Positions 1 to 64,000 of a stretch of 64,000 bases of DNA are shown piece after piece. The position numbers and the translations under genes were made by a program. The notes beneath the pieces are model-generated. The model was not told the DNA's origin. It ran no database searches and saw only the letters and a list, made by a program, of their open reading frames with translations. Within the stretch, counting starts at the first letter, position 1, and every line of letters begins with the position of its first letter. Source of the DNA: a bacterium (lineage in GTDB: Bacteria > Elusimicrobiota > Elusimicrobia > Elusimicrobiales > UBA9959); contig JAJYJH010000009.1 of NCBI GenBank assembly GCA_021789695.1, forward strand, positions 1,750-65,749, read 5' to 3'.

Positions 1-1
1 A

Positions 2-625
2 ACGCTCACCGACCCGCTGCGCGTCACCAAGGCCTGCCGCGACGGCAAGTTCTTCGGCTACGCGGCCAGCGGAACGCCGGCCGACTGCGTTAAACTAGGC
101 ATAAAGGCGATAATGAAGAAACGGCCGGACCTGGTGGTGTCTGGCATAAACCTGGGCGGCAACCAGGCCTACAACATACTTTATTCCGGCACCGTCTCCG
201 GAGCCACGGAAGGGGCGCTGCTGGGCATCCCTTCCATGGCGGTCTCGCTGGACACTTTCGTCAAGCCTGACTTCCGCCCGGCGGCGGCCTTCGCCCTGGA
301 ACTGGCCGGCCGCGTAAAGAGGAAGGGGCTGCCCGCCGGGACTCTGCTGAACGTCAACCTACCGAACCTGCCGGAGAAAAAACTCAGGGGCGTGCGCGTC
401 ACCACGCAGAGCCGCACCAGCTTCAACGACTGGTTCGACAAACGCACAGACCCGCACGGCAACACCTATTACTGGATGACCGGCGACTATAAGCCAAAGG
501 ATCCCGACGAGGCCAGCGACCTGAACGCGCTGCGGGCCGGGTACGTCTCCGTGACACCCATACAGTTCGACCTGACGGACTACAAGTTCATAACCGAGCT
601 GCAAAACTGGGACATAAAGCTCTGA
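2..625 (+). CDS. surE: 5'/3'-nucleotidase SurE (5' end outside window)
   Basis: Frame is open from base 2 (TLTDPLRV...SGTPADCVKLG) into the listed ORF; SurE motifs GTPADCV, SGINLGGN, YSGTVSGA, NVNLP, GYVSVTP. Confidence 0.95.
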   Translation, partial: TLTDPLRVTKACRDGKFFGYAASGTPADCVKLGIKAIMKKRPDLVVSGINLGGNQAYNILYSGTVSGATEGALLGIPSMAVSLDTFVKPDFRPAAAFALELAGRVKRKGLPAGTLLNVNLPNLPEKKLRGVRVTTQSRTSFNDWFDKRTDPHGNTYYWMTGDYKPKDPDEASDLNALRAGYVSVTPIQFDLTDYKFITELQNWDIKL

Positions 626-643
626 CCCCTAAGGGAGGAAGCG

Positions 644-1294
644 ATGCTGAAGATACTGACGACAACGCTGCTTCTGTGCGCCGGAGCCGCGCGCGCGCAG
701 ATACTGCCGTCTCCGGGCGAGCTGCCGCCGGCCGTCTCCACTGCCCCGGCCGCGCCGCAAAACCCGGGGCCCGCCATGGCCGTACTGAACGACACAGTTA
801 AGTATCTCTCCATCCTGGAGGAACTCAGGGCCGAGGTGCCGCCGGAAAAGTGGAACGCCCTTCAACCGGAACTGCAGGACATGACGGCCAAGGTCAAGGA
901 CGCCCTGGGAGAGAAGATAGTGGCAGAAATAGCCGCGCGAGACAAAGCCGAGGAGGACAAGCGCCTTTCGCGCGAGGCGGTGCGCCTGCTGCAGTCTTTC
1001 CGGGCCTCGCTGCAGATTTATTACAGCGAGACGGGCGGCCGTTACCCGGAGACCCCGGCAGACCTGGTCCCCGGAGTCATCCAGGCCGTGCCGGTGCTGC
1101 ACCTGCCGAACCACGCTCCGACGGACAGGATAGTGCTGGTCAAGTCGCGCAAGTACGACAAGGATTTGGAAAAGGCCGTGAGGGACACCGGCGGCTGGCT
1201 CTATTTCGCGGACCCGTCCTCTTCCAACTACGGGCTGCTGCTGCTCGATTGCTCGCACTCCGCCCCGGACGGGACCAAGTTCTACGAGTATTGA
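644..1294 (+). CDS. Secreted hypothetical protein with a pilin/pseudopilin-like C-terminal head domain
   Basis: GGGAGG RBS, Sec-type signal (MLKILTTTLLLCAGAARA), Pro-rich linker; C-terminus FRASLQIYY..GGRYP...DTGGWLY...DCSH resembles GspG-like pilin heads. Confidence 0.6.
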   Translation: MLKILTTTLLLCAGAARAQILPSPGELPPAVSTAPAAPQNPGPAMAVLNDTVKYLSILEELRAEVPPEKWNALQPELQDMTAKVKDALGEKIVAEIAARDKAEEDKRLSREAVRLLQSFRASLQIYYSETGGRYPETPADLVPGVIQAVPVLHLPNHAPTDRIVLVKSRKYDKDLEKAVRDTGGWLYFADPSSSNYGLLLLDCSHSAPDGTKFYEY

Positions 1295-1328
1295 GAAGGG
1301 AAACCGCCGTACGACCGGAGAGGATAGC

Positions 1329-1700
1329 ATGATCCACAAAGAATACGAACTGATAGCCGTGGTCGGCGTGTCCGAGGACGCGTCCAAGTACGGGCACAAG
1401 ATCTTCCGCGACCTGCTCAACACCGGCTACCCGGTGCGCGGCGTGAACCCGAGGGGCGGTTTCGTACTGGGCAGCCAGATCTACCGCAGCGTCTCGGAAA
1501 TGGAGAAAAAACCGGACCTGGTGATAACGGTGGTCCCGCCGCCGGTAACGGAGAAGATAGTGGAGGAATGCAACCGGCTCGGCATAAAGCACGTCTGGAT
1601 GCAGCCCGGCTCCGAATCGCAGAAGGCAGCGGACAAAGCCGCCGAGTACGGCATTAAGGTCACGATAGCCTGCTTCATGGTGCAGAAGGGAGTCTGGTAG
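1329..1700 (+). CDS. CoA-binding protein (YccU-like)
   Basis: IAVVGVSEDASKYG, GYPVRGVNP, PDLVITVVPP, VWMQPG motifs. Confidence 0.9.
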   Translation: MIHKEYELIAVVGVSEDASKYGHKIFRDLLNTGYPVRGVNPRGGFVLGSQIYRSVSEMEKKPDLVITVVPPPVTEKIVEECNRLGIKHVWMQPGSESQKAADKAAEYGIKVTIACFMVQKGVW

Positions 1701-1703
1701 GCC

Positions 1704-2375
1704 GTGTACCCGGAGATACTCGGCAAGAAATACGGCGACTACCTGGCCTTCATACGGCGCGCGATGATAAAGGAACAGATAGAGGCGCGCGGCGTCACTG
1801 ACCCGCGGGTGCTGGCGGCCATGGACAAGGTCTGGCGCCACAACTTCGTACCGGAAGACCTGGTGACGCGCGCCTACGAGGATTACCCGCTGCCGATAGG
1901 CCGGGGCCAGCAGATTCCGCAGGCCTACATAGTGGCACTTATGTGCGGGATGCTGGAGTTGAAAGGGACCGAGAGAGTGCTGGAGATAGGCACTGGCTCC
2001 GGCTACCAGACGGCGGTGCTATCGGAGCTGGCGGCCAAGGTCTTTACTGTCGAGATATTCCAGGACCTGGCTGACGCGGCCAGAGCGAGGTTGGAGAGGC
2101 TGGGGTATTCCGGCGTTGACTGCAAGGCCGGCGACGGCGCGCAGGGGTGGCCGGAGAAAGGTCCTTTCGACGCGATAATAGCGACTTGCGCGGCCCCGGA
2201 GATACCGCCGGCGCTCAAAACCCAGCTGGCCGCCGGCGGCCGCCTGCTGTTCCCCGCTGGTGGGACGGAGCAAAAGTTGCTGCTGTTGCGCAGGACGGAG
2301 CCGGGGTTCGTGGAAGTTACGGGGCCATCGGTCAGCTTCGCCCGGATGCTGGGCGGGGACGCCCGGGGTTCCTGA
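1704..2375 (+). CDS. pcm: Protein-L-isoaspartate O-methyltransferase
   Basis: LPIGRGQQI, VLEIGTGSGYQTAVL, GPFDAIIATCAA; near surE as in the known surE-pcm linkage. Confidence 0.93.
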   Translation: MYPEILGKKYGDYLAFIRRAMIKEQIEARGVTDPRVLAAMDKVWRHNFVPEDLVTRAYEDYPLPIGRGQQIPQAYIVALMCGMLELKGTERVLEIGTGSGYQTAVLSELAAKVFTVEIFQDLADAARARLERLGYSGVDCKAGDGAQGWPEKGPFDAIIATCAAPEIPPALKTQLAAGGRLLFPAGGTEQKLLLLRRTEPGFVEVTGPSVSFARMLGGDARGS

Positions 2376-2399
2376 GTGGCGGTCGGAACGGGGGGATGA

Positions 2400-2552
2400 A
2401 CTCTCTCGCTTTCAAGTCCGCTGGCCATCAAGGCCGCCAACCCGGCGGCCGAGCTATGGATAGTAAAGGGCGCCGGCCACAGCGAATGCCACTCCAAGGC
2501 CTTTTCGGAGTATGAAGGGCCGATTCCCGGTTTTTTCGCCGCCAACCTTTAG
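2400..2552 (+). pseudogene. C-terminal remnant of an alpha/beta-hydrolase
   Basis: Start-less frame TLSLSSPLAIKAANPAAELWIVKGAGHSECHSKAFSEYEGPIPGFFAANL*, bounded by TGA 2397-2399; ELWIVxGAGH is the catalytic-His segment typical of hydrolase C-termini. Confidence 0.55.
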
Positions 2553-2557
2553 CCCGG

Positions 2558-2573
2558 TGTGACTGTTGATACA
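2558..2573. promoter_or_regulatory. Possible Crp-family binding site upstream of the TraF-like gene
   Basis: TGTGA-N6-ATACA versus CRP consensus TGTGA-N6-TCACA; about 40 nt upstream of a TAGAAT -10 at 2613-2618. Confidence 0.3.
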
Positions 2574-2654
2574 TGTAACCGGGGCGCTATGGTAAATTGG
2601 ACCAGGATAGTATAGAATATGCGGTACATTTTGACGCGCTTTTCAGGGAGGCAT

Positions 2655-4220
2655 ATGAAGAAACTACTTACTATTACAGCCGTTGTCCTGGCGGCGGCGG
2701 CGCCGGGAGCGCTGCAGGCCGAGCAGTGGCAGGTGCTGGGCACCAGGCCGATGGGCATGGGAGGCGCTTTCGTCGCAGTGGCGCAGGGTCCCGCGGCCCA
2801 GTACTGGAACCCGGGCGGCCTGGTGAAAAGCAGCGACAATGTCTCCGGCATGGACCTGCACGCCGCGGTCAACGCCGAGTTCACCGGCGGCATAATAAAG
2901 AACGCCAGCGATATAGGCAACATGGCCAACGAGCTCAACGCCATCCAGAGCGCGCAGAGTTCTGGCGGTTCCATAACCCCGCAGCAGGCTGGCGACTTCG
3001 TCAAGACGATGTCGCTCCTCGCGGACATGAACAAGCCCGGCAAGGGAGCACTGGTAGAGGCCGACGGCGGAGTGAACTTCAAGTTCTCCAAGGTCGCCCT
3101 CTCTGTAAACAACTTCACCGCAGTGGGGATGAATCCGTTCATCGACACACAGAATCTGAACCTGGGCAATGGCGGCACCAGCGTCACCAGCATAAATTTC
3201 CCAGGCGGATCGACCGCTACACCCGGCGACACCACTTACCAGGCAGCAGCCACCTCGCTTACGAACGCGTTGAACACGTTAAATGCTTCGAACGAACTTC
3301 CGCAACTCCTTTGCGGTTCTGGCGGCTGCGGCATCGGCATTACGACCAACCAAGATCTGGCCAATGCGCTAGCCAATTACGCGTATAGCAAAGGCATACC
3401 AGCCAGTCAGATCACCGATGCGGCCGCTACCATCACACAATACTCCGGCAGCGCGGCGCCGGTTGTGTCCGGAGCTCTCACCGGCGGCAGCTATACCAAC
3501 AACACCTCCAACCTGACGCTGGACGCGGCCTCGTTCACCGAGATAGCTGCGGGCTACGCCTGGACGGCGAACAAGTGGCTCTCGGGCCTCTCCATCGGCG
3601 GCAACCTGAAGGCGATAAACGGCCGCATGGCCACCACCACCTTCCAGTTCATGAACAACTCCAACACCGGCGACGCGTTCAAGAATATGCTCAAGGACGC
3701 CAAGTCCAGCTGGGCCCCGGCCGTGGACCTGGGCGCGCTCTGGGACGTGAACCAAAAGTATCCCAAACTGCCCCTGCATCCGAGGCTCGGCCTGGTGGTG
3801 CGCAACGTCAACAGTCCCAAGTTCGATATGCCAAGCACGGTCGGCGGCAAATACAAGCTGGACAGGCAGGCGCGCATAGGCTTGGCTCTTAACCCCGCGC
3901 ACTTCTGGACCATAGCGGCGGACATGGACCTCACCAAGAACAAGACCGAGGTGGACGGCTACGACTCCAGGCAGCTCGCGTTGGGTACGGAGATAAACGT
4001 GATCAACCGCAAAGCCTTCAACATCCCGCTGCGCGCGGGCATCATGAAGAACCTGGCCGAGAGCAGCTCCAAACTGGCCTACACTCTGGGCACCGGCCTG
4101 AACCTGCTGTATATGCACTTCGACGTGTCGGGCGTGATAAGCAGCCAGAAGACCACGCTGGACAACAGCAGCATCCCCACCAAGGTGGGTGTGGCGGCCA
4201 GCTTTGGCCTGCTGTTCTAG
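2655..4220 (+). CDS. TraF-like (FadL-superfamily-type) outer-membrane beta-barrel protein
   Basis: AGGGAGG RBS before ATG 2655; signal peptide; GTRPMGMGGAFVAVA...YWNPGGL motif; amphipathic strands; ends ...ASFGLLF. Confidence 0.75.
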   Translation: MKKLLTITAVVLAAAAPGALQAEQWQVLGTRPMGMGGAFVAVAQGPAAQYWNPGGLVKSSDNVSGMDLHAAVNAEFTGGIIKNASDIGNMANELNAIQSAQSSGGSITPQQAGDFVKTMSLLADMNKPGKGALVEADGGVNFKFSKVALSVNNFTAVGMNPFIDTQNLNLGNGGTSVTSINFPGGSTATPGDTTYQAAATSLTNALNTLNASNELPQLLCGSGGCGIGITTNQDLANALANYAYSKGIPASQITDAAATITQYSGSAAPVVSGALTGGSYTNNTSNLTLDAASFTEIAAGYAWTANKWLSGLSIGGNLKAINGRMATTTFQFMNNSNTGDAFKNMLKDAKSSWAPAVDLGALWDVNQKYPKLPLHPRLGLVVRNVNSPKFDMPSTVGGKYKLDRQARIGLALNPAHFWTIAADMDLTKNKTEVDGYDSRQLALGTEINVINRKAFNIPLRAGIMKNLAESSSKLAYTLGTGLNLLYMHFDVSGVISSQKTTLDNSSIPTKVGVAASFGLLF

Positions 4221-4239
4221 CCGTAACCGCCGTCCCGGG

Positions 4240-4272
4240 AAAGTCCCCGCCTAGCGGCGGGGACTTTTTTTT
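4240..4272 (+). terminator. Rho-independent terminator
   Basis: AAAGTCCCCGCC-TAGC-GGCGGGGACTTT followed by a T run. Confidence 0.9.
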
Positions 4273-4281
4273 GTTCTTTTG

Positions 4282-4287
4282 TATAAT
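4282..4287 (+). promoter_or_regulatory. -10 element (TATAAT) of the two-component operon
   Basis: Perfect TATAAT 12 nt before ATG 4300; no Shine-Dalgarno between them. Confidence 0.55.
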
Positions 4288-4299
4288 CATAGCGAACCT

Positions 4300-4974
4300 A
4301 TGCGAGTCCTCATAGTTGAAGACGACAGGAAGATATCCTCGTTCATAGCCGACGGGTTGAAGCAGGCGGGGTTTGCGACGGACAGGGCTTTCGACGGCGA
4401 GAGCGGCCTGGCCGCGGCCTTGGCCGCCCCCTATTCCGCGGTGGTCCTGGACCTGATGCTCCCAAGGCTGGACGGCTTCACCGTGGTGGCGCGCCTCAGG
4501 GCGGCAGGCGCGCTCACGCCGGTGATAATGCTGAGCGCCAGGAACTCGGTGGACGACCGCGTGCGCGGCTTGCGTTCCGGGGGGGACGACTACCTCACCA
4601 AGCCCTTCTCCTTCTCGGAGCTGCTGGCCAGGGTGGAGGCTCTCATCCGGCGTTCTTCGCGCCAGGCGGAAAAAGCCAGCCTGGAATACGGCGACCTGCG
4701 CATGGACCTTTTAACGCGGGAAGTGCGGCGCGAGGGCCGGAAGCTGGACCTGCAGCCCAAGGAATTCGCGCTGCTGGAATACCTGCTGCGCAACGCGGAG
4801 CGGCCGCTCTCAAAGACGATGATCCTCGAGAACATATGGGGCTATGATTTTGATCCGCAGACCAACGTGGTGGACGTGCTGGTCTGCCGCCTGCGCGACA
4901 AACTGGACAAACCTTTCAAGGAAGGTCTGCTGCAGACCATACGCGGCGTGGGATATGTTCTCAAAAGGCCTTGA
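4300..4974 (+). CDS. OmpR-family response regulator (CusR/CzcR-like)
   Basis: MRVLIVEDD, VVLDLMLP, DDYLTKPF, winged-helix TNVVDVLVCRLRDKLD...TIRGVGY. Confidence 0.95.
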   Translation: MRVLIVEDDRKISSFIADGLKQAGFATDRAFDGESGLAAALAAPYSAVVLDLMLPRLDGFTVVARLRAAGALTPVIMLSARNSVDDRVRGLRSGGDDYLTKPFSFSELLARVEALIRRSSRQAEKASLEYGDLRMDLLTREVRREGRKLDLQPKEFALLEYLLRNAERPLSKTMILENIWGYDFDPQTNVVDVLVCRLRDKLDKPFKEGLLQTIRGVGYVLKRP

Positions 4975-6358
4975 ACTCCTAAAGCGGACGGCGCGAACTG
5001 CCGGCTTCCGCCTGGGGGCCTGGCACCTGGCCGTCTTCCTGGCCGGCAACCTCTTAGTGCTGGGGTTGGCCTACTTCATGCTTTCCGCCTCCCTCCAGAG
5101 CAAGGAAAGGACCGAGATACTGGACGAGTTGCAAGAGCTGGGCGCCAAATACAAGGAAGGCGGCATATCCAGCCTGCGCGACGAAGCCAGGCAGGATGCC
5201 GTCGGCGGGGGGAACTGGTTCTTTGTACGCTTCACCGATCCGGAGGGGAACTCAGCCGACATCTCGACGCTGAAAGGCGGGATGGCATACGACACCGGCG
5301 GCATCGGACGGCCGGCCATCTCCGGGACGACGAGGTGGGATTCGCTCCCGTCCCGGAGCGGCGACGAGGACCGCCTGGAGGTGGCGACCAGGCAGTTCCA
5401 CGACGGCTCCATACTTTCCGTAGGCCGGGACACCTCCGGCAGGGAGGCTTTCCTTGAGCGCTTCAGCCATACCTCCATAGCCATACTTTTTCCAGCCGCC
5501 CTGCTCGGCCTTCTGGCCAGCGTCTTCCTTACGCGCGAAGCGTTGAGCCCGCTGCGGCACCTGGCGGACACGGTGCGGGAAATAGAGTCCGGCAATCTGG
5601 ACTCCCGCGTATGCCTGCGCGACACCGGCGACGAGCTGGACGACCTGGGCCGCCTTTTCAACCTGATGCTTGAGCGCATCTCGCTGCTGGTGTCGGGCAT
5701 GCGCGACGCGCTGGACAACGTGGCGCACGACCTGCGCACGCCGTTGACCCGCCTGCGCGCCATGGCCGAGGACGGTCTGCGCCCGGAGAAAACCCCGCAG
5801 GAGCGCGGCGAGGCGCTTTCGGACTGCCTGGAGGAGTCAGAGCGGGTACTGCAGCTGCTCAACGCGCTGATAGACATTTCCGAGGCGGAGACAGGCACGA
5901 TGAAGCTACGCCTGGAGCGGCACAACCTGGCCGCCATAACCGCCAAGGTCACCAACGTCTACTCCTACCTGGCGGAAGCCAAAAAGATCAGGTTCTCAAG
6001 TTCCGGGGCGGACGAGATAACGTTGCTCTGCGACCGCGACCGCTTCAGCCAGGCTGTGGCCAACCTGCTGGACAACGCCGTCAAATATACCCCGCCCGGA
6101 GGAGAGGTGCGGCTGGAGACCGGCCTGGACGGAGAGGGCCCCTTCGTCATGGTGAGCGACACCGGCCCCGGCATACCTGAGGCCGAACTGCCGCGCATCT
6201 GGGAACGCCTTTACCGCGGTGATTCCAGCCGCTCCGAGAAAGGCATGGGCCTGGGCCTGAGCCTGGTGCGCGCCGTGATGAAGGCCCACGGCGGGCGCGT
6301 AGAGGTCTCATCTTCCGCCGGCGGTTCCGTCTTCAAGCTCAGATTCCCTCCCGTCTGA
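4955..6358 (+). CDS. Sensor histidine kinase (CusS/CzcS-like)
   Basis: Two TMs, HAMP (GDELDDLGRLFNLML), H-box AHDLRTPL, N-box NLLDNAVKY, DTGPG and GMGLGL; ATG 4955 overlaps the regulator's 3' end. Confidence 0.95.
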   Translation: MFSKGLELLKRTARTAGFRLGAWHLAVFLAGNLLVLGLAYFMLSASLQSKERTEILDELQELGAKYKEGGISSLRDEARQDAVGGGNWFFVRFTDPEGNSADISTLKGGMAYDTGGIGRPAISGTTRWDSLPSRSGDEDRLEVATRQFHDGSILSVGRDTSGREAFLERFSHTSIAILFPAALLGLLASVFLTREALSPLRHLADTVREIESGNLDSRVCLRDTGDELDDLGRLFNLMLERISLLVSGMRDALDNVAHDLRTPLTRLRAMAEDGLRPEKTPQERGEALSDCLEESERVLQLLNALIDISEAETGTMKLRLERHNLAAITAKVTNVYSYLAEAKKIRFSSSGADEITLLCDRDRFSQAVANLLDNAVKYTPPGGEVRLETGLDGEGPFVMVSDTGPGIPEAELPRIWERLYRGDSSRSEKGMGLGLSLVRAVMKAHGGRVEVSSSAGGSVFKLRFPPV

Positions 6359-6379
6359 GCGCCGGGCAAAGACCCAATC

Positions 6380-6396
6380 CATTACAAAACTGTAAT
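6380..6396. promoter_or_regulatory. CusR/HprR-type response-regulator box
   Basis: C-ATTACA-AAAC-TGTAAT palindrome, about 33 nt upstream of a TATACT -10 at 6429-6434. Confidence 0.7.
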
Positions 6397-6490
6397 CCCG
6401 CTGAAAGACTGGAGCAATGCTCCGGCTTTATACTTGTATAACAAGCTGGGAGCTGCCGCTCCTTAATAGGTATAAAGAATGGGAGGAAAA

Positions 6491-7069
6491 ATGCGCACTT
6501 TGATACTTGCTGCGTCGGTAATACTGGCCGGGAGCTCCGCCTTCTGCCTCGAGAGCGGTGGAACGGTTCCCGAAGCCCAGGCGAAAAAGGCGGCCTTGGA
6601 ACGCGTAAAGGGCGGCGTCATAAGGAGCGCCGAACTCGAAAAGGAATCCGGCAAGGAGATTTGGTCCTTTGATATCAAGGTTGGCGCGGGGATACGCGAG
6701 GTCTGGGTGGACGCCCGTACCGGCGAAGTGATAATGGACAAGACCGAGTCCGCGGCCGACGAGAAGGGTGAAGCCGCAAAGGACAAGGGCGAGCGGAAAG
6801 CGAAAGAGAAGAAGGCGAAGCCAGCGGCCAGGATCACCAAGGAACAGGCCACAAAAACGGTTCTGGAGCGGGCCAAAGGCGCCGTGGTAAAAGAAGCGGA
6901 ACTGGAGAGGGAGAAGGGCAGGCTGGTCTGGTCCTTCGACCTGGAGGACGCCGGAAAGATAAGGGAGATACAGGTGAGCGCGATTACAGGAAAAATAGTG
7001 GAGGACGGAATAGAATCTCCCTCCGCAGAGAAGGCCGAGGCGCGCGCCGACGCCCCCGCAGCCAAGTAG
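6491..7069 (+). CDS. Secreted tandem PepSY-domain protein
   Basis: GGGAGG RBS, signal peptide, two repeats (AELEKE..KEIWSFDI...VDARTGEV; AELERE..RLVWSFDL...VSAITGKI) joined by a K/E/A-rich linker. Confidence 0.88.
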   Translation: MRTLILAASVILAGSSAFCLESGGTVPEAQAKKAALERVKGGVIRSAELEKESGKEIWSFDIKVGAGIREVWVDARTGEVIMDKTESAADEKGEAAKDKGERKAKEKKAKPAARITKEQATKTVLERAKGAVVKEAELEREKGRLVWSFDLEDAGKIREIQVSAITGKIVEDGIESPSAEKAEARADAPAAK

Positions 7070-7109
7070 CGTAGCCGCGCCGCCGAAGACTGCACCACTG
7101 GAGATATTG

Positions 7110-8072
7110 ATGCTTAAGAAAAAATCACTAGGCGCCGCGAAAACGGCCGCCGCTCTGTTCCTGTCGCTCCCGGTCCTGCTGCCGGCGCTCTCTTCCCGGG
7201 CGCCGGCGGCGGACTGGATTCTGCCGGCCGGCGCCGGCGCCGCGGCCACGCCGCCGGCGTCCGTCCCGAAGGCCGCCGGGCCTGCCAGAACGGGAGGGAA
7301 TGCCCCGTCGTTTAAAAAGGTGATGATCATCATCTTCGAGAATACCTCCTACCAGGAAGCTGCGTCCCAGCCGTTCTTTTCCTCCTTCGCCGGGCAGGGC
7401 GCGCTGCTCACCGACTTCGACGCCGAGACGCATCCGTCGCAGGGCAATTACATAGCGCTGGTTTCCGGCGACTATCAGGGCGTCACCACAGACAAGCCGG
7501 TCAATCTGGGCGGACGGCAGATAGGCGACCTGCTGGAAGCCCGCGGCCTGACCTGGAAGGTCTATGCGCAGGGCTATCCCGGCGGGTGCTTCCTCGGCGC
7601 CAGGTCAGGCAACTACGTGCGCAAGCACGTGCCTTTCCTCAGCTTCACCGAGGTCCAGAGCAACCCCGGCGAATGCGCCAATATCACGGACGACTCCGGC
7701 TTAAAGGATGACATAGCCTCCGGCCGCCTGCCGGATTTTTCGCTCTTCATACCGGACATCAAAAACGACGGGCACGACACCGGAGCGGCCTACGCCGACA
7801 ACTGGCTGTCCTCCTATTTCGGCCCGCTGATGAAAGACCCGGCCTTCATGAAGGATATGCTGCTGGTTGTCACCTTCGACGAGGACGACAAGTCCACCGC
7901 CGCGAACCGCATTTTCACGGCGCTTTACGGCCCTTCCGTGGCGCAGGGCAGCGTTTCCGACGCGCATTATACACACTACAGCCTGCTGCGCACCATAGAG
8001 GACGCCTACGGGCTGGGGGATCTGGGACGCAACGACGCCTCGGCCCAGCCGATCACCGGGATCTGGAAATAA
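7110..8072 (+). CDS. Secreted acid phosphatase, phosphoesterase family (SapM-like)
   Basis: Signal peptide; IIFENTSY, THPSQGNYIALVSG, YVRKHVPF, NDGHD, VTFDE, HYSLLRTIE. Confidence 0.85.
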   Translation: MLKKKSLGAAKTAAALFLSLPVLLPALSSRAPAADWILPAGAGAAATPPASVPKAAGPARTGGNAPSFKKVMIIIFENTSYQEAASQPFFSSFAGQGALLTDFDAETHPSQGNYIALVSGDYQGVTTDKPVNLGGRQIGDLLEARGLTWKVYAQGYPGGCFLGARSGNYVRKHVPFLSFTEVQSNPGECANITDDSGLKDDIASGRLPDFSLFIPDIKNDGHDTGAAYADNWLSSYFGPLMKDPAFMKDMLLVVTFDEDDKSTAANRIFTALYGPSVAQGSVSDAHYTHYSLLRTIEDAYGLGDLGRNDASAQPITGIWK

Positions 8073-8147
8073 CGCTCCAGGCCCGGCGGCGGCGACGGGC
8101 GGCGAAGCGGACTTTCTTCCCTCGATAATGCTTTAATATATATCGGG

Positions 8148-9023
8148 ATGATACACACCATAAACTGCCTCTCTACTGTAAGGCGGCTCTGCCGCCTTGC
8201 TTTGCCCGCGGCTTTCGCCGCGCTGCTGCTAGCGCTGGACGCAGGCCCGGCCTTCTGCTGGGAACGGCCGGCCCCGGACCCGCTGGGCTACGTTTCTGAC
8301 TTCTGGGGAGATATCAAGGAGCTTCCGACCAAGCCGTTGCACTGGTCCAGGAACCAGTGGCTGCTGGCCGGGGGAGTGACCGGAGCTACCGGCGTGTCGC
8401 TTTTCTTCGACGGACACATCGACGATTACTTCAGCAGCCACAGATCGGAGGACTTGAAGGATATCAGCAACGCACTGAACGACATGGGGGATTCCCGCTA
8501 CCAGGTTCCCTATGTGGCAGGGATGTGGACCGGAGGCTACGTCCTGGGCAGCATGAAGATGCGCAAAATAGCCGCCGACACCATGGAGGCGAGCGTCATC
8601 GCCGGCCTGCTGATAAACCCAGTCTTGAACTACCTGAGCGGCCGCAAACTGCCGGTAATGGGGGAGCCGGCGGACAAGTTCAGACCGTTCACGTGGCGAC
8701 GCTACTCCTTCCCGTCCGGGCACGCGGCGGCGGCCTTTGCGATGGCCTCCGTGCTGGACGTGGACCTGCGCGACACCTTTGGGTACTGGCACCTGCCGGT
8801 GGTCTACGGCGCCGCGCTCTGCGTAGCCGAGTCGCGCCTCTACAACAGGGCACATTATCTCTCCGACGTGATAGCCGGCAGCGCCATAGGCTGGGCCGTA
8901 GGCACATGGGTAGCCTCCAAGGACAGGACCGGAGCCCCGGCGCCGAAGAAACAGGAAAAGCCGGGCCCGTCCCTGAGCCTGATCCCCTCCATGAACGGGC
9001 TCTACGCGTCGCTCAGTTTCTGA
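8148..9023 (+). CDS. PAP2-family phosphatase (motif 1 degenerate)
   Basis: SFPSGH and SRLYNRAHYLSD intact; motif 1 reads NYLSGRKLP instead of K-x6-RP; start codon uncertain. Confidence 0.85.
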   Translation: MIHTINCLSTVRRLCRLALPAAFAALLLALDAGPAFCWERPAPDPLGYVSDFWGDIKELPTKPLHWSRNQWLLAGGVTGATGVSLFFDGHIDDYFSSHRSEDLKDISNALNDMGDSRYQVPYVAGMWTGGYVLGSMKMRKIAADTMEASVIAGLLINPVLNYLSGRKLPVMGEPADKFRPFTWRRYSFPSGHAAAAFAMASVLDVDLRDTFGYWHLPVVYGAALCVAESRLYNRAHYLSDVIAGSAIGWAVGTWVASKDRTGAPAPKKQEKPGPSLSLIPSMNGLYASLSF

Positions 9024-9047
9024 CCCTACTGACAAAAAGAGGAGAAC

Positions 9048-9851
9048 ATGAGACATCACTTTATGAGCTGGTTTACGGGATCGGTACTGGCGTTCGCCGC
9101 CGCGGCCCAGCCTGCCGCGGCCCAGCTCTCCCCGAACCCCGTCACAGGGGCAATCGGAGACCTGGGCCATATAGCCACCTCCCCGTCCCGTATGGACAGC
9201 TCCGACGCCTACCGGCTGGCCGCGATAATTGGCGCCGGCGCGCTGTTCTATTCACTGGACGGCAACATACGCAGCGAAGTTCTGCGCAACCATACCAGCG
9301 CGCTGAACCATCTCTCTGACAAAATCCAGAACCTGGGCAACGGCGGCGTTGACATAGCCATCACCGGGGCCGGCTGGCTGGCCGGCAAGGCCTTTTCCGA
9401 CGACAAGCTGTCCAGGACGTCGCTGCTGGCGGCCGAGTCCTTCCTGGCGGCCAACGGCGTAGGCTCGGTGGCAAAGATTGTGATAGGACGCTCCCGGCCC
9501 TATACCGGAGACGGCAAGGGCACCTTCCACCCTTTCACGCTGAAGTCGTCCCGCATGTCGTTCCCGTCCGGGCACACCACCAGCGCCTTCTCGGTGGCCT
9601 CGGTCTACGCCTACTGTTATTCGGACTCCCCGGCGGTGGTGTTCTCCGCCTATGGTCTGGCCGGCCTGGTGGCGCTGCAGCGGGTCTACGCCAACAAGCA
9701 CTGGACTTCCGACGTCTTCTTTGGCTCCGTCCTGGGGACGGCGGTAGGCCGGATGGTAGCCGCCAAAGGCATGGAAAAGCCCGGGGCCACGGCCCTGCTG
9801 CCGGTGATAGGACCTGGCTATTCGGGCATGGAAGCGAAGTTCAGCTTTTGA
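9048..9851 (+). CDS. PAP2-family phosphatase
   Basis: KIVIGRSRP, SFPSGH, QRVYANKHWTSD; signal peptide. Confidence 0.9.
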   Translation: MRHHFMSWFTGSVLAFAAAAQPAAAQLSPNPVTGAIGDLGHIATSPSRMDSSDAYRLAAIIGAGALFYSLDGNIRSEVLRNHTSALNHLSDKIQNLGNGGVDIAITGAGWLAGKAFSDDKLSRTSLLAAESFLAANGVGSVAKIVIGRSRPYTGDGKGTFHPFTLKSSRMSFPSGHTTSAFSVASVYAYCYSDSPAVVFSAYGLAGLVALQRVYANKHWTSDVFFGSVLGTAVGRMVAAKGMEKPGATALLPVIGPGYSGMEAKFSF

Positions 9852-9865
9852 CTGGAGCGACGAGG

Positions 9866-11461
9866 ATGAAACGCTGGACAAAGTTCCTGGTGATGCCGGC
9901 GCTGCTGACGGCCTACGCCGTGCTCCGGGATTTCACCTCCGTCTTCGAGAACGACGAGCTGCAGCACCTGCACGTGGTCTGGAGCTGGACCCGCGGCCTT
10001 ACGCAGTATAAGGACATCTTCGACAACCACACTCCGCTCTACCACCTGCTGACCGCGGGGCTGGTCTCTCTGCTGGGGCTCAAGGCGTCGCCGTCTTTCG
10101 TCACGGAAGCCAGACTTCTGTCCCTGCCGGTCTTCGCGGCGACCCTTGCCATAGCCTACAGATTGCTGAAGAACGCCTTCTCGCTGGAGGCGGAAGAGGC
10201 GCTGGCGGCGGCCTGCCTGCTGGGACTGGTCTCTCCGTTCCTGGCTCTGGCGGCCAGGCCCGAGCCGCTCTGGCTCTTCTTCTTTTTCCTGAGCCTGCTT
10301 GTCCTCTCGCGCAAGGAACTCGGGCTTAAGGAAGGTTTATACGCCGGGCTGATAAACGGGGCGGGGGCCGTAGTCTCGCTGAAGACGCTGGTGCTGCTGC
10401 TGCCGGCGCAACTGCTGGCTCTTGGAGTTTCTGGCCTGCTACGCAGGGAGCGCAATGTCGGCTGGAAGTTCCTCTCCGGGCTGGCCGCCGGGCTTCCGGC
10501 GGCACCGCTCCTGGTGGCCGCCTATTTCAACGGCAGGGACGCCTTCAGAGAACTGCTCTACTACACCGTAACCTACAACGCTTCCGGAGCGCCCTTCCAT
10601 CTTTCCTCCGCCCGCGCGGCGGAAGCGGCGCTTTACGCAACGGCATTATTCTTGGCCCTGAGGCTCCTTTCCCGCAGGGTAGGCCGCGCGGCGCTGTTCT
10701 ACGCCGCCTCCGCGCTGCTGCTGGGACTCCTCTTTCTGCTCTACCCCGTAATGGAAAGCCAGACCATGCTGCCGTTACGGCTGCTGCTGTACGGAGCCGC
10801 CGCCGCCCTGCTGATCAGGTATGGCGGCAGGGCGCTTCCGCCCCGGGCCCGCGGTGCGGGGGTTCTGGCCCTATTCGCCGCCGTGCTGGTTTTCCAGCTC
10901 TGGAATACCCAGGCTCTGACGGACGTAAACTTGGGGCAGAAGGCCTACATAAGGCGCATCCTCCGCCTGGCCGCCCCCGAGGATTACGTGATGGACGCCA
11001 AGGGGGAATCGATATTCGGGCGCAGGCCGTTCTATTACGGTCTCGAGCTGCTGGCGCAGCGACGCATGGCGGCGGGACAGATATCGGACAGCATACCGGC
11101 GGCGATGAAGCGCACGGCGACGAAACTGCTGCTGCTGTGGTACCCCGGCAGGTTCACTCCCGCGGATATACGGTTCTTCCGGGCTAATTATCTGCCGCTG
11201 CCGCCGCCTTACGGCAACCTGTGGGCGGCTGGCAGAACGGTGGAGCCAGGGCCGGCCGGGCGCGCGGCCCTTTTCGACATAGAGATCCCGGCCGACTACT
11301 CGGCCTCCTGCGCTGGAGGCGGGGCCTTCTCTATCGACGGTAAAAAGTACTCCGGTCGGCCCGTCCGGCTGGCCGCCGGCCGCCACAGCGCCGCCGCGGG
11401 GAAGAGCTGCGGCAAGATTACGCTGATTTGGGCGAAAGCCGCGGAGGGAGCCGGGGCATGA
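9866..11461 (+). CDS. ArnT/GT-C-fold membrane glycosyltransferase
   Basis: NDELQHLH acidic motif after TM1, YKDIFDNHTPL, many TMs, soluble C-terminal domain. Confidence 0.65.
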   Translation: MKRWTKFLVMPALLTAYAVLRDFTSVFENDELQHLHVVWSWTRGLTQYKDIFDNHTPLYHLLTAGLVSLLGLKASPSFVTEARLLSLPVFAATLAIAYRLLKNAFSLEAEEALAAACLLGLVSPFLALAARPEPLWLFFFFLSLLVLSRKELGLKEGLYAGLINGAGAVVSLKTLVLLLPAQLLALGVSGLLRRERNVGWKFLSGLAAGLPAAPLLVAAYFNGRDAFRELLYYTVTYNASGAPFHLSSARAAEAALYATALFLALRLLSRRVGRAALFYAASALLLGLLFLLYPVMESQTMLPLRLLLYGAAAALLIRYGGRALPPRARGAGVLALFAAVLVFQLWNTQALTDVNLGQKAYIRRILRLAAPEDYVMDAKGESIFGRRPFYYGLELLAQRRMAAGQISDSIPAAMKRTATKLLLLWYPGRFTPADIRFFRANYLPLPPPYGNLWAAGRTVEPGPAGRAALFDIEIPADYSASCAGGGAFSIDGKKYSGRPVRLAAGRHSAAAGKSCGKITLIWAKAAEGAGA

Positions 11462-13224
11462 GGCTCCTGAACGGATCGGACCGGGTGCTGGTCGTAGCCC
11501 CTCACCCGGACGACGAGGCCCTCGCCGCCGGCGGGCTGCTCGCGCAGGCGGCCGGGGAAGGAGCGGCCATAAAGGTCGTCTTCCTCACCAACGGAGAGGC
11601 GAACACGCTGGGCCATATACGGTGGAAGAAGCGCCTTTTCATAACGCCGGAGCAGGTTCAGCAGTACGGCCGAGAGAGGCAGGAGGAGGCGCGTAGGGCG
11701 GCCGCCCTGCTAGACGGGGCGGAAACCGAGTTCTGGGGGTACTGTGACCTGGGCCTTTTCGAGCTGCTGGCCGAGGGCGACGAGGAGCCGCTCTCCCGCC
11801 TGGCGGCGCTGATAAAGGATTGGCGTCCCACCGTCATATTCTATCCTTCCACGCTGGACCTCCATCGGGACCACAACGCAGTTTCGCTGATGACGGAATT
11901 CGCGCTAAACAGGCTGGGCCCGGCGGCGGCCGGCATAAGAAAACTCAGGTACGTGAACCACGGCGCGGGCCGCTGCGGGGAAAGCGTATGGGACGCGCCC
12001 GCTGACCTTTCCGGGACCGGCGCGGACAAGAAGCTGGCCCTGCTTAAAACCTACGCCAGCCAGTTCGCTCTGCACGGCGGGGCCTGGCGCTCCGCCTCCC
12101 GCCGCACAGAGCGCTTCATCTCGGCCGCCGGCAGGGACTCCGCTCCGGAATTCCGCCACGAGTTCTCCGGTCCCCGGCTCCTGTGGGCGTTCTCGTCCTT
12201 GCGTCCCTCGCGCCTCAACACCCCGGCGCTGTACATTATCGGCGCCGATCCCTTTGGCGTAAAAAGGTGCTTTTACGGCCGCCTGAAGCACGCCAGGCGT
12301 ATGCGGCTGCGCGAATTCGGCGGCAGGGTCCCGAATTCGGACGCGCAGGTGCAGGTACTCTACGGGGCCGCCGGCTGCTATCTGAAGCTGCCGCGCGAAT
12401 TGTTCGAGGGCTGCGACCGCGTCTATATAAAGGCCAGGCGCAAGCTCTCCTTCTTCGACGACTCCGGCTTCTCCGAGATAAGGCTGCGCGAGCCGGCGCG
12501 CCCGGAGCCGCGTACTGCCGTAGTGATTCCCTGCTACAACATCGCCGGGCAGGCCGCGGAGGCCGCCAGGCGGGCTCTGCCGCACGCCGACTCCGTGATA
12601 GCGGTTGACGACGGCTCGCAAGACGGCACCTCCCAGGCGCTTGGCGGCCTGAAAGTTTCCGCCAGCGCCGCGCATCTGGAGTTGCTGCGGTTGGAGCGCA
12701 ACTCGGGAAAAGGCGCTGCCTTGGCGGCCGGTTTCGCGCGGGCTCTGCAGGCGGAGCCGCCGTTCGACCTCATCCTTGCCATGGACGGGGACCTCCAGCA
12801 TCACCCAGAAGACATACCGCGCTTCAGGCTGGCCTGGCGGGACGGGGCGGATTTCATAGCCGGGCGCAGGGCCTTCAGGATGGACGCCCCGCTGCGCAGC
12901 CGCTTGGGCAACAGGTTCATCAACTGGCTGGCCGCCAGGCTGTATCCCAACGCGGTCGCTGACACCCAGTCCGGATTCAGGGGCTTCGGCAGGGAGCTGC
13001 TGAGGGAACTGCTTAAGGACGGGGAGCGCGGTCGCGGAAGATACGAGGCGGAGCTTTCCGCCCTGATAGCCGTTATGACCAGGAACACGCGCGTCATAGA
13101 ACTGGATATCCCCGCCATATATCTGGACAGGAACAGGACCTCCCATTTCAGGCCGGTCGCGGACTCCGCGCGCATAGTACTGACCCTGTTGAAGCACCGC
13201 CTACTGCATGGGGGGGCCAGGTGA
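11458..13224 (+). CDS. Fusion of PIG-L/LmbE de-N-acetylase and GT2 polyprenol-phosphate glycosyltransferase
   Basis: N-terminal APHPDDE and DLHRDH; C-terminal VVIPCYN, VDDGSQDGT, NSGKGAAL, MDGDLQH, DTQSGFR in one continuous frame. Confidence 0.88.
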   Translation: MRLLNGSDRVLVVAPHPDDEALAAGGLLAQAAGEGAAIKVVFLTNGEANTLGHIRWKKRLFITPEQVQQYGRERQEEARRAAALLDGAETEFWGYCDLGLFELLAEGDEEPLSRLAALIKDWRPTVIFYPSTLDLHRDHNAVSLMTEFALNRLGPAAAGIRKLRYVNHGAGRCGESVWDAPADLSGTGADKKLALLKTYASQFALHGGAWRSASRRTERFISAAGRDSAPEFRHEFSGPRLLWAFSSLRPSRLNTPALYIIGADPFGVKRCFYGRLKHARRMRLREFGGRVPNSDAQVQVLYGAAGCYLKLPRELFEGCDRVYIKARRKLSFFDDSGFSEIRLREPARPEPRTAVVIPCYNIAGQAAEAARRALPHADSVIAVDDGSQDGTSQALGGLKVSASAAHLELLRLERNSGKGAALAAGFARALQAEPPFDLILAMDGDLQHHPEDIPRFRLAWRDGADFIAGRRAFRMDAPLRSRLGNRFINWLAARLYPNAVADTQSGFRGFGRELLRELLKDGERGRGRYEAELSALIAVMTRNTRVIELDIPAIYLDRNRTSHFRPVADSARIVLTLLKHRLLHGGAR

Positions 13225-14243
13225 AAGGGCGCCTCTCCATCGCCGCGGGCCTCCTGGTGGGGCTGCTTTTAATCTGGCTGGCCTTCAAAGGAGTGGACGT
13301 CTCGCGGCTGCCGCGCATAGTCGCGCGCGCGGACCTGGCCGTGGTATTCCCGGTCTTTCTTGTCACTATGCTGGAGCTCTTCTTTAGGAGCCTGCGCTGG
13401 AAGCTGCTGCTGGCACCGTCGAAACCGGTGAAGCTGCGCGACGCCATACGCCTGGAATCCGCCGCGCTGGCGCTCAGCAACATACTGCCGCTGCGGCTGG
13501 GCGAGGCCGCGAGAGGCACCTACGGAGCAGCCCTGTTCGAACTACCCATGTCGACGGTCTTCTCCAGCATGCTGGTTGAACGGGCCATGGACGCCGCGGT
13601 CCTCACGCTGCTCTTCCTGCTGGCCGCAGCGTTCGACGGCGGCGCGGGCGGGCCCGGTATTCCGGGGTGGGTGTGGGTGCTTCCGACCGCCCTGGCGGCG
13701 GCCATAGCAGCGCTGGCCTTCGCCGAAAAAACCGGCGGCGCCGCGCTGTACCGCGCCCTCCGCGCCCGGTTCCCGCGCTTCGCCGCGTCCCTCCGGCGCC
13801 TGCCCGAGGGGGCGGCCGCTTTCCGGAAGCCCGGCCCGGCGGCGGCCGTGACGGCCCTGGCGGTGCTTCAATGGCTGATGGACGCCCTCAACCTTTATCT
13901 CATAGCCGGGGCCTTCGGGATAGCCGGGGCCATCGGCGCGGCCAGGAGCGTGGAGTTGCTTTTTACCAGCGCCGTGGCGGTATCAATCCCCGGAGTACCG
14001 GGCTATTTCGGCAACCTGGAATTCGCCGTTTCAAAGGTGGCCGCGGCCTGGGGCGTGCCGGCCGACACCGCTTTCGCCTACGCGGCTTTCTCTCACCTCC
14101 TCAACTACCTGATATTCACGGGGGTAGGGCTTATCTTCGTATATGGAATGGGACAATCCCTTGGACACGTCTGGGCCCGCTTCGGAAAGAGCGGCGCCGA
14201 AGGCGAGCCGGCCCTGGTACCTGGGCCAAGGAGACAAAAATGA
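13221..14243 (+). CDS. Lysylphosphatidylglycerol-synthase-TM / flippase-like membrane protein
   Basis: RSLRWKLLL, NILPLRLGE, LVERAMD, PGVPGYFGNLE motifs; GTGA overlap with the upstream gene. Confidence 0.85.
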   Translation: MKGRLSIAAGLLVGLLLIWLAFKGVDVSRLPRIVARADLAVVFPVFLVTMLELFFRSLRWKLLLAPSKPVKLRDAIRLESAALALSNILPLRLGEAARGTYGAALFELPMSTVFSSMLVERAMDAAVLTLLFLLAAAFDGGAGGPGIPGWVWVLPTALAAAIAALAFAEKTGGAALYRALRARFPRFAASLRRLPEGAAAFRKPGPAAAVTALAVLQWLMDALNLYLIAGAFGIAGAIGAARSVELLFTSAVAVSIPGVPGYFGNLEFAVSKVAAAWGVPADTAFAYAAFSHLLNYLIFTGVGLIFVYGMGQSLGHVWARFGKSGAEGEPALVPGPRRQK

Positions 14244-15466
14244 GGCTTAATACCGTAGTGTCGATCGTGGCGATTCTCTTGTTCGCCGCAGGAGGGGCAC
14301 GGGCCGCAGACCTGAAGGAATGCCTGACGATGGCGACCGATAACAGCCCCGGGGTCAGGTCCTACGAAGAAAAACTTTCCGCCTCCATATCGGCCCAGAA
14401 AAGCGCTAAAAGATCGCTGCTCCCCGCACTCTCCGTCTCCGGAGATGACGGCTATTCCACCTATTCACGGGACTCGGGCCTGGACAACGGCATGACCGGG
14501 ACGCTGGGAGCCCAGTTGAACTGGGACCTGCCCAAAGTGCTGGCCGGCTACCAGCGCTTGGCCGGGCTGGAAACCGACAAGTCGCGCCTGCTGCTGGACA
14601 TAGCCAAGCGGACGCTGGCGCGCGACGTGGAGAAGGACTATTACAACCTGCACATACTTGCCGCAAAGAAGGCCGACTACGCGGAGGCCAAGGCCTACTT
14701 CCTTACCCACATAGCTTCGATAGAGGAACTAGGCGAACGCGGAGTGGACGTAAAACTGGACCTGCTTCACGCCAATATGCAGCTGCGCTCGCTCGGCGTG
14801 ACGGCCGACGGGGTGGAAACGGAACTAAAAAACGCGCTGACGTCCCTGAACTCGGCCACCGGCGGCGATTTTAATGATGGCGACTTCCCGTTCAAGGACA
14901 TACCGGTCCCCGTAGCCGGCCCCGTCCCGCAGGGACTAGCCGCTACGGCGCCGGAAACCAGGATGAACGACTTGGAGCTGAAGACCGCGGAGGAGAACTA
15001 CCGCCAGAGCGGCTTTTTCTACGCGCCCACGCTTAACTTCGGAGTGAATAAAGCCATTACCCCGATAGACCCGGCCACGGAACGCACGCGCACCTTCCTT
15101 GGCGTGACCTTGGACGTCTTCGATTTCGGCAGGCACATAGCCGACCGCAAAAGCCTGCTGGCGGAGCGCGAGGCGCAGCGGGCCGCCAACATCGAGAACC
15201 TGCGAAGGCTCAGGCTCTACATCGAGACGCTGAGGACCGGCATCGCTAACGCGGCGGCCATCTGCGCCGCGGCCGAAGCCGGTCTCTCCGACGCCGACAA
15301 GGCGATGAAGACGGCCGACGAGTACTACCGCCAGGGCAAGATTAAAGAAACGGACCTGCTGAGCGTGTTCAGCGACTACCTGGCCGCCAAGGAACAGGCG
15401 CGCAACGCCTTGGGGGACTATCTGGACAAGAAGAGCGACATGGACTACATCGAGGGCAACATATGA
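14240..15466 (+). CDS. TolC-family outer-membrane efflux protein
   Basis: ATG 14240 after a GGAG RBS; signal peptide; helical repeats with PALSVSG / PTLNFG strands and YRQG motif. Confidence 0.85.
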   Translation: MRLNTVVSIVAILLFAAGGARAADLKECLTMATDNSPGVRSYEEKLSASISAQKSAKRSLLPALSVSGDDGYSTYSRDSGLDNGMTGTLGAQLNWDLPKVLAGYQRLAGLETDKSRLLLDIAKRTLARDVEKDYYNLHILAAKKADYAEAKAYFLTHIASIEELGERGVDVKLDLLHANMQLRSLGVTADGVETELKNALTSLNSATGGDFNDGDFPFKDIPVPVAGPVPQGLAATAPETRMNDLELKTAEENYRQSGFFYAPTLNFGVNKAITPIDPATERTRTFLGVTLDVFDFGRHIADRKSLLAEREAQRAANIENLRRLRLYIETLRTGIANAAAICAAAEAGLSDADKAMKTADEYYRQGKIKETDLLSVFSDYLAAKEQARNALGDYLDKKSDMDYIEGNI

Positions 15467-18400
15467 TGAGTAAACTGGTAAATTGGCTTGAGAAGAACAG
15501 ACTGGCGCTGGTCTTCACGGCGTTTTTGCTCTGCGCTGCGGGCATCTATTCCTACACGGCGCTGCCTAAGGATGTGTTTCCGAACAGCCAGTTCCCTCGT
15601 TTCAAGGTGATAGCGGATATCGGCTTCGCCTCGCTGGAGACCACGGACGTCAACGTGACTCGGCCGCTCGAAAACGCGCTGAAGACCGTGCCCGGAGTGC
15701 AGGAGGTGCGCTCCGTCACCGAGCGCGGCACCTCCACGATAGACATGTACCTGAAGTGGGGCACAAACCTGGACCAGGCCTATCAATACGCGCAGGCCCG
15801 CATAAGCCAGGTCCGCGCCGAACTGCCTGCCAACGCTTCTATCGACCTGGTCCGCATGAACACCAGCGCTTACCCGATGTCCGAGTACGGCGTCTGGTCC
15901 GACACGCTTACGCTCAAGGAACTATACACCTACGTGCAGTACTACGCCGTGCCGGAACTGATAGGCGCCGATGGCGTCTACAGGCTCGACGTGATAGGCG
16001 GAGAGAAGCCGGAGATTTGGGTGAAGCTGGACCCGAAGAAGGTGGCCGCCTACAATCTGGACGCGACAGTCATAGAGGACGCTATCTCCCAGGCCAACAA
16101 CATTTCCTTCATCGGCACCGTCACCGGTTCCGGGAAGACGCTCTTCGCCGTAGGCGGCACGCGCCTGGCCGGGGTCAAGGACATAGGCTCGGTGGTCATC
16201 GCCACGCGCATGGGACGCCCCATACGGCTGTGCGACGTGGCAAACGTCTCCGACAGCCACGCTGAGGTCCGCCGCCTGGTCACGATAAACGGCCACCCGG
16301 GCCTGTTCGTAGACGTGATGAAGCAGAGCGACGCCGACGGACTTAAGCTCTCGGCCGATCTTGACGCGCGCTTCGCCAAACTCGTGAAGGAGGCCGGCGG
16401 GAAAATCCACGTCTCCAAATGGGACCTCTCGGACTTCGTGCACGGCTCCATCAACGGCATCCTGACCGACATAGCGATGGGCATCCTGATCATCCTGGCC
16501 ATCATCTACTACGTGATGGTGCGCCTGCGCTACTCGCTGCCAATAATGCTGGTGCTGCCTGTTGTGCTGATAGCCGAGTTCCTGGCGATGAAACTGCTTG
16601 GCCAAACCATCAACATTATGACGCTGGGCGGCCTTTCGGCGGCTATAGGCATCATAGCCGACAACGCGATAGTCATCACCGAGAACTACGTGAAGTTCCG
16701 CGAGCAAGGCGACCCCTCTCCGCTGGCTTCTTCGATGCACTACATAGTGCCGATTACGGTCTGGGCCACGCTGGTCAGCATCATAGTGTTCATACCGCTG
16801 AACCTGCTGAGCGGCGTGTCGGGGCTGTTCTTCCGGCCTCTTGCACTGACACTGGCAACTACGATAGCGATTTCGCTCCTTGCCGCGGTCTGCCTGCTGC
16901 CGGTGCTGATCCACTACTTCATAGAGATGAAGGGAAGCCCGGCGCACGGCGAAGAGGAGCGCAAGCTATTCGTACTGCTGAAGAGGGGTTACCTGAAACT
17001 GCTGGACTTCGCGCTGAAGCACGGCAAAACGGTGGCTGCCGGGATACTGCTCCTGCTGGTCGCGGCGGCGTTCATCTTCACCAGAATACCCACCGGCTTC
17101 CTGCCTGAATGGGACGAGGGCGACATCGTCTTTGACTACCTCGCGCCTTCCGGCGCCTCGCTCGCGGCCGTGGACTCCACGATCAAGAAGGTGGAGAAGA
17201 TCCTAGAGGCCATGCCGGAGACGGCGATGTTCGTGCGCAAGACCGGCACGGACATGGGCACCCCTTACGCGCCTCCTAACGAAGGCGAGATAGTGATCCT
17301 GCTGAAGAAGAACAGGAAACGCAGCACGTTCAAGGTGATGGACGACCTCCGCGAAAAAGCCGCGAAGGCCGTGCCGGACCTGGACATGGACCTGCACCAG
17401 ATCTTGCCAGACCGCTTGGGCGACCTGACCGGCAACGTCAAGCCGATCGTCGTGAGCGTGGTAGGCAGCGACCTGGACAAAGCCTTGGGGGCGGCCAGAC
17501 TGATCAAGGCCAGGCTGGACAAAATCCGTGGGCTGAACGGAGTGCACATAGACCTGCCGCCGGCGCAGCCGGAGATAAAGGTGGTCCCGGACCAGGGCCG
17601 GCTCTCGCTGCTGGGCCTCGGCAGCGCCGACGCGTTCCGATATTCTGACCTCGCGTTATACGGAGAGGTCATGACCTCGGTGCAGCGGGGCGTCCAGCCA
17701 GTGCCGGTGCGCGCGATGTACAAGGGCGACTTCCGCGAGGACCAAAAGGACATTCCCGATATACCGGTCTACACTCCCAACGGCGGCGTGCTGCCGCTAG
17801 GCCGTTTCATGAAGTTCAGTATGGAGGACCAGGTGCCGTCCATCAACCACCAGAACGGCTCCATAGCTGTCAGCGTGGACGCCGAGATAGAGGGGCGGGC
17901 CCTCGGCTCGGTCGTCAAGGACGTGAAGGCCGCGCTGGAGCAGGTACCGGCCGGGGATTACAGCGTGCAGCTGGAGGGGAACTACCGGGAGCAGCAGCAG
18001 TCCTTCTCCGAGCTGCTTACGGTGCTGGCCATCTCGATAGTGCTGATACTGACGCTGCTGCTCTATATCTTCGAGTCTTACCGGACGTCGCTGGCCGTCT
18101 TCGCCGGCACGCTGGCCTCTGCCACGTTCGTAATCTTCGGGCTGAAACTCTCGGGGATAGAGTTCGACGTCTCTTCGTTCACCGGTATGATCACGGTGAT
18201 GGGCATAGTGGTCAACAACGGCATCCTGGTGATAGAGTTCGCCGAACGCTACCGCTCCGAGGGTATGAGCCCTATGGAGGCGGTTAAGGCCGCAGGCGAA
18301 CTGCGCTTGCGCCCGGTGCTTATAACGAACCTGGCCGCGATAGCCGGCTTCCTGCCGATGGCGCTCAACATCGGCCGGGGCGGCGAGGTGCTGAGGCCGT

Positions 18401-18507
18401 TCTCGGTGGCGATGATCAGCGGGCTGTTCGGCTCTATGTTCTTCTCATTGATGGTGATACCGGTGTTCTACCTCTTGCTGCACGTGGGGCGCAAGGCCGC
18501 GGATTGA
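15463..18507 (+). CDS. RND efflux permease (AcrB/CusA/CzcA family)
   Basis: 1014 aa; TLGGLSAAIGIIADNAIVITEN, VNNGILVIE, RLRPVLITN, GFLPEWDEG. Confidence 0.93.
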   Translation: MMSKLVNWLEKNRLALVFTAFLLCAAGIYSYTALPKDVFPNSQFPRFKVIADIGFASLETTDVNVTRPLENALKTVPGVQEVRSVTERGTSTIDMYLKWGTNLDQAYQYAQARISQVRAELPANASIDLVRMNTSAYPMSEYGVWSDTLTLKELYTYVQYYAVPELIGADGVYRLDVIGGEKPEIWVKLDPKKVAAYNLDATVIEDAISQANNISFIGTVTGSGKTLFAVGGTRLAGVKDIGSVVIATRMGRPIRLCDVANVSDSHAEVRRLVTINGHPGLFVDVMKQSDADGLKLSADLDARFAKLVKEAGGKIHVSKWDLSDFVHGSINGILTDIAMGILIILAIIYYVMVRLRYSLPIMLVLPVVLIAEFLAMKLLGQTINIMTLGGLSAAIGIIADNAIVITENYVKFREQGDPSPLASSMHYIVPITVWATLVSIIVFIPLNLLSGVSGLFFRPLALTLATTIAISLLAAVCLLPVLIHYFIEMKGSPAHGEEERKLFVLLKRGYLKLLDFALKHGKTVAAGILLLLVAAAFIFTRIPTGFLPEWDEGDIVFDYLAPSGASLAAVDSTIKKVEKILEAMPETAMFVRKTGTDMGTPYAPPNEGEIVILLKKNRKRSTFKVMDDLREKAAKAVPDLDMDLHQILPDRLGDLTGNVKPIVVSVVGSDLDKALGAARLIKARLDKIRGLNGVHIDLPPAQPEIKVVPDQGRLSLLGLGSADAFRYSDLALYGEVMTSVQRGVQPVPVRAMYKGDFREDQKDIPDIPVYTPNGGVLPLGRFMKFSMEDQVPSINHQNGSIAVSVDAEIEGRALGSVVKDVKAALEQVPAGDYSVQLEGNYREQQQSFSELLTVLAISIVLILTLLLYIFESYRTSLAVFAGTLASATFVIFGLKLSGIEFDVSSFTGMITVMGIVVNNGILVIEFAERYRSEGMSPMEAVKAAGELRLRPVLITNLAAIAGFLPMALNIGRGGEVLRPFSVAMISGLFGSMFFSLMVIPVFYLLLHVGRKAAD

Positions 18508-18547
18508 CAGCTTGTATTTGGCGCGTGGTTATAAAGGGGAGGAGCCG

Positions 18548-19567
18548 ATGAGAAAATACATGCTACTGGCCGCGCTGCTGGCGGCCGGGCCGATGGGAGC
18601 AGCGGCGCAGGGCGGCTACAAGCTGGTCAAGACCGTCCCGCTGCCTGGAAATGGTTTTTGGGATTACCTGACGGCCGACAGCGCGGCGCGGCGTCTTTAC
18701 GTGACGCACGACACCAAGGTACTCGCTGTGGAAATGGACAGCTTCACCGTGACCGGGACCATAAACGGGCTCTCCGGCGTGCACGGCGTGGCTCTGGCTC
18801 CCGAGTTCGGCCGAGGCTTTATCAGCGACGGCCGCTCCGACAGCGTTACGGTCTTCGATACGGCCACGCTGGCTAAGACAGCAGAGGTGAAAGTCGGCAA
18901 AGGCCCGGATGCCATCCTCTACGACCCGGCCTCGCGGCGTGTCTTCGCGTTCAACGGACACGGCGACAGCGCCACGGCGATAGCCGCCTCCAGCCTCGCG
19001 GCAGTGGCGGAGATTCCGCTGCCAGGAAGTCCGGAGGCCGGTGCCGCCGACGGCAAGGGGCGCGTCTACGTGAACATAGAGGACAAGAGCGAGGTGGCGG
19101 TCATAGACTCGCTGGCCATGGACGTTACGGCGCAGTGGGAGCTCGCTCCATGCGAGGGGCCTTCCGGCATGGCCATCGACCAGGCGAAAGGCCGGCTCTT
19201 CATTGGCTGCCATAACCGCATGATGGCCATAGTGGACACCGCCTCCGGCGTGGTCCTCTCCACCGTCCCGATAGGCTCCGGCGTGGACGCGAACGCGTTC
19301 GACCCGGGAACGGGGCTGGCCTTCAGCTCCAACGGCGGGGACGGCACCCTGACGGTGGTGGGAGAGACTTCGCCCGGAAAATTTTCCATCCTGCAGGACG
19401 CCGCCACCCATAAAGGCGCCAGGACGATGGCGCTGGACCTGAAGACGCACAGGGTCTTTCTTATTACCGCGGACTACGGGCCGGCGCCGGACCGGACGAA
19501 AAAACACCCTCGCCCTTGGCCGCGCGTGCTGCCCGGCACGGTGCGGATCCTCGTGCTGGGAAGATAG
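18548..19567 (+). CDS. Secreted YncE-like beta-propeller protein
   Basis: Signal peptide; WDYLTAD...RRLYV and repeated GPDAILYDP / GVDANAFDP blades. Confidence 0.8.
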   Translation: MRKYMLLAALLAAGPMGAAAQGGYKLVKTVPLPGNGFWDYLTADSAARRLYVTHDTKVLAVEMDSFTVTGTINGLSGVHGVALAPEFGRGFISDGRSDSVTVFDTATLAKTAEVKVGKGPDAILYDPASRRVFAFNGHGDSATAIAASSLAAVAEIPLPGSPEAGAADGKGRVYVNIEDKSEVAVIDSLAMDVTAQWELAPCEGPSGMAIDQAKGRLFIGCHNRMMAIVDTASGVVLSTVPIGSGVDANAFDPGTGLAFSSNGGDGTLTVVGETSPGKFSILQDAATHKGARTMALDLKTHRVFLITADYGPAPDRTKKHPRPWPRVLPGTVRILVLGR

Positions 19568-19592
19568 TCTCCCTCCGCGGCCGCGAAGACCT

Positions 19593-19626
19593 CCGGGCGG
19601 TCAACTGGGGCCGCCCGGCCATTTTT
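19593..19626 (+). terminator. Probable terminator closing the envelope/efflux block
   Basis: CCGGGCGGTC / GGCCGCCCGG stem followed by ATTTTT. Confidence 0.6.
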
Positions 19627-19634
19627 GATAGAAT
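19626..19634 (+). promoter_or_regulatory. Extended -10 promoter, leaderless geometry
   Basis: TG-A-TAGAAT ends 6 nt before ATG 19641; no Shine-Dalgarno. Confidence 0.6.
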
Positions 19635-19640
19635 TGTCCT

Positions 19641-20615
19641 ATGGCCGCCATCGTCACCGACAACCTGGTAAAGCGCTACGACGAGGTCACGGCCGTGGCC
19701 GGGGTTTCCCTAGAGATAGCGGAGGGGGAGGTCTTCGGCCTGCTCGGGCCCAACGGCGCAGGCAAGACCACCACGATAAGCATGCTCTCCACGCTGGTGC
19801 GCCCCACCTCCGGTACCGCGCTGGTGGCCGGCCTCGACATTATCCGCGCGCCGCTCGAGGTGCGCCGCAACATAGGCATAGTCTTCCAGGAACCCAGCGT
19901 GGATGACCTCCTGAGCGCGCGGGAGAACCTCTACCTGCACTCCATGCTGTACGGTATGCCGCGCCGCGAGATACCGGGGCGCATAGAGGAGATGCTGCGG
20001 CTCGTCAACCTCTCTGAGCGCGGAGACAGTCTGGTCAGGACCTATTCCGGCGGCATGAGGCGGCGCCTCGAGATAGCTCGCGGCCTGATTCACGGTCCTA
20101 AGATCCTCTTTCTGGACGAGCCGACCCTGGGGCTGGACCCTGCAAGCCGCAAGGCCGTCTGGGAGCACATCCGCGCCCTGAAGAACCGGCACAACACGAC
20201 CATCATCCTTACAACGCACTACATGGAGGAAGCCGACAGCCTGGCCGACCGCATCGGGATAATAGACAAGGGCCGTGTCATAGAACTGGGAACTCCGGCC
20301 GAACTCAAGAAGAGGGTGGGGCACGACCTGGTCTTCCTGCGCGGCGCAATCGACGAGGCCGCGGTCAAGGCGCTCCCCTTCGTCAACACCGCCGAACGGG
20401 ATGGGGACCGCTGGAAGATCGGGATAGCCGATTCCGGCGTCAACCTGCAGGCGCTGCTGAACGCAGCCGGACGTATACAGGAGGTCGAGGTAAGGCGCGT
20501 TACGCTGGACGACGTGTTCCTTAAGTTCGCAGGCCAGCAGATCTCCGACGACGAGGACGAAAAGGCAGATGGCTTCTTCGAGCGGGTGGCCGCGCAGAAG
20601 GCGGTGCGCAGATGA
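19641..20615 (+). CDS. ABC exporter ATP-binding subunit (DrrA/NodI-like)
   Basis: GPNGAGKT, YSGGMRRRLE, LFLDEPT, TTHYMEEA. Confidence 0.95.
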   Translation: MAAIVTDNLVKRYDEVTAVAGVSLEIAEGEVFGLLGPNGAGKTTTISMLSTLVRPTSGTALVAGLDIIRAPLEVRRNIGIVFQEPSVDDLLSARENLYLHSMLYGMPRREIPGRIEEMLRLVNLSERGDSLVRTYSGGMRRRLEIARGLIHGPKILFLDEPTLGLDPASRKAVWEHIRALKNRHNTTIILTTHYMEEADSLADRIGIIDKGRVIELGTPAELKKRVGHDLVFLRGAIDEAAVKALPFVNTAERDGDRWKIGIADSGVNLQALLNAAGRIQEVEVRRVTLDDVFLKFAGQQISDDEDEKADGFFERVAAQKAVRR

Positions 20616-21367
20616 GCCTCAACGCCGTCTGGGCGCTGCTGCTGCGCGAGGCCAAGATTTTTCTTCGCGAGAGGGAGCGCATAGTCTCAATCTTGATCTC
20701 GCCGCTGCTGTTCCTGTTCGTGATGGGAAAGGGGATGGCCGCCGGCCGCAGCCCGGTGGAGGGTTTTACCTACCAGCAGTTCATCTTCCCGGGCATCCTG
20801 GCGATGGTAATACTGTTCACGTCGATAACCTACGGTCTCTACATCATCTGGGACAAGCGGCTTGATTTCCTGAAGGAGGTCCTCGCCGCGCCGATCTCGC
20901 GCGCCACCCTGTTCGTCGGAAAGGCCCTGGGCGGGATGCTCGGCGCGCTGATAGAGACGCTGTTGCTGCTTGTGATAGGCGCCTTCTTTATCCTGCCGCA
21001 AAGCCCGCTGCAGGTGCTGCTGTGCCTGCTGGCGGCTGTCCCGGTGTCATACTTGATCACCAACATGGGCCTGACGATAGGGGCCAAGATGAAGTCCATG
21101 GAGGGCTTCGGCCTAGTGATGAGTTTTCTAACCTGGCCGCTGTTCTTCTTCAGCGGCGCTCTGTTCGACCTGAACGGGGCAGCGCCGTACATCAAGGCCG
21201 TAAGCCTGATAGACCCGGTAACCTACGCCGTGGACCTGATGCGGATCATCATGCTGGGCGCGGGACACTTCACGGTCTGGGCCGACCTCGGCGCGATCGC
21301 GCTGTTCTGCCTGGCCACCACGGCGCTCGGAGTGGCCGCCTTCGGCAAACTGCAGCAGGAAAAATAA
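20612..21367 (+). CDS. ABC-2 type permease
   Basis: Six TMs; FIFPGILAM, FLKEVLAAP, FFSGALF, PVTYAVD. Confidence 0.92.
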   Translation: MSLNAVWALLLREAKIFLRERERIVSILISPLLFLFVMGKGMAAGRSPVEGFTYQQFIFPGILAMVILFTSITYGLYIIWDKRLDFLKEVLAAPISRATLFVGKALGGMLGALIETLLLLVIGAFFILPQSPLQVLLCLLAAVPVSYLITNMGLTIGAKMKSMEGFGLVMSFLTWPLFFFSGALFDLNGAAPYIKAVSLIDPVTYAVDLMRIIMLGAGHFTVWADLGAIALFCLATTALGVAAFGKLQQEK

Positions 21368-21374
21368 CTGACTT

Positions 21375-22847
21375 TTAGCGGATTTTAGCTGCTCCCCAAT
21401 CCGCGGCGCGCCGCAGCAGGGAGAGGACGCCCGCCCTTTCTCCGGAGTCGAACAGCGTCCAGGCGAGGGCGGGGAAGACGGCAAGGACCACTAACAGGCG
21501 GGCGGCCAGCCAGGCGCGCGGGCTAAGACTTCCGGAGACCATTACCCCGCAGGTTAGCAGCATACCGGCGCCCATCGCGCTCAGCACGCGGCCCCATTCG
21601 TAGGGCACTCTGTAGAAGCCGCGGCCAGCCAGGTGCATGAATACTGCCATGCAGAAATAGGCGGCGAAGGTGGCCCAGGCGGCACCCAGCATGCCGTAGC
21701 GCGGGATCAGCAGGAAGTTGGCGGCCACGTTGACGGCCGCTCCGGTCAGCGTGGCGCCCATGATATAGTTGGTGCGCTTTGCTATTATCACCGGCGCCAG
21801 GAAGTTTATGTAAAACCCGTTGAAGACGTAGGCCCAGAGCACCACCGGCACCAGTCCCAGACCGCCCCAGTAGGCCGGGTGGATCAGCGGCTTACCGAAG
21901 ACCGGGAATTTCACCAGGTCCACGATAAAATAGGAAATCCCTAGCGTTATCCACGACGCGCCTATCGCGAAGAAGGTCAGGACGCGCGCGAACAACCCGG
22001 GGGAATCGGGACTGGAGGAGCGCTCTATAAAAAAAGGCCTCCACGCCTGGTCGAACATGCTGACTATCAGCATCATGAAGATGCCGAGGCGGTAGTTGGC
22101 CTGGTAAATACCAACGGTGGCGTCGTCGGTCAGGTGCAGCAGTATCGGGCGGTCTATAACCTGCACCGCCATCGAGCCTAGGCCGGCCGGGACCAGCGGC
22201 AACGCGAAGGCCAGCATGCGGCGGTAAAGGCCGGTGGAGAAGCGCGGCTTCAGGCGCGGAAGCGCCGGCAGCAGCACCAGCAGCGCGGCCAAGGCCGAGG
22301 AGCCGATATTGGCCTCGAAGATGCCGGAGACGCCGCGGCCCATCCTGACGATGAAAATAACGTTGAGAGTGATGTTGGCGACCACGGTCAGAACGCGCAG
22401 CAGCGCGTACCGCACGGACTTATGGGCCATGCGCAGGTCGGTGAAGAGCGGGGCGCTCGACGCGTCCAGCAGCATGATAACGGCGGAGTAAAGCACCAGT
22501 TTGCCGTTACCGGCGCCTATGCCGCCCACCGCGGCCAGAGGGCCGGATGCGGAGGCTATCAGAACGGCGAGCAGCGCGGAAACCCCCACCACGCCGTAAA
22601 ATGCCGCCGGCAGCACTCCGGCGTCGCGCTCCTTGTAGTAACGCATATAGGCCTGGTCCATGCCGTGCTGGAACAGTATGTTGAAGAAGGCGATGTAGGA
22701 GAACATCGCTGCGGCCACGCCATAGTCCGCAGGCGCGAGGTAGTGCGTGTAGAAAGGCAGCAGCAGGAAATTGAGCAGGCGGGCGGCGACCGTGGAGAGG
22801 CCGTAGATCAGGGATTCTTTACCCAGCGTCTTCAGGTCTTTCAGCAT
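21375..22847 (-). CDS. Wzx/MOP-family oligosaccharide flippase
   Basis: 490 aa polytopic; LLPFYTHYLAPADYG, NFLLIPRYGMLGAAWAT. Confidence 0.85.
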   Translation of the reverse strand: MLKDLKTLGKESLIYGLSTVAARLLNFLLLPFYTHYLAPADYGVAAAMFSYIAFFNILFQHGMDQAYMRYYKERDAGVLPAAFYGVVGVSALLAVLIASASGPLAAVGGIGAGNGKLVLYSAVIMLLDASSAPLFTDLRMAHKSVRYALLRVLTVVANITLNVIFIVRMGRGVSGIFEANIGSSALAALLVLLPALPRLKPRFSTGLYRRMLAFALPLVPAGLGSMAVQVIDRPILLHLTDDATVGIYQANYRLGIFMMLIVSMFDQAWRPFFIERSSSPDSPGLFARVLTFFAIGASWITLGISYFIVDLVKFPVFGKPLIHPAYWGGLGLVPVVLWAYVFNGFYINFLAPVIIAKRTNYIMGATLTGAAVNVAANFLLIPRYGMLGAAWATFAAYFCMAVFMHLAGRGFYRVPYEWGRVLSAMGAGMLLTCGVMVSGSLSPRAWLAARLLVVLAVFPALAWTLFDSGERAGVLSLLRRAADWGAAKIR

Positions 22848-22962
22848 GTCGAAGCTGCCCTTTCCGGCGCGACCGAAGCCCGGACGTATAGTTTAGCAAA
22901 TGACGGCCACGTCGGAAATATTATATAATTGTTCCGATGCCATCGATGAGGGCGGGGGGAAA

Positions 22963-23682
22963 ATGAACCGATTCACTAAAGAACAGGCCCCGGAATGCGC
23001 CTCGTGCCGTTTCAAGGCCGTCTGCTTCTACGACAAGCTGGGACAGGAAGCTCAGAAGGCCTGGAACAGGATGAAGGCCAGCCGCAAGTTCTCCGATGAT
23101 GAGACCATCTACAACGAAGCCCAGCATCCGCAGGGCGTCTATATAGTTTGCAAGGGCCGCGCGAAGGTTTTCTGCACCGACTCCCGCGGCCAGCAGATGA
23201 TAACCTGGATCCGCCATCCAGGGGAAACCTTCGGGCACATAGCTCTCTTCGCAGAAAGCGACTACTTCAGCAACACCCGCGCCATGGGCGACACGATACT
23301 CTCCTTCATGGACAGCAAGACGCTCGAACAGTTCCTGGACGAGCACCCAAAGACCTACCGGCTCTTCCTGCAGAAGGTCGCCAGCGAACTCCACGGCATG
23401 CAGATGAAGCTCAAGGATACGGCCTATAAACCCGCGCGCGCCAAGGTCGCCAAGACGCTGATAAACTCTATTTCTTACAAGACCCGCAACACCGACAAGC
23501 CGGCCATATACGGGCTGAAACGCACCGAGATCGCCGAGATCACAGGCCTGGCGCTGGAGACCGTGGTACGCACTCTGGCCGACCTGGAAAAGCGCGGCGT
23601 CATCAAGCGCGAGACCAAGTCCATAAAGATACTCGATTACCAGACACTGTCACGCGTCGCCGACCCCCACGCCAAGAAATAG
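22963..23682 (+). CDS. Crp/Fnr-family regulator with N-terminal C-x2-C-x5-C
   Basis: CASCRFKAVC; cNMP-binding fold (PGETFG); HTH TEIAEITGLALETVVR; TATAAT at 22924-22929. Confidence 0.9.
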   Translation: MNRFTKEQAPECASCRFKAVCFYDKLGQEAQKAWNRMKASRKFSDDETIYNEAQHPQGVYIVCKGRAKVFCTDSRGQQMITWIRHPGETFGHIALFAESDYFSNTRAMGDTILSFMDSKTLEQFLDEHPKTYRLFLQKVASELHGMQMKLKDTAYKPARAKVAKTLINSISYKTRNTDKPAIYGLKRTEIAEITGLALETVVRTLADLEKRGVIKRETKSIKILDYQTLSRVADPHAKK

Positions 23683-23692
23683 CACAAGGAAG

Positions 23693-23742
23693 AAAAAAGG
23701 GACAGGCTACTTTTTCTTAAAAAAGTAGCCTGTCCCTTTTTT
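23693..23742. terminator. Perfect 23-bp inverted repeat; bidirectional terminator between convergent genes
   Basis: AAAAAAGGGACAGGCTACTTTTT-CTTA-AAAAAGTAGCCTGTCCCTTTTTT. Confidence 0.85.
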
Positions 23743-23752
23743 TCTCTTTTTT

Positions 23753-24379
23753 CTACTCTGTGCCGAACATGCGGTCGCCGGCGTCACCGAGGCCGGGGAC
23801 GATATAACCGTCGGAGTTGAGGCGTTCGTCCACGGCGCCGGCGTAGATAGGCATCTCCGGGTGTGCGGAAGCCAGGCGCCTGAGACCTTCCTTCGCGGCC
23901 AGCATGCAGATGAAGCAGATGTTCCTGGCGCCGCGGCTCTTCATGATCTCTACAGCCTCCACCGCCGAGCCTCCGGTAGCGAGCATCGGGTCCACAATTA
24001 TCACCAGGCTGTCCGCGATGTCCTCCGGCAGACGCGCGTAGTACTTAACCGGCTTAAGCGTCTCTTCGTCGCGGTAGATTCCTATATGGGCCAACTTGGC
24101 CTCGGGGCAGAGCTTGACCAGCCCGTCGAGCATGCCGAGCCCGGCCCGCAGTATCGCCACGAAAACCAAGTCGTGGGACAGCTTCTGCGCGTGCGCCACT
24201 CCGATGGGCGTGCAGACCTTGGCGCGTTTGAGGCGCGCGTTCAAAAGGGCGTCGTGGGCCAGCAGCATCGTCAGCTCTCCGATAAGGCGGCGAAAATCAG
24301 CGGTGGCCGTGCGCCTGTCCCTCAGGCGGGCGATTTTGTCCTGCACCAGCGGATGCTTGGAAATGTAAACGTTCTTCAT
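23753..24379 (-). CDS. upp: Uracil phosphoribosyltransferase
   Basis: ILRAGLGM, IVDPMLATGGS, GYIVPGLGDAGDR. Confidence 0.97.
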   Translation of the reverse strand: MKNVYISKHPLVQDKIARLRDRRTATADFRRLIGELTMLLAHDALLNARLKRAKVCTPIGVAHAQKLSHDLVFVAILRAGLGMLDGLVKLCPEAKLAHIGIYRDEETLKPVKYYARLPEDIADSLVIIVDPMLATGGSAVEAVEIMKSRGARNICFICMLAAKEGLRRLASAHPEMPIYAGAVDERLNSDGYIVPGLGDAGDRMFGTE

Positions 24380-24392
24380 CCAGGTTCTCCCG

Positions 24393-25703
24393 CTATTTTA
24401 TTATCTCGCGGACCAGCGGTTCCTTGCGCGGCGCGCGCGCGCCGTAGGCCAGCGCCCCTTCGAACAGTTTCACACCCTCGGCCAGTTTCCAAGAGGAAGA
24501 GGCGTAAGCCCGGGCTATCACGTCGCCCGGCTTCACGCGATCGCCGGGCTTCTTCTCGAGCACGAACCCGGCCCCGAAATCCACGGGGTCTTCGGCCTTC
24601 GCGCGGCCAGCGCCCAGCGCCACGCTGGCGAACCCTACGGCGCGCGCCTCCATGGCTGCCAGAAAGCCGCCCTTCCGGGCCTTTATCTCAGCAGACAGGC
24701 GAGATTTGGGCATATGACGGTCCGGGTCGTCGGCCACGCGGGGGTCGCCGCCCTGCCACTTGACCATTTGCCGGAACTTCTCCAGCGCGCTGCCGTCGGC
24801 TATGACCGCGCGGGCCTTCTCCTCTCCTTCCTCCGCGTTCCTGGCCCGGCCGCCTAGGTGTATCATCCACCCGGCCAGCGTCTCCAGCACAAGGGTAAAG
24901 TCGGCGGGCCCCTTATCTCCGGCAAGTATCTTCACGGACTGGGCAGTCTCTATGCCGTTGCCTATCGCGGCGCCAAGCGGCTCGTTCATGGCTGTCATTA
25001 CCGCGACGCAGCGGATGCCGAGCAGTTTGGCGGTCCCCATCAGGGCCACAGCCAGTTCGCGACTGCTCTTGAAATCCTTGAGGAAGGCGCCGGAGCCGTA
25101 CTTTACGTCCATTACCAGGCCGGTAATGTCCTCGGCGTATTTCTTGGAAAGGATGCTGGAAACTATCAGCGGCAGCGACTCCACCGTGCAGGAGGCGTCG
25201 CGCAGCGCATAAAGTTTCTTGTCGCTGGGTGCCAGGCGTTCGGTCTGGCCGAACATGGAAAGCCCGGTGGTCTTGAGTTGCTTCACCACGTACTCCGGAG
25301 CCAGGCGGACATTGAAACCCTTCATGGCCTCCAGCTTGTCCAGCGTACCACCGGTGTGGCCCAGGCCGCGTCCGCTCATCATCGGCACCACGACGCCGCA
25401 GGCTGCCGCCACCGGCGCCAGCGCTATGGAGACGCCGTCGCCGACGCCGCCGGTGGAATGTTTGTCCACCTTTTTGCCATTTATCGACGAGAGGTCGAGC
25501 TTCTTGCCTGAAAGGGCCATCGCGCGCGTCAGTCCCGCAGTTTCTTTGGGGGAAAGACCGTTCAGGAACGCGGCCATCAGCCAGGAGGATAGCTGGTAGT
25601 CGGGGATGGAGCCGTCGGCAGCCCCCAGCGCTATGAACTTAAGTTCCTCGGGAGTCATCTCCAGCCCGGAGCGTTTCTTCAGCAGCAGGTCCAGCATTCT
25701 CAT
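24393..25703 (-). CDS. pdp: Pyrimidine-nucleoside / thymidine phosphorylase
   Basis: DKHSTGGVGD, MMSGRGLGHTGGTLDKLE, LYALRD, SILSKK. Confidence 0.95.
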   Translation of the reverse strand: MRMLDLLLKKRSGLEMTPEELKFIALGAADGSIPDYQLSSWLMAAFLNGLSPKETAGLTRAMALSGKKLDLSSINGKKVDKHSTGGVGDGVSIALAPVAAACGVVVPMMSGRGLGHTGGTLDKLEAMKGFNVRLAPEYVVKQLKTTGLSMFGQTERLAPSDKKLYALRDASCTVESLPLIVSSILSKKYAEDITGLVMDVKYGSGAFLKDFKSSRELAVALMGTAKLLGIRCVAVMTAMNEPLGAAIGNGIETAQSVKILAGDKGPADFTLVLETLAGWMIHLGGRARNAEEGEEKARAVIADGSALEKFRQMVKWQGGDPRVADDPDRHMPKSRLSAEIKARKGGFLAAMEARAVGFASVALGAGRAKAEDPVDFGAGFVLEKKPGDRVKPGDVIARAYASSSWKLAEGVKLFEGALAYGARAPRKEPLVREIIK

Positions 25704-25723
25704 GATAACGGCCCCCTTAATCC

Positions 25724-26566
25724 TTAATCCTTCAGCGCCTTGGACTTCAACAATCCTTCCAGCAGCGGACGCATTTTTTCCGAGACCTTCTCTCCCAGCT
25801 CCAGCACTTCCTCGTGGGACAGCACTTCCCGGGAAATGCCGCTTGCGAAATTGGAGATCCAGCAGATGCCGGCCACGCGCAGCTTCATCTGGCGGGCCGC
25901 TATGGTCTCCGGCACCACCGACATACCGGCGACGTCGCCGCCGAACATCCGGTACACCTTCACCTCGGCAGGGGTCTCGTACGACGGCCCCGTAACGGCG
26001 GTATAGACGCCCTCCACGGCCCTTATGCGGGCCTTTTTAGCAAGCCTCACGGCCTCCCTGCGCAGGGCCTTGTCGTAAGGCTCGGTCATGTCGGGGAACA
26101 TCTCGCCGAAAGCCTCGTGGTGGTTGCCTATCAGCGGGTTACCGCCCATCAGGTTGATATGGTCTTTAAGCACAACCAGCTGGCCCGGCTTGATGCCGGG
26201 CTTCAGCGACCCCACGGCGGCGGTGAGAACCAGGTTCTTCACGCCGAGCGCCCGCAGCACGCGTATCGGGAACGCGATGAAGCTCATCGGCCTGCCCTCG
26301 TAGTAGTGGAAGCGGCCGCGCATAATCACGGCGTCGCGCCCGCCGAGTCGCCCGAACACCAGTTCTCCGGCGTGGCCCTTGACCGTGGTGGAGGGGAAGC
26401 CGGGGATGTCCTTGTAGGAGACAGAGAGCCTGTCCTCCAGCCTAGGCAGAGCGCCGCCCAGGCCCGAACCGGCGATGATGGCCGTTGTCGGACTGAACCC
26501 GGCCGCTATCTTCTTGAGCCAGCCTGCCGTATGCTCCACGCTGCGCAGTATCTCCGAAGGTTCCAT
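25724..26566 (-). CDS. punA: Purine-nucleoside phosphorylase (trimeric type)
   Basis: GSGLG, GRFHYYEG, GPSYETPAE, GMSVVPE, SNFASG, HEEV. Confidence 0.93.
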   Translation of the reverse strand: MEPSEILRSVEHTAGWLKKIAAGFSPTTAIIAGSGLGGALPRLEDRLSVSYKDIPGFPSTTVKGHAGELVFGRLGGRDAVIMRGRFHYYEGRPMSFIAFPIRVLRALGVKNLVLTAAVGSLKPGIKPGQLVVLKDHINLMGGNPLIGNHHEAFGEMFPDMTEPYDKALRREAVRLAKKARIRAVEGVYTAVTGPSYETPAEVKVYRMFGGDVAGMSVVPETIAARQMKLRVAGICWISNFASGISREVLSHEEVLELGEKVSEKMRPLLEGLLKSKALKD

Positions 26567-26623
26567 GTTCTCGCTCCTTCCGCAGAGCGGCCCGTTGTCT
26601 GGCGGCCGCGCCGGCGCCGTTTT

Positions 26624-26980
26624 TCAGAAACCAAAACCGTCCGCGCCGAAAGCGTCCTCGATGTGCTCGGGCTCGGCGCCCGGCATCAGCCCGATGAAAT
26701 CGAACCTGTACGATCCGGCCCGGGGCGCGCGGGCCTTAATGTAGGCCATCGCCGCTTTTATTATTTTAACACGTTTCTGGCGGCTCACGGTCTCAGCAGG
26801 AAGGCCATAGGCCGCGCTGGAACGGGCCCGCACCTCAACGAAGACCACCGCGCCATCCTTCCTGGCCACTATATCCAGTTCTCCCATCGGGCAGGACCAG
26901 TTGCGGTCCAGTATCTCGTAGCCGGCCGTCCTCAGGAAGAGCGCGGCCTGCTCCTCGTAAGCGGCCCCCTTAGTGTTCAC
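26624..26980 (-). CDS. yraN: YraN-family protein
   Basis: RNWSCPMGELDIVA, FVEVRAR, RFDFI. Confidence 0.9.
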   Translation of the reverse strand: MNTKGAAYEEQAALFLRTAGYEILDRNWSCPMGELDIVARKDGAVVFVEVRARSSAAYGLPAETVSRQKRVKIIKAAMAYIKARAPRAGSYRFDFIGLMPGAEPEHIEDAFGADGFGF

Positions 26981-27621
26981 CGCGCGGCCGCCTTGCGCAC
27001 AGGGGCAAAGCTCAGGCGGTGCTGAGGCGATGGTCCAAGGCGCCGAAGCGCCTGCAGGTGGGCGGCGGTGCCGTAGCCTTTGTGGCCGGCCAGGCCGTAG
27101 CCTGGATAGCGTACGTCAAGCACGCCCATCCAGCGGTCACGTATCACTTTAGCGTAGATGCTCGCGGCGGCTATGGAGAGCGACCTGGCGTCCCCGCCCA
27201 CCACGGGCTGCTGAGCGCGGACGTCCAACCGCTTTATACGATGCGGGCCGTCCACCAGAACCAGCACGCCTTCGGGACCGGCTCCTGTATAGCAGAGCAG
27301 CCGCCTGACGGCGCGCCCCATAGCGTTGAAAGTGGCCTCCAGTATGTTCTCACTATCTATCTCCGCGGAACGCGCGAAGCCGAAACCGAACCGCACTCCG
27401 GAGGCGCGCATAATGCGCAGCGCCTCCTCACGCCTGCGAGGCGAGAGCTTCTTGCTGTCATCTACCACCGGGGAGACGAGGGAGTGGGAGGAAGGGGGAA
27501 CCCAGGCTGCGCAGGCTGTTACCGGGCCAGCCAACGGACCGCGGCCGGCTTCGTCCACACCTATCAGGAAAGCCGGTTTTTCCGTTTGCAGAAGAGCGAG
27601 ATCGAACTTGGATAAGGGCAC
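26977..27621 (-). CDS. rnhB: Ribonuclease HII
   Basis: GVDEAGRGPLAGP, DSKKLS, SIAAASIYAKVIRD; likely GTG start at 27621. Confidence 0.95.
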   Translation of the reverse strand: MPLSKFDLALLQTEKPAFLIGVDEAGRGPLAGPVTACAAWVPPSSHSLVSPVVDDSKKLSPRRREEALRIMRASGVRFGFGFARSAEIDSENILEATFNAMGRAVRRLLCYTGAGPEGVLVLVDGPHRIKRLDVRAQQPVVGGDARSLSIAAASIYAKVIRDRWMGVLDVRYPGYGLAGHKGYGTAAHLQALRRLGPSPQHRLSFAPVRKAAAR

Positions 27622-27763
27622 GATTATGCCTGTCCGCCTACCTGCTCCATGCGCACGCCGCAAGGAACTACGCTTGTCAAGCGGCCCGCGCAATGCGCCG
27701 TATGGGGTTATGCCCGGCAGACGGCCTTCCCCCGCGCGGCGGAACGCGCGGGGGGATATCCCG

Positions 27764-28177
27764 TTACTTAGCGGAGGTCTCCCCGGCGGCAGGCGCCGGG
27801 ACGGGAGCGGGGGCCTCCTGCGGGGTTTCCGCCGGATCAGCCTTCTCCACTTCCTCTAGTCTGGCGGCCTTGCCGGCCAGCGCTCGGATATAATAAAGTT
27901 TGGCGCGACGGACCTTGCCGCTCTTGACGACCTCAATCTTGTCTATGCGGGGGGAGTGCAGCGGGAAGACCCGCTCGACGCCCACGCCGTAGGAGATCTT
28001 GCGTACGGTGAAGCTCTCGGAGATGCCGCTTCCGCGGCGGGCGATTACGACGCCGTCGAAGATCTGGATGCGCTCGCTGTCGCCTTCCACAACCTTGGTG
28101 TGCACTTTCACGGTGTCGCCGGGCTGAAAATCGAATTTCTCGTTCTTGATGCCCAGGTATTTAGCGATGTCTTTCAT
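27764..28177 (-). CDS. rplS: 50S ribosomal protein L19
   Basis: [28 protein letters not shown]; GGAGG RBS before ATG 28177. Confidence 0.98.
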
Positions 28178-28204
28178 ACTGCCTCCTAGTTGGTTGAACA
28201 AAAT

Positions 28205-28912
28205 TCATTTTTTTACGGCTTTAGCGCGGCGGACAGGCGTTCTCTTCCCACGGGCCAGCTCGGGTCTGGTTTTGCCTGTCAGCGCCTCGGACTGCGCTCT
28301 ACGCCATCCGGCTATCAGACCGTGGTTGCCGCTGAGCAGTTCCGCCGGCACCTTCTTGCCGCGCCAGACGGCCGGCCGCGTGTAGTGCGGCGCCTCCATC
28401 AGGCCCTCGGTGAACGTCTCGTTGACCGTGGCATCCTCCTTGCGGAGTACGCCCGGGATCAACCGCGTCATGGCGTCTATCACGGTCACCGCGGCGGGCT
28501 CGCCGCCGGTCAGCACATAATCGCCTATAGAGAGTTCCAAGTCGGCCAGCGGGGTTATCCGCTCGTCGATGCCCTCGTAGTGCCCGCAGATAAAGACCAG
28601 GTGCTTTTTCTTCGCCAGCGTCCGCGCAAGCTTTTGGTCGAAGCGGCGCCCTTTCGGAGTCAGGAGGATCACGTAAGAGTCCTTCTTCCTGACCTTCTTG
28701 AGCGCCCTATACACCGGCTCGGCCATCATGACCATGCCGGTGCCGCCTCCGTAGGGCTTGTCGTCCACGGTGCGGCGGCGGTCCTCCGTGAAATCCCTCG
28801 GGTTGGAGAAGCCCAGCTCGAGGAACCCTTCCTGCCTGGCGCGGCCCACTATGCTCTCCGAGAGCGGGACGTCTATCATCCCCGGGAACAGCGTGACCGC
28901 GTCAACGCGCAT
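28205..28912 (-). CDS. trmD: tRNA (guanine37-N1)-methyltransferase
   Basis: VDDKPYGGG, CGHYEGIDER, SIGDYVLTGGE, PHYTRP. Confidence 0.98.
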   Translation of the reverse strand: MRVDAVTLFPGMIDVPLSESIVGRARQEGFLELGFSNPRDFTEDRRRTVDDKPYGGGTGMVMMAEPVYRALKKVRKKDSYVILLTPKGRRFDQKLARTLAKKKHLVFICGHYEGIDERITPLADLELSIGDYVLTGGEPAAVTVIDAMTRLIPGVLRKEDATVNETFTEGLMEAPHYTRPAVWRGKKVPAELLSGNHGLIAGWRRAQSEALTGKTRPELARGKRTPVRRAKAVKK

Positions 28913-28915
28913 CCG

Positions 28916-29143
28916 TTAATCTATGTCCAGGTAGACTTTCTTGTTCTGCCTGGCGGCGGCGGTCTGCAGCACGGTGCGGATAGCCTTCACCACACGCCCT
29001 TCCTTGCCGATGACCTTGCCGCGGTCGGAGGAGGCCAGCGTCAACTTAAAACGGGTGACGTCGCCGTCCTCGTTCACGCCCACCTTGACCTCCTGCGGCT
29101 TCTCCACGAGGGAGCCCACGATGTACATGAGTACGTCTTTCAT
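28916..29143 (-). CDS. khpA: KH-domain RNA-binding protein (KhpA/YlqC)
   Basis: DRGKVIGKEGR, 75 aa, directly downstream of rpsP. Confidence 0.9.
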   Translation of the reverse strand: MKDVLMYIVGSLVEKPQEVKVGVNEDGDVTRFKLTLASSDRGKVIGKEGRVVKAIRTVLQTAAARQNKKVYLDID

Positions 29144-29155
29144 CGCGGCCTCCGC

Positions 29156-29425
29156 CTACTTCTGCACCGCGGCCTTCTCGGCCTTGCGGGCACGGGCGAT
29201 GAGGGAGCCCACGGTCTCGGACGGTTTGGCGCCGTTCTTGACCCAGCGGTCCACCTTCTCGCCGTTGAGTGTGACCTTATCGCCGGTCTTGGCGGCCTTG
29301 GGGTTGTAATGTCCCAGCACCTCTAGCGGCTCGCCGTGCGGGCCGCTGGACTTCTCTATAGCCACGATACGATAATGCGGCTGGGTGCGCTTGCCTATCC
29401 TCTGAAGCCTCAGAACAACTGCCAT
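29156..29425 (-). CDS. rpsP: 30S ribosomal protein S16
   Basis: MAVVLRLQRIG, PHYRIVA, LGHYNP, GAKPSETV; AAGGAGG RBS. Confidence 0.97.
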   Translation of the reverse strand: MAVVLRLQRIGKRTQPHYRIVAIEKSSGPHGEPLEVLGHYNPKAAKTGDKVTLNGEKVDRWVKNGAKPSETVGSLIARARKAEKAAVQK

Positions 29426-29586
29426 GTTTTCCTCCTTGAATACCGACGCGCCATGACGCGATTTGCGGCGTCCCCGGCCTCGTGCGGCTAAAAAAATCCA
29501 TACGCGGCCCCGCCTCACCCGAGGGTCTGCGCGAACTGTTATTATATTATATTCCGCGGGACTTTGGGAACAAGATAACGCGGCCG

Positions 29587-29952
29587 TCAGCCGATGAGGG
29601 CCTTAATGTGCGCCTGGAGGCGGGACCATTCGTAGGGCTTGTTCACGTACAGGTCCGCCCCGGAGGCGAAGGACCTTTCCATCTCGCCCATAAGGCGGTG
29701 GCCGGTCAGCATGATGACCTTTATCCGCTTGGTATCAGCCCCGGTCTTTATCAGTTCGCAGAGGGTATTGCCGTCCAGCTTGGGCAGGCCTATGTCCAGT
29801 ATCACCAGGTCAGGCCTCTCCTTCTTGATTTTGTCCAGGCCCTCCTCACCGTCCAGAGCGGTAGAAACCTTGTAACCCATGCCTTCGAGACGTATCGAAA
29901 GCACCTTGCCGATGAGGGGCTCGTCCTCTACGATAAGTATCTTCTTAGCCAT
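29587..29952 (-). CDS. Stand-alone response-regulator receiver protein
   Basis: ILIVEDE, VILDIGLP, IMLTG, NKP; no output domain. Confidence 0.9.
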   Translation of the reverse strand: MAKKILIVEDEPLIGKVLSIRLEGMGYKVSTALDGEEGLDKIKKERPDLVILDIGLPKLDGNTLCELIKTGADTKRIKVIMLTGHRLMGEMERSFASGADLYVNKPYEWSRLQAHIKALIG

Positions 29953-30628
29953 AAGGCCAGACCCCTTTGAGACGCCGCAGGAAGGCCGCCGGGTCCTTGG
30001 AGGAAAAAAGCGCGCTTCCTATGACGAAGGAATCTGCGCCCGCCGCGCCGGCCTCTACGGCGGTGACGGCGTTTATGCCTCCGTCCACCTGCAGCCAGAC
30101 CGGCCGGCCGGAAACCGCAATGGCCTCCCTGAGCGCCCTGACCTTTGGCATCATCTTCGGCATGAAGGCTTGGCCGCCGAAGCCCGGCTCAACCGTCATC
30201 ACCAGCACCATATCGAGGAGCTTCAGATAAGGCAACACGCGCCCGGCGGAGGTCTTCGGACGCAGCGCTAGTCCGGCAGTGAGCCCGAGAGCCTTTATCC
30301 TTCGGACTGCGGCGGCGGCGTGCGCCGCCTCGGCGTGCACGGTTATGTGCGAGGCCCCGGCCTTGGCGAAAGCGTCCACGAAACGGAGCGGTTCCTCCAC
30401 CATCAGGTGGACGTCCACCGGAAGGCCGCAGGCGCGGGCCACTCCCGGCACCAGGCCCGGGCCGAAACTAAGGTTAGGCACGAAATGGCCGTCCATCACG
30501 TCCACCTGCACCCAGTCTGACAGCCTCTTTACCGGCGCCAGACTTTTACTAAGGCAGAAAAAATCGGCGGAAAGCACGGAGGGAACGAGGGCCGGCAGGC
30601 CGGAAGGTTTCGGGAGCGGCGGTCTCAT
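29945..30628 (-). CDS. rpe: Ribulose-phosphate 3-epimerase
   Basis: PSVLSADF, DVMDGHFVPN, VMTVEPGFGGQ, VDGGIN. Confidence 0.96.
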   Translation of the reverse strand: MRPPLPKPSGLPALVPSVLSADFFCLSKSLAPVKRLSDWVQVDVMDGHFVPNLSFGPGLVPGVARACGLPVDVHLMVEEPLRFVDAFAKAGASHITVHAEAAHAAAAVRRIKALGLTAGLALRPKTSAGRVLPYLKLLDMVLVMTVEPGFGGQAFMPKMMPKVRALREAIAVSGRPVWLQVDGGINAVTAVEAGAAGADSFVIGSALFSSKDPAAFLRRLKGVWPYG

Positions 30629-31635
30629 TTCACCGAACGCTCCTCGACAAGGATCCCGTTGACGAAGATGCGGATCTTCTGCGCGCCCTCGTAGGGGACC
30701 GTGAGGTCTATCTTGGAGCCGGGGTCGCGCAGACCGTTGAAAATCTCGCGTTCCCCGTTCTTGCCCAACGCCACGACGCGGATATGCCGCTGGGAGCCGC
30801 TCTGAGAGACCTCGTAGTGGACGCGGAACTCCTTGCCAGGGGCGCCTTCCCCTTTGCGCACGCTAACGGTTAACGTCACCTTGGAACCGGGCTGGACCAC
30901 GGTGTCCGGCTGCGGGTCCTGCTCTATGATCGTGCCGCCCGGGAAAAGCGAGCCAGAATCCTCGACGATGTCCATCTGGACGTTATTCTGCGCGGCCCAC
31001 TGCTGGGCCTCGTCGCTCTTTTTCTGGCGGAAGTCGGGCATCATCACGATGCCGGCAGGAGGAAGCCCGGCGGAGACTACCACCTGAACCATCGTGTTCT
31101 TGGAAACGCTAGTCTCAGATTTCGGGTCTTGGGAAAGGACGGTGCCCTTGTCGGCCTTGAGCGAATAGGACTCGCTAACCTCGCCCAGCACTAACTGGCG
31201 CTGGCGCAGCAGCAGCTCCGCGTTGCGCAGCGGCAGGCCTATCAGGTTCGGAGTATAGACGGACTCACCGCCGCGGCTGAAGATTACGCGCACGATTTTG
31301 CCTTCGCGCACGGTGGTGCCGGCGGCCGGGGCCTGGCGCAGCACAGTGCCTATCGGGACCTTGTCGTTGAACTCCTGCCCCTCTATCTCCATGGCAAGGT
31401 TCTGGTCCGAAAGCGACTGGAGGGCGTTCATAGAGGAGCGGCCCATGATATCCGGCACGATCACTTCCTTGCGGCTGTGGACCACGGTCGCGATGGTCCA
31501 GGAGAACAGGAAATAGGTGAGCAGGAAAAGGGCCAGACCAACCGCGGCCAGGCGCAGAAAAAAGCCAAGGCTAAGTATCCGCTCGTCGGAACCGGAAAAA
31601 TGCTTCTGCCAGAATTCTTTAAAGTTGGACGCCAC
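30625..31635 (-). CDS. Membrane-anchored PASTA-repeat protein without kinase domain
   Basis: One N-terminal TM, three repeats (VPDIMG, TPNLIG, MPDFRQ; each with Q.P..GT.V), small C-terminal beta domain. Confidence 0.88.
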   Translation of the reverse strand: MASNFKEFWQKHFSGSDERILSLGFFLRLAAVGLALFLLTYFLFSWTIATVVHSRKEVIVPDIMGRSSMNALQSLSDQNLAMEIEGQEFNDKVPIGTVLRQAPAAGTTVREGKIVRVIFSRGGESVYTPNLIGLPLRNAELLLRQRQLVLGEVSESYSLKADKGTVLSQDPKSETSVSKNTMVQVVVSAGLPPAGIVMMPDFRQKKSDEAQQWAAQNNVQMDIVEDSGSLFPGGTIIEQDPQPDTVVQPGSKVTLTVSVRKGEGAPGKEFRVHYEVSQSGSQRHIRVVALGKNGEREIFNGLRDPGSKIDLTVPYEGAQKIRIFVNGILVEERSVK

Positions 31636-31665
31636 TATAGTTCTCCTTGAATATTTCCGCCAGGC

Positions 31666-32613
31666 TCAATCGAGAAGCCCGCCAGTACGCAGGCGCAGGC
31701 CGTTCAGGAAATCGGCCGCCGGCATGGCCTTCTTGCCTTCTGGCTTCAACGTCCGCAAAAGCAGTCCCCCGACGCCACATTTTACAACAAAGCTGCCTCC
31801 GCTCTCAACGGAGAGGACCGTGCCGGGAGCGGCGTCCGCCACCGCGCCCGACGGCAGCGCCGCAGAAAGCACCTGCACCGCGGTCCGCCGGCCGCCCGGA
31901 GAGACGAAGAACCTGGCGACAGGGCCGCAGGCCAAGCCGCGGACCAGTCCTAGCAGCGCCGGCGCGGGCCTGGAGAAATCCAGCACCGAGTCCGCCTGCG
32001 TCAGCTTGGGGGCCAGGGAGGGGGGGCCGGTCTGCGGCTCCCGCGCCAGCTCGCCGGCGGCTACCTTTCGCAAGCCTTCGGCCAACAGGTCCGAGCCGGC
32101 CGCGGAGAGACGGGTAAAAAGCGAAAGTGCGTCGTCGTCGGCGCGCACCGGTTCCTCGCGGCGCAGGAAAACGGGACCGGTGTCCATGCCCTTGTCCAGC
32201 CAGAAGAGCGTGACGCCGGTGACGGCCTCGCCGTTGATCAAAGCCCACTGCACCGGCGCGGCGCCGCGGTACTTGGGGAGCAGGGAAAAATGCACGTTCA
32301 GGAATCCGATACGCGCCAGGGCCAGCGTCTCCTCCGGGATAAGGCGGCCGTAGGCCACCACCACGCAGAGGTCGGGGGCCAGCGCCGAAATCGTTTCGTG
32401 CAGCTCCTTTCTGGAGGCCGGCTTGTATACGCCTATCTTAAGTTCGCCGGCGAGGGCGGCGGCCGGCGAGCAGCAGAGCTTCAGACCCCTCCCCACCGGC
32501 CTGTCAGGCTGGGTAACGGCGCCCACGACCTCGTGCCCGGACGCGGCTACGCGGCTCAGGAAGCCGCAGGCTATGTCCGGGGTGCCGAGAAAAACGATGC
32601 GGAGTTTCGGCAT
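31666..32613 (-). CDS. fmt: Methionyl-tRNA formyltransferase
   Basis: IVFLGTP, VTQPDRPVGRG, NVHFSLLPKYRGAAP; ATG 32613. Confidence 0.97.
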   Translation of the reverse strand: MPKLRIVFLGTPDIACGFLSRVAASGHEVVGAVTQPDRPVGRGLKLCCSPAAALAGELKIGVYKPASRKELHETISALAPDLCVVVAYGRLIPEETLALARIGFLNVHFSLLPKYRGAAPVQWALINGEAVTGVTLFWLDKGMDTGPVFLRREEPVRADDDALSLFTRLSAAGSDLLAEGLRKVAAGELAREPQTGPPSLAPKLTQADSVLDFSRPAPALLGLVRGLACGPVARFFVSPGGRRTAVQVLSAALPSGAVADAAPGTVLSVESGGSFVVKCGVGGLLLRTLKPEGKKAMPAADFLNGLRLRTGGLLD

Positions 32614-32639
32614 ATGGCGGGGGCGGGCCTGGGGGGGCC

Positions 32640-33185
32640 TCACATCGGCTTCATCTTGCTCTCGTCCAACTTCTTCCAGCGGGCCTTAAGTTTGACCAGG
32701 GTGGGTTTAAGCTTGATGCGGGACATCAGCTGGAGACGGTCTATGAAGACGATGCCGTCAAGGTGGTCCATCTCGTGCTGCAGGGCCTTGGCGAAGAGCC
32801 CCTCGGCGTTTATCTCAATCGGCAGCCCCTTTTCGTTAAGGGCGCGCACCTTGACCTTGGCTGCCCGGCGGACTTTGGCGAAGAGGCCCGGGAAGGACAG
32901 GCAGCCCTCCTCTTCGTAAAGGGAGCCGGACTTTTCCACTATCTCCGGGTTTATTATGACGATGCTGACGGGTTCGGCCCCTTCGCGCTTTATCTTTACT
33001 GCGGCCAGACGCAGGTCTAGGCCGATCTGGTTGGCGGCCAGGCCGATGCCGCCCACAGCGTCCATCGTCTCGAACATGTCGGCCAGCAGCGCGGGCAGAT
33101 CCTTTTTCAGCTCGTCGAAACTGACCTTCCTGGTCTTCCTGTGCAGTATTTTCTCGCCGTACTTGCAGATCCTTCTTATCGCCAT
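32640..33185 (-). CDS. def: Peptide deformylase
   Basis: GIGLAANQIG, EEGCLS, QHEMDHLDG. Confidence 0.98.
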   Translation of the reverse strand: MAIRRICKYGEKILHRKTRKVSFDELKKDLPALLADMFETMDAVGGIGLAANQIGLDLRLAAVKIKREGAEPVSIVIINPEIVEKSGSLYEEEGCLSFPGLFAKVRRAAKVKVRALNEKGLPIEINAEGLFAKALQHEMDHLDGIVFIDRLQLMSRIKLKPTLVKLKARWKKLDESKMKPM

Positions 33186-33198
33186 AGTGTCCCCTCGC

Positions 33199-35205
33199 TT
33201 AAGAAAGCTGATACGTCATCTGGCGGCCCTCCCAGACCACCCTGGCCAGCAGCGGCTTGGCCGGCGCTCCAGGCTTCTTCAGCATACCCCAGGCCATCGC
33301 CAGCCGCTCCAGCTGCACCTCGGCCCCGGTGGACCCGGAAACGCCCATCACTATCTCGTCGGCGCCGGCGGCCTGCGCCACCTGCGCCATCGAATAGAAC
33401 GGATCGTTGGAGAAGACGAAGATGGGCTTGACGGTCTTGCCGTACTTTTCGGCCATCAGCACTATAGGGCCGAAGAGGTCCTGGTCCTCCTCCGTAATCG
33501 TGCCCTGGTCGCCCTCGAGATGGGCGCCTTTGGCGATCTTGGCCGACAGCACTATAATATCGGTGGTGTCGTCGTCGGCGGTCTCCAACACGCTTTTAAG
33601 GTGTACAAGATTATTCGGATTGCGCACCGGCACCAAGATCTTTTTCGGCTTGCTCAGCTCCGGCAGGATCGTGGTGATATCGTCCTCCTTCCTGAGATTG
33701 AGCATCTCATCCGAATCCTCAGACTCGGCGTAAAGCTTCGCCTTCTTCCGGTTCATGTTCTCGGAGATCTGGAAGATGGCGTAGAAGACGGCGGTAAACG
33801 CTAGACCGGAGATCGTGGCGATACGTTTCGTAAAAAGATTGATGGCGCTCGCTGACAGCAGGATCAGAAAGACTACTATCATCCCGGCCGGGAAATAGAC
33901 CTTATCCAGTTTGATGTTGAGCGGGAACATCCATCCCCGCGGCAGCTCTTCATTGAAACGCAGGATTATCAGCGACAGCGTCTTGAAGACAAGACTCCAC
34001 ATGACGCCGAACGCGTAAGCTTCGCCAATAAGGTAGATGTTGCCGCGCGACAAAATTATCACCGCAATCTGGCTTATCGCCACCATATTGATCATCCGGT
34101 AAGTGGTCCCGTACTTCTTGTGAAGATGGCGGAACCAGTCGTGCAGGATGCCGTCCTCGGCCACGCGGTTCAGCACTCCATTGGAGCCCACCAGGGCCGT
34201 GTTGACAGCCCCTACCAGCATAAGGCTGCCGGAAACAACGACGAAGAACTGCAGCACGAGGCGGGCCCAGAACGGCCCGTTCAGTTCCAGCGCCAGGCCG
34301 GAGAGCAGGTTGTCAGCGTATTTCCCGCCGACCATAGCCGGCGGGATTATGGAGGAGGCCAGGAAGGTCAGCCCTCCGGTAAAGAGCAGGCTGAAGATAA
34401 AAATGAGCATGGCCGCCTTCTTCAGGTTCTTTATCTTCGGGTCCTCTATCTCTCGATAGACCTGCGCCAGCGTTTCCAGGCCGGACAACGCCAGTATCGA
34501 GTGCCCGAAGGCCATAAGTATACCGACTATGGCTATGGAACGCAGCCACGGGAAATTTACCATCCAGCCCATAGACTCTTTGGTAAAAGCGAGTTTGAAG
34601 GGCGGAACGTTGAAGCCTCGCTGCCACACCGTCAACAGTGACCAGCCCATCAGCACCGCTCCCACGACGCTGACGAAGACCATGATCTTAAAGTTCTTGT
34701 CGCTGGACTCCTCCACCCCCTTGATGTTCTCGCGCCAGAAATAGGCCGTAACCAGCACGGCGAAGAAAACCGCGAAGACATTAGGCGGCACATGCCAGCC
34801 GATGTGGAGGAGCGGCAGCACATTGTACAGCAGGCCTGAGACATAGAGCCCGGCACTAACGGCGCTGATGGGCCCCGTCACCATGTAGTCAAAGATGAGC
34901 GCCGAAACCGAAATCTTGGCCATGGAATGGCCCATCGCCTCGTTAACGACCTTGTAGACGCCACCGCGCACGAACATAGCGCATGACTCCACGTAGACCA
35001 TTATCATCAGCCCGGCGAACAGCATGACCGCCATCACGTACCAGGGAAAAGCGGGGCCGAAGGCGTTCATCGCTATGCCGCCGGCGTAGTAGGCGCTCGA
35101 ACCGAGGTCGCATAGCACGACGGCGGCCGCCTTCCAGAAAGAGATAAAACTGAGCATGGCCGTGCTCAGGACGAACACCTGCTTGAAACGAGGAGAAGGG
35201 GCCAT
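33199..35205 (-). CDS. APC-family permease with C-terminal USP-like domain (KimA/YdaO-like)
   Basis: DLGSSAYYAGG and ALSGLETLAQ broken-helix motifs; about 12 TMs; cytoplasmic ILVPV...ADEIVMG domain. Confidence 0.8.
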   Translation of the reverse strand: MAPSPRFKQVFVLSTAMLSFISFWKAAAVVLCDLGSSAYYAGGIAMNAFGPAFPWYVMAVMLFAGLMIMVYVESCAMFVRGGVYKVVNEAMGHSMAKISVSALIFDYMVTGPISAVSAGLYVSGLLYNVLPLLHIGWHVPPNVFAVFFAVLVTAYFWRENIKGVEESSDKNFKIMVFVSVVGAVLMGWSLLTVWQRGFNVPPFKLAFTKESMGWMVNFPWLRSIAIVGILMAFGHSILALSGLETLAQVYREIEDPKIKNLKKAAMLIFIFSLLFTGGLTFLASSIIPPAMVGGKYADNLLSGLALELNGPFWARLVLQFFVVVSGSLMLVGAVNTALVGSNGVLNRVAEDGILHDWFRHLHKKYGTTYRMINMVAISQIAVIILSRGNIYLIGEAYAFGVMWSLVFKTLSLIILRFNEELPRGWMFPLNIKLDKVYFPAGMIVVFLILLSASAINLFTKRIATISGLAFTAVFYAIFQISENMNRKKAKLYAESEDSDEMLNLRKEDDITTILPELSKPKKILVPVRNPNNLVHLKSVLETADDDTTDIIVLSAKIAKGAHLEGDQGTITEEDQDLFGPIVLMAEKYGKTVKPIFVFSNDPFYSMAQVAQAAGADEIVMGVSGSTGAEVQLERLAMAWGMLKKPGAPAKPLLARVVWEGRQMTYQLS

Positions 35206-35266
35206 TTCAGTAGACTATTATATTATATTAAGGACGTCGGAAGGAACAGGCAGGCGCGGAAGGGGG

Positions 35267-35737
35267 TCAACGACCCGTTATTATCGCCGCCGCCGCGGAG
35301 GAGTCCCTGAGAGAGGCCAGTTTTTCTATGAGTTCTGGCTGAAAGGTCTGGCTGAGCAGTGAAAGCATGTTGAGGTGGCGCTGGAAGAAAGCGGGCTTGT
35401 GAGGGGAAAGCAGCAGTAGGGCGGCCTTCACCCTGAGGCCCGAGGCCGGGTCGGTGAAGCCTTCCTGCATTATCCCTAGCACGGCGAAGAAACCGTCCAG
35501 TTCCGGGAACTTGGCGTGCGGTATATAAAACCCGCTCTCCAGGACCTGATTGAGTTTCTCCACCTCTGAGATGCGGTCCAGAAGCGCCTTGCGGCTTATG
35601 ACCCCGTCCACCTGCGGCAGGATGCGTTCCGCCAGCCGGCGCACGGCCTCCTCGCGGGAAGGGGTCCCGTCAAGGAAGATTATATTTTCGGGTTTTACTA
35701 TAGCCGAGAGACTGACGCCGTCTGACTGTTGTATCAT
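35267..35737 (-). CDS. PTS EIIA (Fru/Ntr-type) domain protein
   Basis: SGFYIPHAK with phosphorylatable His; HLNMLSLLS; start uncertain (35737 or 35767). Confidence 0.8.
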   Translation of the reverse strand: MIQQSDGVSLSAIVKPENIIFLDGTPSREEAVRRLAERILPQVDGVISRKALLDRISEVEKLNQVLESGFYIPHAKFPELDGFFAVLGIMQEGFTDPASGLRVKAALLLLSPHKPAFFQRHLNMLSLLSQTFQPELIEKLASLRDSSAAAAIITGR

Positions 35738-35797
35738 AGGACTGCCGGTACTTTTATATGATATCATTTCGAGGCTCCCATCGTCAAATAGACCGAA

Positions 35798-36613
35798 ATG
35801 GCTGTGGATAAAGGCAAAATAACTGCAGTGGGTGTGGACCGGGGCGGAACCTGGACGCGTGTTTCCGCTCTTGACCGCCGGCTGCGCCAGCTGCGTTACG
35901 CCAGGTTGCGCACCGTCCCGTTGCGTTCCCTGCCGAAACGGCTTATTCCGCTTCTCTTCTCCTGGCCAGGCGCCGCCGCGGCCCCGCTGGCCATAGCGAC
36001 CAGAGGGGCCTTCAGCCGCGAATGGAAGCGCCCTTTCCTTTTCAAAGCCCTGAAAGGGCGTCTGAACCTCAGGCTTGTAATCTCTGACGCCGAGGCCGCC
36101 CATTACGCGGCCTTCCGCGGCGGCTCAGGAATACTGCTGATAGCCGGTACCGGCGCCGTGGCCTTCGGCGGGAAGCCCGGGGGCTTCAGGAAGATTGGAG
36201 GGCACAACCCGCCCTCGGGGGACCCCGGCTCGGGGCGCTGGCTGGGAAGGAACTACCTGAAGATGCGCGGCCGGCTGGGGGAAGCGGCGCGCATGGGGCA
36301 CGGACGCTGTGCAGCCTGCGCCAAACCGCTGCTGGCCCTGGCCAGGCGAGGCCACGAGGCCTCCGCCGCCATGGAGCGAAAGGCGCTGCGGGAGCTCGCA
36401 ACCCTGCTGAAGGAGGCGGCTCCTGTTAAAGGCGGCGTCAGGATAGCCCTCGCAGGCGGACTAATGAAGGACGTGGCCTTCAGGCGGGGCCTGAAGCGGG
36501 AAACGCGCCTGGCGCTGAAGGGGCGCGAAGTTAGCTTTCTGCGGCCGGGGCTGCCGGCGGAACAGGCGGCCGCCCGCATGGCAATTGCGGCCGCGAAAAA
36601 GGGGAAGGCGTGA
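35798..36613 (+). CDS. BadF/BadG-type ATPase, N-acetylhexosamine-kinase-like
   Basis: VDRGGTWT, ISDAEAA, LIAGTGA, GDPGSG.WLG, LAGGL. Confidence 0.75.
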   Translation: MAVDKGKITAVGVDRGGTWTRVSALDRRLRQLRYARLRTVPLRSLPKRLIPLLFSWPGAAAAPLAIATRGAFSREWKRPFLFKALKGRLNLRLVISDAEAAHYAAFRGGSGILLIAGTGAVAFGGKPGGFRKIGGHNPPSGDPGSGRWLGRNYLKMRGRLGEAARMGHGRCAACAKPLLALARRGHEASAAMERKALRELATLLKEAAPVKGGVRIALAGGLMKDVAFRRGLKRETRLALKGREVSFLRPGLPAEQAAARMAIAAAKKGKA

Positions 36614-37401
36614 AGGAATTTTCTGTTCTTAAAGAGGCCGCTCTGGAGGGCGGGAAGGTACTGGCCGCCAAGTTCGGCAAGGTCGGCTACAGGCTTAAAG
36701 GCAGGGCCAACCTGCTGACGGAAGCGGACCTCGCCTCGCAAAAAGCGGTGATTGCCGTCATAAGGCGCGCCTTCCCGGAGGACGGGTTCATGGCCGAAGA
36801 AAGCCCCGTAGAGAACTCCCCAAACGGCAGGCTTTGGATAATAGACCCGCTGGACGGCACAACCAATTACGCGCACTCGTTCCCCGCGGCGGCCGTCTCC
36901 GTAGCCTTCGCCGAACACGGCTCCGTCAGGTTCGGAGCGGTGTACGACCCGTTCCGCCGGGAGTTCTTCACAGCTCAAGAGGGAAAAGGAGCCTTCCTCA
37001 ACGGCAGGCGCCTGAAGGTCTCCGGAGTGCCGTCCCTTTCCAAGGCACTGCTGGTGACCGGCTTCGCCTACGACAGGGCGGAAAAGGCGGAGTTCTACTG
37101 CGGCTTTTTCGTCGAGTTCATGAAGCTGTCCCACGACGTGCGGCGCATGGGCGCCGCTTCGCTCGACTTCTGCTGGCTGGCCGCCGGCCGCACGGACGGC
37201 TACTGGGAGTTCGGTCTCAAGCCGTGGGACGTGGCCGCCGGAGGACTCGTAGTGCGCGAGGCCGGCGGCATGGTAACAAATTTCTCCGGGAAGCCCTGGC
37301 CCGTAGGCGAGTCGATGGGGGCGCAGACGCTCGCCACCAACGGCAGGCTGCACCCCGCCATGCTGAGGGTCATAAGACGCAGGCTCCGGCGGCAGGCATG
37401 A
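36610..37401 (+). CDS. suhB: Inositol monophosphatase family protein
   Basis: TEAD, WIIDPLDGTTNY, RRMGAASLD, WDVAAG. Confidence 0.93.
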   Translation: MKEFSVLKEAALEGGKVLAAKFGKVGYRLKGRANLLTEADLASQKAVIAVIRRAFPEDGFMAEESPVENSPNGRLWIIDPLDGTTNYAHSFPAAAVSVAFAEHGSVRFGAVYDPFRREFFTAQEGKGAFLNGRRLKVSGVPSLSKALLVTGFAYDRAEKAEFYCGFFVEFMKLSHDVRRMGAASLDFCWLAAGRTDGYWEFGLKPWDVAAGGLVVREAGGMVTNFSGKPWPVGESMGAQTLATNGRLHPAMLRVIRRRLRRQA

Positions 37402-37910
37402 CGCTGTTAGACATACTTCTCTACTGCACCGTCTTTTCTCTGGCCTATTCCTGGGTGCTGGTCTGGATCCTGGAGCGGCGGGAAAAGAAGTACAGGCAGG
37501 GGGCGCTCTCCTTCACCGACGCCTTCCTGTCCGGGGCCGCCACGCTGGTCCTGGTCTACGCTTCAAGCCTGGCGCTGATGACCCGCTCCTACAGGTCCGG
37601 TATGGCTTACGACGTCGCCCTGCTGACGGCCCTGGCCGGTTTCTGTCTCTACCGCGAGAGCCTCTACAGGATACGCGCAAAAAGGATACTGCACAGGCGC
37701 CTGGCGGAGATACGACTGCTGAACGCGCACATAGCCAAGGACCCCTCCAACGCGGTCTATTACGAGCGGCTCAGCGAGATCTTCGAGATATTGGGGAAAA
37801 CGGGCGAGGCGCTGGAGGCGGCGCGCATGGCGGCGAAGCTTGACCCGGCGGTCAACAACCAGTGGCGCGTCAGACAGTTGGAGGAAACCCGGCCCCGGGG
37901 CTCAGTCTAA
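37398..37910 (+). CDS. Hypothetical membrane protein with C-terminal TPR
   Basis: Three hydrophobic segments, then DPSNAVYYERLSEIFEILGKTGEALEA...KLDP; ATGA overlap with suhB. Confidence 0.7.
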   Translation: MTLLDILLYCTVFSLAYSWVLVWILERREKKYRQGALSFTDAFLSGAATLVLVYASSLALMTRSYRSGMAYDVALLTALAGFCLYRESLYRIRAKRILHRRLAEIRLLNAHIAKDPSNAVYYERLSEIFEILGKTGEALEAARMAAKLDPAVNNQWRVRQLEETRPRGSV

Positions 37911-39299
37911 GAATCCAGCGGCGAGCCTGCGGGCGGCGTCCCTGAACAGATAGTCCTCAGCCGCGCTCTCCGTCCCGGAGCGCAGCACCTTCCCGGTCCG
38001 CGCGTCGGAGATGCTTACCGTTATCCGGTAGCCTTTGCCGTCCCGCCCGACGGAGCCAAAAACAGCCAGGTCGGCTCCGGCGGACCTGGCTAGTTCCTCG
38101 GCCGACCTCTCTTCGGAAAGCCCGGCGTAGGCCAGCTTCTTCTCTTCCAGTATGAAATCCAGCTTATCGCGGTTCGCAGCGCGGAAGCGGCCGGTGCCCG
38201 TAAGTTCAGACTCTACAAGGCTGCGAATCACGGCGGCCTCAGTCCATGAGACCCCGTCTTCCGCGGTAAAAGGCGCCACCGCCAGCAACGGAAGGCGTCC
38301 GCCTTCTCCAGAAAGCCGCGCCGGCGGCGTCCCGCCGTTGCTGGGCGCTCCGCCCCAGGAAAGGGCGGCTGAAACGCGGTGCGTGGAGCCGAGGTCGCCG
38401 TAGGGGACGAAGGCGTAATCCAGCGTAAAGCCGCCGGACCTGAATCCGAACCCGCCGGTGAACGCCCCCATAATCCCCTGATCGGAATAGTTCCTGAAGT
38501 TGAGGCCTGAGCGCAGGAAGAAGCCGGAAGCCCCGGAGTAAGGCAGGAAGAGCTCGCCGGCGAACAGCAGGTAGGGAGCGTGGTCGCAGGGCAGGCGGCC
38601 CTCCGCGAGGATGTCGAAGTCGGGCGCGTATTTCCACTTGAGGCCTGCTCCCAGCTCAAAAGGCAGCGGAGCGCTCTCCGAGCCGAGCTTCAGCGGCGCG
38701 CCGAGGTTACGCACGGCCAGGCCGAACTCGGTGTTCGACGGGATAGGCCGGCGTATCCGCACTCCGGCGTCCAGCGCCGCCGTGGAGCCGGATGCCTCGG
38801 CCAGGCGGGACTTGATATACTTAACGTCCAGGCCGGCGTCCACCCAGCCGAAGCGCCGCGCCCAGCCCGCCGCCGCGGCCATGTCATAGGCCGTAATATC
38901 GTGCGCCCCGGTGGCCTGCGCGGCCCCGTCCACCGGTTCCAGCCCTGGAGTATAGTCGTTGTAGACGAGCCCGGCGGAGAAGGTGCCGGCGGAAGAAGGA
39001 ACCGAGAAAACCATGCCGGTGCGGGAAGAACCCAGCAGCAGAGACTCGTAGGAGACGGACAGGGAATCCATGCGGGCGGCCGCGGCCGCGGCCGGTTCCA
39101 GAAGGAACAGGTCGGGACCGGAAAGCGTCAGACCGCCGCCGGCCAGCGCGGCCGACCTGGCGGAGGGCGGCGCCTTAAGGAACTGCGCCCCGGCAAGACC
39201 TCGGGCGCTGTCTGTAAAGGCGTTTACGGGGAAAAGACCCGCGCGTAGCGGCGCCGCCGAAAGCGCCAGCCACAGCGTTATGGCGCACAAAGTCTTCAC
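37902..39299 (-). CDS. PorV/PorQ-like beta-barrel fused to a CsgG/FlgO-like domain
   Basis: Signal peptide; AQFLKAPPSARSAALAG; LDYAFVPYGDLGSTHRVS barrel end; then LAVAPF...RFRAANRDKLDFILEE...GADLAVFGSV. Confidence 0.75.
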   Translation of the reverse strand: MKTLCAITLWLALSAAPLRAGLFPVNAFTDSARGLAGAQFLKAPPSARSAALAGGGLTLSGPDLFLLEPAAAAAARMDSLSVSYESLLLGSSRTGMVFSVPSSAGTFSAGLVYNDYTPGLEPVDGAAQATGAHDITAYDMAAAAGWARRFGWVDAGLDVKYIKSRLAEASGSTAALDAGVRIRRPIPSNTEFGLAVRNLGAPLKLGSESAPLPFELGAGLKWKYAPDFDILAEGRLPCDHAPYLLFAGELFLPYSGASGFFLRSGLNFRNYSDQGIMGAFTGGFGFRSGGFTLDYAFVPYGDLGSTHRVSAALSWGGAPSNGGTPPARLSGEGGRLPLLAVAPFTAEDGVSWTEAAVIRSLVESELTGTGRFRAANRDKLDFILEEKKLAYAGLSEERSAEELARSAGADLAVFGSVGRDGKGYRITVSISDARTGKVLRSGTESAAEDYLFRDAARRLAAGFLD

Positions 39300-39309
39300 G
39301 TGGTGCCAG

Positions 39310-39927
39310 CTATTTTTTCAGGTCCGAGATAAGGTACTCTATCCTGGCGCGAATCTTGGTCTTGTCCAGCGAGTCCAGGTCCTGCAGCACGTCCTCAAGG
39401 AACTTCACCGCGAAATCCCCGTTGACCCGGCTCTTGGAGAGGGCGGCCTCTATATTCTTCATCCTTTCGTCGAGATCGGAAATGCCGGAATAGATGCCCC
39501 GCACGAAGTTCTCCGCGCGGTTGAAGTCGTGCCGTCCCGCCTCGGGCCCGCCGCCGGCCTCCACGGGGACGCCAGCGCTTCCTTCCGCCTGCGGAAGGGC
39601 TTTGGTCTCAGATCCGGGAAAGGCTTCCTGGCCGTTCTCGCGGGCCTGGTCCGCGTCCTCCCGCGCTGTTTCGCGGAACTCAGGCTGAAAGGAGTGGGAG
39701 GCGTCGATAGTCCTTCCCGGTTCCTCACCGGATTGTCCGGGGTCCTCGACCGCCATATCCGCGTGCACGGGAGAAGCCTCCTCGTCCTCTTCCGAGGCGT
39801 TCTTCAACTCCAAATACCTGCGTATCGAGTAAATCAACGATACCAGGGCCACCACGAAGACCGCGGCCCAGAGGTAGAAATTAGGATCGATCCAGAAAGA
39901 ATAGGTATTCAGCTTGGCTGGCATCAT
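39310..39927 (-). CDS. Hypothetical protein: TM anchor, acidic linker, helical C-terminus
   Basis: 205-aa ORF in a co-directional run with 10-19 nt gaps; one hydrophobic segment. Confidence 0.7.
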   Translation of the reverse strand: MMPAKLNTYSFWIDPNFYLWAAVFVVALVSLIYSIRRYLELKNASEEDEEASPVHADMAVEDPGQSGEEPGRTIDASHSFQPEFRETAREDADQARENGQEAFPGSETKALPQAEGSAGVPVEAGGGPEAGRHDFNRAENFVRGIYSGISDLDERMKNIEAALSKSRVNGDFAVKFLEDVLQDLDSLDKTKIRARIEYLISDLKK

Positions 39928-39946
39928 AGATGTCGTCTCCGCGTTG

Positions 39947-40786
39947 TCAAAGTTTTATTTCCTGTCCTTCCCTGACGGCAAAGACCTTCAGGCGCGAGCC
40001 AGAATCCGCCGCGCGCCGGGAACACTCGGCCACGATGCGATCCAACTCCCTGTCGGAACGGTCCTGGTTGTGGTGGAAAAGGCCCAGGGTCCTCGCCTCC
40101 GCCCTGACCGCCAGGTCCAGGGCCTGCTGCCAGGTGGAGTGTCCCCAGGTCCGACGCTTCCGGTATTCGGCGTCAGTATAGTCAGCGTCGTGCACCAGCA
40201 GGTCGACGCCGCGGGAAAAGGCCACGTAATCCTCCGGCTTCCTGCCGCCGGGATGGATGTAGCCCAGTTCATTGTCCGTCAGGAAAACGAAAACTCGGCC
40301 GTTCTCGCTGAATTTGTAGCCCAGGCCCTGATTGGGATGGCTCAATTCTATCGGGACGACCTGCATACCGCCTATCTCGCAGCCGGCAGCGCAGACGGTA
40401 GCAAAGTCAAATTTTGCGGAGATCTCCTCGAACTTCACCGGGAAGCCGGGAGGCTGCATGGTCTTGGCGATAATCTCGCGCACAGGGTCCGAGGAGAAAG
40501 AGCAGCCCATGATGCGAATCTTCGTCCTATTGCTGTAAATCGGGGCAAAGAAGGGGAAACCGAGCACATGGTCCCAGTGCGAATGAGTGAAAAGCATATG
40601 GAACCTGTTGCTGGAGTTCTTCAGGAGTTCCTTGCCCAGCAGGCGTATACCGGAACCCGCGTCCAGCACTATCAGGTCGTCTTTTCTCGAGCGTACCTCG
40701 GCGCAGGTAGTGCAGCCACCGTATTTTATATAGTCCCGCCCTGAGACGGGTATGGAGCCGCGCGCGCCCCAGAACCTTATTTTCAT
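39947..40786 (-). CDS. MBL-fold metallo-hydrolase
   Basis: MKIRFWGARGS, LDAGSG, THSHWDH, HDA, WGHS, FHH. Confidence 0.92.
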   Translation of the reverse strand: MKIRFWGARGSIPVSGRDYIKYGGCTTCAEVRSRKDDLIVLDAGSGIRLLGKELLKNSSNRFHMLFTHSHWDHVLGFPFFAPIYSNRTKIRIMGCSFSSDPVREIIAKTMQPPGFPVKFEEISAKFDFATVCAAGCEIGGMQVVPIELSHPNQGLGYKFSENGRVFVFLTDNELGYIHPGGRKPEDYVAFSRGVDLLVHDADYTDAEYRKRRTWGHSTWQQALDLAVRAEARTLGLFHHNQDRSDRELDRIVAECSRRAADSGSRLKVFAVREGQEIKL

Positions 40787-40841
40787 AACTCCGTGTATAT
40801 TAGCAAATAGAGAAATGATATCAAACGCGGCAAAGGAAGAA

Positions 40842-41867
40842 TCAATACATCCCGCCTTTTTTCAGTTCCTCCCAGGAGAGCGGCCGCCCAAACAGTCTGT
40901 GGGCCCAGAGCTGGTAGCCTATCACCACGGGCAGGAAAATGGCTACGGTCCAGGTCATGATCCCCAGCGTGTAAGGGCTGGAAGAGGAATTGTACACGCT
41001 CAGCCCCAAATCCGGATCTAAGCGCGAGGGCAGCAGGTAGGGATATATCCCGGCGAAGCCGGTAAGGAAAAAGGGAGCGATGGCCAGAAAAGAGGCCTGG
41101 AAAGCGCGCCCGGCAAGGCCGCGCGACAGCAGCGCCTTGGACGCGAAAAGGGCCGCCCCGAAGAGCAGCGGCAGCAGCAACAGGTATTTGCGGGCCAGAA
41201 AGTTGGCCGAAAGGCCGGTGGAAGCCCAGCTGTAAGCGGCGAAGACTACCGACAGCGCCAAAAGGACGTACCAGGCCGCGCCGGCCAGCGCGCCGGCGCG
41301 CCTGGCCGGGTCCCCCGGGACCTTGCACGCCGTCCAGAGAAGCCCGTGGTAAAGAAAGAGCGCGCAAAAGAGGAGTCCGGCAGCCAGCGAATAAGGGTTC
41401 AGCAGGCCCATGAAGGTCCCTTCGTAGCCCGCTGGTCCGATGGCCAGGCCGCGGAAGATGTTGCCGAACGCAACCCCGAAGAGCAGCGCGGCCAGGAAGC
41501 TGGAGGCCGCCGCGGTGCGCTCCCAGAAAGCCGTCCACGACCGGGACTGAGATTTGCCGCGGAATTCCAGCGCGGCGCCGCGGGCTATCAGGGAGAACAG
41601 TATCAGCAGCAGCGCCGGATACAACCAGCTGAACAGCGAGGCGTAGACTGGGGGGAAGGCCGCGAAGGTGGCGGCTCCGGCGGTGATCAACCATACCTCG
41701 TTGCCGTCCCAGAAGGGGCCGACCGCCGCGAAGACGCGCGAGCGCTCCCCGCCAGCAGGGGCGACCAGCCAGGCCGAGAACGCCGCGCCAAGATCGAAGC
41801 CGTCCAGCGCGAAGTAGACCGTCCAGAGCACCGCCCACAGCACAAACCATAATTTAGCGTAAACCAT
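40842..41867 (-). CDS. cydB: Cytochrome bd oxidase subunit II
   Basis: LDGFDLGA, GPFWDGNEVWLI, FPPVYA, IARGAALEFR. Confidence 0.97.
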   Translation of the reverse strand: MVYAKLWFVLWAVLWTVYFALDGFDLGAAFSAWLVAPAGGERSRVFAAVGPFWDGNEVWLITAGAATFAAFPPVYASLFSWLYPALLLILFSLIARGAALEFRGKSQSRSWTAFWERTAAASSFLAALLFGVAFGNIFRGLAIGPAGYEGTFMGLLNPYSLAAGLLFCALFLYHGLLWTACKVPGDPARRAGALAGAAWYVLLALSVVFAAYSWASTGLSANFLARKYLLLLPLLFGAALFASKALLSRGLAGRAFQASFLAIAPFFLTGFAGIYPYLLPSRLDPDLGLSVYNSSSSPYTLGIMTWTVAIFLPVVIGYQLWAHRLFGRPLSWEELKKGGMY

Positions 41868-41917
41868 GTAAGTTTCCCCCTACCTTAAAAATAAAAAATG
41901 CCAGTTATCATGCCGCC

Positions 41918-43225
41918 CTACCCTTCGATGCCTTTACGGGCGGACTTAGCAAGCAGCCAGAAATCCACGACGCCCAGCGACGCGTAGAACAGCGTGAAGC
42001 CGCCCAGCGACAGCCAGACCTGTCCCGGAGTCACCGTCCTGGAGACGGCATCTGCCGTACGCATGAGGCCGTAGACCGCCCAAGGCTGGCGCCCCATCTC
42101 CGTCACCAGCCAACCCATCAGCATGGCCAGGTAAGGCAACGGCATGGCGAAGACCAGGACGCGGAGGAAAAGCGGGAAATCCTGCAGGCTGCCGCGCCGC
42201 GACAGGAAGACCGCCAGCGCGGAAAGCAGGATAAATAGCGTTCCCAGCCCGACCATAGTCCTGAAGCCGATGAAGACCGGCAGCACCGGCGGCCTGTCCT
42301 GCGAGGGGAAATCGTTCAACCCCTTCACCTCGGCGTGCAGCGAGTGAAAGGCCAGCAGGGAGAGGCCGTGCGGAATCTCCAGCGCCTCCAAGTAATTACC
42401 GTCCCCGTGCAGCCTGGGAACGGTCAGCAGCGCGTAAGGCGCGTCGCGGCGCGTCTGCCATACCGACTCCATCGCAGCCAACTTGGCCGGCTGGTTTCTC
42501 GCCGCGTTTCCGCCACTGACGTCGCCCAGCACCGCGACGAGAAGTGAGGCCGCCAACGCGAAGGCCGCGCCCGCGGAAAAAGACCGCTGGAAAAGATCAT
42601 CCTGGCCACGGCGCAGCAGATGCCAGGCGGACACCCCCATCACGAAGAAGCCGGCCAGGGTCCACGCCGCCAGCACGGTGTGGCCGAACTCTATCCAGCC
42701 GTAGGGGTTGAAAACCAGGGCGGTGAAACTGGTCATCTCGGCGCGGCCGTTGCGCAACGCATAGCCGACGGGATGTTGCATCCAGCCGTTGGCCAGCAAT
42801 ATCCAAAGGGCGGAAAGGTTGGTCGCGAAGGCAACTATCCACATAGCCGCGGCGTGGGCCTTCCTGGAGAGGCGTTCCCAACCGAAGACCCAGACCCCGA
42901 TGAAAGTGGACTCGAGGAAAAAGGCCGCCGTGGCCTCTATTGCCAGCGGCGCCCCGAAGATATCCCCGACGTACTTGGAATACTCGGCCCAGTTCATGCC
43001 GAACTGGAATTCCAGCGTTATCCCGGTAACAACCCCGAGCGAGAAGTTTATCAGGAAGAGCTTGCCCCAGAACTTGGCGATGGCCAGATATTTCTCGTCG
43101 CCGGCGGCATAGCGGGTCTCGAACCAGGCCACCAACCAGCCAAGCCCCAGGGTCAACGGAACGAAAAGAAAATGGAACATCGCCGTGACGGCGAACTGAA
43201 GTCTGCTTAAAGTCAAAGTATCCAT
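41918..43225 (-). CDS. cydA: Cytochrome bd oxidase subunit I (short Q-loop)
   Basis: HFLFVPLT, FFLESTF, QPAKLAAME, FRTMVG, GWLVTEMGRQPW; ATG 43225. Confidence 0.97.
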   Translation of the reverse strand: MDTLTLSRLQFAVTAMFHFLFVPLTLGLGWLVAWFETRYAAGDEKYLAIAKFWGKLFLINFSLGVVTGITLEFQFGMNWAEYSKYVGDIFGAPLAIEATAAFFLESTFIGVWVFGWERLSRKAHAAAMWIVAFATNLSALWILLANGWMQHPVGYALRNGRAEMTSFTALVFNPYGWIEFGHTVLAAWTLAGFFVMGVSAWHLLRRGQDDLFQRSFSAGAAFALAASLLVAVLGDVSGGNAARNQPAKLAAMESVWQTRRDAPYALLTVPRLHGDGNYLEALEIPHGLSLLAFHSLHAEVKGLNDFPSQDRPPVLPVFIGFRTMVGLGTLFILLSALAVFLSRRGSLQDFPLFLRVLVFAMPLPYLAMLMGWLVTEMGRQPWAVYGLMRTADAVSRTVTPGQVWLSLGGFTLFYASLGVVDFWLLAKSARKGIEG

Positions 43226-43332
43226 GTCTGCCCCCGGTACGTGTTTTATCCAGAAGACCATTATATGTTTATTCCTTCAACCGCCGCGCTCCGGGAACGG
43301 AGATTTTTGTAGAATATTCACCGGACCACGGA

Positions 43333-44970
43333 ATGGACAGATACCTGAAATACGCGGCGCCCCTAGTCTTTCTAGCCTTCGCAGCCACTCTCCTCCCCTG
43401 GCGCTGCAACTTCCCGCTCAACGACGACTGGGCCTACGCTCTGGCCTCCCGCGCACTGGCCGAGACCGGCCGCCTGCGCCTCTGTGACTGGGGTGCGTCC
43501 ACGCAGCTGCCGCACCTGCTTTGGGGCGCCCTCTTCACAAAGCTCTTCGGCTTCAGCTTCGGCGCGCTTCGCGTCGCGAACCTGCTGGTCTCGGCCGCCG
43601 GGCTTTATTTCTTCGTCAGGCTGATGGAGGAATTCGGGATAGGTCCCAGAGAAAAGCTGGCCGCGGCGCTGGCGCTGGCGCTTAACCCGCTCTACCTGGT
43701 GCTGGCGGATTCCTTCATGACGGACCAGCATTATCTGCTCTGGATGCTGGCCGCCTGCCTCTTCTACGTCCGGCGGCTCAAGGACCCCTCCGACGGCCGG
43801 GCGCTGTGGTTGGCAGGAGCCTGCTCCGCCATGGCCTACCTGACCAGGCAGTTGGCCCTCGCGCTGCCGCTGGCCTTCACGCTGGCCCTTTTCCTGGAAC
43901 GCCGCCCCAGATGGCGCGAACTGGCGGCGGTCTGGGCGCTACCGGCGGCCGCGGTGCTTGGCTTCGCCCTCTGGCTTAAGTACGTAAACGGCCCAACGTG
44001 GGCCTCGGAGAATTACGTCGGAGCCGCCACGCTGGCCCATCTTTCCAGGTTCGGCGCCTTTTTGGGCGACGCCGTCAGGCGAGTGCTCGCCTCGGCCATG
44101 GAGACAGGGCTGCTGCTGTTGCCGCTGGCGGCCGGTTTCCTCTTCAGCGCGGGGAGGTTCCGGCGCAAGAACGGCTTCAGACTGAAGGTGCACGCCGCCG
44201 TACCCTGGCTGGCGCTGGCGGCGCTGGCGATTTTCGCGCTGACGAGCGGCCCTCTCCCCTACCTGCAAAACAATATCTCTCCTTCCGGACTCGGGGCGCT
44301 CACGCTTGGAGGCGCCGTCCTGAAGCCCTCGGGCCTATTCGGCAGCCCCACGTTTTGGCGCCTGGCCACCGCGCTTTCCGTCGCCGGCGCCGCGCTTCTG
44401 ATCTGCGCCTCGGACCTCGCGCTACGCGCCGGACCGCCGGCGCTGCGCTTCGTTTTCTCGGCCGCCATGCTCCAGCTGGCGATCTCCCTGGTCGGGGCCA
44501 AATACTTCGACCGCTACCTGCTGACGCTGCTGCCCTGGTTCGCGCTGGCCGCGGCGTTCGCGGCCAAAGGCGTGCGCTTCTCGCTCCCGGCGGCCGGCAC
44601 GGCCCTGGCGCTGTATGCCGCGCTGGGCTGGGCGGGAATGAAGGACTACATGGCCTGGAACACGGCCAAGTGGGAACTGACCGAGAGACCGCACCCAGGC
44701 CTGTCCTCCGGGGAGATTGCGGCCGGCTTCGACCACGACGCCTGGCTGAACTACGAGGAGAGCATGGCCTACCTGAAGTCCATGAAGCCCCTAGATGCGA
44801 TTGGCGAATGGGAGTGGCAGAGCCTCATCCCGTACAAGGCACTAGTCTCCTACGCCCCGGACCAGCGCCTCAGGCTCCTTGACCGCATAGAGTATTCGAC
44901 GCCGCTCTCTACGGAGAAAGGCGTTCTCTACCTGATGGCCCTGCCTCCCGCCGCGCCGCCGGCGCGTTGA
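43333..44970 (+). CDS. GT-C-fold (ArnT/PMT-like) membrane glycosyltransferase
   Basis: LNDDWAY acidic motif after TM1, MTDQHY, YLTRQ, FDRYLL; many TMs. Confidence 0.75.
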   Translation: MDRYLKYAAPLVFLAFAATLLPWRCNFPLNDDWAYALASRALAETGRLRLCDWGASTQLPHLLWGALFTKLFGFSFGALRVANLLVSAAGLYFFVRLMEEFGIGPREKLAAALALALNPLYLVLADSFMTDQHYLLWMLAACLFYVRRLKDPSDGRALWLAGACSAMAYLTRQLALALPLAFTLALFLERRPRWRELAAVWALPAAAVLGFALWLKYVNGPTWASENYVGAATLAHLSRFGAFLGDAVRRVLASAMETGLLLLPLAAGFLFSAGRFRRKNGFRLKVHAAVPWLALAALAIFALTSGPLPYLQNNISPSGLGALTLGGAVLKPSGLFGSPTFWRLATALSVAGAALLICASDLALRAGPPALRFVFSAAMLQLAISLVGAKYFDRYLLTLLPWFALAAAFAAKGVRFSLPAAGTALALYAALGWAGMKDYMAWNTAKWELTERPHPGLSSGEIAAGFDHDAWLNYEESMAYLKSMKPLDAIGEWEWQSLIPYKALVSYAPDQRLRLLDRIEYSTPLSTEKGVLYLMALPPAAPPAR

Positions 44971-44988
44971 TTGCGCGCCGGATTTCTT
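44959..44988 (+). terminator. Possible weak terminator after the GT-C gene
   Basis: CCGGCGCG / CGCGCCGG stem followed by ATTTCTT. Confidence 0.4.
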
Positions 44989-44996
44989 GATAAAAT
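44988..44996 (+). promoter_or_regulatory. Extended -10 promoter of the megasynthase operon
   Basis: TG-A-TAAAAT in an AT-rich patch about 110 nt upstream of ATG 45110; a second TACAAT at 45042-45047. Confidence 0.5.
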
Positions 44997-45109
44997 ATAT
45001 ATATGACATCCTTAAACGGCATCATCTGACCCGTTTATCCGTACAATTTGAACCAATAACGCAGGCGGCTCCGCAAGCGCAGCCCCCGCGGTAAAGAGGC
45101 ATACAAATT

Positions 45110-48100
45110 ATGGACAACGAAAAAATAGCGATAGTCGGTCTCGGTATCATAGCCCCCAAGGCCCTCAATAAGGAACAGTTCTGGCAGAACGTGCTGGAGG
45201 GAAAGAACTGCATAACCGAGGTGCCGCAGGACCGCTGGGACTGGCGGCTCTACTATTCCGAGGACCGCAAAGCCGCCGACAAGACCTATTCCAAGATAGG
45301 CGGCTTTATTGAAGACTTCAAGTTCGATTCCATCAGATACAAGATCCCGCCGCAGAGCGCCGCGCAGATCTCGCGCCTCCAGCAGATGACGATAGAGGCG
45401 GTCCGCATGGCCCTGGAGGACGCCGGCTACGACGAAACTATCGCGGGTGCCGCATCAAAGGCCTCTGGCCAACAAACGGCCAAGAAGTCCTTTGATCCCA
45501 AGCGCACCGCGGCCGTGCTCGGCAACGCGATGGGCGCCAACCGCAAGGAGATGACCGACCTGCGCGTCTACAAGTTCTACAACGAGGACCTCATCAAGAA
45601 GACCTCCGTCTTCTCCGCGCTGCCTCGCGACAAGCAGGAGGCCCTGATAGCGGAGTTCGAGGCCGGCATAGACAACGGCATCATCAAGATCACCGAGGAC
45701 ACCATGCCCGGCGAGCTCTCCAACGTGACGGCCGGCCGCATAGCCAACGTCTTCAACCTCAACGGCCCCAACATGACGATGGACGCGGCCTGCGCCTCCT
45801 CCATGGCGGCGCTCGACTACGCGGTGCTTGGTTTGCGCGCCGGCAGATTCGACATGGCCGTGGCCGGCGGCGCCGACGAGATGATGAGCCCCGCCGCCTT
45901 CGTGAAGTTCTGCAAGATAGGCGCCCTGTCGGCCGACGGGTCCTACTCCTTCGACGAGCGGGCCAACGGCTTCGTGATGGCCGAGGCGGTCTCCATCTAC
46001 ATCCTCAAGCGCCTCTCCGACGCGGTCAGGGACGGCGACAAGATCTACGCGCTGATCAACGCGGTCGGCGCCTCCTCCGACGGCAAGGGCAAGGGCATCA
46101 CCGCCCCCAACCCGAAGGGCCAGAAGATAGCCATCGAGAACGCCTTTGAGCAGGTGGACTACGGCCCCGGCGAAGTGGATTTCGTCGAGGCGCACGGCAC
46201 CGCCACAAAGGTGGGCGACGCGGCCGAGGTGCAGGTGCTGCAAGAAGTGTTCGGTCCGCACATGGGCGGGGGCAAGAAGCTGGGCCTGACTTCCGTGAAG
46301 TCCCAGATCGGCCATTCCAAGGCCGCCGCCGGAGCGGTGTCCATGGCCAAGACGGCGCTCGCGATCTACAACAAGACGCTGCCTACCTCCATCAACTGCG
46401 TGAAGCTCAACCCCGGCATAGACCAGAACCTCTTCAAGGTCATCACCAAGGCCGAGCCGTGGGACAAGAACGGCCTGCGCCGCGCTAACGTATCCTCTTT
46501 CGGCTTCGGCGGCACCAACTTCCATGTACTGCTGGAGGAATACACCGGCCCGAACCACCCGCGCTACGCCAAGGCCGGCGCGGCCGTAGAGACGCCCGCC
46601 GCCGCCGTAGAGGTAGTGGAGAACCCGCGCGCACCCTTCGCCGGCCTGCAGGGCGAGGCCGTGACTTTCACCGGCAACACTCCGGAAGACGTCGTCAATA
46701 ACGCCAAGAAAGAAGCCGCCGCGGTCTTCGCCAAGTGGCCGGAAACATATCCTATGGCGACCTACACCCAGCCGTCGATGACGAAGGCCAAGGGTCCGTG
46801 GGGCGTATCCATCGTGGCGAAGTCCCCGAAGGACCTCGCCGAGAAGATAGAATTCATGGCCAAGAACGGCAAGGCCGGGACTTGGACCGAACCGCCGCTC
46901 AACTTCAAGCTGAAAGGCGTCTACACCTTCAAGACCGGCGTAAACCAGGCCAAGGTCGGTCTGCTGTTCCCCGGCCAGGGCTCGCAGTACGTCGACATGA
47001 TGCGCGACCTCGCCGCCAAGTACCAGGTGGTGCAGGCCACTTTTGACGAGGCCGACGTCATCCTGGAGAAGATGATAGGCATCAGGCTCACCGAGGCCAT
47101 CTGGAGCAAGCCCGGCGAGGGGAAAGAGGAACTGGCCAAGCGCGAAACCGCCATCAAGCAGACCCAGCTCACCCAGCCGTCCATGATGACGGCCGACATA
47201 GCGATGTACCGCCTGCTCAGGGAGTTCGGCGTGAAGCCGGACATGGCCATAGGCCACTCGCTCGGCGAGTACGCGGCCGCCACCGCGGCCGGCATTTTTA
47301 CCTTCGAGAACGGCCTGCGCGCCGTCACCAGCCGCGCCAAGGAAATGGCCAGCGTGAAAGTGGCCGACCCGGGCAAGATGGCCTCGGTCGCCCTCGGCTG
47401 CGACAAGGTCGACGCGGAGCTCAAGAAGATCGGCGGCTACGTCATCAGCGCCAACAAGAACTGCCCGCTGCAGACCGTCATAGCCGGCGAGGCGAAGTCC
47501 GTCGAACAGGCCGTGCAGCACTTCAAAGCGCTGGGCATCGAGGCGGGGGAGATACCGGTCAGCCACGCGTTCCATTCCGAGATAGTGGCGCCGGCCATGG
47601 GCCCTTACCGGAACTTCCTGCAGAACATCCCGATCAAGGCCGCGGACATGAAGATCCTATCCAACGTGACCGCCGACTTCTTCCCGACGGACCCGCAGGG
47701 CATCTACGACATGCTGATCAAGCAGATGACGAGCCCGGTGGAGTTCATAAAGCAGCTTGAACGCATGTACGACGAGGGCGTGCGCACTTTCATAGAATGC
47801 GGCCCTAAGCGAGTGCTCAGCGCGTTTGCCTCTTCGACGCTCAAGGACAAGCCGGAGCCGGTCACCATACTCGCTTCCAACCACCCGAAACGTGGCGGCA
47901 TCACCGAACTCAACGACCTGTTCGCCAACATGACGGCGCTTGGCATCCCGGTGAACTGGGACGGCAAGGTGCCGCAGCGGGGCGGGAAATTCTTCAACCC
48001 CTATTACCAGAACTGGGCGCTCAAGGCCACCGGGCAAATCCCAGTGTCCGCGCCGGCCTCCGCCGGCCAGGCCGCGCTTCCGGCCGATAAGGCGAGCTTC

Positions 48101-51100
48101 GCCGAGAAGTTCGGCTTCAACTTCAACCCGATAGCGGTCTCGGGCATAGCGGGCGGCACGCCCGGCACCTGGGACAAAATGTTCCGCGAGGCCAACCTCG
48201 ACGAGATCCTCGCCGGCAAGAACATGATAGAGCCCATCCCGGGCGAGTGGCGCGCGAAGCAGATAGACAAGAACATTATCCGCGTCGTGAAGTCCCCGAC
48301 GGGCAACCACAGCATCGAGAAGATAGATTCCGTGGACCAGGCCATAAAGCTGTCGGCGCGCGCCGGCCGCCTGGACATACAGGGTGAGTTCGGTCTGCCG
48401 AACACCGTCGCTAAGGCGCTGGATTCCACTTTCAAGATGGCCATAGCCGCCGGCGTGCTGGCCCTGAAGGACGCTGGCCTGCCGCTGATCCATTACTACA
48501 AGAAGACCACCACCGGGAGCTTTTTGCCCGAGAAGTGGGCGCTGCCCGAGCCGGTGGCCTCGGAGACCGGCGTGGTGTTCGCTTCGGCCTTCCCGGTGAC
48601 CGAGTCTCTGCTCCGCGAGGTCACCCATTACTTCAACTACAAGTACTCCGGCAAGACCGCGGCACAGCTGTGGAAAGTCTACCACAAGATCGTCGACAAG
48701 CTGCCAACCGAGGCCGACAAGGCCGGCCTGCGCGCCTGGCTGCAGAACGAGTTCGCGGGCTACCAGCCCGGCGAGGGCAAGGACCCGTACTCGTTCAGCC
48801 AGAACTTCCTGCTGAAGGTCATACCGATAGCGGACTCCCAGTTCGCCCAGTGGGTCGGCGCCAAGGGCCCGACGCTGCACGTCAGCGCGGCCTGCGCCTC
48901 CACCACGCAGGCGGTGCACCTGGCCGAGAGCTGGATACGCGCCGGCAAGTGCAAGCGCGTAGTCGTGATAGCCGCCGACGACATCACCAACGAGACCGTG
49001 CAGGAATGGACGATGCCCGGCTTCCTCGCCTCCGGCACCGCCACCACCAAGGAGAACGTCTCCGAGGCGGCACTGCCTTTCGACCGCCGCCGCCACGGCC
49101 TCATCGTGGGCTCCGGCGCCGTCGGTATGGTAGTCGAGGACGAGACACTAACACGCGGCCGCGGCATGAAGCCGCTCGCCCGCCTGCTCTTGACCGAGGC
49201 CGCCAACTCGGCCTTCCACGCCACGCGCCTCGACACCGAGCATGTGGCTTCCGTGATGTCCAACTTCGTGAAAAAGGTGGAGAACCTCTACGGCCTGAAG
49301 AAGGAAGAGATCGCGCCGTACACGATGTTCATGTCGCACGAGACCTATACCCCGGCCCGCGGCGGCTCCGCCTCGGCCGAGGTGAAGGCGCTGCGCCGGG
49401 CTTTCGGCGACGCCGCCGACAAGGTGGTGGTCAGCAACGTCAAGGGCTTCACCGGCCACACGATGGGCGCCTCGCTCGAGGACGTCATCGCCGTGCGCGC
49501 GCTGAACACCGGCATCATCCCGCCGATAGCCAACTATAAGGAACCCGACCCGGAACTCGCCGGCATCAATCTCTCTAAGGGCGGGCACTACGACCTGAAG
49601 TACGCCATACGCTTCGCCGCGGGCTTCGGCTCGCACATGGCCATGGCCATGACCGAGCGCGTCTGGCGGGCGGGGGAGAGCCGCTACGAGGACCAGGGCA
49701 GGTACAACGCCTGGGTCCGCGAGGTTTCCGGCGACCCGGCGGCCGAACTCGAAGTGGTGCAGAACACCCTGCGCGTGAAGGACAGGAAGACCGCCGGCAA
49801 GCCGGCCCACACCCCCGCCGCTCCCGCAAAGGAACCGGTGGCCGCGGCCGCCGCCCCGGCGCCGAAGCCGGCGCCGGGCGCCGCCGCCGCGCCGCAGCAT
49901 TACGCTGAGCCCAAGCCGGCCCCTGTCCACGCCCCGGCGCCCTCCGGTCTGGGCGAGGAGGCCGTGAAGGAAAACATCCTCGGGATGATCACCGAGAAAA
50001 CCGGCTACCCCAAGGATATGCTGGAGCTGGACCTCGACATGGAGGCCGACCTCGGCATAGACACCGTCAAGCAGGCCGAACTCTTCGCCGCGATGCGCGA
50101 GCACTACGCCATCCCGCGCCAGGAGAACGTCTCGCTCAAGGACTACCCGACCATACGCCACTGCATCAAGTTCGTCGTAGAGTCTAAAGGCGGAGCTGCC
50201 CCCGCGCCCGCCGCCGCGCCCGCCACGAAACCGGCGCCCGCGGCTGCCCCGCAGCATTATTCCGAGCCCAAGCCCGCCCCCGCGCCCGCCGCCACTTCGG
50301 CCGTCGGCGTTGACGATGAGTCCGTTAAGACGCAGATCCTCGGCATGATAGCCGAGAAGACCGGCTACCCCAAGGATATGCTGGAGCTGGACCTCGACAT
50401 GGAGGCCGACCTCGGCATAGACACCGTCAAGCAGGCCGAACTCTTCGCCGCGATGCGCGAGCACTACGCCATCCCGCGCCAGGAGAACGTCTCGCTCAAG
50501 GACTACCCGACCATACGCCACTGCATCAAGTTCGTCGTAGAGTCTAAAGGCGGAGCCGCCGCGGCCGTCGTCCAAGCCAAACCGGAGCAGCCGGACCTGC
50601 TGGACATCGGCGCGAAGCGGGAGGAGAAGCCTGTCTTGGCCGCGGCCGAAAAGCCGGCCAGGCAGGAATGGCCCAAGCGCCATATCCGCCACGTGCCTGT
50701 CGTGGTCGCGGCCCCGGTGGAGCAGGAGGTGATTAAAAAGATTTCCTCCAAGCGGCCTGTCGTCATCTTCGCCGAGGACCTGGACCTGGCGAAAGCCTTC
50801 CGCGCGGAGCTCAATAAGCACCGTGCCGACTCGTATATCTTCACCCCGGCCAAGACCAAAGTAAAAGACGCGATAACGGTGGACTTCCGCGACATGGCCG
50901 CCACCGAGAAGGCGCTCAAGGACTTCGCCGCCGAGCACCCCGATACGCAAGGCATCGTTTATCTGCCCGGCTGCATGGTGAAGTCGCTCTCGAAGGACAC
51001 CAGCGCTTTCGCGGACCTCAGGCGTTATGGCCTGCCGCTGTTCATGGCGGTAAAGTATCTAGCCGGAGGCCTGAACAGCCCTGAGGAGGGGCACTCCACC

Positions 51101-53149
51101 TTCATGGCCGTGGTCACCACGCTGGACGGCGGTTTCGGCTACAAGACCAGGGACGCCTACGATCCGGTCTACGGAGCCATCCACGGGCCGACGCTGTGCC
51201 TGCGCAAGGAGCTGGAGAAGAGCGCGGTGAAGTTGCTGGACTTCGAACCCAGCGCCTCCAATCAATTAATCGTCCAGAAGACCTTTTACGAGATCCTCTA
51301 TTCAGACAAACGCCTTGCCATCGGCTACGCCGACGGCAAACGTTGGACTCTGGTCGGCAAGCCCCAGGCGCTTGACAAGTCCCACCGCGCCGCGGAGCTG
51401 GAGGGGCGCAATGTCATAGTTACCGGCGGCGGGCGCGGCCTCGGCGCGATGTTCTCCAGGATGCTGGCCGAACAGCACAAGGCCAACGTCGTAATCCTGG
51501 ATATTATAGAGATAACCGAGGAAGCCAAGCGCCTCACCGGCATGGGCGAGACTGAGCTGAAAGCCTGGAAGATGGGAGAGCTCTGGAATAAGGTCAAGGC
51601 CACCAACGACAAGGCCACTCCAGCCATCCTGGAGAAGGAGTTTACCCGCCTGAAGGACGCGGCCGAGATGCACCGCAACCTGGAGGCGATACGTTCTCTC
51701 GGCGTGCAGGCACATTACTACCGCTGCGACCTCAGCAGCCCTGAGGCTATAGCCTCTGTCACTGCCAGCATCAAGGCCGATCTGGGCCAGGTGGACGGCC
51801 TGGTCCACTTCGCGGGGCTGGAGCGTTCCAAGCTCGCCGTAGACAAGGCCGTGGAGGAGTACACGCTGATTTTCAACGTGAAGGCCGACGCCGCCATTAA
51901 CCTGTGGAAGTCCGGGGTGGTAAAGGAAAAAGGTTTCTGGGCCATGGCCTCCTCGATAGCAGGCAAGTTCGGCAACGTCGGCCAGTCCGACTACGCCGCG
52001 GCCTCCGACTACATCGCGAAGTTCTGCGTCAGCCAGTCCAACCGCGGCGTGCACGCGGTCAGCGTGGACATGACTGGCTACGCGCAGATAGGCATGGGAG
52101 CCCGGCCGGGAGTAGAGGCCTTCCTGAAATCGCAGGAGATGGAGTTCCTTTACCCCGAGGAAGGCATGCAGGCTTTCCTCGACGAGATAGTTTACGGCAA
52201 GGTGCCGGAAATAATCCTCTCCGGCAGCCTGGGCAAACTGGACTGGGACCACCAGCTGCAGTACGAGCCGAACTTTTCCCCGTCCGGTTCAACCGGTTTC
52301 CATTTCGTACCGCGTCTGGACGACCTGCTGAAGGGGGAGATGCTGGCCGGGACTAAGGAATTCTCGCTGCAGTCAGACCCCTACCTGGCGGACCATTCCA
52401 TAAACGGCACCCCCTATGTGCCTGGCGTAATGGGTCTGGAGACTTTCGCCGAGGCCGCGGCGGTGCTGACCGGCAAGCCGCCGAAGGCGCTAACCGACGT
52501 GCGCTTCGCGGTGCCGATAAAACTGCTGCGCAACAGGGCCGCAGAGGTGAACATAAAGGCCGAGGCCGTCGACGAGACCGTAGAAATGAGGCTGGAGTCT
52601 GACTTCGTCAGCCCCAAAGGCCTGCGCCTGGGTCAGACCCGCACGCATTTCAAGGCGGTTGCGGCCCAGGACGCCTCTTCCGGCTGGACGCCGGATATGC
52701 GCCCGCGCCTGCCTAAGTCCAGGAAATACAGGACCGAGGCCGCGGTAATCTACAAGACCTATTTCCACGGGCCGAGTTTCCAGGTGCTCGACGGAGTTTT
52801 GTCGTTGGACAAGAGTTCGGTACTGGCGGTCTTCAAGCGCCCGCAGACCCCGCTGTGGAAGGAGACGCATCCGAAGCTGGTCTTCCACCCGCTGGTCTTC
52901 GAGGCGCTGTTCCAGGCCTGCGGCTGGCGCGACATACAGTTCGACAGGACCATGGCCCTGCCGGACGCGATAGGCGCGGCCGTAGCATACGATCATGAAC
53001 CGCTGGACCCGGAGACGCTGTTCCTCTACGGAGTCTTCAAGGGGCGCACAGAAGACAACCGCAGCCTCTACGACGCGTGGGCCTTTGACGAGGACTTCAA
53101 CCTCTTCGCCGAGCTGCGCGACTATGCGATGATCCCGACCCCCATCTGA
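45110..53149 (+). CDS. Iterative type I PKS/FAS megasynthase, PfaA-like: KS-AT-KS-ACP-ACP-KR-DH
   Basis: KS1 DAAC / HGTAT / QIGH; AT GHSLG and HAFH; KS2 SAAC / HETYT / FTGH; two ACPs LGIDTVKQ; KR TGGGRGLG and QSDYAAA; DH HSINGTPYVP and FEALFQ. Confidence 0.93.
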   Translation: MDNEKIAIVGLGIIAPKALNKEQFWQNVLEGKNCITEVPQDRWDWRLYYSEDRKAADKTYSKIGGFIEDFKFDSIRYKIPPQSAAQISRLQQMTIEAVRMALEDAGYDETIAGAASKASGQQTAKKSFDPKRTAAVLGNAMGANRKEMTDLRVYKFYNEDLIKKTSVFSALPRDKQEALIAEFEAGIDNGIIKITEDTMPGELSNVTAGRIANVFNLNGPNMTMDAACASSMAALDYAVLGLRAGRFDMAVAGGADEMMSPAAFVKFCKIGALSADGSYSFDERANGFVMAEAVSIYILKRLSDAVRDGDKIYALINAVGASSDGKGKGITAPNPKGQKIAIENAFEQVDYGPGEVDFVEAHGTATKVGDAAEVQVLQEVFGPHMGGGKKLGLTSVKSQIGHSKAAAGAVSMAKTALAIYNKTLPTSINCVKLNPGIDQNLFKVITKAEPWDKNGLRRANVSSFGFGGTNFHVLLEEYTGPNHPRYAKAGAAVETPAAAVEVVENPRAPFAGLQGEAVTFTGNTPEDVVNNAKKEAAAVFAKWPETYPMATYTQPSMTKAKGPWGVSIVAKSPKDLAEKIEFMAKNGKAGTWTEPPLNFKLKGVYTFKTGVNQAKVGLLFPGQGSQYVDMMRDLAAKYQVVQATFDEADVILEKMIGIRLTEAIWSKPGEGKEELAKRETAIKQTQLTQPSMMTADIAMYRLLREFGVKPDMAIGHSLGEYAAATAAGIFTFENGLRAVTSRAKEMASVKVADPGKMASVALGCDKVDAELKKIGGYVISANKNCPLQTVIAGEAKSVEQAVQHFKALGIEAGEIPVSHAFHSEIVAPAMGPYRNFLQNIPIKAADMKILSNVTADFFPTDPQGIYDMLIKQMTSPVEFIKQLERMYDEGVRTFIECGPKRVLSAFASSTLKDKPEPVTILASNHPKRGGITELNDLFANMTALGIPVNWDGKVPQRGGKFFNPYYQNWALKATGQIPVSAPASAGQAALPADKASFAEKFGFNFNPIAVSGIAGGTPGTWDKMFREANLDEILAGKNMIEPIPGEWRAKQIDKNIIRVVKSPTGNHSIEKIDSVDQAIKLSARAGRLDIQGEFGLPNTVAKALDSTFKMAIAAGVLALKDAGLPLIHYYKKTTTGSFLPEKWALPEPVASETGVVFASAFPVTESLLREVTHYFNYKYSGKTAAQLWKVYHKIVDKLPTEADKAGLRAWLQNEFAGYQPGEGKDPYSFSQNFLLKVIPIADSQFAQWVGAKGPTLHVSAACASTTQAVHLAESWIRAGKCKRVVVIAADDITNETVQEWTMPGFLASGTATTKENVSEAALPFDRRRHGLIVGSGAVGMVVEDETLTRGRGMKPLARLLLTEAANSAFHATRLDTEHVASVMSNFVKKVENLYGLKKEEIAPYTMFMSHETYTPARGGSASAEVKALRRAFGDAADKVVVSNVKGFTGHTMGASLEDVIAVRALNTGIIPPIANYKEPDPELAGINLSKGGHYDLKYAIRFAAGFGSHMAMAMTERVWRAGESRYEDQGRYNAWVREVSGDPAAELEVVQNTLRVKDRKTAGKPAHTPAAPAKEPVAAAAAPAPKPAPGAAAAPQHYAEPKPAPVHAPAPSGLGEEAVKENILGMITEKTGYPKDMLELDLDMEADLGIDTVKQAELFAAMREHYAIPRQENVSLKDYPTIRHCIKFVVESKGGAAPAPAAAPATKPAPAAAPQHYSEPKPAPAPAATSAVGVDDESVKTQILGMIAEKTGYPKDMLELDLDMEADLGIDTVKQAELFAAMREHYAIPRQENVSLKDYPTIRHCIKFVVESKGGAAAAVVQAKPEQPDLLDIGAKREEKPVLAAAEKPARQEWPKRHIRHVPVVVAAPVEQEVIKKISSKRPVVIFAEDLDLAKAFRAELNKHRADSYIFTPAKTKVKDAITVDFRDMAATEKALKDFAAEHPDTQGIVYLPGCMVKSLSKDTSAFADLRRYGLPLFMAVKYLAGGLNSPEEGHSTFMAVVTTLDGGFGYKTRDAYDPVYGAIHGPTLCLRKELEKSAVKLLDFEPSASNQLIVQKTFYEILYSDKRLAIGYADGKRWTLVGKPQALDKSHRAAELEGRNVIVTGGGRGLGAMFSRMLAEQHKANVVILDIIEITEEAKRLTGMGETELKAWKMGELWNKVKATNDKATPAILEKEFTRLKDAAEMHRNLEAIRSLGVQAHYYRCDLSSPEAIASVTASIKADLGQVDGLVHFAGLERSKLAVDKAVEEYTLIFNVKADAAINLWKSGVVKEKGFWAMASSIAGKFGNVGQSDYAAASDYIAKFCVSQSNRGVHAVSVDMTGYAQIGMGARPGVEAFLKSQEMEFLYPEEGMQAFLDEIVYGKVPEIILSGSLGKLDWDHQLQYEPNFSPSGSTGFHFVPRLDDLLKGEMLAGTKEFSLQSDPYLADHSINGTPYVPGVMGLETFAEAAAVLTGKPPKALTDVRFAVPIKLLRNRAAEVNIKAEAVDETVEMRLESDFVSPKGLRLGQTRTHFKAVAAQDASSGWTPDMRPRLPKSRKYRTEAAVIYKTYFHGPSFQVLDGVLSLDKSSVLAVFKRPQTPLWKETHPKLVFHPLVFEALFQACGWRDIQFDRTMALPDAIGAAVAYDHEPLDPETLFLYGVFKGRTEDNRSLYDAWAFDEDFNLFAELRDYAMIPTPI
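50000..50556 (+). repeat. Tandem ACP duplication, 360-nt period
   Basis: 50000-50196 is identical to 50360-50556 (197 nt); the linker motif PQHY(A/S)EPKPAP is also duplicated. Confidence 0.95.
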
Positions 53150-53153
53150 CGGG

Positions 53154-53804
53154 ATGACAAAGACAGCCGAGAATATAGCCGAAGAGACCTGGCCCGGTAC
53201 AGGGGCAACGCTCCGCTTCGTCCGGGTGGCCGGGCTCTCGCCCGACGGGGCGCTATCGGAAAGGGAAACAGCCGTCTACGCAGCCTTCCGCATGGAGAAG
53301 CGCCGGGCAGAATGGCTGGCCGGCAGGCTTGCTGCCAAGTCCCTGCTGACCGCGGCCTCGGGCCGTAGGCAGGAGGAATGCGAGATAGGCATGGACCGGC
53401 TGGGACGCCCCTGCTGCGGGGAGACTCTGGTCTCTATCTCCCACTCCGGAGGCTGGGCTCTGGCCGCGACCAAGCCGGGCTCCGCCTTCCTCGGCGCCGA
53501 CATGGAAAAGGTGGAGGAGCGCCACCACGCCTGGTACTCGGACTACTTCCATCCCTCGGAACTCCCCAGCCATGACCCCTCCGAGGCCACCAGGCTCTGG
53601 ACCATAAAAGAGGCCGTCCTGAAAGCCCTTGGTCTGGGACTGATGGCAGACCCGCTCCACGTCAGGGCCGGAGAACGCGTCATGCTCTCCGGCAAGGCCC
53701 TGGGGCGCTACCGCGAGCTGGGCAGCCCTGCGTACTCGGTGGAAACGCGGGCCTTCCCAGAGGGTTTTTGGACCGCCGTAGTGGCGGACTCCGTTTTGAA
53801 GTAA
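53154..53804 (+). CDS. Sfp/PfaE-type 4'-phosphopantetheinyl transferase
   Basis: RRAEWLAGRLAAK, VSISHS, GADME, WTIKEAVLKALG. Confidence 0.92.
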   Translation: MTKTAENIAEETWPGTGATLRFVRVAGLSPDGALSERETAVYAAFRMEKRRAEWLAGRLAAKSLLTAASGRRQEECEIGMDRLGRPCCGETLVSISHSGGWALAATKPGSAFLGADMEKVEERHHAWYSDYFHPSELPSHDPSEATRLWTIKEAVLKALGLGLMADPLHVRAGERVMLSGKALGRYRELGSPAYSVETRAFPEGFWTAVVADSVLK

Positions 53805-53834
53805 AATATCAGGTAAAGAGAGGTTACACCACCC

Positions 53835-55466
53835 ATGGCGGATTTAATGGAAGACCCCATAGCCGGAGCGGCGCAGCAGGCCGGCAAGAAATCGCATCCC
53901 AAGAAGGTGCGCGTAGTCCCGGAGTCACTCCGGAAGTTCCGGGAGATAAGGGAGGCGGCCGAGGCCGGAGGCCCGCCCGATAAGGTGGAAGCACAGAAGA
54001 AGCGCGGCAAACTGACGGCACGCGAAAGGATAGCCTATCTGGTGGACGAAGGCACCTTCCAGGAGTTGGGACTGCTGATGGAGAGCCGCTGCACGGACTT
54101 CGGCATCAGGGATAAGCATATCAAGGGCGACGGCGTCGTCACCGGCTTCGGCAGAATCGGCGGCCGGCTGGCCGCAATCTTTTCCGAGGACTTCACGCAG
54201 CTTGGAGGCTCGTTGGGCCGCACGCACGCCGGCAAGATAGCCAAGCTTATGGACATGGCGGCCGACGCCCGCTGCCCGGTCATCGGCATATTGGACTCCG
54301 GCGGCGCCCGCATCCAGGAGGGGGTGGATTCGCTGGACGGCTACGGAGAGATCTTCTACCGCAACACGAAGTATTCCGGTGTCGTGCCGCAGATCTCGAT
54401 CATTGTCGGCCCGTGCGCGGGAGGCGCGGTCTATTCCCCGGCGCTGACCGACTTCGTCTTCATGGTGCAGGGCCTGAGCAACATGTTCGTCACCGGCCCC
54501 GAGGTCGTCAAGGCGGCCACCGGCGAGTCGGTGGACTTCGAGACGCTCGGGGGCGCGATGACACACGCCTCCAAGTCCGGCGTCTGCCATTTCACCGCCA
54601 ACTCCGAGCAGGATTGTTTCCGGCAGGTCAAGGAGCTGCTAAGCTTCCTGCCTGCCAGCCGCCACGAAGCTCCTCCGACGTCCGAAACGAAGGACTCCGA
54701 CACGCGCCGTATTTCGCTCCTGGAGAAGCTCTGCGAGATGGACCCGCGCAAGCCGTACCGCGTGCACCATATCATCTGGTGGCTGGCCGACGATCACAAG
54801 TTCCTGGAGGTGCACCACAACTACGCCAAGAACATCGTCGTGGGCTTCGTAAGGCTGGGGGGGAAGGTGGTCGGCGTGATAGCCAACAACCCGGCCCACA
54901 TGGCCGGCGCGCTGGACATCAACGCCTCCGATAAGGCGGCCCGCTTCATCCGCTTTATGAACGCCTTCAACATCCCGATTCTGACGCTGGTGGACGTGCC
55001 CGGCTACTGGCCAGGCGTGGCGCAGGAGCACGGAGGAATCATCCGCCACGGCGCCAAGCTGCTCTACGCCTACGCGGAGGCCACCGTCCCCAAGGTCACG
55101 CTGGTCCTGCGCAAGGCCTACGGCGGGGCTTACATAGCGATGAGTTCCAAGATGATGGGCGGGGACATAAACTTTTCCCTGCCCTCCGCTGAGATAGCGG
55201 TCATGGGCCCCCGCGGCGCCATAGAGATACTCTACTCTCGCCAGATCAAGGAGGCCAAGGACGAGGAGAAGGAAGCCATGCGGGCTAAGCTGGCCAAAGA
55301 GTATTCGGACAAGTTCGCCTCGCCCTATCAGACGGCCTCTACCGGCTCCATAGACGAGGTCATAGAGCCTGCCCAGGCCAGGGCACGGCTGATCTCCGCC
55401 TTCCGCCTGCTGGCGGAGAAGCGCAGGCCCGGAGAGGCCGGACGCTCCGGCAACATCCCGCTGTAA
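53835..55466 (+). CDS. Acyl-CoA carboxylase carboxyltransferase subunit (PccB/MmdA-like)
   Basis: GKLTARERI, DSGGARIQEG, GPCAGGAVYSPALTD, VDVPGY, RKAYGGA. Confidence 0.95.
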   Translation: MADLMEDPIAGAAQQAGKKSHPKKVRVVPESLRKFREIREAAEAGGPPDKVEAQKKRGKLTARERIAYLVDEGTFQELGLLMESRCTDFGIRDKHIKGDGVVTGFGRIGGRLAAIFSEDFTQLGGSLGRTHAGKIAKLMDMAADARCPVIGILDSGGARIQEGVDSLDGYGEIFYRNTKYSGVVPQISIIVGPCAGGAVYSPALTDFVFMVQGLSNMFVTGPEVVKAATGESVDFETLGGAMTHASKSGVCHFTANSEQDCFRQVKELLSFLPASRHEAPPTSETKDSDTRRISLLEKLCEMDPRKPYRVHHIIWWLADDHKFLEVHHNYAKNIVVGFVRLGGKVVGVIANNPAHMAGALDINASDKAARFIRFMNAFNIPILTLVDVPGYWPGVAQEHGGIIRHGAKLLYAYAEATVPKVTLVLRKAYGGAYIAMSSKMMGGDINFSLPSAEIAVMGPRGAIEILYSRQIKEAKDEEKEAMRAKLAKEYSDKFASPYQTASTGSIDEVIEPAQARARLISAFRLLAEKRRPGEAGRSGNIPL

Positions 55467-55488
55467 AGAACCGCTTGCGCCAATGGAG

Positions 55489-55515
55489 AAGGCCGGTCCC
55501 CTGACCGGCCTTTTT
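55489..55515 (+). terminator. Rho-independent terminator ending the PKS operon
   Basis: AAGGCCGGTC-CCCT-GACCGGCCTT followed by TTT. Confidence 0.9.
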
Positions 55516-55591
55516 CCTTGCCCGTCCGACGCTGCATAAGTTTTGCTAATACACGCATTAATCTTTTTAAAAGGAGGCACCTTGCCGCTTT

Positions 55592-55600
55592 TGATACAAT
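55592..55600 (+). promoter_or_regulatory. Extended -10 promoter of the hydrogenase operon
   Basis: TG-A-TACAAT, then AAGGA RBS and ATG 55620. Confidence 0.6.
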
Positions 55601-55619
55601 TAACGCTTAAGGAAAATAT

Positions 55620-57059
55620 ATGAATCTCCCCATAAAATTGCTCACCACTGCAGTAGCTGTCCCGGTGTTCGGCGCGTTCCTGATACCGTTCGCCAGCCGG
55701 GTGTCCAATTCAGCCCGGAACGCCTTCGCGGTGCTCCTGGGCCTGTTCACTTTCGCGGCGGTGGCCTCCCTGCTGCGCCCGGTGCTGGAGGGGAGCACGG
55801 TGGATTATATCATCAGCTTCCCTCGCGGCTTCGACCTGATACTGCACGCCGACCTGCTCTCGGTCTTCATGGCGACAGTTTCCTCCTTTGTCAGCGCGAT
55901 AATCCTGATTTACTCGCTTGACTACATCTCGCACTACGACAACCAAACCGAATACTACACGATGGTGGTATTTTTCCTCGGCTCTATGATGGGTCTGGTG
56001 TTTTCCGCCAACCTGCTGTGGATGTACGTGTTCTGGGAAATGACCGGTTTCGCGAGTTGGAGGCTGGTGGGCTTCTTCCGCTCTGACCGCGACGTCGCCA
56101 AGGCCAACAAGACCATACTTGTCACCGTCTTCGGCGCGCTTTGCATGCTGATAGGCATAATAATGATTTACACCAACTACGGCACGCTGGACCTGCGCGC
56201 GCTGCACGGACAGGCCATCACTTTCACGGCGGCCGCCTTCATCCTGGCGGGCATCCTCTCCAAGTCCGCCACGCTGCCGTTCTCCACCTGGCTGCCGGAC
56301 GCCGGCGTGGCTCCCTCCACGGTGACCTCCCTGCTGCACGCGGCCGTGCTGGTAAAGATCGGCGTTTACGCTTACGCCCGCATTTTCGGCGTCACGTTCG
56401 CCGCGCCCGAGGCCTTCTCCATGATGGTTCTCTATATAACCGGGGCCAGCGCGCTGATCTCGGCCGGCGCCGCCCTGGTCGAGACCGACATCAAGAGGAT
56501 AATCGCCTACTCCACTATAAGCCAGCTGGCGTTCATTTTCCTGGGCCTGGCCTCCGGCAACAAGACCGCCTTCATCGGCGCCATCCTATACATCCTGATG
56601 CACAGCGTGGCCAAGGGGGGGCTGTTCCTCTGCGCCGGTATCATTGAGCAGAAGACCCACACTAAGGACATCAACCGGATGGGCGGCCTGTTCCGCTCGA
56701 TGCCGGTCACCGGTTCCGCCTTCGCGCTCTGCTCCCTGTCCATCATGGGCATCCCGCCCTTCGGCGGCTTCTTCGGCAAGTATCTGGTCTTTGCCGGCGC
56801 CGCGCAGAACGGCAGCCTTGGCGTGCTGCTGATGTTCCTCTTCGGAGCCATGATGACCCTGCTCTACCTGGTCCGCCTGTTCTACAAGATATTCCTGGGC
56901 GAGCCCGCCGGCCACGAGAACCCGAAAGAAGGCTCCTACACGATGGTCGCCAGCGTGATGGCCCTCGCCCTCATCAGCCTGGCCCTCGGCGCCTTAATCT
57001 ACTACCCGGCCAGTTACGCCGGCCTCCTCACCACCACCCTAGGAGTGAACCTGCAATGA
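55620..57059 (+). CDS. Antiporter-like subunit (NuoL/MrpA-type core, no lateral helix)
   Basis: FWEMTG, KSATLPFSTWLPDA, LLHAAVLVKIG, HSVAKGGLF, GFFGK. Confidence 0.9.
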   Translation: MNLPIKLLTTAVAVPVFGAFLIPFASRVSNSARNAFAVLLGLFTFAAVASLLRPVLEGSTVDYIISFPRGFDLILHADLLSVFMATVSSFVSAIILIYSLDYISHYDNQTEYYTMVVFFLGSMMGLVFSANLLWMYVFWEMTGFASWRLVGFFRSDRDVAKANKTILVTVFGALCMLIGIIMIYTNYGTLDLRALHGQAITFTAAAFILAGILSKSATLPFSTWLPDAGVAPSTVTSLLHAAVLVKIGVYAYARIFGVTFAAPEAFSMMVLYITGASALISAGAALVETDIKRIIAYSTISQLAFIFLGLASGNKTAFIGAILYILMHSVAKGGLFLCAGIIEQKTHTKDINRMGGLFRSMPVTGSAFALCSLSIMGIPPFGGFFGKYLVFAGAAQNGSLGVLLMFLFGAMMTLLYLVRLFYKIFLGEPAGHENPKEGSYTMVASVMALALISLALGALIYYPASYAGLLTTTLGVNLQ

Positions 57060-58921
57060 ACCTGATACTGATACCGATATTCCTCCCGCTGGCGACTGCC
57101 GCGGCCGTCCTGCTGATAAACGAGAAGACGAAGTACCTGAAGGAGATCCTCTCCTCGGCCGCGGCGCTGGTGGCGCTGCTGGCAGCTGGCGACATCTTCC
57201 TGCAGCTGCCTGCGGAACAGCATCTCTCGTTGCCGTGGATCAGCGCCGGGCTCAGTTTCACGCTGCGGGCGGACGCACTCAGCGCTTTTCTGCTGCTGGC
57301 TGTCTCACTGTTCTCTGCGGCCATTTCGATCTACTCTTTCAGCATGCCCGACAAGGGCTCCTCAAAGTGGTTCTTCTTCAACCTGCTAATGACGCAGGCC
57401 TTCGCCGCCGGAGCAGCGCTGGCGGACAGCCTGCTGGTCATGCTGTTCTTCTGGGAAGGGCTGCTGGTGTTCCTCTATACCTTCATCATCCTCTCTCAGG
57501 ACGCCCCGGGGGCGCGCCGCACGGCCAAGAAGGCCTTCCTCATAAACGGCGTCACCGACCTCTGCCTGCTCGTTGGCATAACCATCACCGGCTATATCGC
57601 CGGCACCATGAACATGTCGGAGATAGCGCGCAACAAGCTGACGCTGGACTATGGCTGGTCCGTGTTCGCCTACGTGCTGCTGATGATCGGCGCGGTCTCC
57701 AAGGCCGGGGCCATGCCGTTCCATACCTGGATTCCCGACGCCGCCACCAATTCCAGTTCGCCGTTCATGGCCTACATCCCGGCGGCCATAGACAAGCTGC
57801 TCGGGATCTATTTCCTGGCCCGCGCGAGCATCTACCTTTACCAGCTCAACGGCGCCATGTCGATAGTACTCATGACGCTGGGCGCGTTCACGATCCTGGC
57901 GGCAGTGATGATGGCCTTCGTGCAGAAGGACTACAAGCGGCTGCTCTCCTACCACGCGGTCAGCCAGACCGGGTACATGATACTCGGAATAGGCACGCTG
58001 AACCCCATAGGTATAGCCGGCGGCCTGTTTCACATGATAAACCACGCCACCTACAAGTCCTGCCTGTTCATGACGGCGGGCTCCGTGGAGCGGCGGACCG
58101 GAACGAACGACCTTACCAAGCTGGGAGGGCTCTTCCGCCTGATGCCGCTCACCGCCATTTTCTTCCTGATAGCGGCCGCGGCCATCTCCGGCATAGCGCC
58201 CTTCAACGGTTTCTTCTCCAAGGAGCTCGTCTACCGCGGCGCGCTAGACAGCGGCCACCCGATCTTCTTCTGGGCGGCAGAGCTCGGCTCCTTCCTGACA
58301 CTGGCCTCGTTCCTCAAGCTGGGCCACTCCGTCTACTTCGGCAGGCTGCCGGAGAACCTCAAGAACACCAAGGAGGCTCCGTTCTCCATGCTGCTGCCGA
58401 TGGCATCCTTAGCCGCCATCTGCGTGCTCTTCGGCTTCGGCGCGCACTTGCCGCTTGAGCGCTTTATCAGTCCGGCCCTCAGCTCGATTGGCGTCCAGCA
58501 CGGTGAGTTGGCCGGTTTTGAGGCGGGCAAGTTGTACTTTCTCTCGGTCATAGTCATACTGGCCGCGGTCATCAACCATATGTTGGGCCTGGCCGCCGGC
58601 GGGGGGAAGGCGAGCAAAGCCTCCGACCACATCCATTACGCCCCGGTGCTAAAGCAAGCCTACGCGATGGCGGAGAACAGGGTCTTCGACATCTACGAGC
58701 TCGGCATGGACAAGGTAGTGCCGGTGGTGGCGAAAGTGATGTTCAGCGTCGACCGCTTCTTCGACTGGGTCATAGATACGGCGCCCAGCTCGGCCGCGGG
58801 GTTCTTCAGCGACGCCTCGGAGCGCTTTCATAACGGCTCCTACCCGCTCTACATGGCCCTCACGCTGGCCGGGGCCGCAGTGTACATCCTGTTAGCGGCG
58901 CTCAACGGAGGGTTGAAATAA
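57056..58921 (+). CDS. Antiporter-like subunit with NuoL-type C-terminal extension
   Basis: FWEGL, KAGAMPFHTWIPDA, INHATYKSCLF, GFFSKE; long amphipathic tail ending in a TM. Confidence 0.9.
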   Translation: MNLILIPIFLPLATAAAVLLINEKTKYLKEILSSAAALVALLAAGDIFLQLPAEQHLSLPWISAGLSFTLRADALSAFLLLAVSLFSAAISIYSFSMPDKGSSKWFFFNLLMTQAFAAGAALADSLLVMLFFWEGLLVFLYTFIILSQDAPGARRTAKKAFLINGVTDLCLLVGITITGYIAGTMNMSEIARNKLTLDYGWSVFAYVLLMIGAVSKAGAMPFHTWIPDAATNSSSPFMAYIPAAIDKLLGIYFLARASIYLYQLNGAMSIVLMTLGAFTILAAVMMAFVQKDYKRLLSYHAVSQTGYMILGIGTLNPIGIAGGLFHMINHATYKSCLFMTAGSVERRTGTNDLTKLGGLFRLMPLTAIFFLIAAAAISGIAPFNGFFSKELVYRGALDSGHPIFFWAAELGSFLTLASFLKLGHSVYFGRLPENLKNTKEAPFSMLLPMASLAAICVLFGFGAHLPLERFISPALSSIGVQHGELAGFEAGKLYFLSVIVILAAVINHMLGLAAGGGKASKASDHIHYAPVLKQAYAMAENRVFDIYELGMDKVVPVVAKVMFSVDRFFDWVIDTAPSSAAGFFSDASERFHNGSYPLYMALTLAGAAVYILLAALNGGLK

Positions 58922-60354
58922 TGGACAAAGGACTTCTGGCGTATCTTCTCATCCCGCTTCTAAGCGCGGTGCTGATACCCTTCGCCGCGCGCGGCCGCCG
59001 GCGTCTGGCCGACGTTATAGCCAACGTTACGCTGCTGGCCGGCCTGGCCAACCTGGCCTGGCTGGTACTGCGCCCGTCCATGATCTCCGGCGGCTTCGCC
59101 GACATCCCCGGCGACGGTTTCACGCTGCTGTTAGTAGGAACCGTCTACCTGGTGGGCTTCTGTGTCACGTTCTTCTCAGCCTGGTTCATGGAGGACGGCG
59201 CCCCTAACAGACAGGCCTACTACTCGCTCATTCTGGTCTCCGTTGCGGCAATGACCGGGGTGGTCAGCGCCACCGACTTCTTCACGCTGTACGTTTTTAT
59301 AGAGGTCCTGGCGGTCACGTCCTTCGCGCTGATAACCACGGACGATTCCGGGCGCGGCGTGGAGGGCGCACTGAAGTACTTCTTCCTGACCTTCCCGGCC
59401 TCCGCGCTGATCATCCTCGGCATCTCTATACTGATGCTGACGCTTGGCAGCCTCTCCTTCGACAACCTGCGCATCTTCATGGCTTCCGGGATCCCCTCAT
59501 CCGGTCCAGTCACTTTCGGCGCAGCGCTTATGCTGTTGGGCTTCCTGATAAAATCCGGCGTGGCGCCTTTCCACACGTGGACCCCCGACGCTTACCAGGG
59601 CGCCTACGCTCCCGTCTCGGCGCACCTGGCAGGCATAGTCACGAAGATATCCGGAGTCTACGCGGTGATTCGCATGGCCGCTCTGCTTCGCTTCTTCGAC
59701 GGCCGCGCGCTTGCGCTCTCAGACCTGCTGATGTTCCTCGGCATGCTGTCCATCGCGGTGGGCGCGGTAGCCGCGCTGAGGCAAAAGGACTTCAAGCGTA
59801 TGCTGGCCTTCTCCAGCGTCAGCCAGGTGGGCTATATCGTTCTGGCGGCAGGACTCGGCACGCCGTTGGCCATAATGGGCGCTATCTTCCACCTCTTTAA
59901 CCACGCGACGTTCAAGACCGTGCTGTTCCTCAACAGCGCGAGTCTGGAGAAATCGGCGGGCACTACCGACATGGAGAAACTGGGAGGAATGGAACACGCG
60001 ATGCCCTGGACCTCGTGGACCTCGGTGGTGGCGCTGCTCTCCACCGCGGGCGTCCCGCCGCTCTCCGGGTTCTGGAGCAAACTGCTCATCATCATCGCGC
60101 TGTGGCAGGCCGGGCTCAGAACCTACGCCGTGCTGGCCCTCCTGTTCAGCATAGTGACCCTCGCCTACTTCATGGTGATGCAGAGGAAGGTCTTCTTCGG
60201 GAAGAGGTCCAGGGCCGCTGAAGTTTCCACCGAAGTCCCGGCCCCAATGCTGGCCCCTGCCGTATTGATGAGCGCGCTGATAGTGGCGCTGGGCCTGCTG
60301 TTCCCGTACTTCTACACCTACGTTAGGATGGTGGCCGAAAGGATACTGATATGA
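58921..60354 (+). CDS. Antiporter-like subunit (NuoM/N, MrpD/MbhH-type)
   Basis: FIEVLA, EGALKY, IKSGVAPFHTWTPDAY, NHATFK, GFWSK. Confidence 0.9.
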   Translation: MDKGLLAYLLIPLLSAVLIPFAARGRRRLADVIANVTLLAGLANLAWLVLRPSMISGGFADIPGDGFTLLLVGTVYLVGFCVTFFSAWFMEDGAPNRQAYYSLILVSVAAMTGVVSATDFFTLYVFIEVLAVTSFALITTDDSGRGVEGALKYFFLTFPASALIILGISILMLTLGSLSFDNLRIFMASGIPSSGPVTFGAALMLLGFLIKSGVAPFHTWTPDAYQGAYAPVSAHLAGIVTKISGVYAVIRMAALLRFFDGRALALSDLLMFLGMLSIAVGAVAALRQKDFKRMLAFSSVSQVGYIVLAAGLGTPLAIMGAIFHLFNHATFKTVLFLNSASLEKSAGTTDMEKLGGMEHAMPWTSWTSVVALLSTAGVPPLSGFWSKLLIIIALWQAGLRTYAVLALLFSIVTLAYFMVMQRKVFFGKRSRAAEVSTEVPAPMLAPAVLMSALIVALGLLFPYFYTYVRMVAERILI

Positions 60355-60842
60355 CGAACGACTACCGCACCCTGCTCTACGCGCTGGCGGTCTTCTTCTC
60401 GCTCTGGGCTGTGATCTCAAGGAAACTGCTAATCTCGGCGATAATGCTGGCCCTCGTCAGCGTCTTGGTCTCGCTGATTTTCTTCGACTTTGGAGCCCCG
60501 TGGGCCGGCGTTTTTGAGCTCTCGGTCTGCGCCGGACTTATAACCGTGCTGTTCGTGAGCGCGGTCAGCCTGATTCGCGCCGAGGAGGAAAAGCACCCCG
60601 AGAGCCGCGCCCGCTTCTACGCGCTGCCGCTGGCCGCCGCCATCTTCGCGATAGCCGGCTGGTTCTATCTGCCGCAGTTCTTCGCGGAGATAGCAGGCTG
60701 GACGCGCCCAAGCACCGGGGGCGGTACAATAGGGCTCGCCCTGTGGGATATGCGCCGCCCGGACTTGCTGGGCCAGGTGCTGATGCTGGCCGCCGGCGTC
60801 TTCGTGATAAAATCAATCTTTCCCAGGAGGAGCGAGAAATGA
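60351..60842 (+). CDS. NuoJ-like membrane subunit
   Basis: About five TMs; APWAGVFELSVCAGLITVL; IGLALW..RRPDLLGQ. Confidence 0.75.
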   Translation: MTNDYRTLLYALAVFFSLWAVISRKLLISAIMLALVSVLVSLIFFDFGAPWAGVFELSVCAGLITVLFVSAVSLIRAEEEKHPESRARFYALPLAAAIFAIAGWFYLPQFFAEIAGWTRPSTGGGTIGLALWDMRRPDLLGQVLMLAAGVFVIKSIFPRRSEK

Positions 60843-61144
60843 ACTCTTTCCCGATGGAGTGGTACTTTACGGCCCTGATGATGTTCGTAGGTTTTTACTG
60901 TATGCTAGCCTCCCGCAGCATAGTGCGGCAGCTGATAGGCCTGGAAATAATCTCCAAGGGCGCGATGCTGGCGCTGCTCTCGGCAGGGGCGCTGGCGAAC
61001 AACCTGGTCTTCGCGCAGGCCCTGGTGCTTACGCTGATAGTCATAGAGGTGGTCGTCGTGGGGGCCGGCCTCGCGCTGCTGGTCAAGAACTTCCGAGTCA
61101 ACGGCACCACCGACATCTGGAAGCTCGACAGCCTCAAAGGATAA
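60839..61144 (+). CDS. NuoK/MnhC-like membrane subunit
   Basis: Three TMs; IGLEII and IVIEVVV glutamates; ATGA overlap. Confidence 0.8.
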   Translation: MNSFPMEWYFTALMMFVGFYCMLASRSIVRQLIGLEIISKGAMLALLSAGALANNLVFAQALVLTLIVIEVVVVGAGLALLVKNFRVNGTTDIWKLDSLKG

Positions 61145-61148
61145 AGCC

Positions 61149-61484
61149 ATGGACATATTGCTATTCCCTCCGGTCGCGTTCATTATCTCGCTCTTGTTCG
61201 TGATGGGGCTTTCGGCGATTCTCTCCCCGCTATCCGCCAAGCCGGCCCGGATACCGGGCTCGGCCAAACACAAGGCGTACGGCTGCGGCGAGGAGGTCCC
61301 GTCGGAAAAGGCCATCCCGGACTATCAGGTCTTCTTTCCATTCGCGATTTTCTTCACGCTGCTGCACGTGGCCGGCCTGATGCTGGCGACCTGGAGTTTC
61401 AATCCGCTCTCCTCAGGCGTGGGGCTGGTGATAGGCTACGCGGCGGCGGTGATCGTAATCCTCGCCATTCTCTTCGTGGGATAA
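61149..61484 (+). CDS. NuoA-like membrane subunit
   Basis: TM, KHKAYGCGEE loop, then FFPFAIFF plus two TMs. Confidence 0.75.
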   Translation: MDILLFPPVAFIISLLFVMGLSAILSPLSAKPARIPGSAKHKAYGCGEEVPSEKAIPDYQVFFPFAIFFTLLHVAGLMLATWSFNPLSSGVGLVIGYAAAVIVILAILFVG

Positions 61485-61488
61485 CAAC

Positions 61489-61926
61489 ATGAAAACATTC
61501 GATAAACTCGTGACCTGGGCGCTGCTGAAATCCCCCTGGATCCTCCACTTTAATTCCGGGGCCTGCAACGGTTGCGACATCGAGATAGTGGACGCGCTGA
61601 CCCCGAAGTACGACGTGGAACGTTTCGGCATGGTACTGAAGGCCACGCCGCGCCACGCGGACATCCTGGTGGTCAGCGGCCCGGTCACTCGCCAGCAGGC
61701 CAAACGCCTTAAAACCATCTACGACCAGATGCCGGACCCCAAGTTCGTGATGGCCGTAGGCGCCTGCGGCTGTTCCGGAGGCGTCTTTAACGGCTGCTAC
61801 GGCGTAATCCCGGGCGTGGACAAGACCCTGCCGGTCTCCGTCTACATCCCGGGCTGCCCGGTGCGCCCCGAGGCCATCATAGACGGCGTCGTAAAGTTGA
61901 TCCAGAGCGTGGAAGGCAAGAAGTAA
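61489..61926 (+). CDS. Group 4 hydrogenase small subunit (NuoB/EchC-like)
   Basis: GACNGCDIE, PRHAD, GACGCSGG, PGCPVRP. Confidence 0.95.
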   Translation: MKTFDKLVTWALLKSPWILHFNSGACNGCDIEIVDALTPKYDVERFGMVLKATPRHADILVVSGPVTRQQAKRLKTIYDQMPDPKFVMAVGACGCSGGVFNGCYGVIPGVDKTLPVSVYIPGCPVRPEAIIDGVVKLIQSVEGKK

Positions 61927-61936
61927 GGAGGACTCG

Positions 61937-62413
61937 ATGGGCGAATTTGAGAAGGAAGAAAAGATAAAGTCCGCGCTGGAGAAACAGTTCGGCGGGGCGG
62001 TCTTCAACGCCTCCGTTCAGCGCAGGAACCGCGTCTGGGCGGAGGTGGAGCCCTCGAAGCTCCCCGAGGTCATGGCCTGGCTGAAAGCCGAAGGTTTCAA
62101 CCACCTGGCCACAATCTCCGGTTTCGACGAGGGGGAGAATCTGGGCGCCTACTACCACACGACGGACTTCAAGACGGTGGTGAATGTAAAGGCGAAAACC
62201 CCGCGCGCCAACCCCGTCCTCCCGTCCACGCTTTCCGTGTTCCCCGGGGCGCTCTCCTACGAGCGCGAGCTGGAGGACATGTTCGGGATAAAGATCCAGG
62301 GACTGCCGGCCGGCCGCCGCTACCCGCTGCCGGAAGACTTCCCCACGGACCAGTATCCCCTGCGCAAGGACTGGAAGTTCGTCCCGCCCGCAGACGGAAC
62401 GGAGGCCGAATAA
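61937..62413 (+). CDS. NuoC/EchD-like subunit
   Basis: FNHLATISGFD, YERELEDMFG, PLRKD. Confidence 0.9.
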   Translation: MGEFEKEEKIKSALEKQFGGAVFNASVQRRNRVWAEVEPSKLPEVMAWLKAEGFNHLATISGFDEGENLGAYYHTTDFKTVVNVKAKTPRANPVLPSTLSVFPGALSYERELEDMFGIKIQGLPAGRRYPLPEDFPTDQYPLRKDWKFVPPADGTEAE

Positions 62414-63606
62414 TGTCCAAGATCACGATACCGCTGGGCCCCCAGCACCCCGCCCTGAAAGAGCCGGAGAACTTCATGCTCGTCCTAGAGGGAGAGCAGA
62501 TTTCTGGAGCCACGGTCAATCTGGGCTACAACCACCGCGGCATGGAGAAGGCCGCAGAGGAGCGCACCTACATACAGGACCTGTACCTGCTGGAGCGCGT
62601 CTGCGGCATCTGCTCCCATTCTCACACCACCTGTTACATCACCAACGTAGAGGAGCTCGCCAAGTGTGAGACGCCCAAGCGGGCCCTCGCGATACGCACG
62701 CTCGTGGCCGAGCTCGAGCGCGTGCACAGCCACCTGCTGTGGCTCGGCGTGGCCGGCTACGAGATGGGCTTCGAGACGCTGTTCATGTACACCTGGCGCG
62801 ACCGAGAGCAGGTGCTCGACTGCCTGGAGCTCATCAGCGGCAACCGCGTGCATTATTCCATCAACACGATAGGCGGCGTGCGCCGCGACATCACGGCCGA
62901 ACAGAAGGCCGAGGTCCTGAAGCGCATAGACTACCTGGCCGAGCGCACCAACTACTACATCAGGCTGGCCACCGAGGAGGCCACCGTGCTGGCCCGCACG
63001 CAGAACGTCGGCAAGCTGCCTTACGACGTCGCGATAGAGCGCGGCGCGATAGGCCCCACCGCTCGCGCCTCCGGAGTGGCGCGGGACGTCCGCAAGAACG
63101 AGCCTTACCTGACCTACAGTGAACTGGACTTCAAGTTGATAACCGCGGACTCCTGCGATGTCTTCGGCCGCCTGGTAGTGCGCGCGCTGGAACTGGTGGA
63201 GTCCTACAAGATAATCAGGCAGGTGCTCAACAACCTCCCCGAGGGCCCCACAGCGGTGAAGGTGCCGATGCGTATTCCCGCCGGCGAGGCAGTCAACCGC
63301 TACGAGGCCCCGCGCGGGGAGGACATCCACTACCTGAAGTCAAACGGCACCGACAAGCCGGAGCGCGTGAAAGTGCGAGCTCCCACGCTGGCCAACCTGC
63401 AGAGCGTGGCCTACATGCTCGAGGGCGGCTGGCTGGCTGACGTCCCGCTCGTGATAGCGGCCATAGACCCGTGCATGTCCTGCACGGACCGCGCCGTGGT
63501 ATGGGACCCGAAGAAGGGCAGGAAGCAGACCTATGGCTGGGAAGACCTGCGCAAGATGGCCATAGAGCAGTACAGGCGCCGCGGCGTGGACTTCACGAGG
63601 CTTTGA
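62413..63606 (+). CDS. Group 4 [NiFe]-hydrogenase large subunit
   Basis: L1 ERVCGICSHSH; L2 DPCMSCTDR followed by a C-terminal extension; EAPRGE, VRAPT. Confidence 0.95.
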   Translation: MSKITIPLGPQHPALKEPENFMLVLEGEQISGATVNLGYNHRGMEKAAEERTYIQDLYLLERVCGICSHSHTTCYITNVEELAKCETPKRALAIRTLVAELERVHSHLLWLGVAGYEMGFETLFMYTWRDREQVLDCLELISGNRVHYSINTIGGVRRDITAEQKAEVLKRIDYLAERTNYYIRLATEEATVLARTQNVGKLPYDVAIERGAIGPTARASGVARDVRKNEPYLTYSELDFKLITADSCDVFGRLVVRALELVESYKIIRQVLNNLPEGPTAVKVPMRIPAGEAVNRYEAPRGEDIHYLKSNGTDKPERVKVRAPTLANLQSVAYMLEGGWLADVPLVIAAIDPCMSCTDRAVVWDPKKGRKQTYGWEDLRKMAIEQYRRRGVDFTRL

Positions 63607-63615
63607 GGAAACGAC

Positions 63616-64000
63616 ATGGAAGCGATAATACCTCTGGCGAAGATTATACTGTTCCCGGGTTTTCTGTTCCTGGCCGTGTACGGGCTGTTCCTGCAATGGG
63701 TGGACAGGAAGCTCTGCGCGGTGATGCAGAACCGCATGGGCCCGCCCTGGTTCCAGCCGGCGGCGGACTTCATAAAGCTGCTGGCCAAAGAAGTAATAGT
63801 CCCCGACGCCGCGGAGGCGGCGATGTTCCGCGTGCTGCCGTTCTTCGCGATGGCGGCCGTTATGACGGCCCTGGTGGCCATACCGGTCGGTTCTTCGGCA
63901 CTTTTTAGTTTCCAGGGCGACCTGGTAGCCGTCATTTATCTGCTGACGATTCCCACGGTCACGTTCTTTCTGGCGGGCTGGAGTTCCACTAGCCCCTACG
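63616..64000 (+). CDS. NuoH/EchB-like subunit (truncated by window end)
   Basis: MEAIIPL...DRKLCAVMQNRMGPPWFQPAADFIKLLAKE; frame open to the end of the window; not in the ORF track. Confidence 0.92.
   Translation, partial: MEAIIPLAKIILFPGFLFLAVYGLFLQWVDRKLCAVMQNRMGPPWFQPAADFIKLLAKEVIVPDAAEAAMFRVLPFFAMAAVMTALVAIPVGSSALFSFQGDLVAVIYLLTIPTVTFFLAGWSSTSPY

What the first reader, a model, noticed from the sequence alone, without database searches (positions are those of the whole stretch)
44988..55515. Self-contained three-gene lipid/polyketide operon with a non-canonical megasynthase
Seen: promoter, 2679-aa KS-AT-KS-ACP-ACP-KR-DH, Sfp-type PPTase (4-nt gap), carboxyltransferase, terminator. No enoyl reductase, thioesterase, PfaB/C/D or tailoring genes. 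Known: PfaA is KS-AT-ACPn-KR(-DH) and needs PfaBCD; HAFH indicates malonyl-CoA. Codon usage looks native by eye and there are no mobility genes. Inference: an uncharacterised synthase class making a long-chain polyunsaturated or polyhydroxy lipid, or a type I replacement for FAS II. This is the best candidate for a new system in the window.
Basis: partly seen in the sequence, partly recalled or inferred. Interest (0 to 1): 0.9.

Follow-up and report, generated by a model that had tools for sequence, protein, structure and literature searches.

The report
Type R lipid megasynthase replacing FabF
This three-gene operon belongs to a giant lipid-synthase family that was catalogued in 2011 but never characterised. 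In this bacterium and its whole order it holds the only chain-building enzymes and the only malonyl-CoA-making subunit, so it probably makes the cell's ordinary fatty acids.

Summary
The three genes are a 2679-aa KS-AT-KS-ACP-ACP-KR-DH megasynthase (45110-53149), an Sfp-type PPTase 4 nt downstream (53154-53804) and a carboxyltransferase (53835-55466), followed by a strong terminator hairpin.

The architecture is not new. It is the "Type R secondary lipid synthase" of Shulse & Allen 2011, described in Elusimicrobium minutum among others, and its product is still unknown.

New here:
- The genome is a free-living Elusimicrobiales MAG, 95.7% complete. It keeps AcpP, FabG, FabZ, PlsX, LpxA, AccB and AccC, but has no FabF/FabB, no FabH and no canonical FabD.
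- The megasynthase holds the genome's only ketosynthases, and the operon's carboxyltransferase is the genome's only one.
- Across 121 Elusimicrobiota genomes the megasynthase (44 genomes) and FabF (72 genomes) never co-occur.
- No FabI, FabK or FabV is present. In relatives, a FabI gene or a long acyl-CoA dehydrogenase sits directly upstream of the megasynthase. This genome has that dehydrogenase with EtfBA elsewhere.
- Both carrier domains, and 217 of 223 in the family, have Thr where the phosphopantetheinyl Ser is expected.

Best reading (about 0.55): this is the core of the housekeeping fatty-acid synthase. Main rival: a secondary lipid or polyene synthase combined with fatty-acid scavenging.

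The parts
44959..44981 (+). Terminator-like hairpin closing the upstream glycosyltransferase gene (43333-44970)
   Evidence: 9-bp stem with 8 GC pairs, followed by a T-rich tail. It separates the operon from the upstream gene.
44967..44996 (+). Sigma-70-like promoter match TTGATT-18-TAAAAT (weak evidence)
   Evidence: 9 of 12 positions match. It is the only site in 14.5 kb, against 2.5 expected from shuffles, so this is a consensus match only.
45094..45099 (+). Ribosome-binding site AAGAGG, 10 nt before the ATG
   Evidence: Read directly from the sequence.
45110..53149 (+). Type R PfaA-like iterative megasynthase, 2679 aa: KS1-AT-KS2-ACP-ACP-KR-DH
45119..46549 (+). KS1, a type I PKS/PfaA-like ketosynthase (Cys228, EAHGT motif, His402)
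   Evidence: Pfam. The TIGR02813 PfaA model covers residues 5-946. The nearest solved structures are type I PKS KS domains.
46964..47899 (+). Acyltransferase domain (GHSLG Ser717, HAFH 819-822; FabD-like, 210 bits)
   Evidence: Ser717, Arg742 and His822 are invariant in 64 family representatives.
48110..49774 (+). KS2, a FabF/KasA-like second ketosynthase with a complete Cys1262-His1410-His1450 triad (called 'CLF' in the 2011 catalogue)
   Evidence: The triad is invariant in 64 representatives.
49943..50194 (+). Carrier domain 1, with Thr1652 (codon 50063-50065) at the phosphopantetheine-site position
   Evidence: It aligns with the Ser of solved ACPs.
50303..50554 (+). Carrier domain 2, with Thr1772 (codon 50423-50425)
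   Evidence: The two coding repeats are 276 nt long and 91% identical, 360 nt apart.
51413..52075 (+). Ketoreductase catalytic subdomain (GGGRGLG, Tyr2295); residues about 1860-2100 form its structural subdomain
   Evidence: Gly2106, Ser2282 and Tyr2295 are invariant.
52307..53146 (+). PKS-type double-hotdog dehydratase (His2429 in HxxxGxxxxP)
   Evidence: Pfam PKS_DH_N, 40 bits. His2429 is invariant.
53154..53804 (+). Dedicated Sfp-type 4'-phosphopantetheinyl transferase
   Evidence: Pfam ACPS and 4PPT_N. It is conserved directly downstream in all relatives examined and fused to the megasynthase in L026. The genome has a separate AcpS.
53835..55466 (+). Acyl-CoA carboxylase carboxyltransferase subunit (PccB/AccD5/12S type); the only carboxyltransferase in the genome
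   Evidence: Pfam Carboxyl_trans, 596 bits. phmmer and a profile hmmsearch run with --max against all six-frame ORFs hit only this gene. It is conserved after the PPTase throughout Elusimicrobia.
55491..55515 (+). Intrinsic terminator: 8-bp GC stem, CCCT loop, T5 run
   Evidence: dG -27.3 kcal/mol, z = -5.0.

Best explanation
The operon is a member of the Type R PfaA-like megasynthase clusters. In this Elusimicrobiales bacterium it most likely forms the core of the housekeeping fatty-acid synthase, not a secondary-lipid pathway.

Proposed working:
1. The operon's carboxyltransferase, together with AccC and AccB encoded elsewhere, carboxylates acetyl-CoA to malonyl-CoA (inferred).
2. The adjacent Sfp-type PPTase activates the two tandem carrier domains, apparently on Thr1652 and Thr1772 (inferred; this chemistry is unprecedented).
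3. The malonyl-specific AT loads the carriers, and possibly also free AcpP.
4. The two catalytically complete ketosynthases prime and elongate the chain. KS1 is PKS-like and KS2 is FabF-like. Together with the AT they take over the jobs of the missing FabD, FabH and FabF.
5. The KR and DH domains produce the 3-hydroxy and 2-enoyl intermediates.
6. The enoyl group is reduced in trans. In this genome the candidate is the long acyl-CoA dehydrogenase with EtfB and ferredoxin-fused EtfA on contig C2. A relative has FabI in the operon instead.
7. Chains are then handed, by an unknown step, to the AcpP-dependent consumers that the genome keeps (PlsX, LpxA).

Shown: the gene content, the catalytic motifs, the absence of alternative enzymes, and the phyletic and neighbourhood patterns. 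Inferred: every biochemical step.
For: Type R identity:
- The architecture and the downstream PPTase match PMC3098273.
- Orthologues at 52-85% identity in named Elusimicrobium, Parelusimicrobium and Avelusimicrobium genomes have the same megasynthase-PPTase-carboxyltransferase unit with differing flanks.

Sole condensing enzymes:
- The fabF and fabH models hit only KS1 and KS2 (188 and 132 bits against a cut-off of 494), plus a thiolase.
- phmmer with KS1 and KS2 against all 10,395 six-frame ORFs hits only the megasynthase.
- The acpP locus reads plsX-fabG-acpP-rnc on one uninterrupted contig, and plsX overlaps fabG. So fabH, fabD and fabF are missing from their usual slots, not lost in an assembly gap.
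- The only other AT scores 104 bits against the FabD cut-off of 261.
- Consumers of acyl-ACP are retained: AcpP, FabG, FabZ, LpxA, LpxC, PlsX and AcpS.

Phyletic pattern over the same 121 Elusimicrobiota genomes:
- 72 have FabF over the cut-off and none of these has the megasynthase.
- 44 have the megasynthase and none of these has FabF. These are 41 of 44 genomes of the window's own order plus three of its class.

Malonyl-CoA supply:
- The operon carboxyltransferase is the only one in the genome, and AccC (637 bits) and BCCP are present.
- Distant family members carry a full AccC-BCCP-CT set or a single-chain ACC next to the megasynthase.

Enoyl reduction in trans:
- In G076 a FabI-like gene ends 6 nt before the megasynthase, giving fabI-megasynthase-PPTase-CT.
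- In L021 and L025 a 553-aa acyl-CoA dehydrogenase occupies that position.
- This genome has its orthologue (546 bits), followed by EtfB and ferredoxin-fused EtfA. It is 68-95% identical across Elusimicrobiales.

Other:
- The MAG comes from mine drainage, so there is no host to supply lipids.
- Precedent for cross-talk: the PfaA MAT domain replaces FabD in vivo (PMC8174602).
Against: - No recognised enoyl-ACP reductase is present: no FabI, FabK or FabV, and the MDR-family proteins look like Tdh and Kdd. The ACAD-Etf link rests on gene neighbourhood in other lineages, and that complex could equally serve butyrate or lysine fermentation.
- There is no thioesterase or known transfer step to AcpP or to lipids.
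- In other phyla, Type R clusters are catalogued as secondary, uncharacterised systems alongside other lipid synthesis (PMC3098273), so a housekeeping role is not the family's default.
- The FabF/megasynthase exclusion is phylogenetically clustered and reflects few independent events.
- One genome of the same class (G094, 96% complete) has no ketosynthase at all, so life without de novo synthesis may be possible in this group.
- G090 has both the megasynthase and a 353-bit FabF-like gene. Several Elusimicrobiaceae carry extra pairs of about 410-aa KS genes.
- Thr at the carrier site has no demonstrated chemistry.
- The genome is 95.7% complete, so an absence is not absolute.
Confidence: 0.55

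Rival explanations
1. The operon is a secondary-lipid or polyene synthase. It works alone, without enoyl reduction, and makes a conjugated polyene or polyhydroxy chain, as enediyne PKSE (KS-AT-ACP-KR-DH-PPTase) makes a heptaene. Membrane fatty acids are scavenged from the community and activated by the FadD-like ligase.
For: - There is no ER domain, and no FabI, FabK or FabV in the genome.
- The family was catalogued as a 'secondary lipid' synthase of unknown product.
- One FadD-like AMP ligase is present.
- G094 shows that a relative can lack every ketosynthase.
- A distant member (L027) sits in a secondary-metabolite-style cluster with an AMP ligase, a hydrolase and KASIII genes.
Against: - It does not explain how (R)-3-hydroxyacyl-ACP for LpxA or acyl-ACP for PlsX would arise with no ketosynthase, although those genes, FabG, FabZ and AcpP are all kept.
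- It does not explain why the genome's only acetyl-CoA carboxylase carboxyltransferase is wired into this operon.
- The whole order has lost FabF while keeping the megasynthase.
- FabI or an ACAD is encoded directly upstream of the megasynthase in relatives.
- About 41 FabF-bearing Elusimicrobiota genomes also show no FabI, FabK or FabV, so 'no known ER' is weak evidence in this phylum.
Confidence: 0.25
2. A hybrid type I / type II synthase. The KS1-AT-KS2 half acts in trans on free AcpP as a fused FabH/FabD/FabF substitute, with discrete FabG and FabZ doing the reductions. The Thr-bearing tandem 'carrier' domains do not carry the growing housekeeping chain; they act as a scaffold, or carry a different product.
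For: - Exactly FabD, FabH and FabF are missing, while AcpP (canonical DSL motif), FabG, FabZ and AcpS are retained.
- E. coli ACP S36T is reported not to be modified (as quoted in an earlier scan note; not checked in print here).
- The PfaA MAT domain can serve AcpP in vivo (PMC8174602).
Against: - Thr is conserved in 217 of 223 carrier repeats across 64 divergent members, together with the rest of the helix-II motif.
- A dedicated PPTase is always adjacent, and in L026 it is fused to a megasynthase whose only carriers have Thr. This argues that these domains are modified and used.
- KR and DH domains with invariant catalytic residues would be redundant with FabG and FabZ.
Confidence: 0.15
3. 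The carboxyltransferase is unrelated to the synthase. It would be the alpha subunit of a methylmalonyl-CoA or related decarboxylase used for energy conservation.
For: The best NCBIfam match is the mmdA subfamily (715 bits, below the cut-off of 999).
Against: - The linkage to megasynthase and PPTase is conserved down to about 50% identity while the flanks change.
- Other family members carry complete ACC gene sets in the same operon.
- The genome would otherwise have AccB and AccC but no carboxyltransferase at all.
- The AT has the malonyl-type HAFH motif.
Confidence: 0.05

Closest known systems
Type R secondary lipid synthase cluster (Shulse & Allen 2011, PLoS One 6:e20146, PMC3098273; hosts Koribacter, Solibacter, Elusimicrobium minutum, Roseiflexus)
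   Same: - One pfaA homologue with KS-MAT, a second KS-like domain, tandem ACPs and KR.
- A PPTase gene directly downstream.
- An Elusimicrobia host.
- No known product.
   Different: - This protein has 2 carrier domains, not 3-6.
- The 'CLF' keeps a full Cys-His-His triad that is invariant in the family.
- A C-terminal PKS-type DH is present.
- A carboxyltransferase gene is a conserved third member of the operon in Elusimicrobia.
- The catalogue files the cluster as 'secondary', whereas here the primary FabD, FabH and FabF are absent.
- I found no mention in that paper of the Thr at the carrier site.
PfaA subunit of bacterial PUFA synthases (pfaABCDE; TIGR02813)
   Same: - The N-terminal KS-MAT is PfaA-like (772 bits).
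- Tandem ACPs are followed by KR and a PKS-type DH.
- It depends on a dedicated Sfp-type PPTase (PfaE-like).
   Different: - The score is below the PfaA cut-off (1010).
- No PfaB, PfaC or PfaD partner exists anywhere in the genome.
- An extra KS sits between AT and the ACPs.
- The ACP site is Thr, not Ser.
[quoted passage not shown]
   Same: - The same chemistry is expected: malonyl loading, decarboxylative condensation, keto-reduction and dehydration.
- The genome keeps AcpP, FabG, FabZ, PlsX and LpxA.
- KS2 is most similar to FabF/KasA among solved structures.
   Different: - The loading and condensing functions are fused into one 2679-aa protein with its own carriers.
- Discrete FabD, FabH, FabF and FabI/K/V are absent.
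Enediyne polyketide synthase PKSE (KS-AT-ACP-KR-DH-PPTase); recalled from knowledge, not tested here
   Same: - An iterative synthase without an ER, with a PfaA-related KS-AT.
- KR and a PKS-type DH.
- A dedicated PPTase (fused in PKSE, as in family member L026).
   Different: - PKSE has one KS and one Ser-ACP.
- It needs a thioesterase.
- It lies in large enediyne clusters, and none of that context is present here.
CarCDE caffeyl-CoA reductase-Etf and Bcd-EtfAB complexes, as an analogue for the candidate reductase on contig C2; recalled from knowledge
   Same: An acyl-CoA dehydrogenase-fold reductase is encoded with EtfB and an EtfA that carries an N-terminal 2x[4Fe-4S] ferredoxin domain.
   Different: - The dehydrogenase here is 546 aa, with a C-terminal extension of about 150 aa.
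- Its orthologues are encoded directly upstream of Type R megasynthases in other lineages.
- Its substrate is unknown.

Membership tests
Type R secondary lipid synthase cluster (Shulse & Allen 2011) | A single pfaA homologue starting with KS-MAT | tested here: met
   TIGR02813 scores 772 bits, with its best stretch on residues 5-946; Pfam finds ketoacyl-synt and Acyl_transf_1.
Type R secondary lipid synthase cluster (Shulse & Allen 2011) | A second KS-like ('CLF') domain between MAT and the ACP array | tested here: met
   KS2 spans residues about 1001-1555. It keeps Cys1262, His1410 and His1450, which are invariant in 64 representatives. So it is in the right position but is not a Cys-less chain length factor.
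Type R secondary lipid synthase cluster (Shulse & Allen 2011) | Multiple tandem ACP domains (3-6 in the catalogue) followed by KR | tested here: met
   Two tandem repeats are present here, followed by KR. Orthologues have 2-6, so the number varies within the orthologous group.
Type R secondary lipid synthase cluster (Shulse & Allen 2011) | A PPTase gene directly downstream | tested here: met
   It lies at 53154-53804, 4 nt after the megasynthase stop, and matches Pfam ACPS and 4PPT_N.
Type R secondary lipid synthase cluster (Shulse & Allen 2011) | Orthology with the cluster in the founding genus Elusimicrobium | tested here: met
   The E. posterum protein P0058 is 52% identical, with the same domain order and the same three-gene unit.
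PUFA synthase (pfaABCDE) | PfaA equivalog-level similarity | tested here: not met
   772 bits against a cut-off of 1010.
PUFA synthase (pfaABCDE) | Partner subunits PfaC (KS-CLF-DH/I), PfaD (NMO-type ER) and PfaB | tested here: not met
   There is no other KS in the genome. The NMO family hits only IMP dehydrogenase and weak noise. The only other AT is a 104-bit outlier.
Type II fatty-acid synthase | Discrete FabF/FabB, FabH and FabD | tested here: not met
   The locus order plsX-fabG-acpP-rnc has no room for them.
Type II fatty-acid synthase | Discrete AcpP, FabG and FabZ | tested here: met
   AcpP 123 bits, FabG 316 bits and FabZ 181 bits, all over their cut-offs.
Type II fatty-acid synthase | Enoyl-ACP reductase FabI, FabK, FabV or FabL | tested here: not met
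Type I FAS (Corynebacteriales or fungal type) | An integrated ER and malonyl/palmitoyl transferase within one polypeptide | tested here: not met
   Pfam finds no ER or NMO-type domain in the 2679 residues, and the domain order is PfaA-like.
Canonical acyl carrier protein domain | A conserved Ser at the start of helix II (DSL motif) as the phosphopantetheine site | tested here: not met
   Both repeats read LGIDT (Thr1652, Thr1772). The Thr aligns with the Ser of PigH and S. coelicolor ACP. Across the family, 217 of 223 repeats have Thr. Whether the Thr is modified cannot be tested with these tools.
Sfp-type PPTase | The two-lobed 4PPT_N plus ACPS architecture | tested here: met
   PF17837 scores 30.9 bits and PF01648 scores 37.5 bits. 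It is distinct from the genome's AcpS on C59.
Acyl-CoA carboxylase carboxyltransferase (PccB/AccD5/12S type) | A full-length Carboxyl_trans fold with both halves in one chain | tested here: met
   PF01039 scores 596 bits over residues 54-531. The substrate (acetyl- or propionyl-CoA) was not testable.

The most novel reading that the evidence does not exclude
A whole bacterial order (Elusimicrobiales, plus some sister families) makes its ordinary membrane and lipid A fatty acids with a PfaA-like type I megasynthase that displaced FabD, FabH and FabF. In this reading the carrier domains hold phosphopantetheine on threonine, installed by the co-encoded PPTase. The enoyl step is done by a flavin-based acyl-CoA-dehydrogenase/EtfBA complex, or by FabI in some lineages. 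This would be a second, independent kind of housekeeping type I fatty-acid synthase in bacteria, and it would assign a function to the Type R family.
Probability: 0.3. Interest if true: 0.85.

Novelty: new member of a known kind. Interest (0 to 1): 0.66.

Why it matters
- Bacterial fatty-acid synthesis is treated as type II nearly everywhere, with type I known mainly in Corynebacteriales. FabF, FabH and FabI are antibiotic targets and standard annotation markers.
- If the Type R megasynthase is the housekeeping synthase here, pathway predictions that score Elusimicrobia as lacking fatty-acid synthesis are wrong.
- It would also give a function to a family with more than 1,300 representatives at 50% clustering that has had no product since 2011.
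- It would make the Thr-for-Ser carrier question experimentally pressing, because in these organisms the modification would be essential.
- The cultured Elusimicrobium species would provide a tractable test system.

Tried and rejected
- PUFA synthase: rejected. The score is below the PfaA cut-off, and there is no PfaC, PfaD or PfaB anywhere.
- New architecture: rejected after reading PMC3098273.
- Horizontal transfer or mobile origin: no compositional signal, and the unit is conserved order-wide with native synteny in the closest relative.
- Collapsed ACP repeats: the two coding repeats are only 91% identical, so two copies is probably correct. Read depth was not checked.
- Search for an ER. 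FabI, FabK/NMO, FabV, the two other SDRs in the genome (generic oxidoreductases) and MDR proteins (by my reading of the sequences, two Tdh-like and one Kdd-like) all came up negative. About 41 FabF-bearing Elusimicrobiota genomes are also negative for FabI, FabK and FabV, so the phylum may use an unrecognised reductase.
- Literature. I found no paper on Thr-linked phosphopantetheine, none on FabF loss in Elusimicrobia, and no later characterisation of Type R. The E. minutum genome paper (PMC2681670) is not held.
- RNA evidence: only DNA metagenome runs hold the sequence, so transcription was not examined.
- One alignment attempt exceeded the size limit, and one notes query was malformed.

Full report
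**What is there**

The ORF scan and translations confirm three co-directional genes:
- a 2679-aa megasynthase at 45110-53149;
- a 216-aa protein at 53154-53804, starting 4 nt after the megasynthase stop;
- a 543-aa protein at 53835-55466.

Pfam and NCBIfam give the megasynthase the order KS (4-480), AT (619-930), a second KS (about 1001-1555), two PP-binding repeats, KR (2102-2322) and a PKS-type DH (from about 2400). The second gene is an Sfp-type PPTase (4PPT_N plus ACPS). The third is a full-length Carboxyl_trans protein (596 bits).

All catalytic motifs are intact:
- KS1: Cys228, EAHGT, GHS.
- AT: GHSLG and the malonyl-type HAFH.
- KS2: Cys1262, His1410, His1450.
- KR: GGGRGLG and Tyr2295.
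- DH: His2429 in HxxxGxxxxP.

An AAGAGG ribosome-binding site precedes the ATG. The operon ends in a GC-rich hairpin followed by T5 (55491-55515; dG -27.3 kcal/mol, z -5.0). The proposed promoter is only a consensus match: one site, against 2.5 expected by chance. The neighbouring genes are unrelated to lipid synthesis: an ArnT-like glycosyltransferase, cytochrome bd, and an Mrp/NiFe-hydrogenase block. GC content is uniform.

**It is a known kind**

The best homologues are hundreds of 2500-3200-aa proteins from Elusimicrobia, at 52-85% identity. They include proteins from Elusimicrobium posterum, Parelusimicrobium proximum and Avelusimicrobium.

Shulse & Allen 2011 (PMC3098273) defined the "Type R" secondary lipid cluster as one pfaA homologue with KS-MAT-CLF-ACP(3-6)-KR plus a downstream PPTase. 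They found it in Koribacter, Solibacter, Elusimicrobium minutum and Roseiflexus, with an unknown product. So the architecture is not a new class. I found no later characterisation.

In Elusimicrobia the carboxyltransferase is a conserved third gene. The unit megasynthase-PPTase-carboxyltransferase recurs in E. posterum, in two other assemblies and in three genomes of the same class, while the flanks differ.

**What the rest of the genome says**

The window lies in a 2.45-Mb assembly that is 95.7% complete and 0.8% contaminated. It was recovered from mine-drainage metagenomes.

Present:
- FabZ and AcpP, both over their cut-offs.
- FabG, LpxA, AcpS, AccC and a BCCP.
- PlsX and LpxC, identified by reading their sequences.

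Absent:
- FabF/FabB and FabH. Their models hit only the two KS domains of the megasynthase (188 and 132 bits against a cut-off of 494) and a thiolase.
- Any other KS. phmmer with either KS domain against all six-frame ORFs finds only the megasynthase.
- A canonical FabD. The one other acyltransferase scores 104 bits against the FabD cut-off of 261.

The acpP locus reads plsX-fabG-acpP-rnc on one contig, with plsX overlapping fabG. The usual fabH, fabD and fabF slots are therefore empty, not lost in an assembly gap.

The operon's carboxyltransferase is the genome's only one, by phmmer and by a profile search with the speed filters off. So AccB and AccC have no other partner.

**Phyletic pattern**

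I searched the same 121 Elusimicrobiota genomes for FabF and for the KS2 region.
- 72 genomes have FabF above the cut-off (over 580 bits), and none of them has the megasynthase.
- 44 genomes have the megasynthase, and none of them has FabF. These are 41 of 44 genomes of the window's own order plus G070, G076 and G090 of its class.

The remaining cases need separate mention:
- Three genomes of the order have only one KS hit of the megasynthase kind.
- Three others have a divergent version.
- G090 additionally has a 353-bit FabF-like gene.
- Some Elusimicrobiaceae carry extra pairs of about 410-aa KS genes.
- G094 has no ketosynthase at all.

The exclusion is striking, but it is phylogenetically clustered and reflects few independent events.

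**The missing enoyl reductase**

The genome has no FabI, FabK or FabV, and no SDR or MDR protein that looks like an enoyl reductase. The same is true of the whole order. About 41 FabF-bearing genomes of the phylum are also negative for all three, so this absence is weak evidence against enoyl reduction.

Two neighbourhood observations point to a reductase acting in trans:
- In G076 a FabI-like gene (256 aa; its top twelve NCBIfam hits are all FabI) ends 6 nt before the megasynthase. This gives fabI-megasynthase-PPTase-carboxyltransferase.
- In two distant family members a 553-aa acyl-CoA dehydrogenase occupies that position.

This genome encodes an orthologue of that dehydrogenase (546 aa, 546 bits) on contig C2. 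It is followed by EtfB and an EtfA with an N-terminal 2x[4Fe-4S] domain. This is a CarCDE/Bcd-Etf-like arrangement, which in known systems reduces enoyl thioesters. The dehydrogenase is 68-95% identical across Elusimicrobiales, and the ACAD-EtfB-EtfA trio recurs in an Elusimicrobiaceae contig. It is a candidate only; it could equally serve fermentation.

Other family members carry a full AccC-BCCP-CT set, or a single-chain ACC, beside the megasynthase. Taken together, the recurring partners are malonyl-CoA supply, a reductase and a PPTase. Those are the parts needed for a self-sufficient fatty-acid synthase.

**Carrier domains**

Both repeats read MEADLGIDTVKQAELF, with Thr1652 and Thr1772 where ACPs have the phosphopantetheinylated Ser. 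The Thr aligns with that Ser in the solved PigH and S. coelicolor ACPs. The genome's own AcpP has the normal DSL motif.

All ten Elusimicrobia orthologues that I read keep Thr in every repeat. In 64 representatives at 30-55% identity, 217 of 223 repeats have Thr, and one protein has Ser throughout.

A dedicated PPTase is adjacent in seven of the eight contexts examined outside the window's own order, the exception being the all-Ser member P0166. It is fused to the megasynthase in L026, whose four carriers all have Thr. The genome has a separate AcpS for AcpP. This suggests Thr-linked phosphopantetheine, for which I found no precedent in print. Sequence alone cannot show it.

KS2, labelled CLF in 2011, has an invariant Cys-His-His triad. 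Among solved structures it is closest to FabF/KasA, while KS1 is closest to type I PKS KS domains.

**Interpretation**

With high confidence, the operon is a Type R cluster member. With moderate confidence (about 0.55), in this lineage it is the core of the housekeeping fatty-acid synthase. In that reading it replaces FabD, FabH and FabF, draws malonyl-CoA from its own carboxyltransferase, and uses a trans-acting reductase.

The main rival (0.25) is a secondary lipid or polyene synthase combined with fatty-acid scavenging. That reading leaves the retained AcpP, FabG, FabZ, LpxA and PlsX, and the operon-borne carboxyltransferase, unexplained. A hybrid model (0.15), in which KS-AT-KS serves free AcpP, remains possible.

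Earlier scan notes on other genomes had reported three of these points: the Type R identity, the Thr carriers, and the FabI or ACAD neighbours. I re-derived each of them here. None of those notes mentions the loss of FabF, FabH and FabD or the sole-carboxyltransferase observation.

Noticed in passing
own genome, contig C4:235441-238191 (outside the window): The acpP locus reads plsX-fabG-acpP-rnc. plsX overlaps fabG, and RNase III follows directly after acpP, so fabH, fabD and fabF are missing from their usual places.
   Followed up: yes
own genome, contig C2:136999-140760 (outside the window): An operon of a 546-aa acyl-CoA dehydrogenase with a C-terminal extension, EtfB, and an EtfA fused to a 2x[4Fe-4S] ferredoxin domain. 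The dehydrogenase is orthologous to the one encoded directly upstream of Type R megasynthases in other lineages.
   Followed up: partly
own genome, contig C49:12831-15500 (outside the window): An 889-aa ORF that, by eye, looks like a fusion of a LuxC-like acyl reductase and a LuxE-like acyl-protein synthetase (AMP-binding motif FFASGGSTGQPK). It may be a route from fatty acyl groups to aldehydes or alcohols.
   Followed up: no
own genome, contig C43:41681-43680 (outside the window): A divergent stand-alone acyltransferase (GRSMG in place of GHSLG; 104 bits to FabD) is followed by a 339-aa P-loop protein. Its function is unknown, and it is not a canonical FabD.
   Followed up: partly
Elusimicrobiota genomes G026, G029, G035, G038, G048, G050, G068, G074, G092, G108: Some Elusimicrobiaceae carry, besides the megasynthase, two about 400-416-aa KS genes some 9-10 kb apart (230-290 bits to FabF, below the cut-off). 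This suggests an additional type II PKS-like or aryl-polyene-like cluster.
   Followed up: no
Elusimicrobiota genome G094 (same class): A 96%-complete genome with neither FabF nor the megasynthase. It may be a fatty-acid auxotroph or use an unrecognised route.
   Followed up: no
72 FabF-bearing Elusimicrobiota genomes: Only 28 have a FabK-like gene, one has FabI and two have FabV. About 41 have no detectable known enoyl-ACP reductase, which hints at an unrecognised reductase family in the phylum.
   Followed up: partly
window 43333-44970 (+): A 545-aa PMT_2/ArnT-like glycosyltransferase lies directly upstream of the operon. It is also upstream in the closest relative (L014) but not in more distant ones.
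   Followed up: partly
window 55620-63606 (+): Downstream lies a block of three Mrp/NuoL-M-N-like antiporter subunits, a NuoJ/MbhD-like gene and a NiFe-hydrogenase large subunit/Nuo49kDa-like gene. This is a separate first-stage finding and was not examined further.
   Followed up: no
L027:4458-18950 (distant family member P0204): A 34%-identical Thr-carrier megasynthase sits in a different cluster: AMP ligase, megasynthase, PPTase, alpha/beta hydrolase, KASIII, free ACP and KASIII. Part of the family probably does make specialised lipids.
   Followed up: no

What the first reader, a model, noticed from the sequence alone, without database searches (positions are those of the whole stretch)
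49960..50560. Both ACP domains carry threonine at the phosphopantetheine site
Seen: ADLGID-T-VKQAE in both copies (ACC at 50063-50065 and 50423-50425), where ACPs have the invariant D-S, with no nearby substitute Ser. All other catalytic motifs are intact and a PPTase is encoded directly downstream, which argues against decay. Inference: Thr-linked phosphopantetheinylation by a specialised PPTase; I know of no demonstrated case. Caveat: ACC is one change from AGC/TCC and the copies are identical, so one mutation could explain both.
Basis: partly seen in the sequence, partly recalled or inferred. Interest (0 to 1): 0.85.

Follow-up and report, generated by a model that had tools for sequence, protein, structure and literature searches.

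The report
Carrier domains with threonine attachment site
Both acyl-carrier domains of this lipid/polyketide megasynthase have threonine where studied carrier proteins have the serine that holds the phosphopantetheine arm; the swap is fixed across a large enzyme family that travels with its own activating enzyme, which points to an undescribed threonine-linked form of a textbook cofactor attachment.

Summary
ORF 45110-53149 encodes KS-AT-KS2-ACP-ACP-KR-DH. Both ACPs read DLGIDTVKQAE, with ACC at 50063-65 and 50423-25. Sequence and fold alignments place that Thr on the phosphopantetheinyl Ser at the start of helix II.

It is not a local mutation. All 610 ACP repeats in 120 homologues have Thr. 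So do 240 of 240 repeats in 80 genomes chosen through the KS2 domain alone. All four Thr codons are used and Ser never appears. The Thr-ACPs form one clade nested among Ser-type Pfa ACPs.

The locus is a 'Type R secondary lipid synthase' cluster (Shulse & Allen 2011). Its product is unknown, and that paper does not mention the Thr.

An Sfp-type PPTase with intact catalytic residues follows the synthase. In Elusimicrobiota it occurs in 32 of 32 genomes with the synthase. In one archaeal MAG it is fused to the synthase; there it is the only PPTase found and the Thr-ACPs are the only carrier domains found.

Thr-linked phosphopantetheine is the best reading (about 0.6) but is untested. I found no PPTase signature for a 'specialised' enzyme. 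The window's two ACPs are probably an assembly collapse of four or five.

The parts
45110..53149 (+). Type R megasynthase gene, 2679 aa as assembled: KS-AT-KS2-ACP-ACP-KR-DH.
   Evidence: ORF list and translation. Pfam domains. TIGR02813 PfaA scores 772 bits, below its cut-off of 1010.
45119..46549 (+). KS1 domain (residues 4-480), with Cys in DAACASS.
   Evidence: PF00109 and PF02801; motif read.
46964..47899 (+). Acyltransferase domain (residues 619-930), with GHSLG and HAFH.
   Evidence: PF00698, E 4e-43; motifs read.
48110..49819 (+). KS2 domain ('CLF' in Shulse & Allen). It keeps Cys (AACAST), SHETYTP and GFTGHT.
   Evidence: Second ketoacyl-synt stretch. 44-97% identical in 118 homologues. 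Alignment A1.
49949..50188 (+). ACP domain 1 (residues 1614-1693).
   Evidence: PDB alignments. AlphaFold model with pLDDT 92.7 and ACP fold.
50063..50065 (+). ACC = Thr1652, at the position of the phosphopantetheinyl Ser.
50309..50548 (+). ACP domain 2 (residues 1734-1813).
   Evidence: PF00550 match at residues 1742-1803, 31.8 bits. Shares a 197-bp identical run with ACP1.
50423..50425 (+). ACC = Thr1772, at the position of the phosphopantetheinyl Ser.
51413..52075 (+). Ketoreductase domain (residues 2102-2322).
   Evidence: PF08659, E 1e-26.
52352..53146 (+). PKS-type dehydratase domain (residues 2415-2679), with HSINGTPYVP.
   Evidence: PF21089; motif read.
53154..53804 (+). Sfp-type 4'-phosphopantetheinyl transferase, 216 aa, starting 4 nt after the synthase stop.
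   Evidence: PF01648 and PF17837. Aligns to Sfp 1qr0/4mrt with H, D, E, W-KE-K residues kept. Linked to the synthase across phyla.
53835..55466 (+). Carboxyltransferase (acyl-CoA carboxylase beta type), 543 aa. Third gene of the conserved block, probably for malonyl-CoA supply.
   Evidence: PF01039, E 5e-179. Follows the PPTase in all Elusimicrobiota loci with enough flank. Acidobacteria have a whole single-chain ACC in this place.

Best explanation
The locus is a member of the 'Type R' secondary-lipid synthase family. It consists of an iterative PfaA-like megasynthase (KS-AT-KS2-ACPn-KR-DH), an Sfp-type PPTase and a carboxylase component.

In this family the acceptor residue of every tandem ACP is Thr rather than Ser. 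The change arose once from Ser-type Pfa ACPs and has been kept by selection.

The most likely mechanism is that the co-encoded Sfp-type PPTase transfers 4'-phosphopantetheine from CoA to the Thr hydroxyl. This would use the usual Mg2+ and Glu chemistry. The thiol arm would then carry malonyl and acyl intermediates as in any PUFA synthase or PKS.

Shown here:
- Thr sits at the homologous position.
- The fold is a regular ACP fold.
- Thr is invariant across the family.
- The PPTase is linked to the synthase and has intact catalytic residues.

Inferred:
- That the Thr is actually modified.
- Why Thr is used. Possibilities are insulation from AcpS or ACP phosphodiesterase, or a phosphodiester more resistant to beta-elimination.
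For: 1. Position and fold. Thr aligns with the phosphopantetheinyl Ser of solved ACPs. It starts helix II in a model with pLDDT 92.7 that matches solved ACPs at TM up to 0.89.

2. Family-wide invariance.
- 610 of 610 repeats in 120 homologues have Thr.
- 240 of 240 repeats downstream of KS2 have Thr in 80 genomes found through KS2 patterns only. At least 597 genomes matched.
- Codons are ACC 132, ACG 82, ACA 15 and ACT 11. Ser is one base away and never appears.
- LEADLG[VI]DTVKQAE is invariant in 608 copies, and no Ser is conserved elsewhere in the domain.

3. Homology to real Ser sites.
- The nearest Ser-type ACPs read TGYPxxxLxxDLDLEADLGIDSVKQAE. They lie in classical AT-ACPn-KR-DH Pfa-like synthases.
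- On the ACP tree the Thr copies are one side of a single branch (support 93/90; 98% of bootstrap trees).

4. PPTase linkage.
- The PPTase lies directly downstream in all Elusimicrobiota loci with enough flank. In other phyla it is nearby.
- Among 101 Elusimicrobiota genomes, 32 of 32 with the synthase have this PPTase, and 62 have neither.
- Six more PPTase-positive genomes of one genus lack a KS2 match. The two I inspected carry a KS2-less variant whose single ACP is also Thr.

5. Natural fusion. In archaeal MAG G001 one 3147-aa ORF carries KS-AT-KS2-ACPx4(Thr)-KR-DH-PPTase. It holds the only PF01648 hit and the only PF00550 hits in that genome.

6. Own genome. It has only AcpS plus this PPTase, and only one Ser carrier, AcpP with DSL.

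7. PPTase integrity. The residues matching Sfp H90, D107, E109, W147, E151 and K155 are kept in 42 linked PPTases.
Against: - No measurement of the modification exists here or in the papers I could search.
- In E. coli, ACP(S36T) 'cannot be post-translationally modified by 4'-PP' and does not complement (PMC3340395). At least AcpS-type chemistry therefore rejects Thr.
- I found no Thr-specific signature in the linked PPTases. The residue before the catalytic Asp varies among C, I, A and V.
- G093 keeps a PPTase-carboxyltransferase pair without any Thr synthase.
- Several gut Elusimicrobiaceae also carry other Ser carriers of about 1850 aa that the PPTase could serve.
- MAG incompleteness weakens the 'only PPTase, only carriers' arguments.
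- The metatranscriptomes of the same study do not cover the gene.
Confidence: 0.6

Rival explanations
1. The Thr-ACPs are never modified. They are pseudo-carriers with a scaffolding or docking role. The synthase works on the housekeeping AcpP or on CoA thioesters in trans. The neighbouring PPTase serves other clients.
For: E. coli ACP(S36T) is not modifiable. The own genome has AcpP and AcpS. Some relatives have other Ser carriers the PPTase could serve. G093 keeps the PPTase without a Thr synthase. No Thr-specific PPTase signature was found.
Against: A residue with no function would not stay invariant in about 850 copies while Ser, Ala and others are one step away. Tandem arrays of 2-7 near-identical copies match the throughput logic of working PUFA ACPs. 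In G001 the PPTase is fused to the synthase, and no other carrier domain or PPTase is found in that genome. PPTase presence tracks synthase presence in 32 of 32 genomes.
Confidence: 0.22
2. Intermediates are carried directly on the Thr hydroxyl as oxoesters, or on another residue, without a phosphopantetheine arm.
For: Only that Thr offers a hydroxyl and that no Ser or Cys is conserved in the domain.
Against: Both KS domains keep the Cys-His-His set used with thioester substrates. A residue at the start of helix II could not reach buried active sites without an arm. The conserved PPTase would be unexplained. I know of no precedent.
Confidence: 0.05
3. A strain-specific mutation, sequencing or assembly error, or a decaying gene; one change copied into both repeats.
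For: The two copies share a 197-bp identical run. The repeat region is probably mis-assembled in copy number.
Against: Thr is present in every homologue examined, from many phyla, with four different codons. The long ORF is intact with all catalytic motifs. Independent Logan unitigs of runs X1 and X2 match the ACP core exactly.
Confidence: 0.01

Closest known systems
'Type R' secondary lipid synthase gene cluster (Shulse & Allen 2011, PLoS One 6:e20146, PMC3098273)
   Same: A pfaA homologue with KS-MAT-CLF(KS2)-tandem ACP-KR, followed by a PPTase gene. It is found in Acidobacteria, Elusimicrobia (Elusimicrobium minutum) and Chloroflexi, and is sometimes accompanied by an acetyl-CoA carboxylase gene. 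The window fits this, and an E. minutum MAG locus (L009) is 78% identical in KS2.
   Different: The paper does not mention threonine (0 occurrences) and treats the domains as ordinary ACPs. The product is unknown. The window shows 2 ACPs instead of 3-6, probably through assembly collapse.
PfaA subunit of bacterial PUFA synthases with PPTase PfaE (TIGR02813; ACP motif LGIDSIKRVEIL)
   Same: An iterative KS-AT-tandem ACP-KR-DH megasynthase with near-identical ACP repeats and a dedicated Sfp-type PPTase. The ACPs share TGYP...DLxxDLGID-x-[IV]K.
   Different: PfaA has Ser at the site, has no KS2 between AT and the ACPs, and needs PfaB, PfaC and PfaD. Here the TIGR02813 score is below cut-off (772 against 1010) and no PfaB, C or D genes are adjacent.
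Pfa-like synthases with ACP motif DLEADLGIDSVKQAE (metagenome loci L084-L093)
   Same: These are the nearest Ser-type ACPs found. Helix I-II motifs are almost identical apart from Ser versus Thr, and they are the sister rows to the Thr clade on the ACP tree.
   Different: Their architecture is AT-ACPn-KR-DH with KS-CLF in the next gene and no KS2. The ACP is only about 45% identical overall and the AT about 31%.
Enediyne PKSE (KS-AT-ACP-KR-DH-PPTase), from my own knowledge
   Same: An iterative synthase related to PUFA synthases with a built-in PPTase domain. The archaeal Type R member G001 has the same kind of fusion.
   Different: To my knowledge PKSE has a single Ser-type ACP and no KS2.
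E. coli ACP S36T mutant
   Same: The same Ser-to-Thr change at the same position.
   Different: In E. coli the mutant is reported as unmodifiable and non-functional (PMC3340395). Here Thr is the conserved natural state.

Membership tests
Type R secondary lipid synthase cluster (Shulse & Allen 2011) | pfaA homologue with domain order KS-MAT-CLF/KS2-ACPn-KR. | tested here: met
   Pfam domains and order. KS2 is shared with 118 homologues.
Type R secondary lipid synthase cluster (Shulse & Allen 2011) | PPTase gene downstream of the synthase. | tested here: met
   53154-53804 matches PF01648 and PF17837. The arrangement is conserved in related loci.
Type R secondary lipid synthase cluster (Shulse & Allen 2011) | 3-6 tandem ACP domains. 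| tested here: inconclusive
   The window has 2. In run X1 the ACP core unitig has depth about 90 against about 20 in the flanks. A 97%-identical relative, P0004, has 5. Collapse is likely.
Type R secondary lipid synthase cluster (Shulse & Allen 2011) | Close relatives in Elusimicrobia, Acidobacteria and Chloroflexi. | tested here: met
   Loci L004-L083 include an Elusimicrobium minutum MAG, Acidobacteriota and Anaerolineae.
PfaA of PUFA synthase (TIGR02813) | Whole-protein score above the curated cut-off. | tested here: not met
   772.3 bits against a cut-off of 1010.1.
PfaA of PUFA synthase (TIGR02813) | ACPs directly after the AT, and PfaB/C/D partner genes. | tested here: not met
   KS2 lies between the AT and the ACPs. 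The neighbours are a PPTase, a carboxyltransferase, a glycosyltransferase and cytochrome bd.
Phosphopantetheine-binding carrier domain (PF00550) | Profile match above the gathering score, and a four-helix ACP fold. | tested here: met
   31.8 bits against 20.8. Model pLDDT 92.7; TM 0.75-0.89 to solved ACPs.
Phosphopantetheine-binding carrier domain (PF00550) | Ser at the start of helix II as the attachment site. | tested here: not met
   Thr1652 and Thr1772. Thr is present in all family copies examined.
Phosphopantetheine-binding carrier domain (PF00550) | Covalent 4'-phosphopantetheine on the domain. | not testable with these tools
   This needs mass spectrometry of the protein.
Sfp-type (group II) PPTase | Two-lobed 4PPT_N + ACPS architecture of about 220 aa. 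| tested here: met
   PF17837 at residues 47-106 and PF01648 at residues 113-167.
Sfp-type (group II) PPTase | Catalytic and Mg2+-binding residues (Sfp H90, D107, E109, E151, K155). | tested here: met
   ISHSG, GADME and WTIKEAVLK align to Sfp. They are invariant in 42 linked PPTases.
Sfp-type (group II) PPTase | Transfer of phosphopantetheine to a carrier, and which residue it accepts. | not testable with these tools
   This needs an enzyme assay.

The most novel reading that the evidence does not exclude
O-(4'-phosphopantetheinyl)-threonine is a natural protein modification. On this reading a whole clade of PfaA-like lipid synthases uses it on every tandem ACP. The clade spans at least about 600 species genomes in Elusimicrobiota, Acidobacteriota, Chloroflexota, Myxococcota and other bacterial phyla, and in Thermoplasmatota archaeal MAGs. 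The modification would be installed by co-inherited Sfp-type PPTases that accept Thr, and perhaps Ser as well. The switch from Ser happened once and has been kept. Possible reasons are insulation of the pathway from AcpS or ACP phosphodiesterase, or a more stable phosphodiester.
Probability: 0.58. Interest if true: 0.85.

Novelty: new variant of a known kind. Interest (0 to 1): 0.8.

Why it matters
Phosphopantetheine on a conserved Ser is treated as a rule for fatty-acid, polyketide and non-ribosomal peptide carrier proteins, and Ser-to-Thr is used as a null mutation in E. coli ACP.

If this family really loads the arm on Thr, several things follow:
- A new protein modification would be added to the record.
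- The known substrate range of Sfp-type PPTases would widen.
- A natural carrier/PPTase pair might be available for orthogonal labelling or pathway insulation.
- Annotation rules that demand Ser would need correcting.

The finding also marks an abundant, uncharacterised lipid pathway in soil Acidobacteria, gut and groundwater Elusimicrobia, Chloroflexi and marine archaea. Its product is unknown.

The test is simple and cheap: co-expression plus intact-mass measurement.

Tried and rejected
1. Strain-specific mutation or decay. Rejected by the family data.

2. A substitute Ser elsewhere in the domain. None is conserved in 608 copies.

3. A Thr-specific signature in the PPTase. I aligned 42 linked PPTases and compared them with Sfp. 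Only the ordinary catalytic residues are invariant, and the residue before the catalytic Asp varies among C, I, A, V, L and F. No signature was found. This crude test cannot exclude one.

4. Ser versions of the exact motif inside the family. A scan of 241 million metagenome records for DLG[VI]D-S(TCN)-VKQAE gave 10 loci. All are classical Pfa-like synthases without KS2.

5. 'The PPTase has no Ser client' as a general rule. It holds for the window's genome and for G001. It does not hold for several gut Elusimicrobiaceae, which have other carriers of about 1850 aa, nor for G075 and G093, which have classical Ser-type PfaA.

6. Expression evidence. Three metatranscriptomes of the same study hold none of the sampled words, so nothing can be said.

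7. Literature. Phrase and motif searches found no Thr-linked phosphopantetheine and no follow-up on Type R. The 2014 PPTase review was not held. Much subscription literature is outside the library.

8. Docking the ACP on the PPTase by structure prediction. Not attempted, because the tool returns no coordinates or contacts.
Full report
**1. What is there**

The window carries a 2679-aa ORF at 45110-53149 (+). Pfam gives this order: KS (residues 4-480), acyltransferase (619-930), a second KS (about 1001-1570), two carrier domains, a ketoreductase (2102-2322) and a PKS-type dehydratase (from 2415).

A 216-aa gene starts four bases after the stop. It matches both halves of Sfp-type phosphopantetheinyl transferases, 4PPT_N and ACPS. 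Next comes a 543-aa carboxyltransferase (PF01039, E 5e-179). Upstream are a PMT_2 glycosyltransferase and cytochrome bd. Downstream is a complex-I-like/hydrogenase block.

**2.

ACC lies at 50063-65 and 50423-25, in GAC-ACC-GTC, giving MEADLGIDTVKQAELF twice.

- HMMER alignments to solved carrier proteins place the Thr on their phosphopantetheinyl Ser. Examples are PigH 5y08 (DLGVDSIALAE and DLGIDSVSVAS), AcpM 2koo and Aquifex ACP 2ehs.
- An AlphaFold model built on 25 family sequences has mean pLDDT 92.7. Its helices are at 3-18, 39-53 and 69-79, so helix II begins at Thr39.
- The model superposes on dozens of solved ACPs at TM 0.75-0.89 and rmsd 1.4-2.4 Å.

The domains are therefore regular ACP folds with Thr at the canonical site. 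The two copies share a 197-bp identical stretch.

**3. It is a family trait, not a mutation**

A search with the ACP region found 5701 proteins among 8000 scored candidates. In the best 120, all 610 carrier motifs have Thr. That search picks candidates by shared words, which could favour Thr.

I therefore repeated the test through the KS2 domain alone, using alignment A1 and the patterns [VMI]SHET[YF]TPA and [AST]N[TV]KG[FY]TGH. At least 597 species genomes matched, and 80 loci were kept.

With a pattern that allows any residue at the site, all 240 carrier motifs downstream of KS2 have Thr. The codons are ACC 132, ACG 82, ACA 15 and ACT 11, with no Ser. Ser is one base away from every Thr codon, so this is selection for Thr.

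Anchored on the Thr, LEADLG[VI]DTVKQAE is invariant in 608 copies and no Ser is conserved anywhere in the domain. KS2 of the same proteins is only 44-57% identical across phyla.

The hosts named on the records are Elusimicrobiota, Acidobacteriota, Chloroflexota, Myxococcota, Calditrichia, Verrucomicrobiia, Dormibacterota, Acidimicrobiia and Thermoplasmatota. All are MAGs, so single assignments may be wrong.

**4. The Thr is homologous to a real Ser site**

I scanned 241 million metagenome records for the Ser (TCN) version of the motif, DLG[VI]DSVKQAE. This gave 10 loci. Their ACPs read TGYPxxxLxxDLDLEADLGIDSVKQAE, almost the Type R motif. They lie in classical AT-ACPn-KR-DH proteins followed by KS-CLF, with no KS2.

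On a maximum-likelihood tree of 73 ACP domains, the 54 Thr domains are one side of a single branch (support 93/90; one change in 98% of bootstrap trees). They are nested among Ser-type Pfa ACPs. The alignment is short (80 columns), so the deeper order is unsure. One Ser-to-Thr switch is nevertheless sufficient to explain the pattern.

**5. What the cluster is**

Shulse & Allen (2011, PMC3098273) described the 'Type R' secondary lipid synthase. It is one pfaA homologue, KS-MAT-CLF-ACP(3-6)-KR, followed by a PPTase gene. They found it in Koribacter, Solibacter, Elusimicrobium minutum and Roseiflexus, and in Koribacter an acetyl-CoA carboxylase gene lies between the two.

The window fits this description. 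The paper does not contain the word threonine, and I found no later work on Type R.

The carboxylase link recurs in my data. A carboxyltransferase follows the PPTase in all Elusimicrobiota loci with enough flank. A whole single-chain ACC (BC-BCCP-central-CT, 1865 aa) sits between synthase and PPTase in an acidobacterial locus. In an archaeal locus a carboxyltransferase lies upstream and BioY downstream.

**6. Evidence that the Thr is used**

(a) The PPTase travels with the synthase. Among 101 Elusimicrobiota genomes, 32 have the KS2-type synthase and all 32 have a P0002-like PPTase; 62 genomes have neither.

(b) Six further PPTase-positive genomes of one genus lack a KS2 match. The two I inspected carry a shortened synthase, KS-AT-ACP-KR-DH, followed by PPTase and carboxyltransferase. 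Its single ACP reads MEAELGIDTVKQAEM, again Thr. This variant nests inside the Elusimicrobia Thr clade. The Thr therefore goes with the PPTase, not with KS2.

(c) In the Thermoplasmatota MAG G001 a single 3147-aa ORF carries KS-AT-KS2-four Thr-ACPs-KR-DH and a C-terminal 4PPT_N+ACPS domain. Across that 2.3-Mb genome this is the only PF01648 hit, and the four Thr-ACPs are the only PF00550 hits.

(d) The window's own genome (2.45 Mb, 95.7% complete) has two PPTases, an AcpS-type enzyme and this one. It has one Ser carrier, AcpP with DLGADSLDT.

(e) P0002 and 41 other linked PPTases keep the residues that align with Sfp H90, D107, E109, W147, E151 and K155.

**7. Evidence against, and limits**

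- Nothing here measures the modification.
- In E. coli, ACP(S36T) 'cannot be post-translationally modified by 4'-PP' and fails to complement (PMC3340395; the same mutant is used).
- I found no substitution peculiar to the linked PPTases.
- G093 keeps a PPTase-carboxyltransferase pair without a Thr synthase and has a classical Ser-type PfaA elsewhere.
- G075 has both a Type R and a classical Pfa synthase but only AcpS plus the Type R-adjacent PPTase. If the reading is right, that enzyme may take Ser as well as Thr.
- Some gut Elusimicrobiaceae have other large Ser-carrier proteins.
- MAGs can miss genes.

**8. Assembly note**

In run X1, probably the source sample, unitigs flanking the repeats have word depth of about 20. 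The 147-bp ACP core unitig (50050-50196) has 89.7 and the linker unitigs have 50.6 and 75.5.

A relative 97% identical in KS2 (P0004) has five ACPs. Many related contigs end inside the repeats. The two copies in the window are therefore probably four or five in the organism. Depth sums any organism sharing the exact words, so this is suggestive only.

**9. Verdict**

The best explanation, at about 0.6, is that this family attaches phosphopantetheine to Thr through its co-encoded Sfp-type PPTase. The main rival, at about 0.2, is that the domains stay apo and the synthase uses another carrier.

I could not find the Thr link described in the held literature, which lacks many subscription journals.

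Earlier notes of this scan reached the same reading on other members of the family. I read them only after my own family analysis, and I do not count them as independent support.

Noticed in passing
window 49900-50600: The ACP array is probably collapsed in the assembly. Unitig depth in run X1 is about 90 (ACP core) and 50-75 (linkers) against about 20 in the flanks. A relative 97% identical in KS2 has 5 ACPs. The true protein is likely about 3000 aa.
   Followed up: partly
L106 (G045:C4:300000-318000) 6951-15482; L108 (G024:C13): One Elusimicrobiota genus carries a shortened synthase, KS-AT-ACP-KR-DH, without KS2. It has a single Thr-ACP (MEAELGIDTVKQAEM) and is followed by the same PPTase and carboxyltransferase. 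Seen in the two genomes I inspected; four more genomes of the genus are PPTase-positive with no KS2 match. On the ACP tree the variant nests inside the Type R clade, so KS2 was probably lost secondarily.
   Followed up: partly
L109 (G001:C1:105000-121000) 4968-14411; same as L070: A Thermoplasmatota MAG has a 3147-aa Type R synthase with the PPTase fused at its C-terminus. A carboxyltransferase lies upstream and a BioY biotin transporter downstream. A fatty-acid/polyketide-type megasynthase in an archaeon is itself unusual. I did not check whether the contig is truly archaeal.
   Followed up: partly
window 48110-49819: The second KS ('CLF' in the 2011 paper) keeps its active-site Cys and both His. 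It has SHETYTP where KS domains usually have HGTGT. This motif is invariant across phyla and served as a family-specific search pattern.
   Followed up: partly
L040 14841-20438: In an acidobacterial Type R cluster a eukaryote-like single-chain acetyl-CoA carboxylase (BC-BCCP-ACC_central-CT, 1865 aa) sits between the synthase and the PPTase. The cluster therefore brings its own malonyl-CoA supply.
   Followed up: partly
L111 (G075:C40) and L110 (G093:C5): Two Elusimicrobiota genomes carry classical Pfa synthases with Ser-ACPs (LGIDSIKRVEIL). G075 also has Type R but only one Sfp-type PPTase. G093 has a P0002-like PPTase-carboxyltransferase pair with no Thr synthase.
   Followed up: partly
window 53154-55466: The operon has no enoyl reductase, thioesterase or PfaB/C/D genes. 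How chains are reduced and released is therefore open, and the product is unknown.
   Followed up: no
window 55620-64000: A run of antiporter-like (Proton_antipo_M) genes begins a complex-I/hydrogenase-like block directly after the carboxyltransferase. I scanned only its first two genes.
   Followed up: no
G045 (whole genome): In this 1.2-Mb, 98%-complete genome the only PF00550 hit at E <= 0.001 is the Thr-ACP of the synthase. No AcpP was detected.
   Followed up: no
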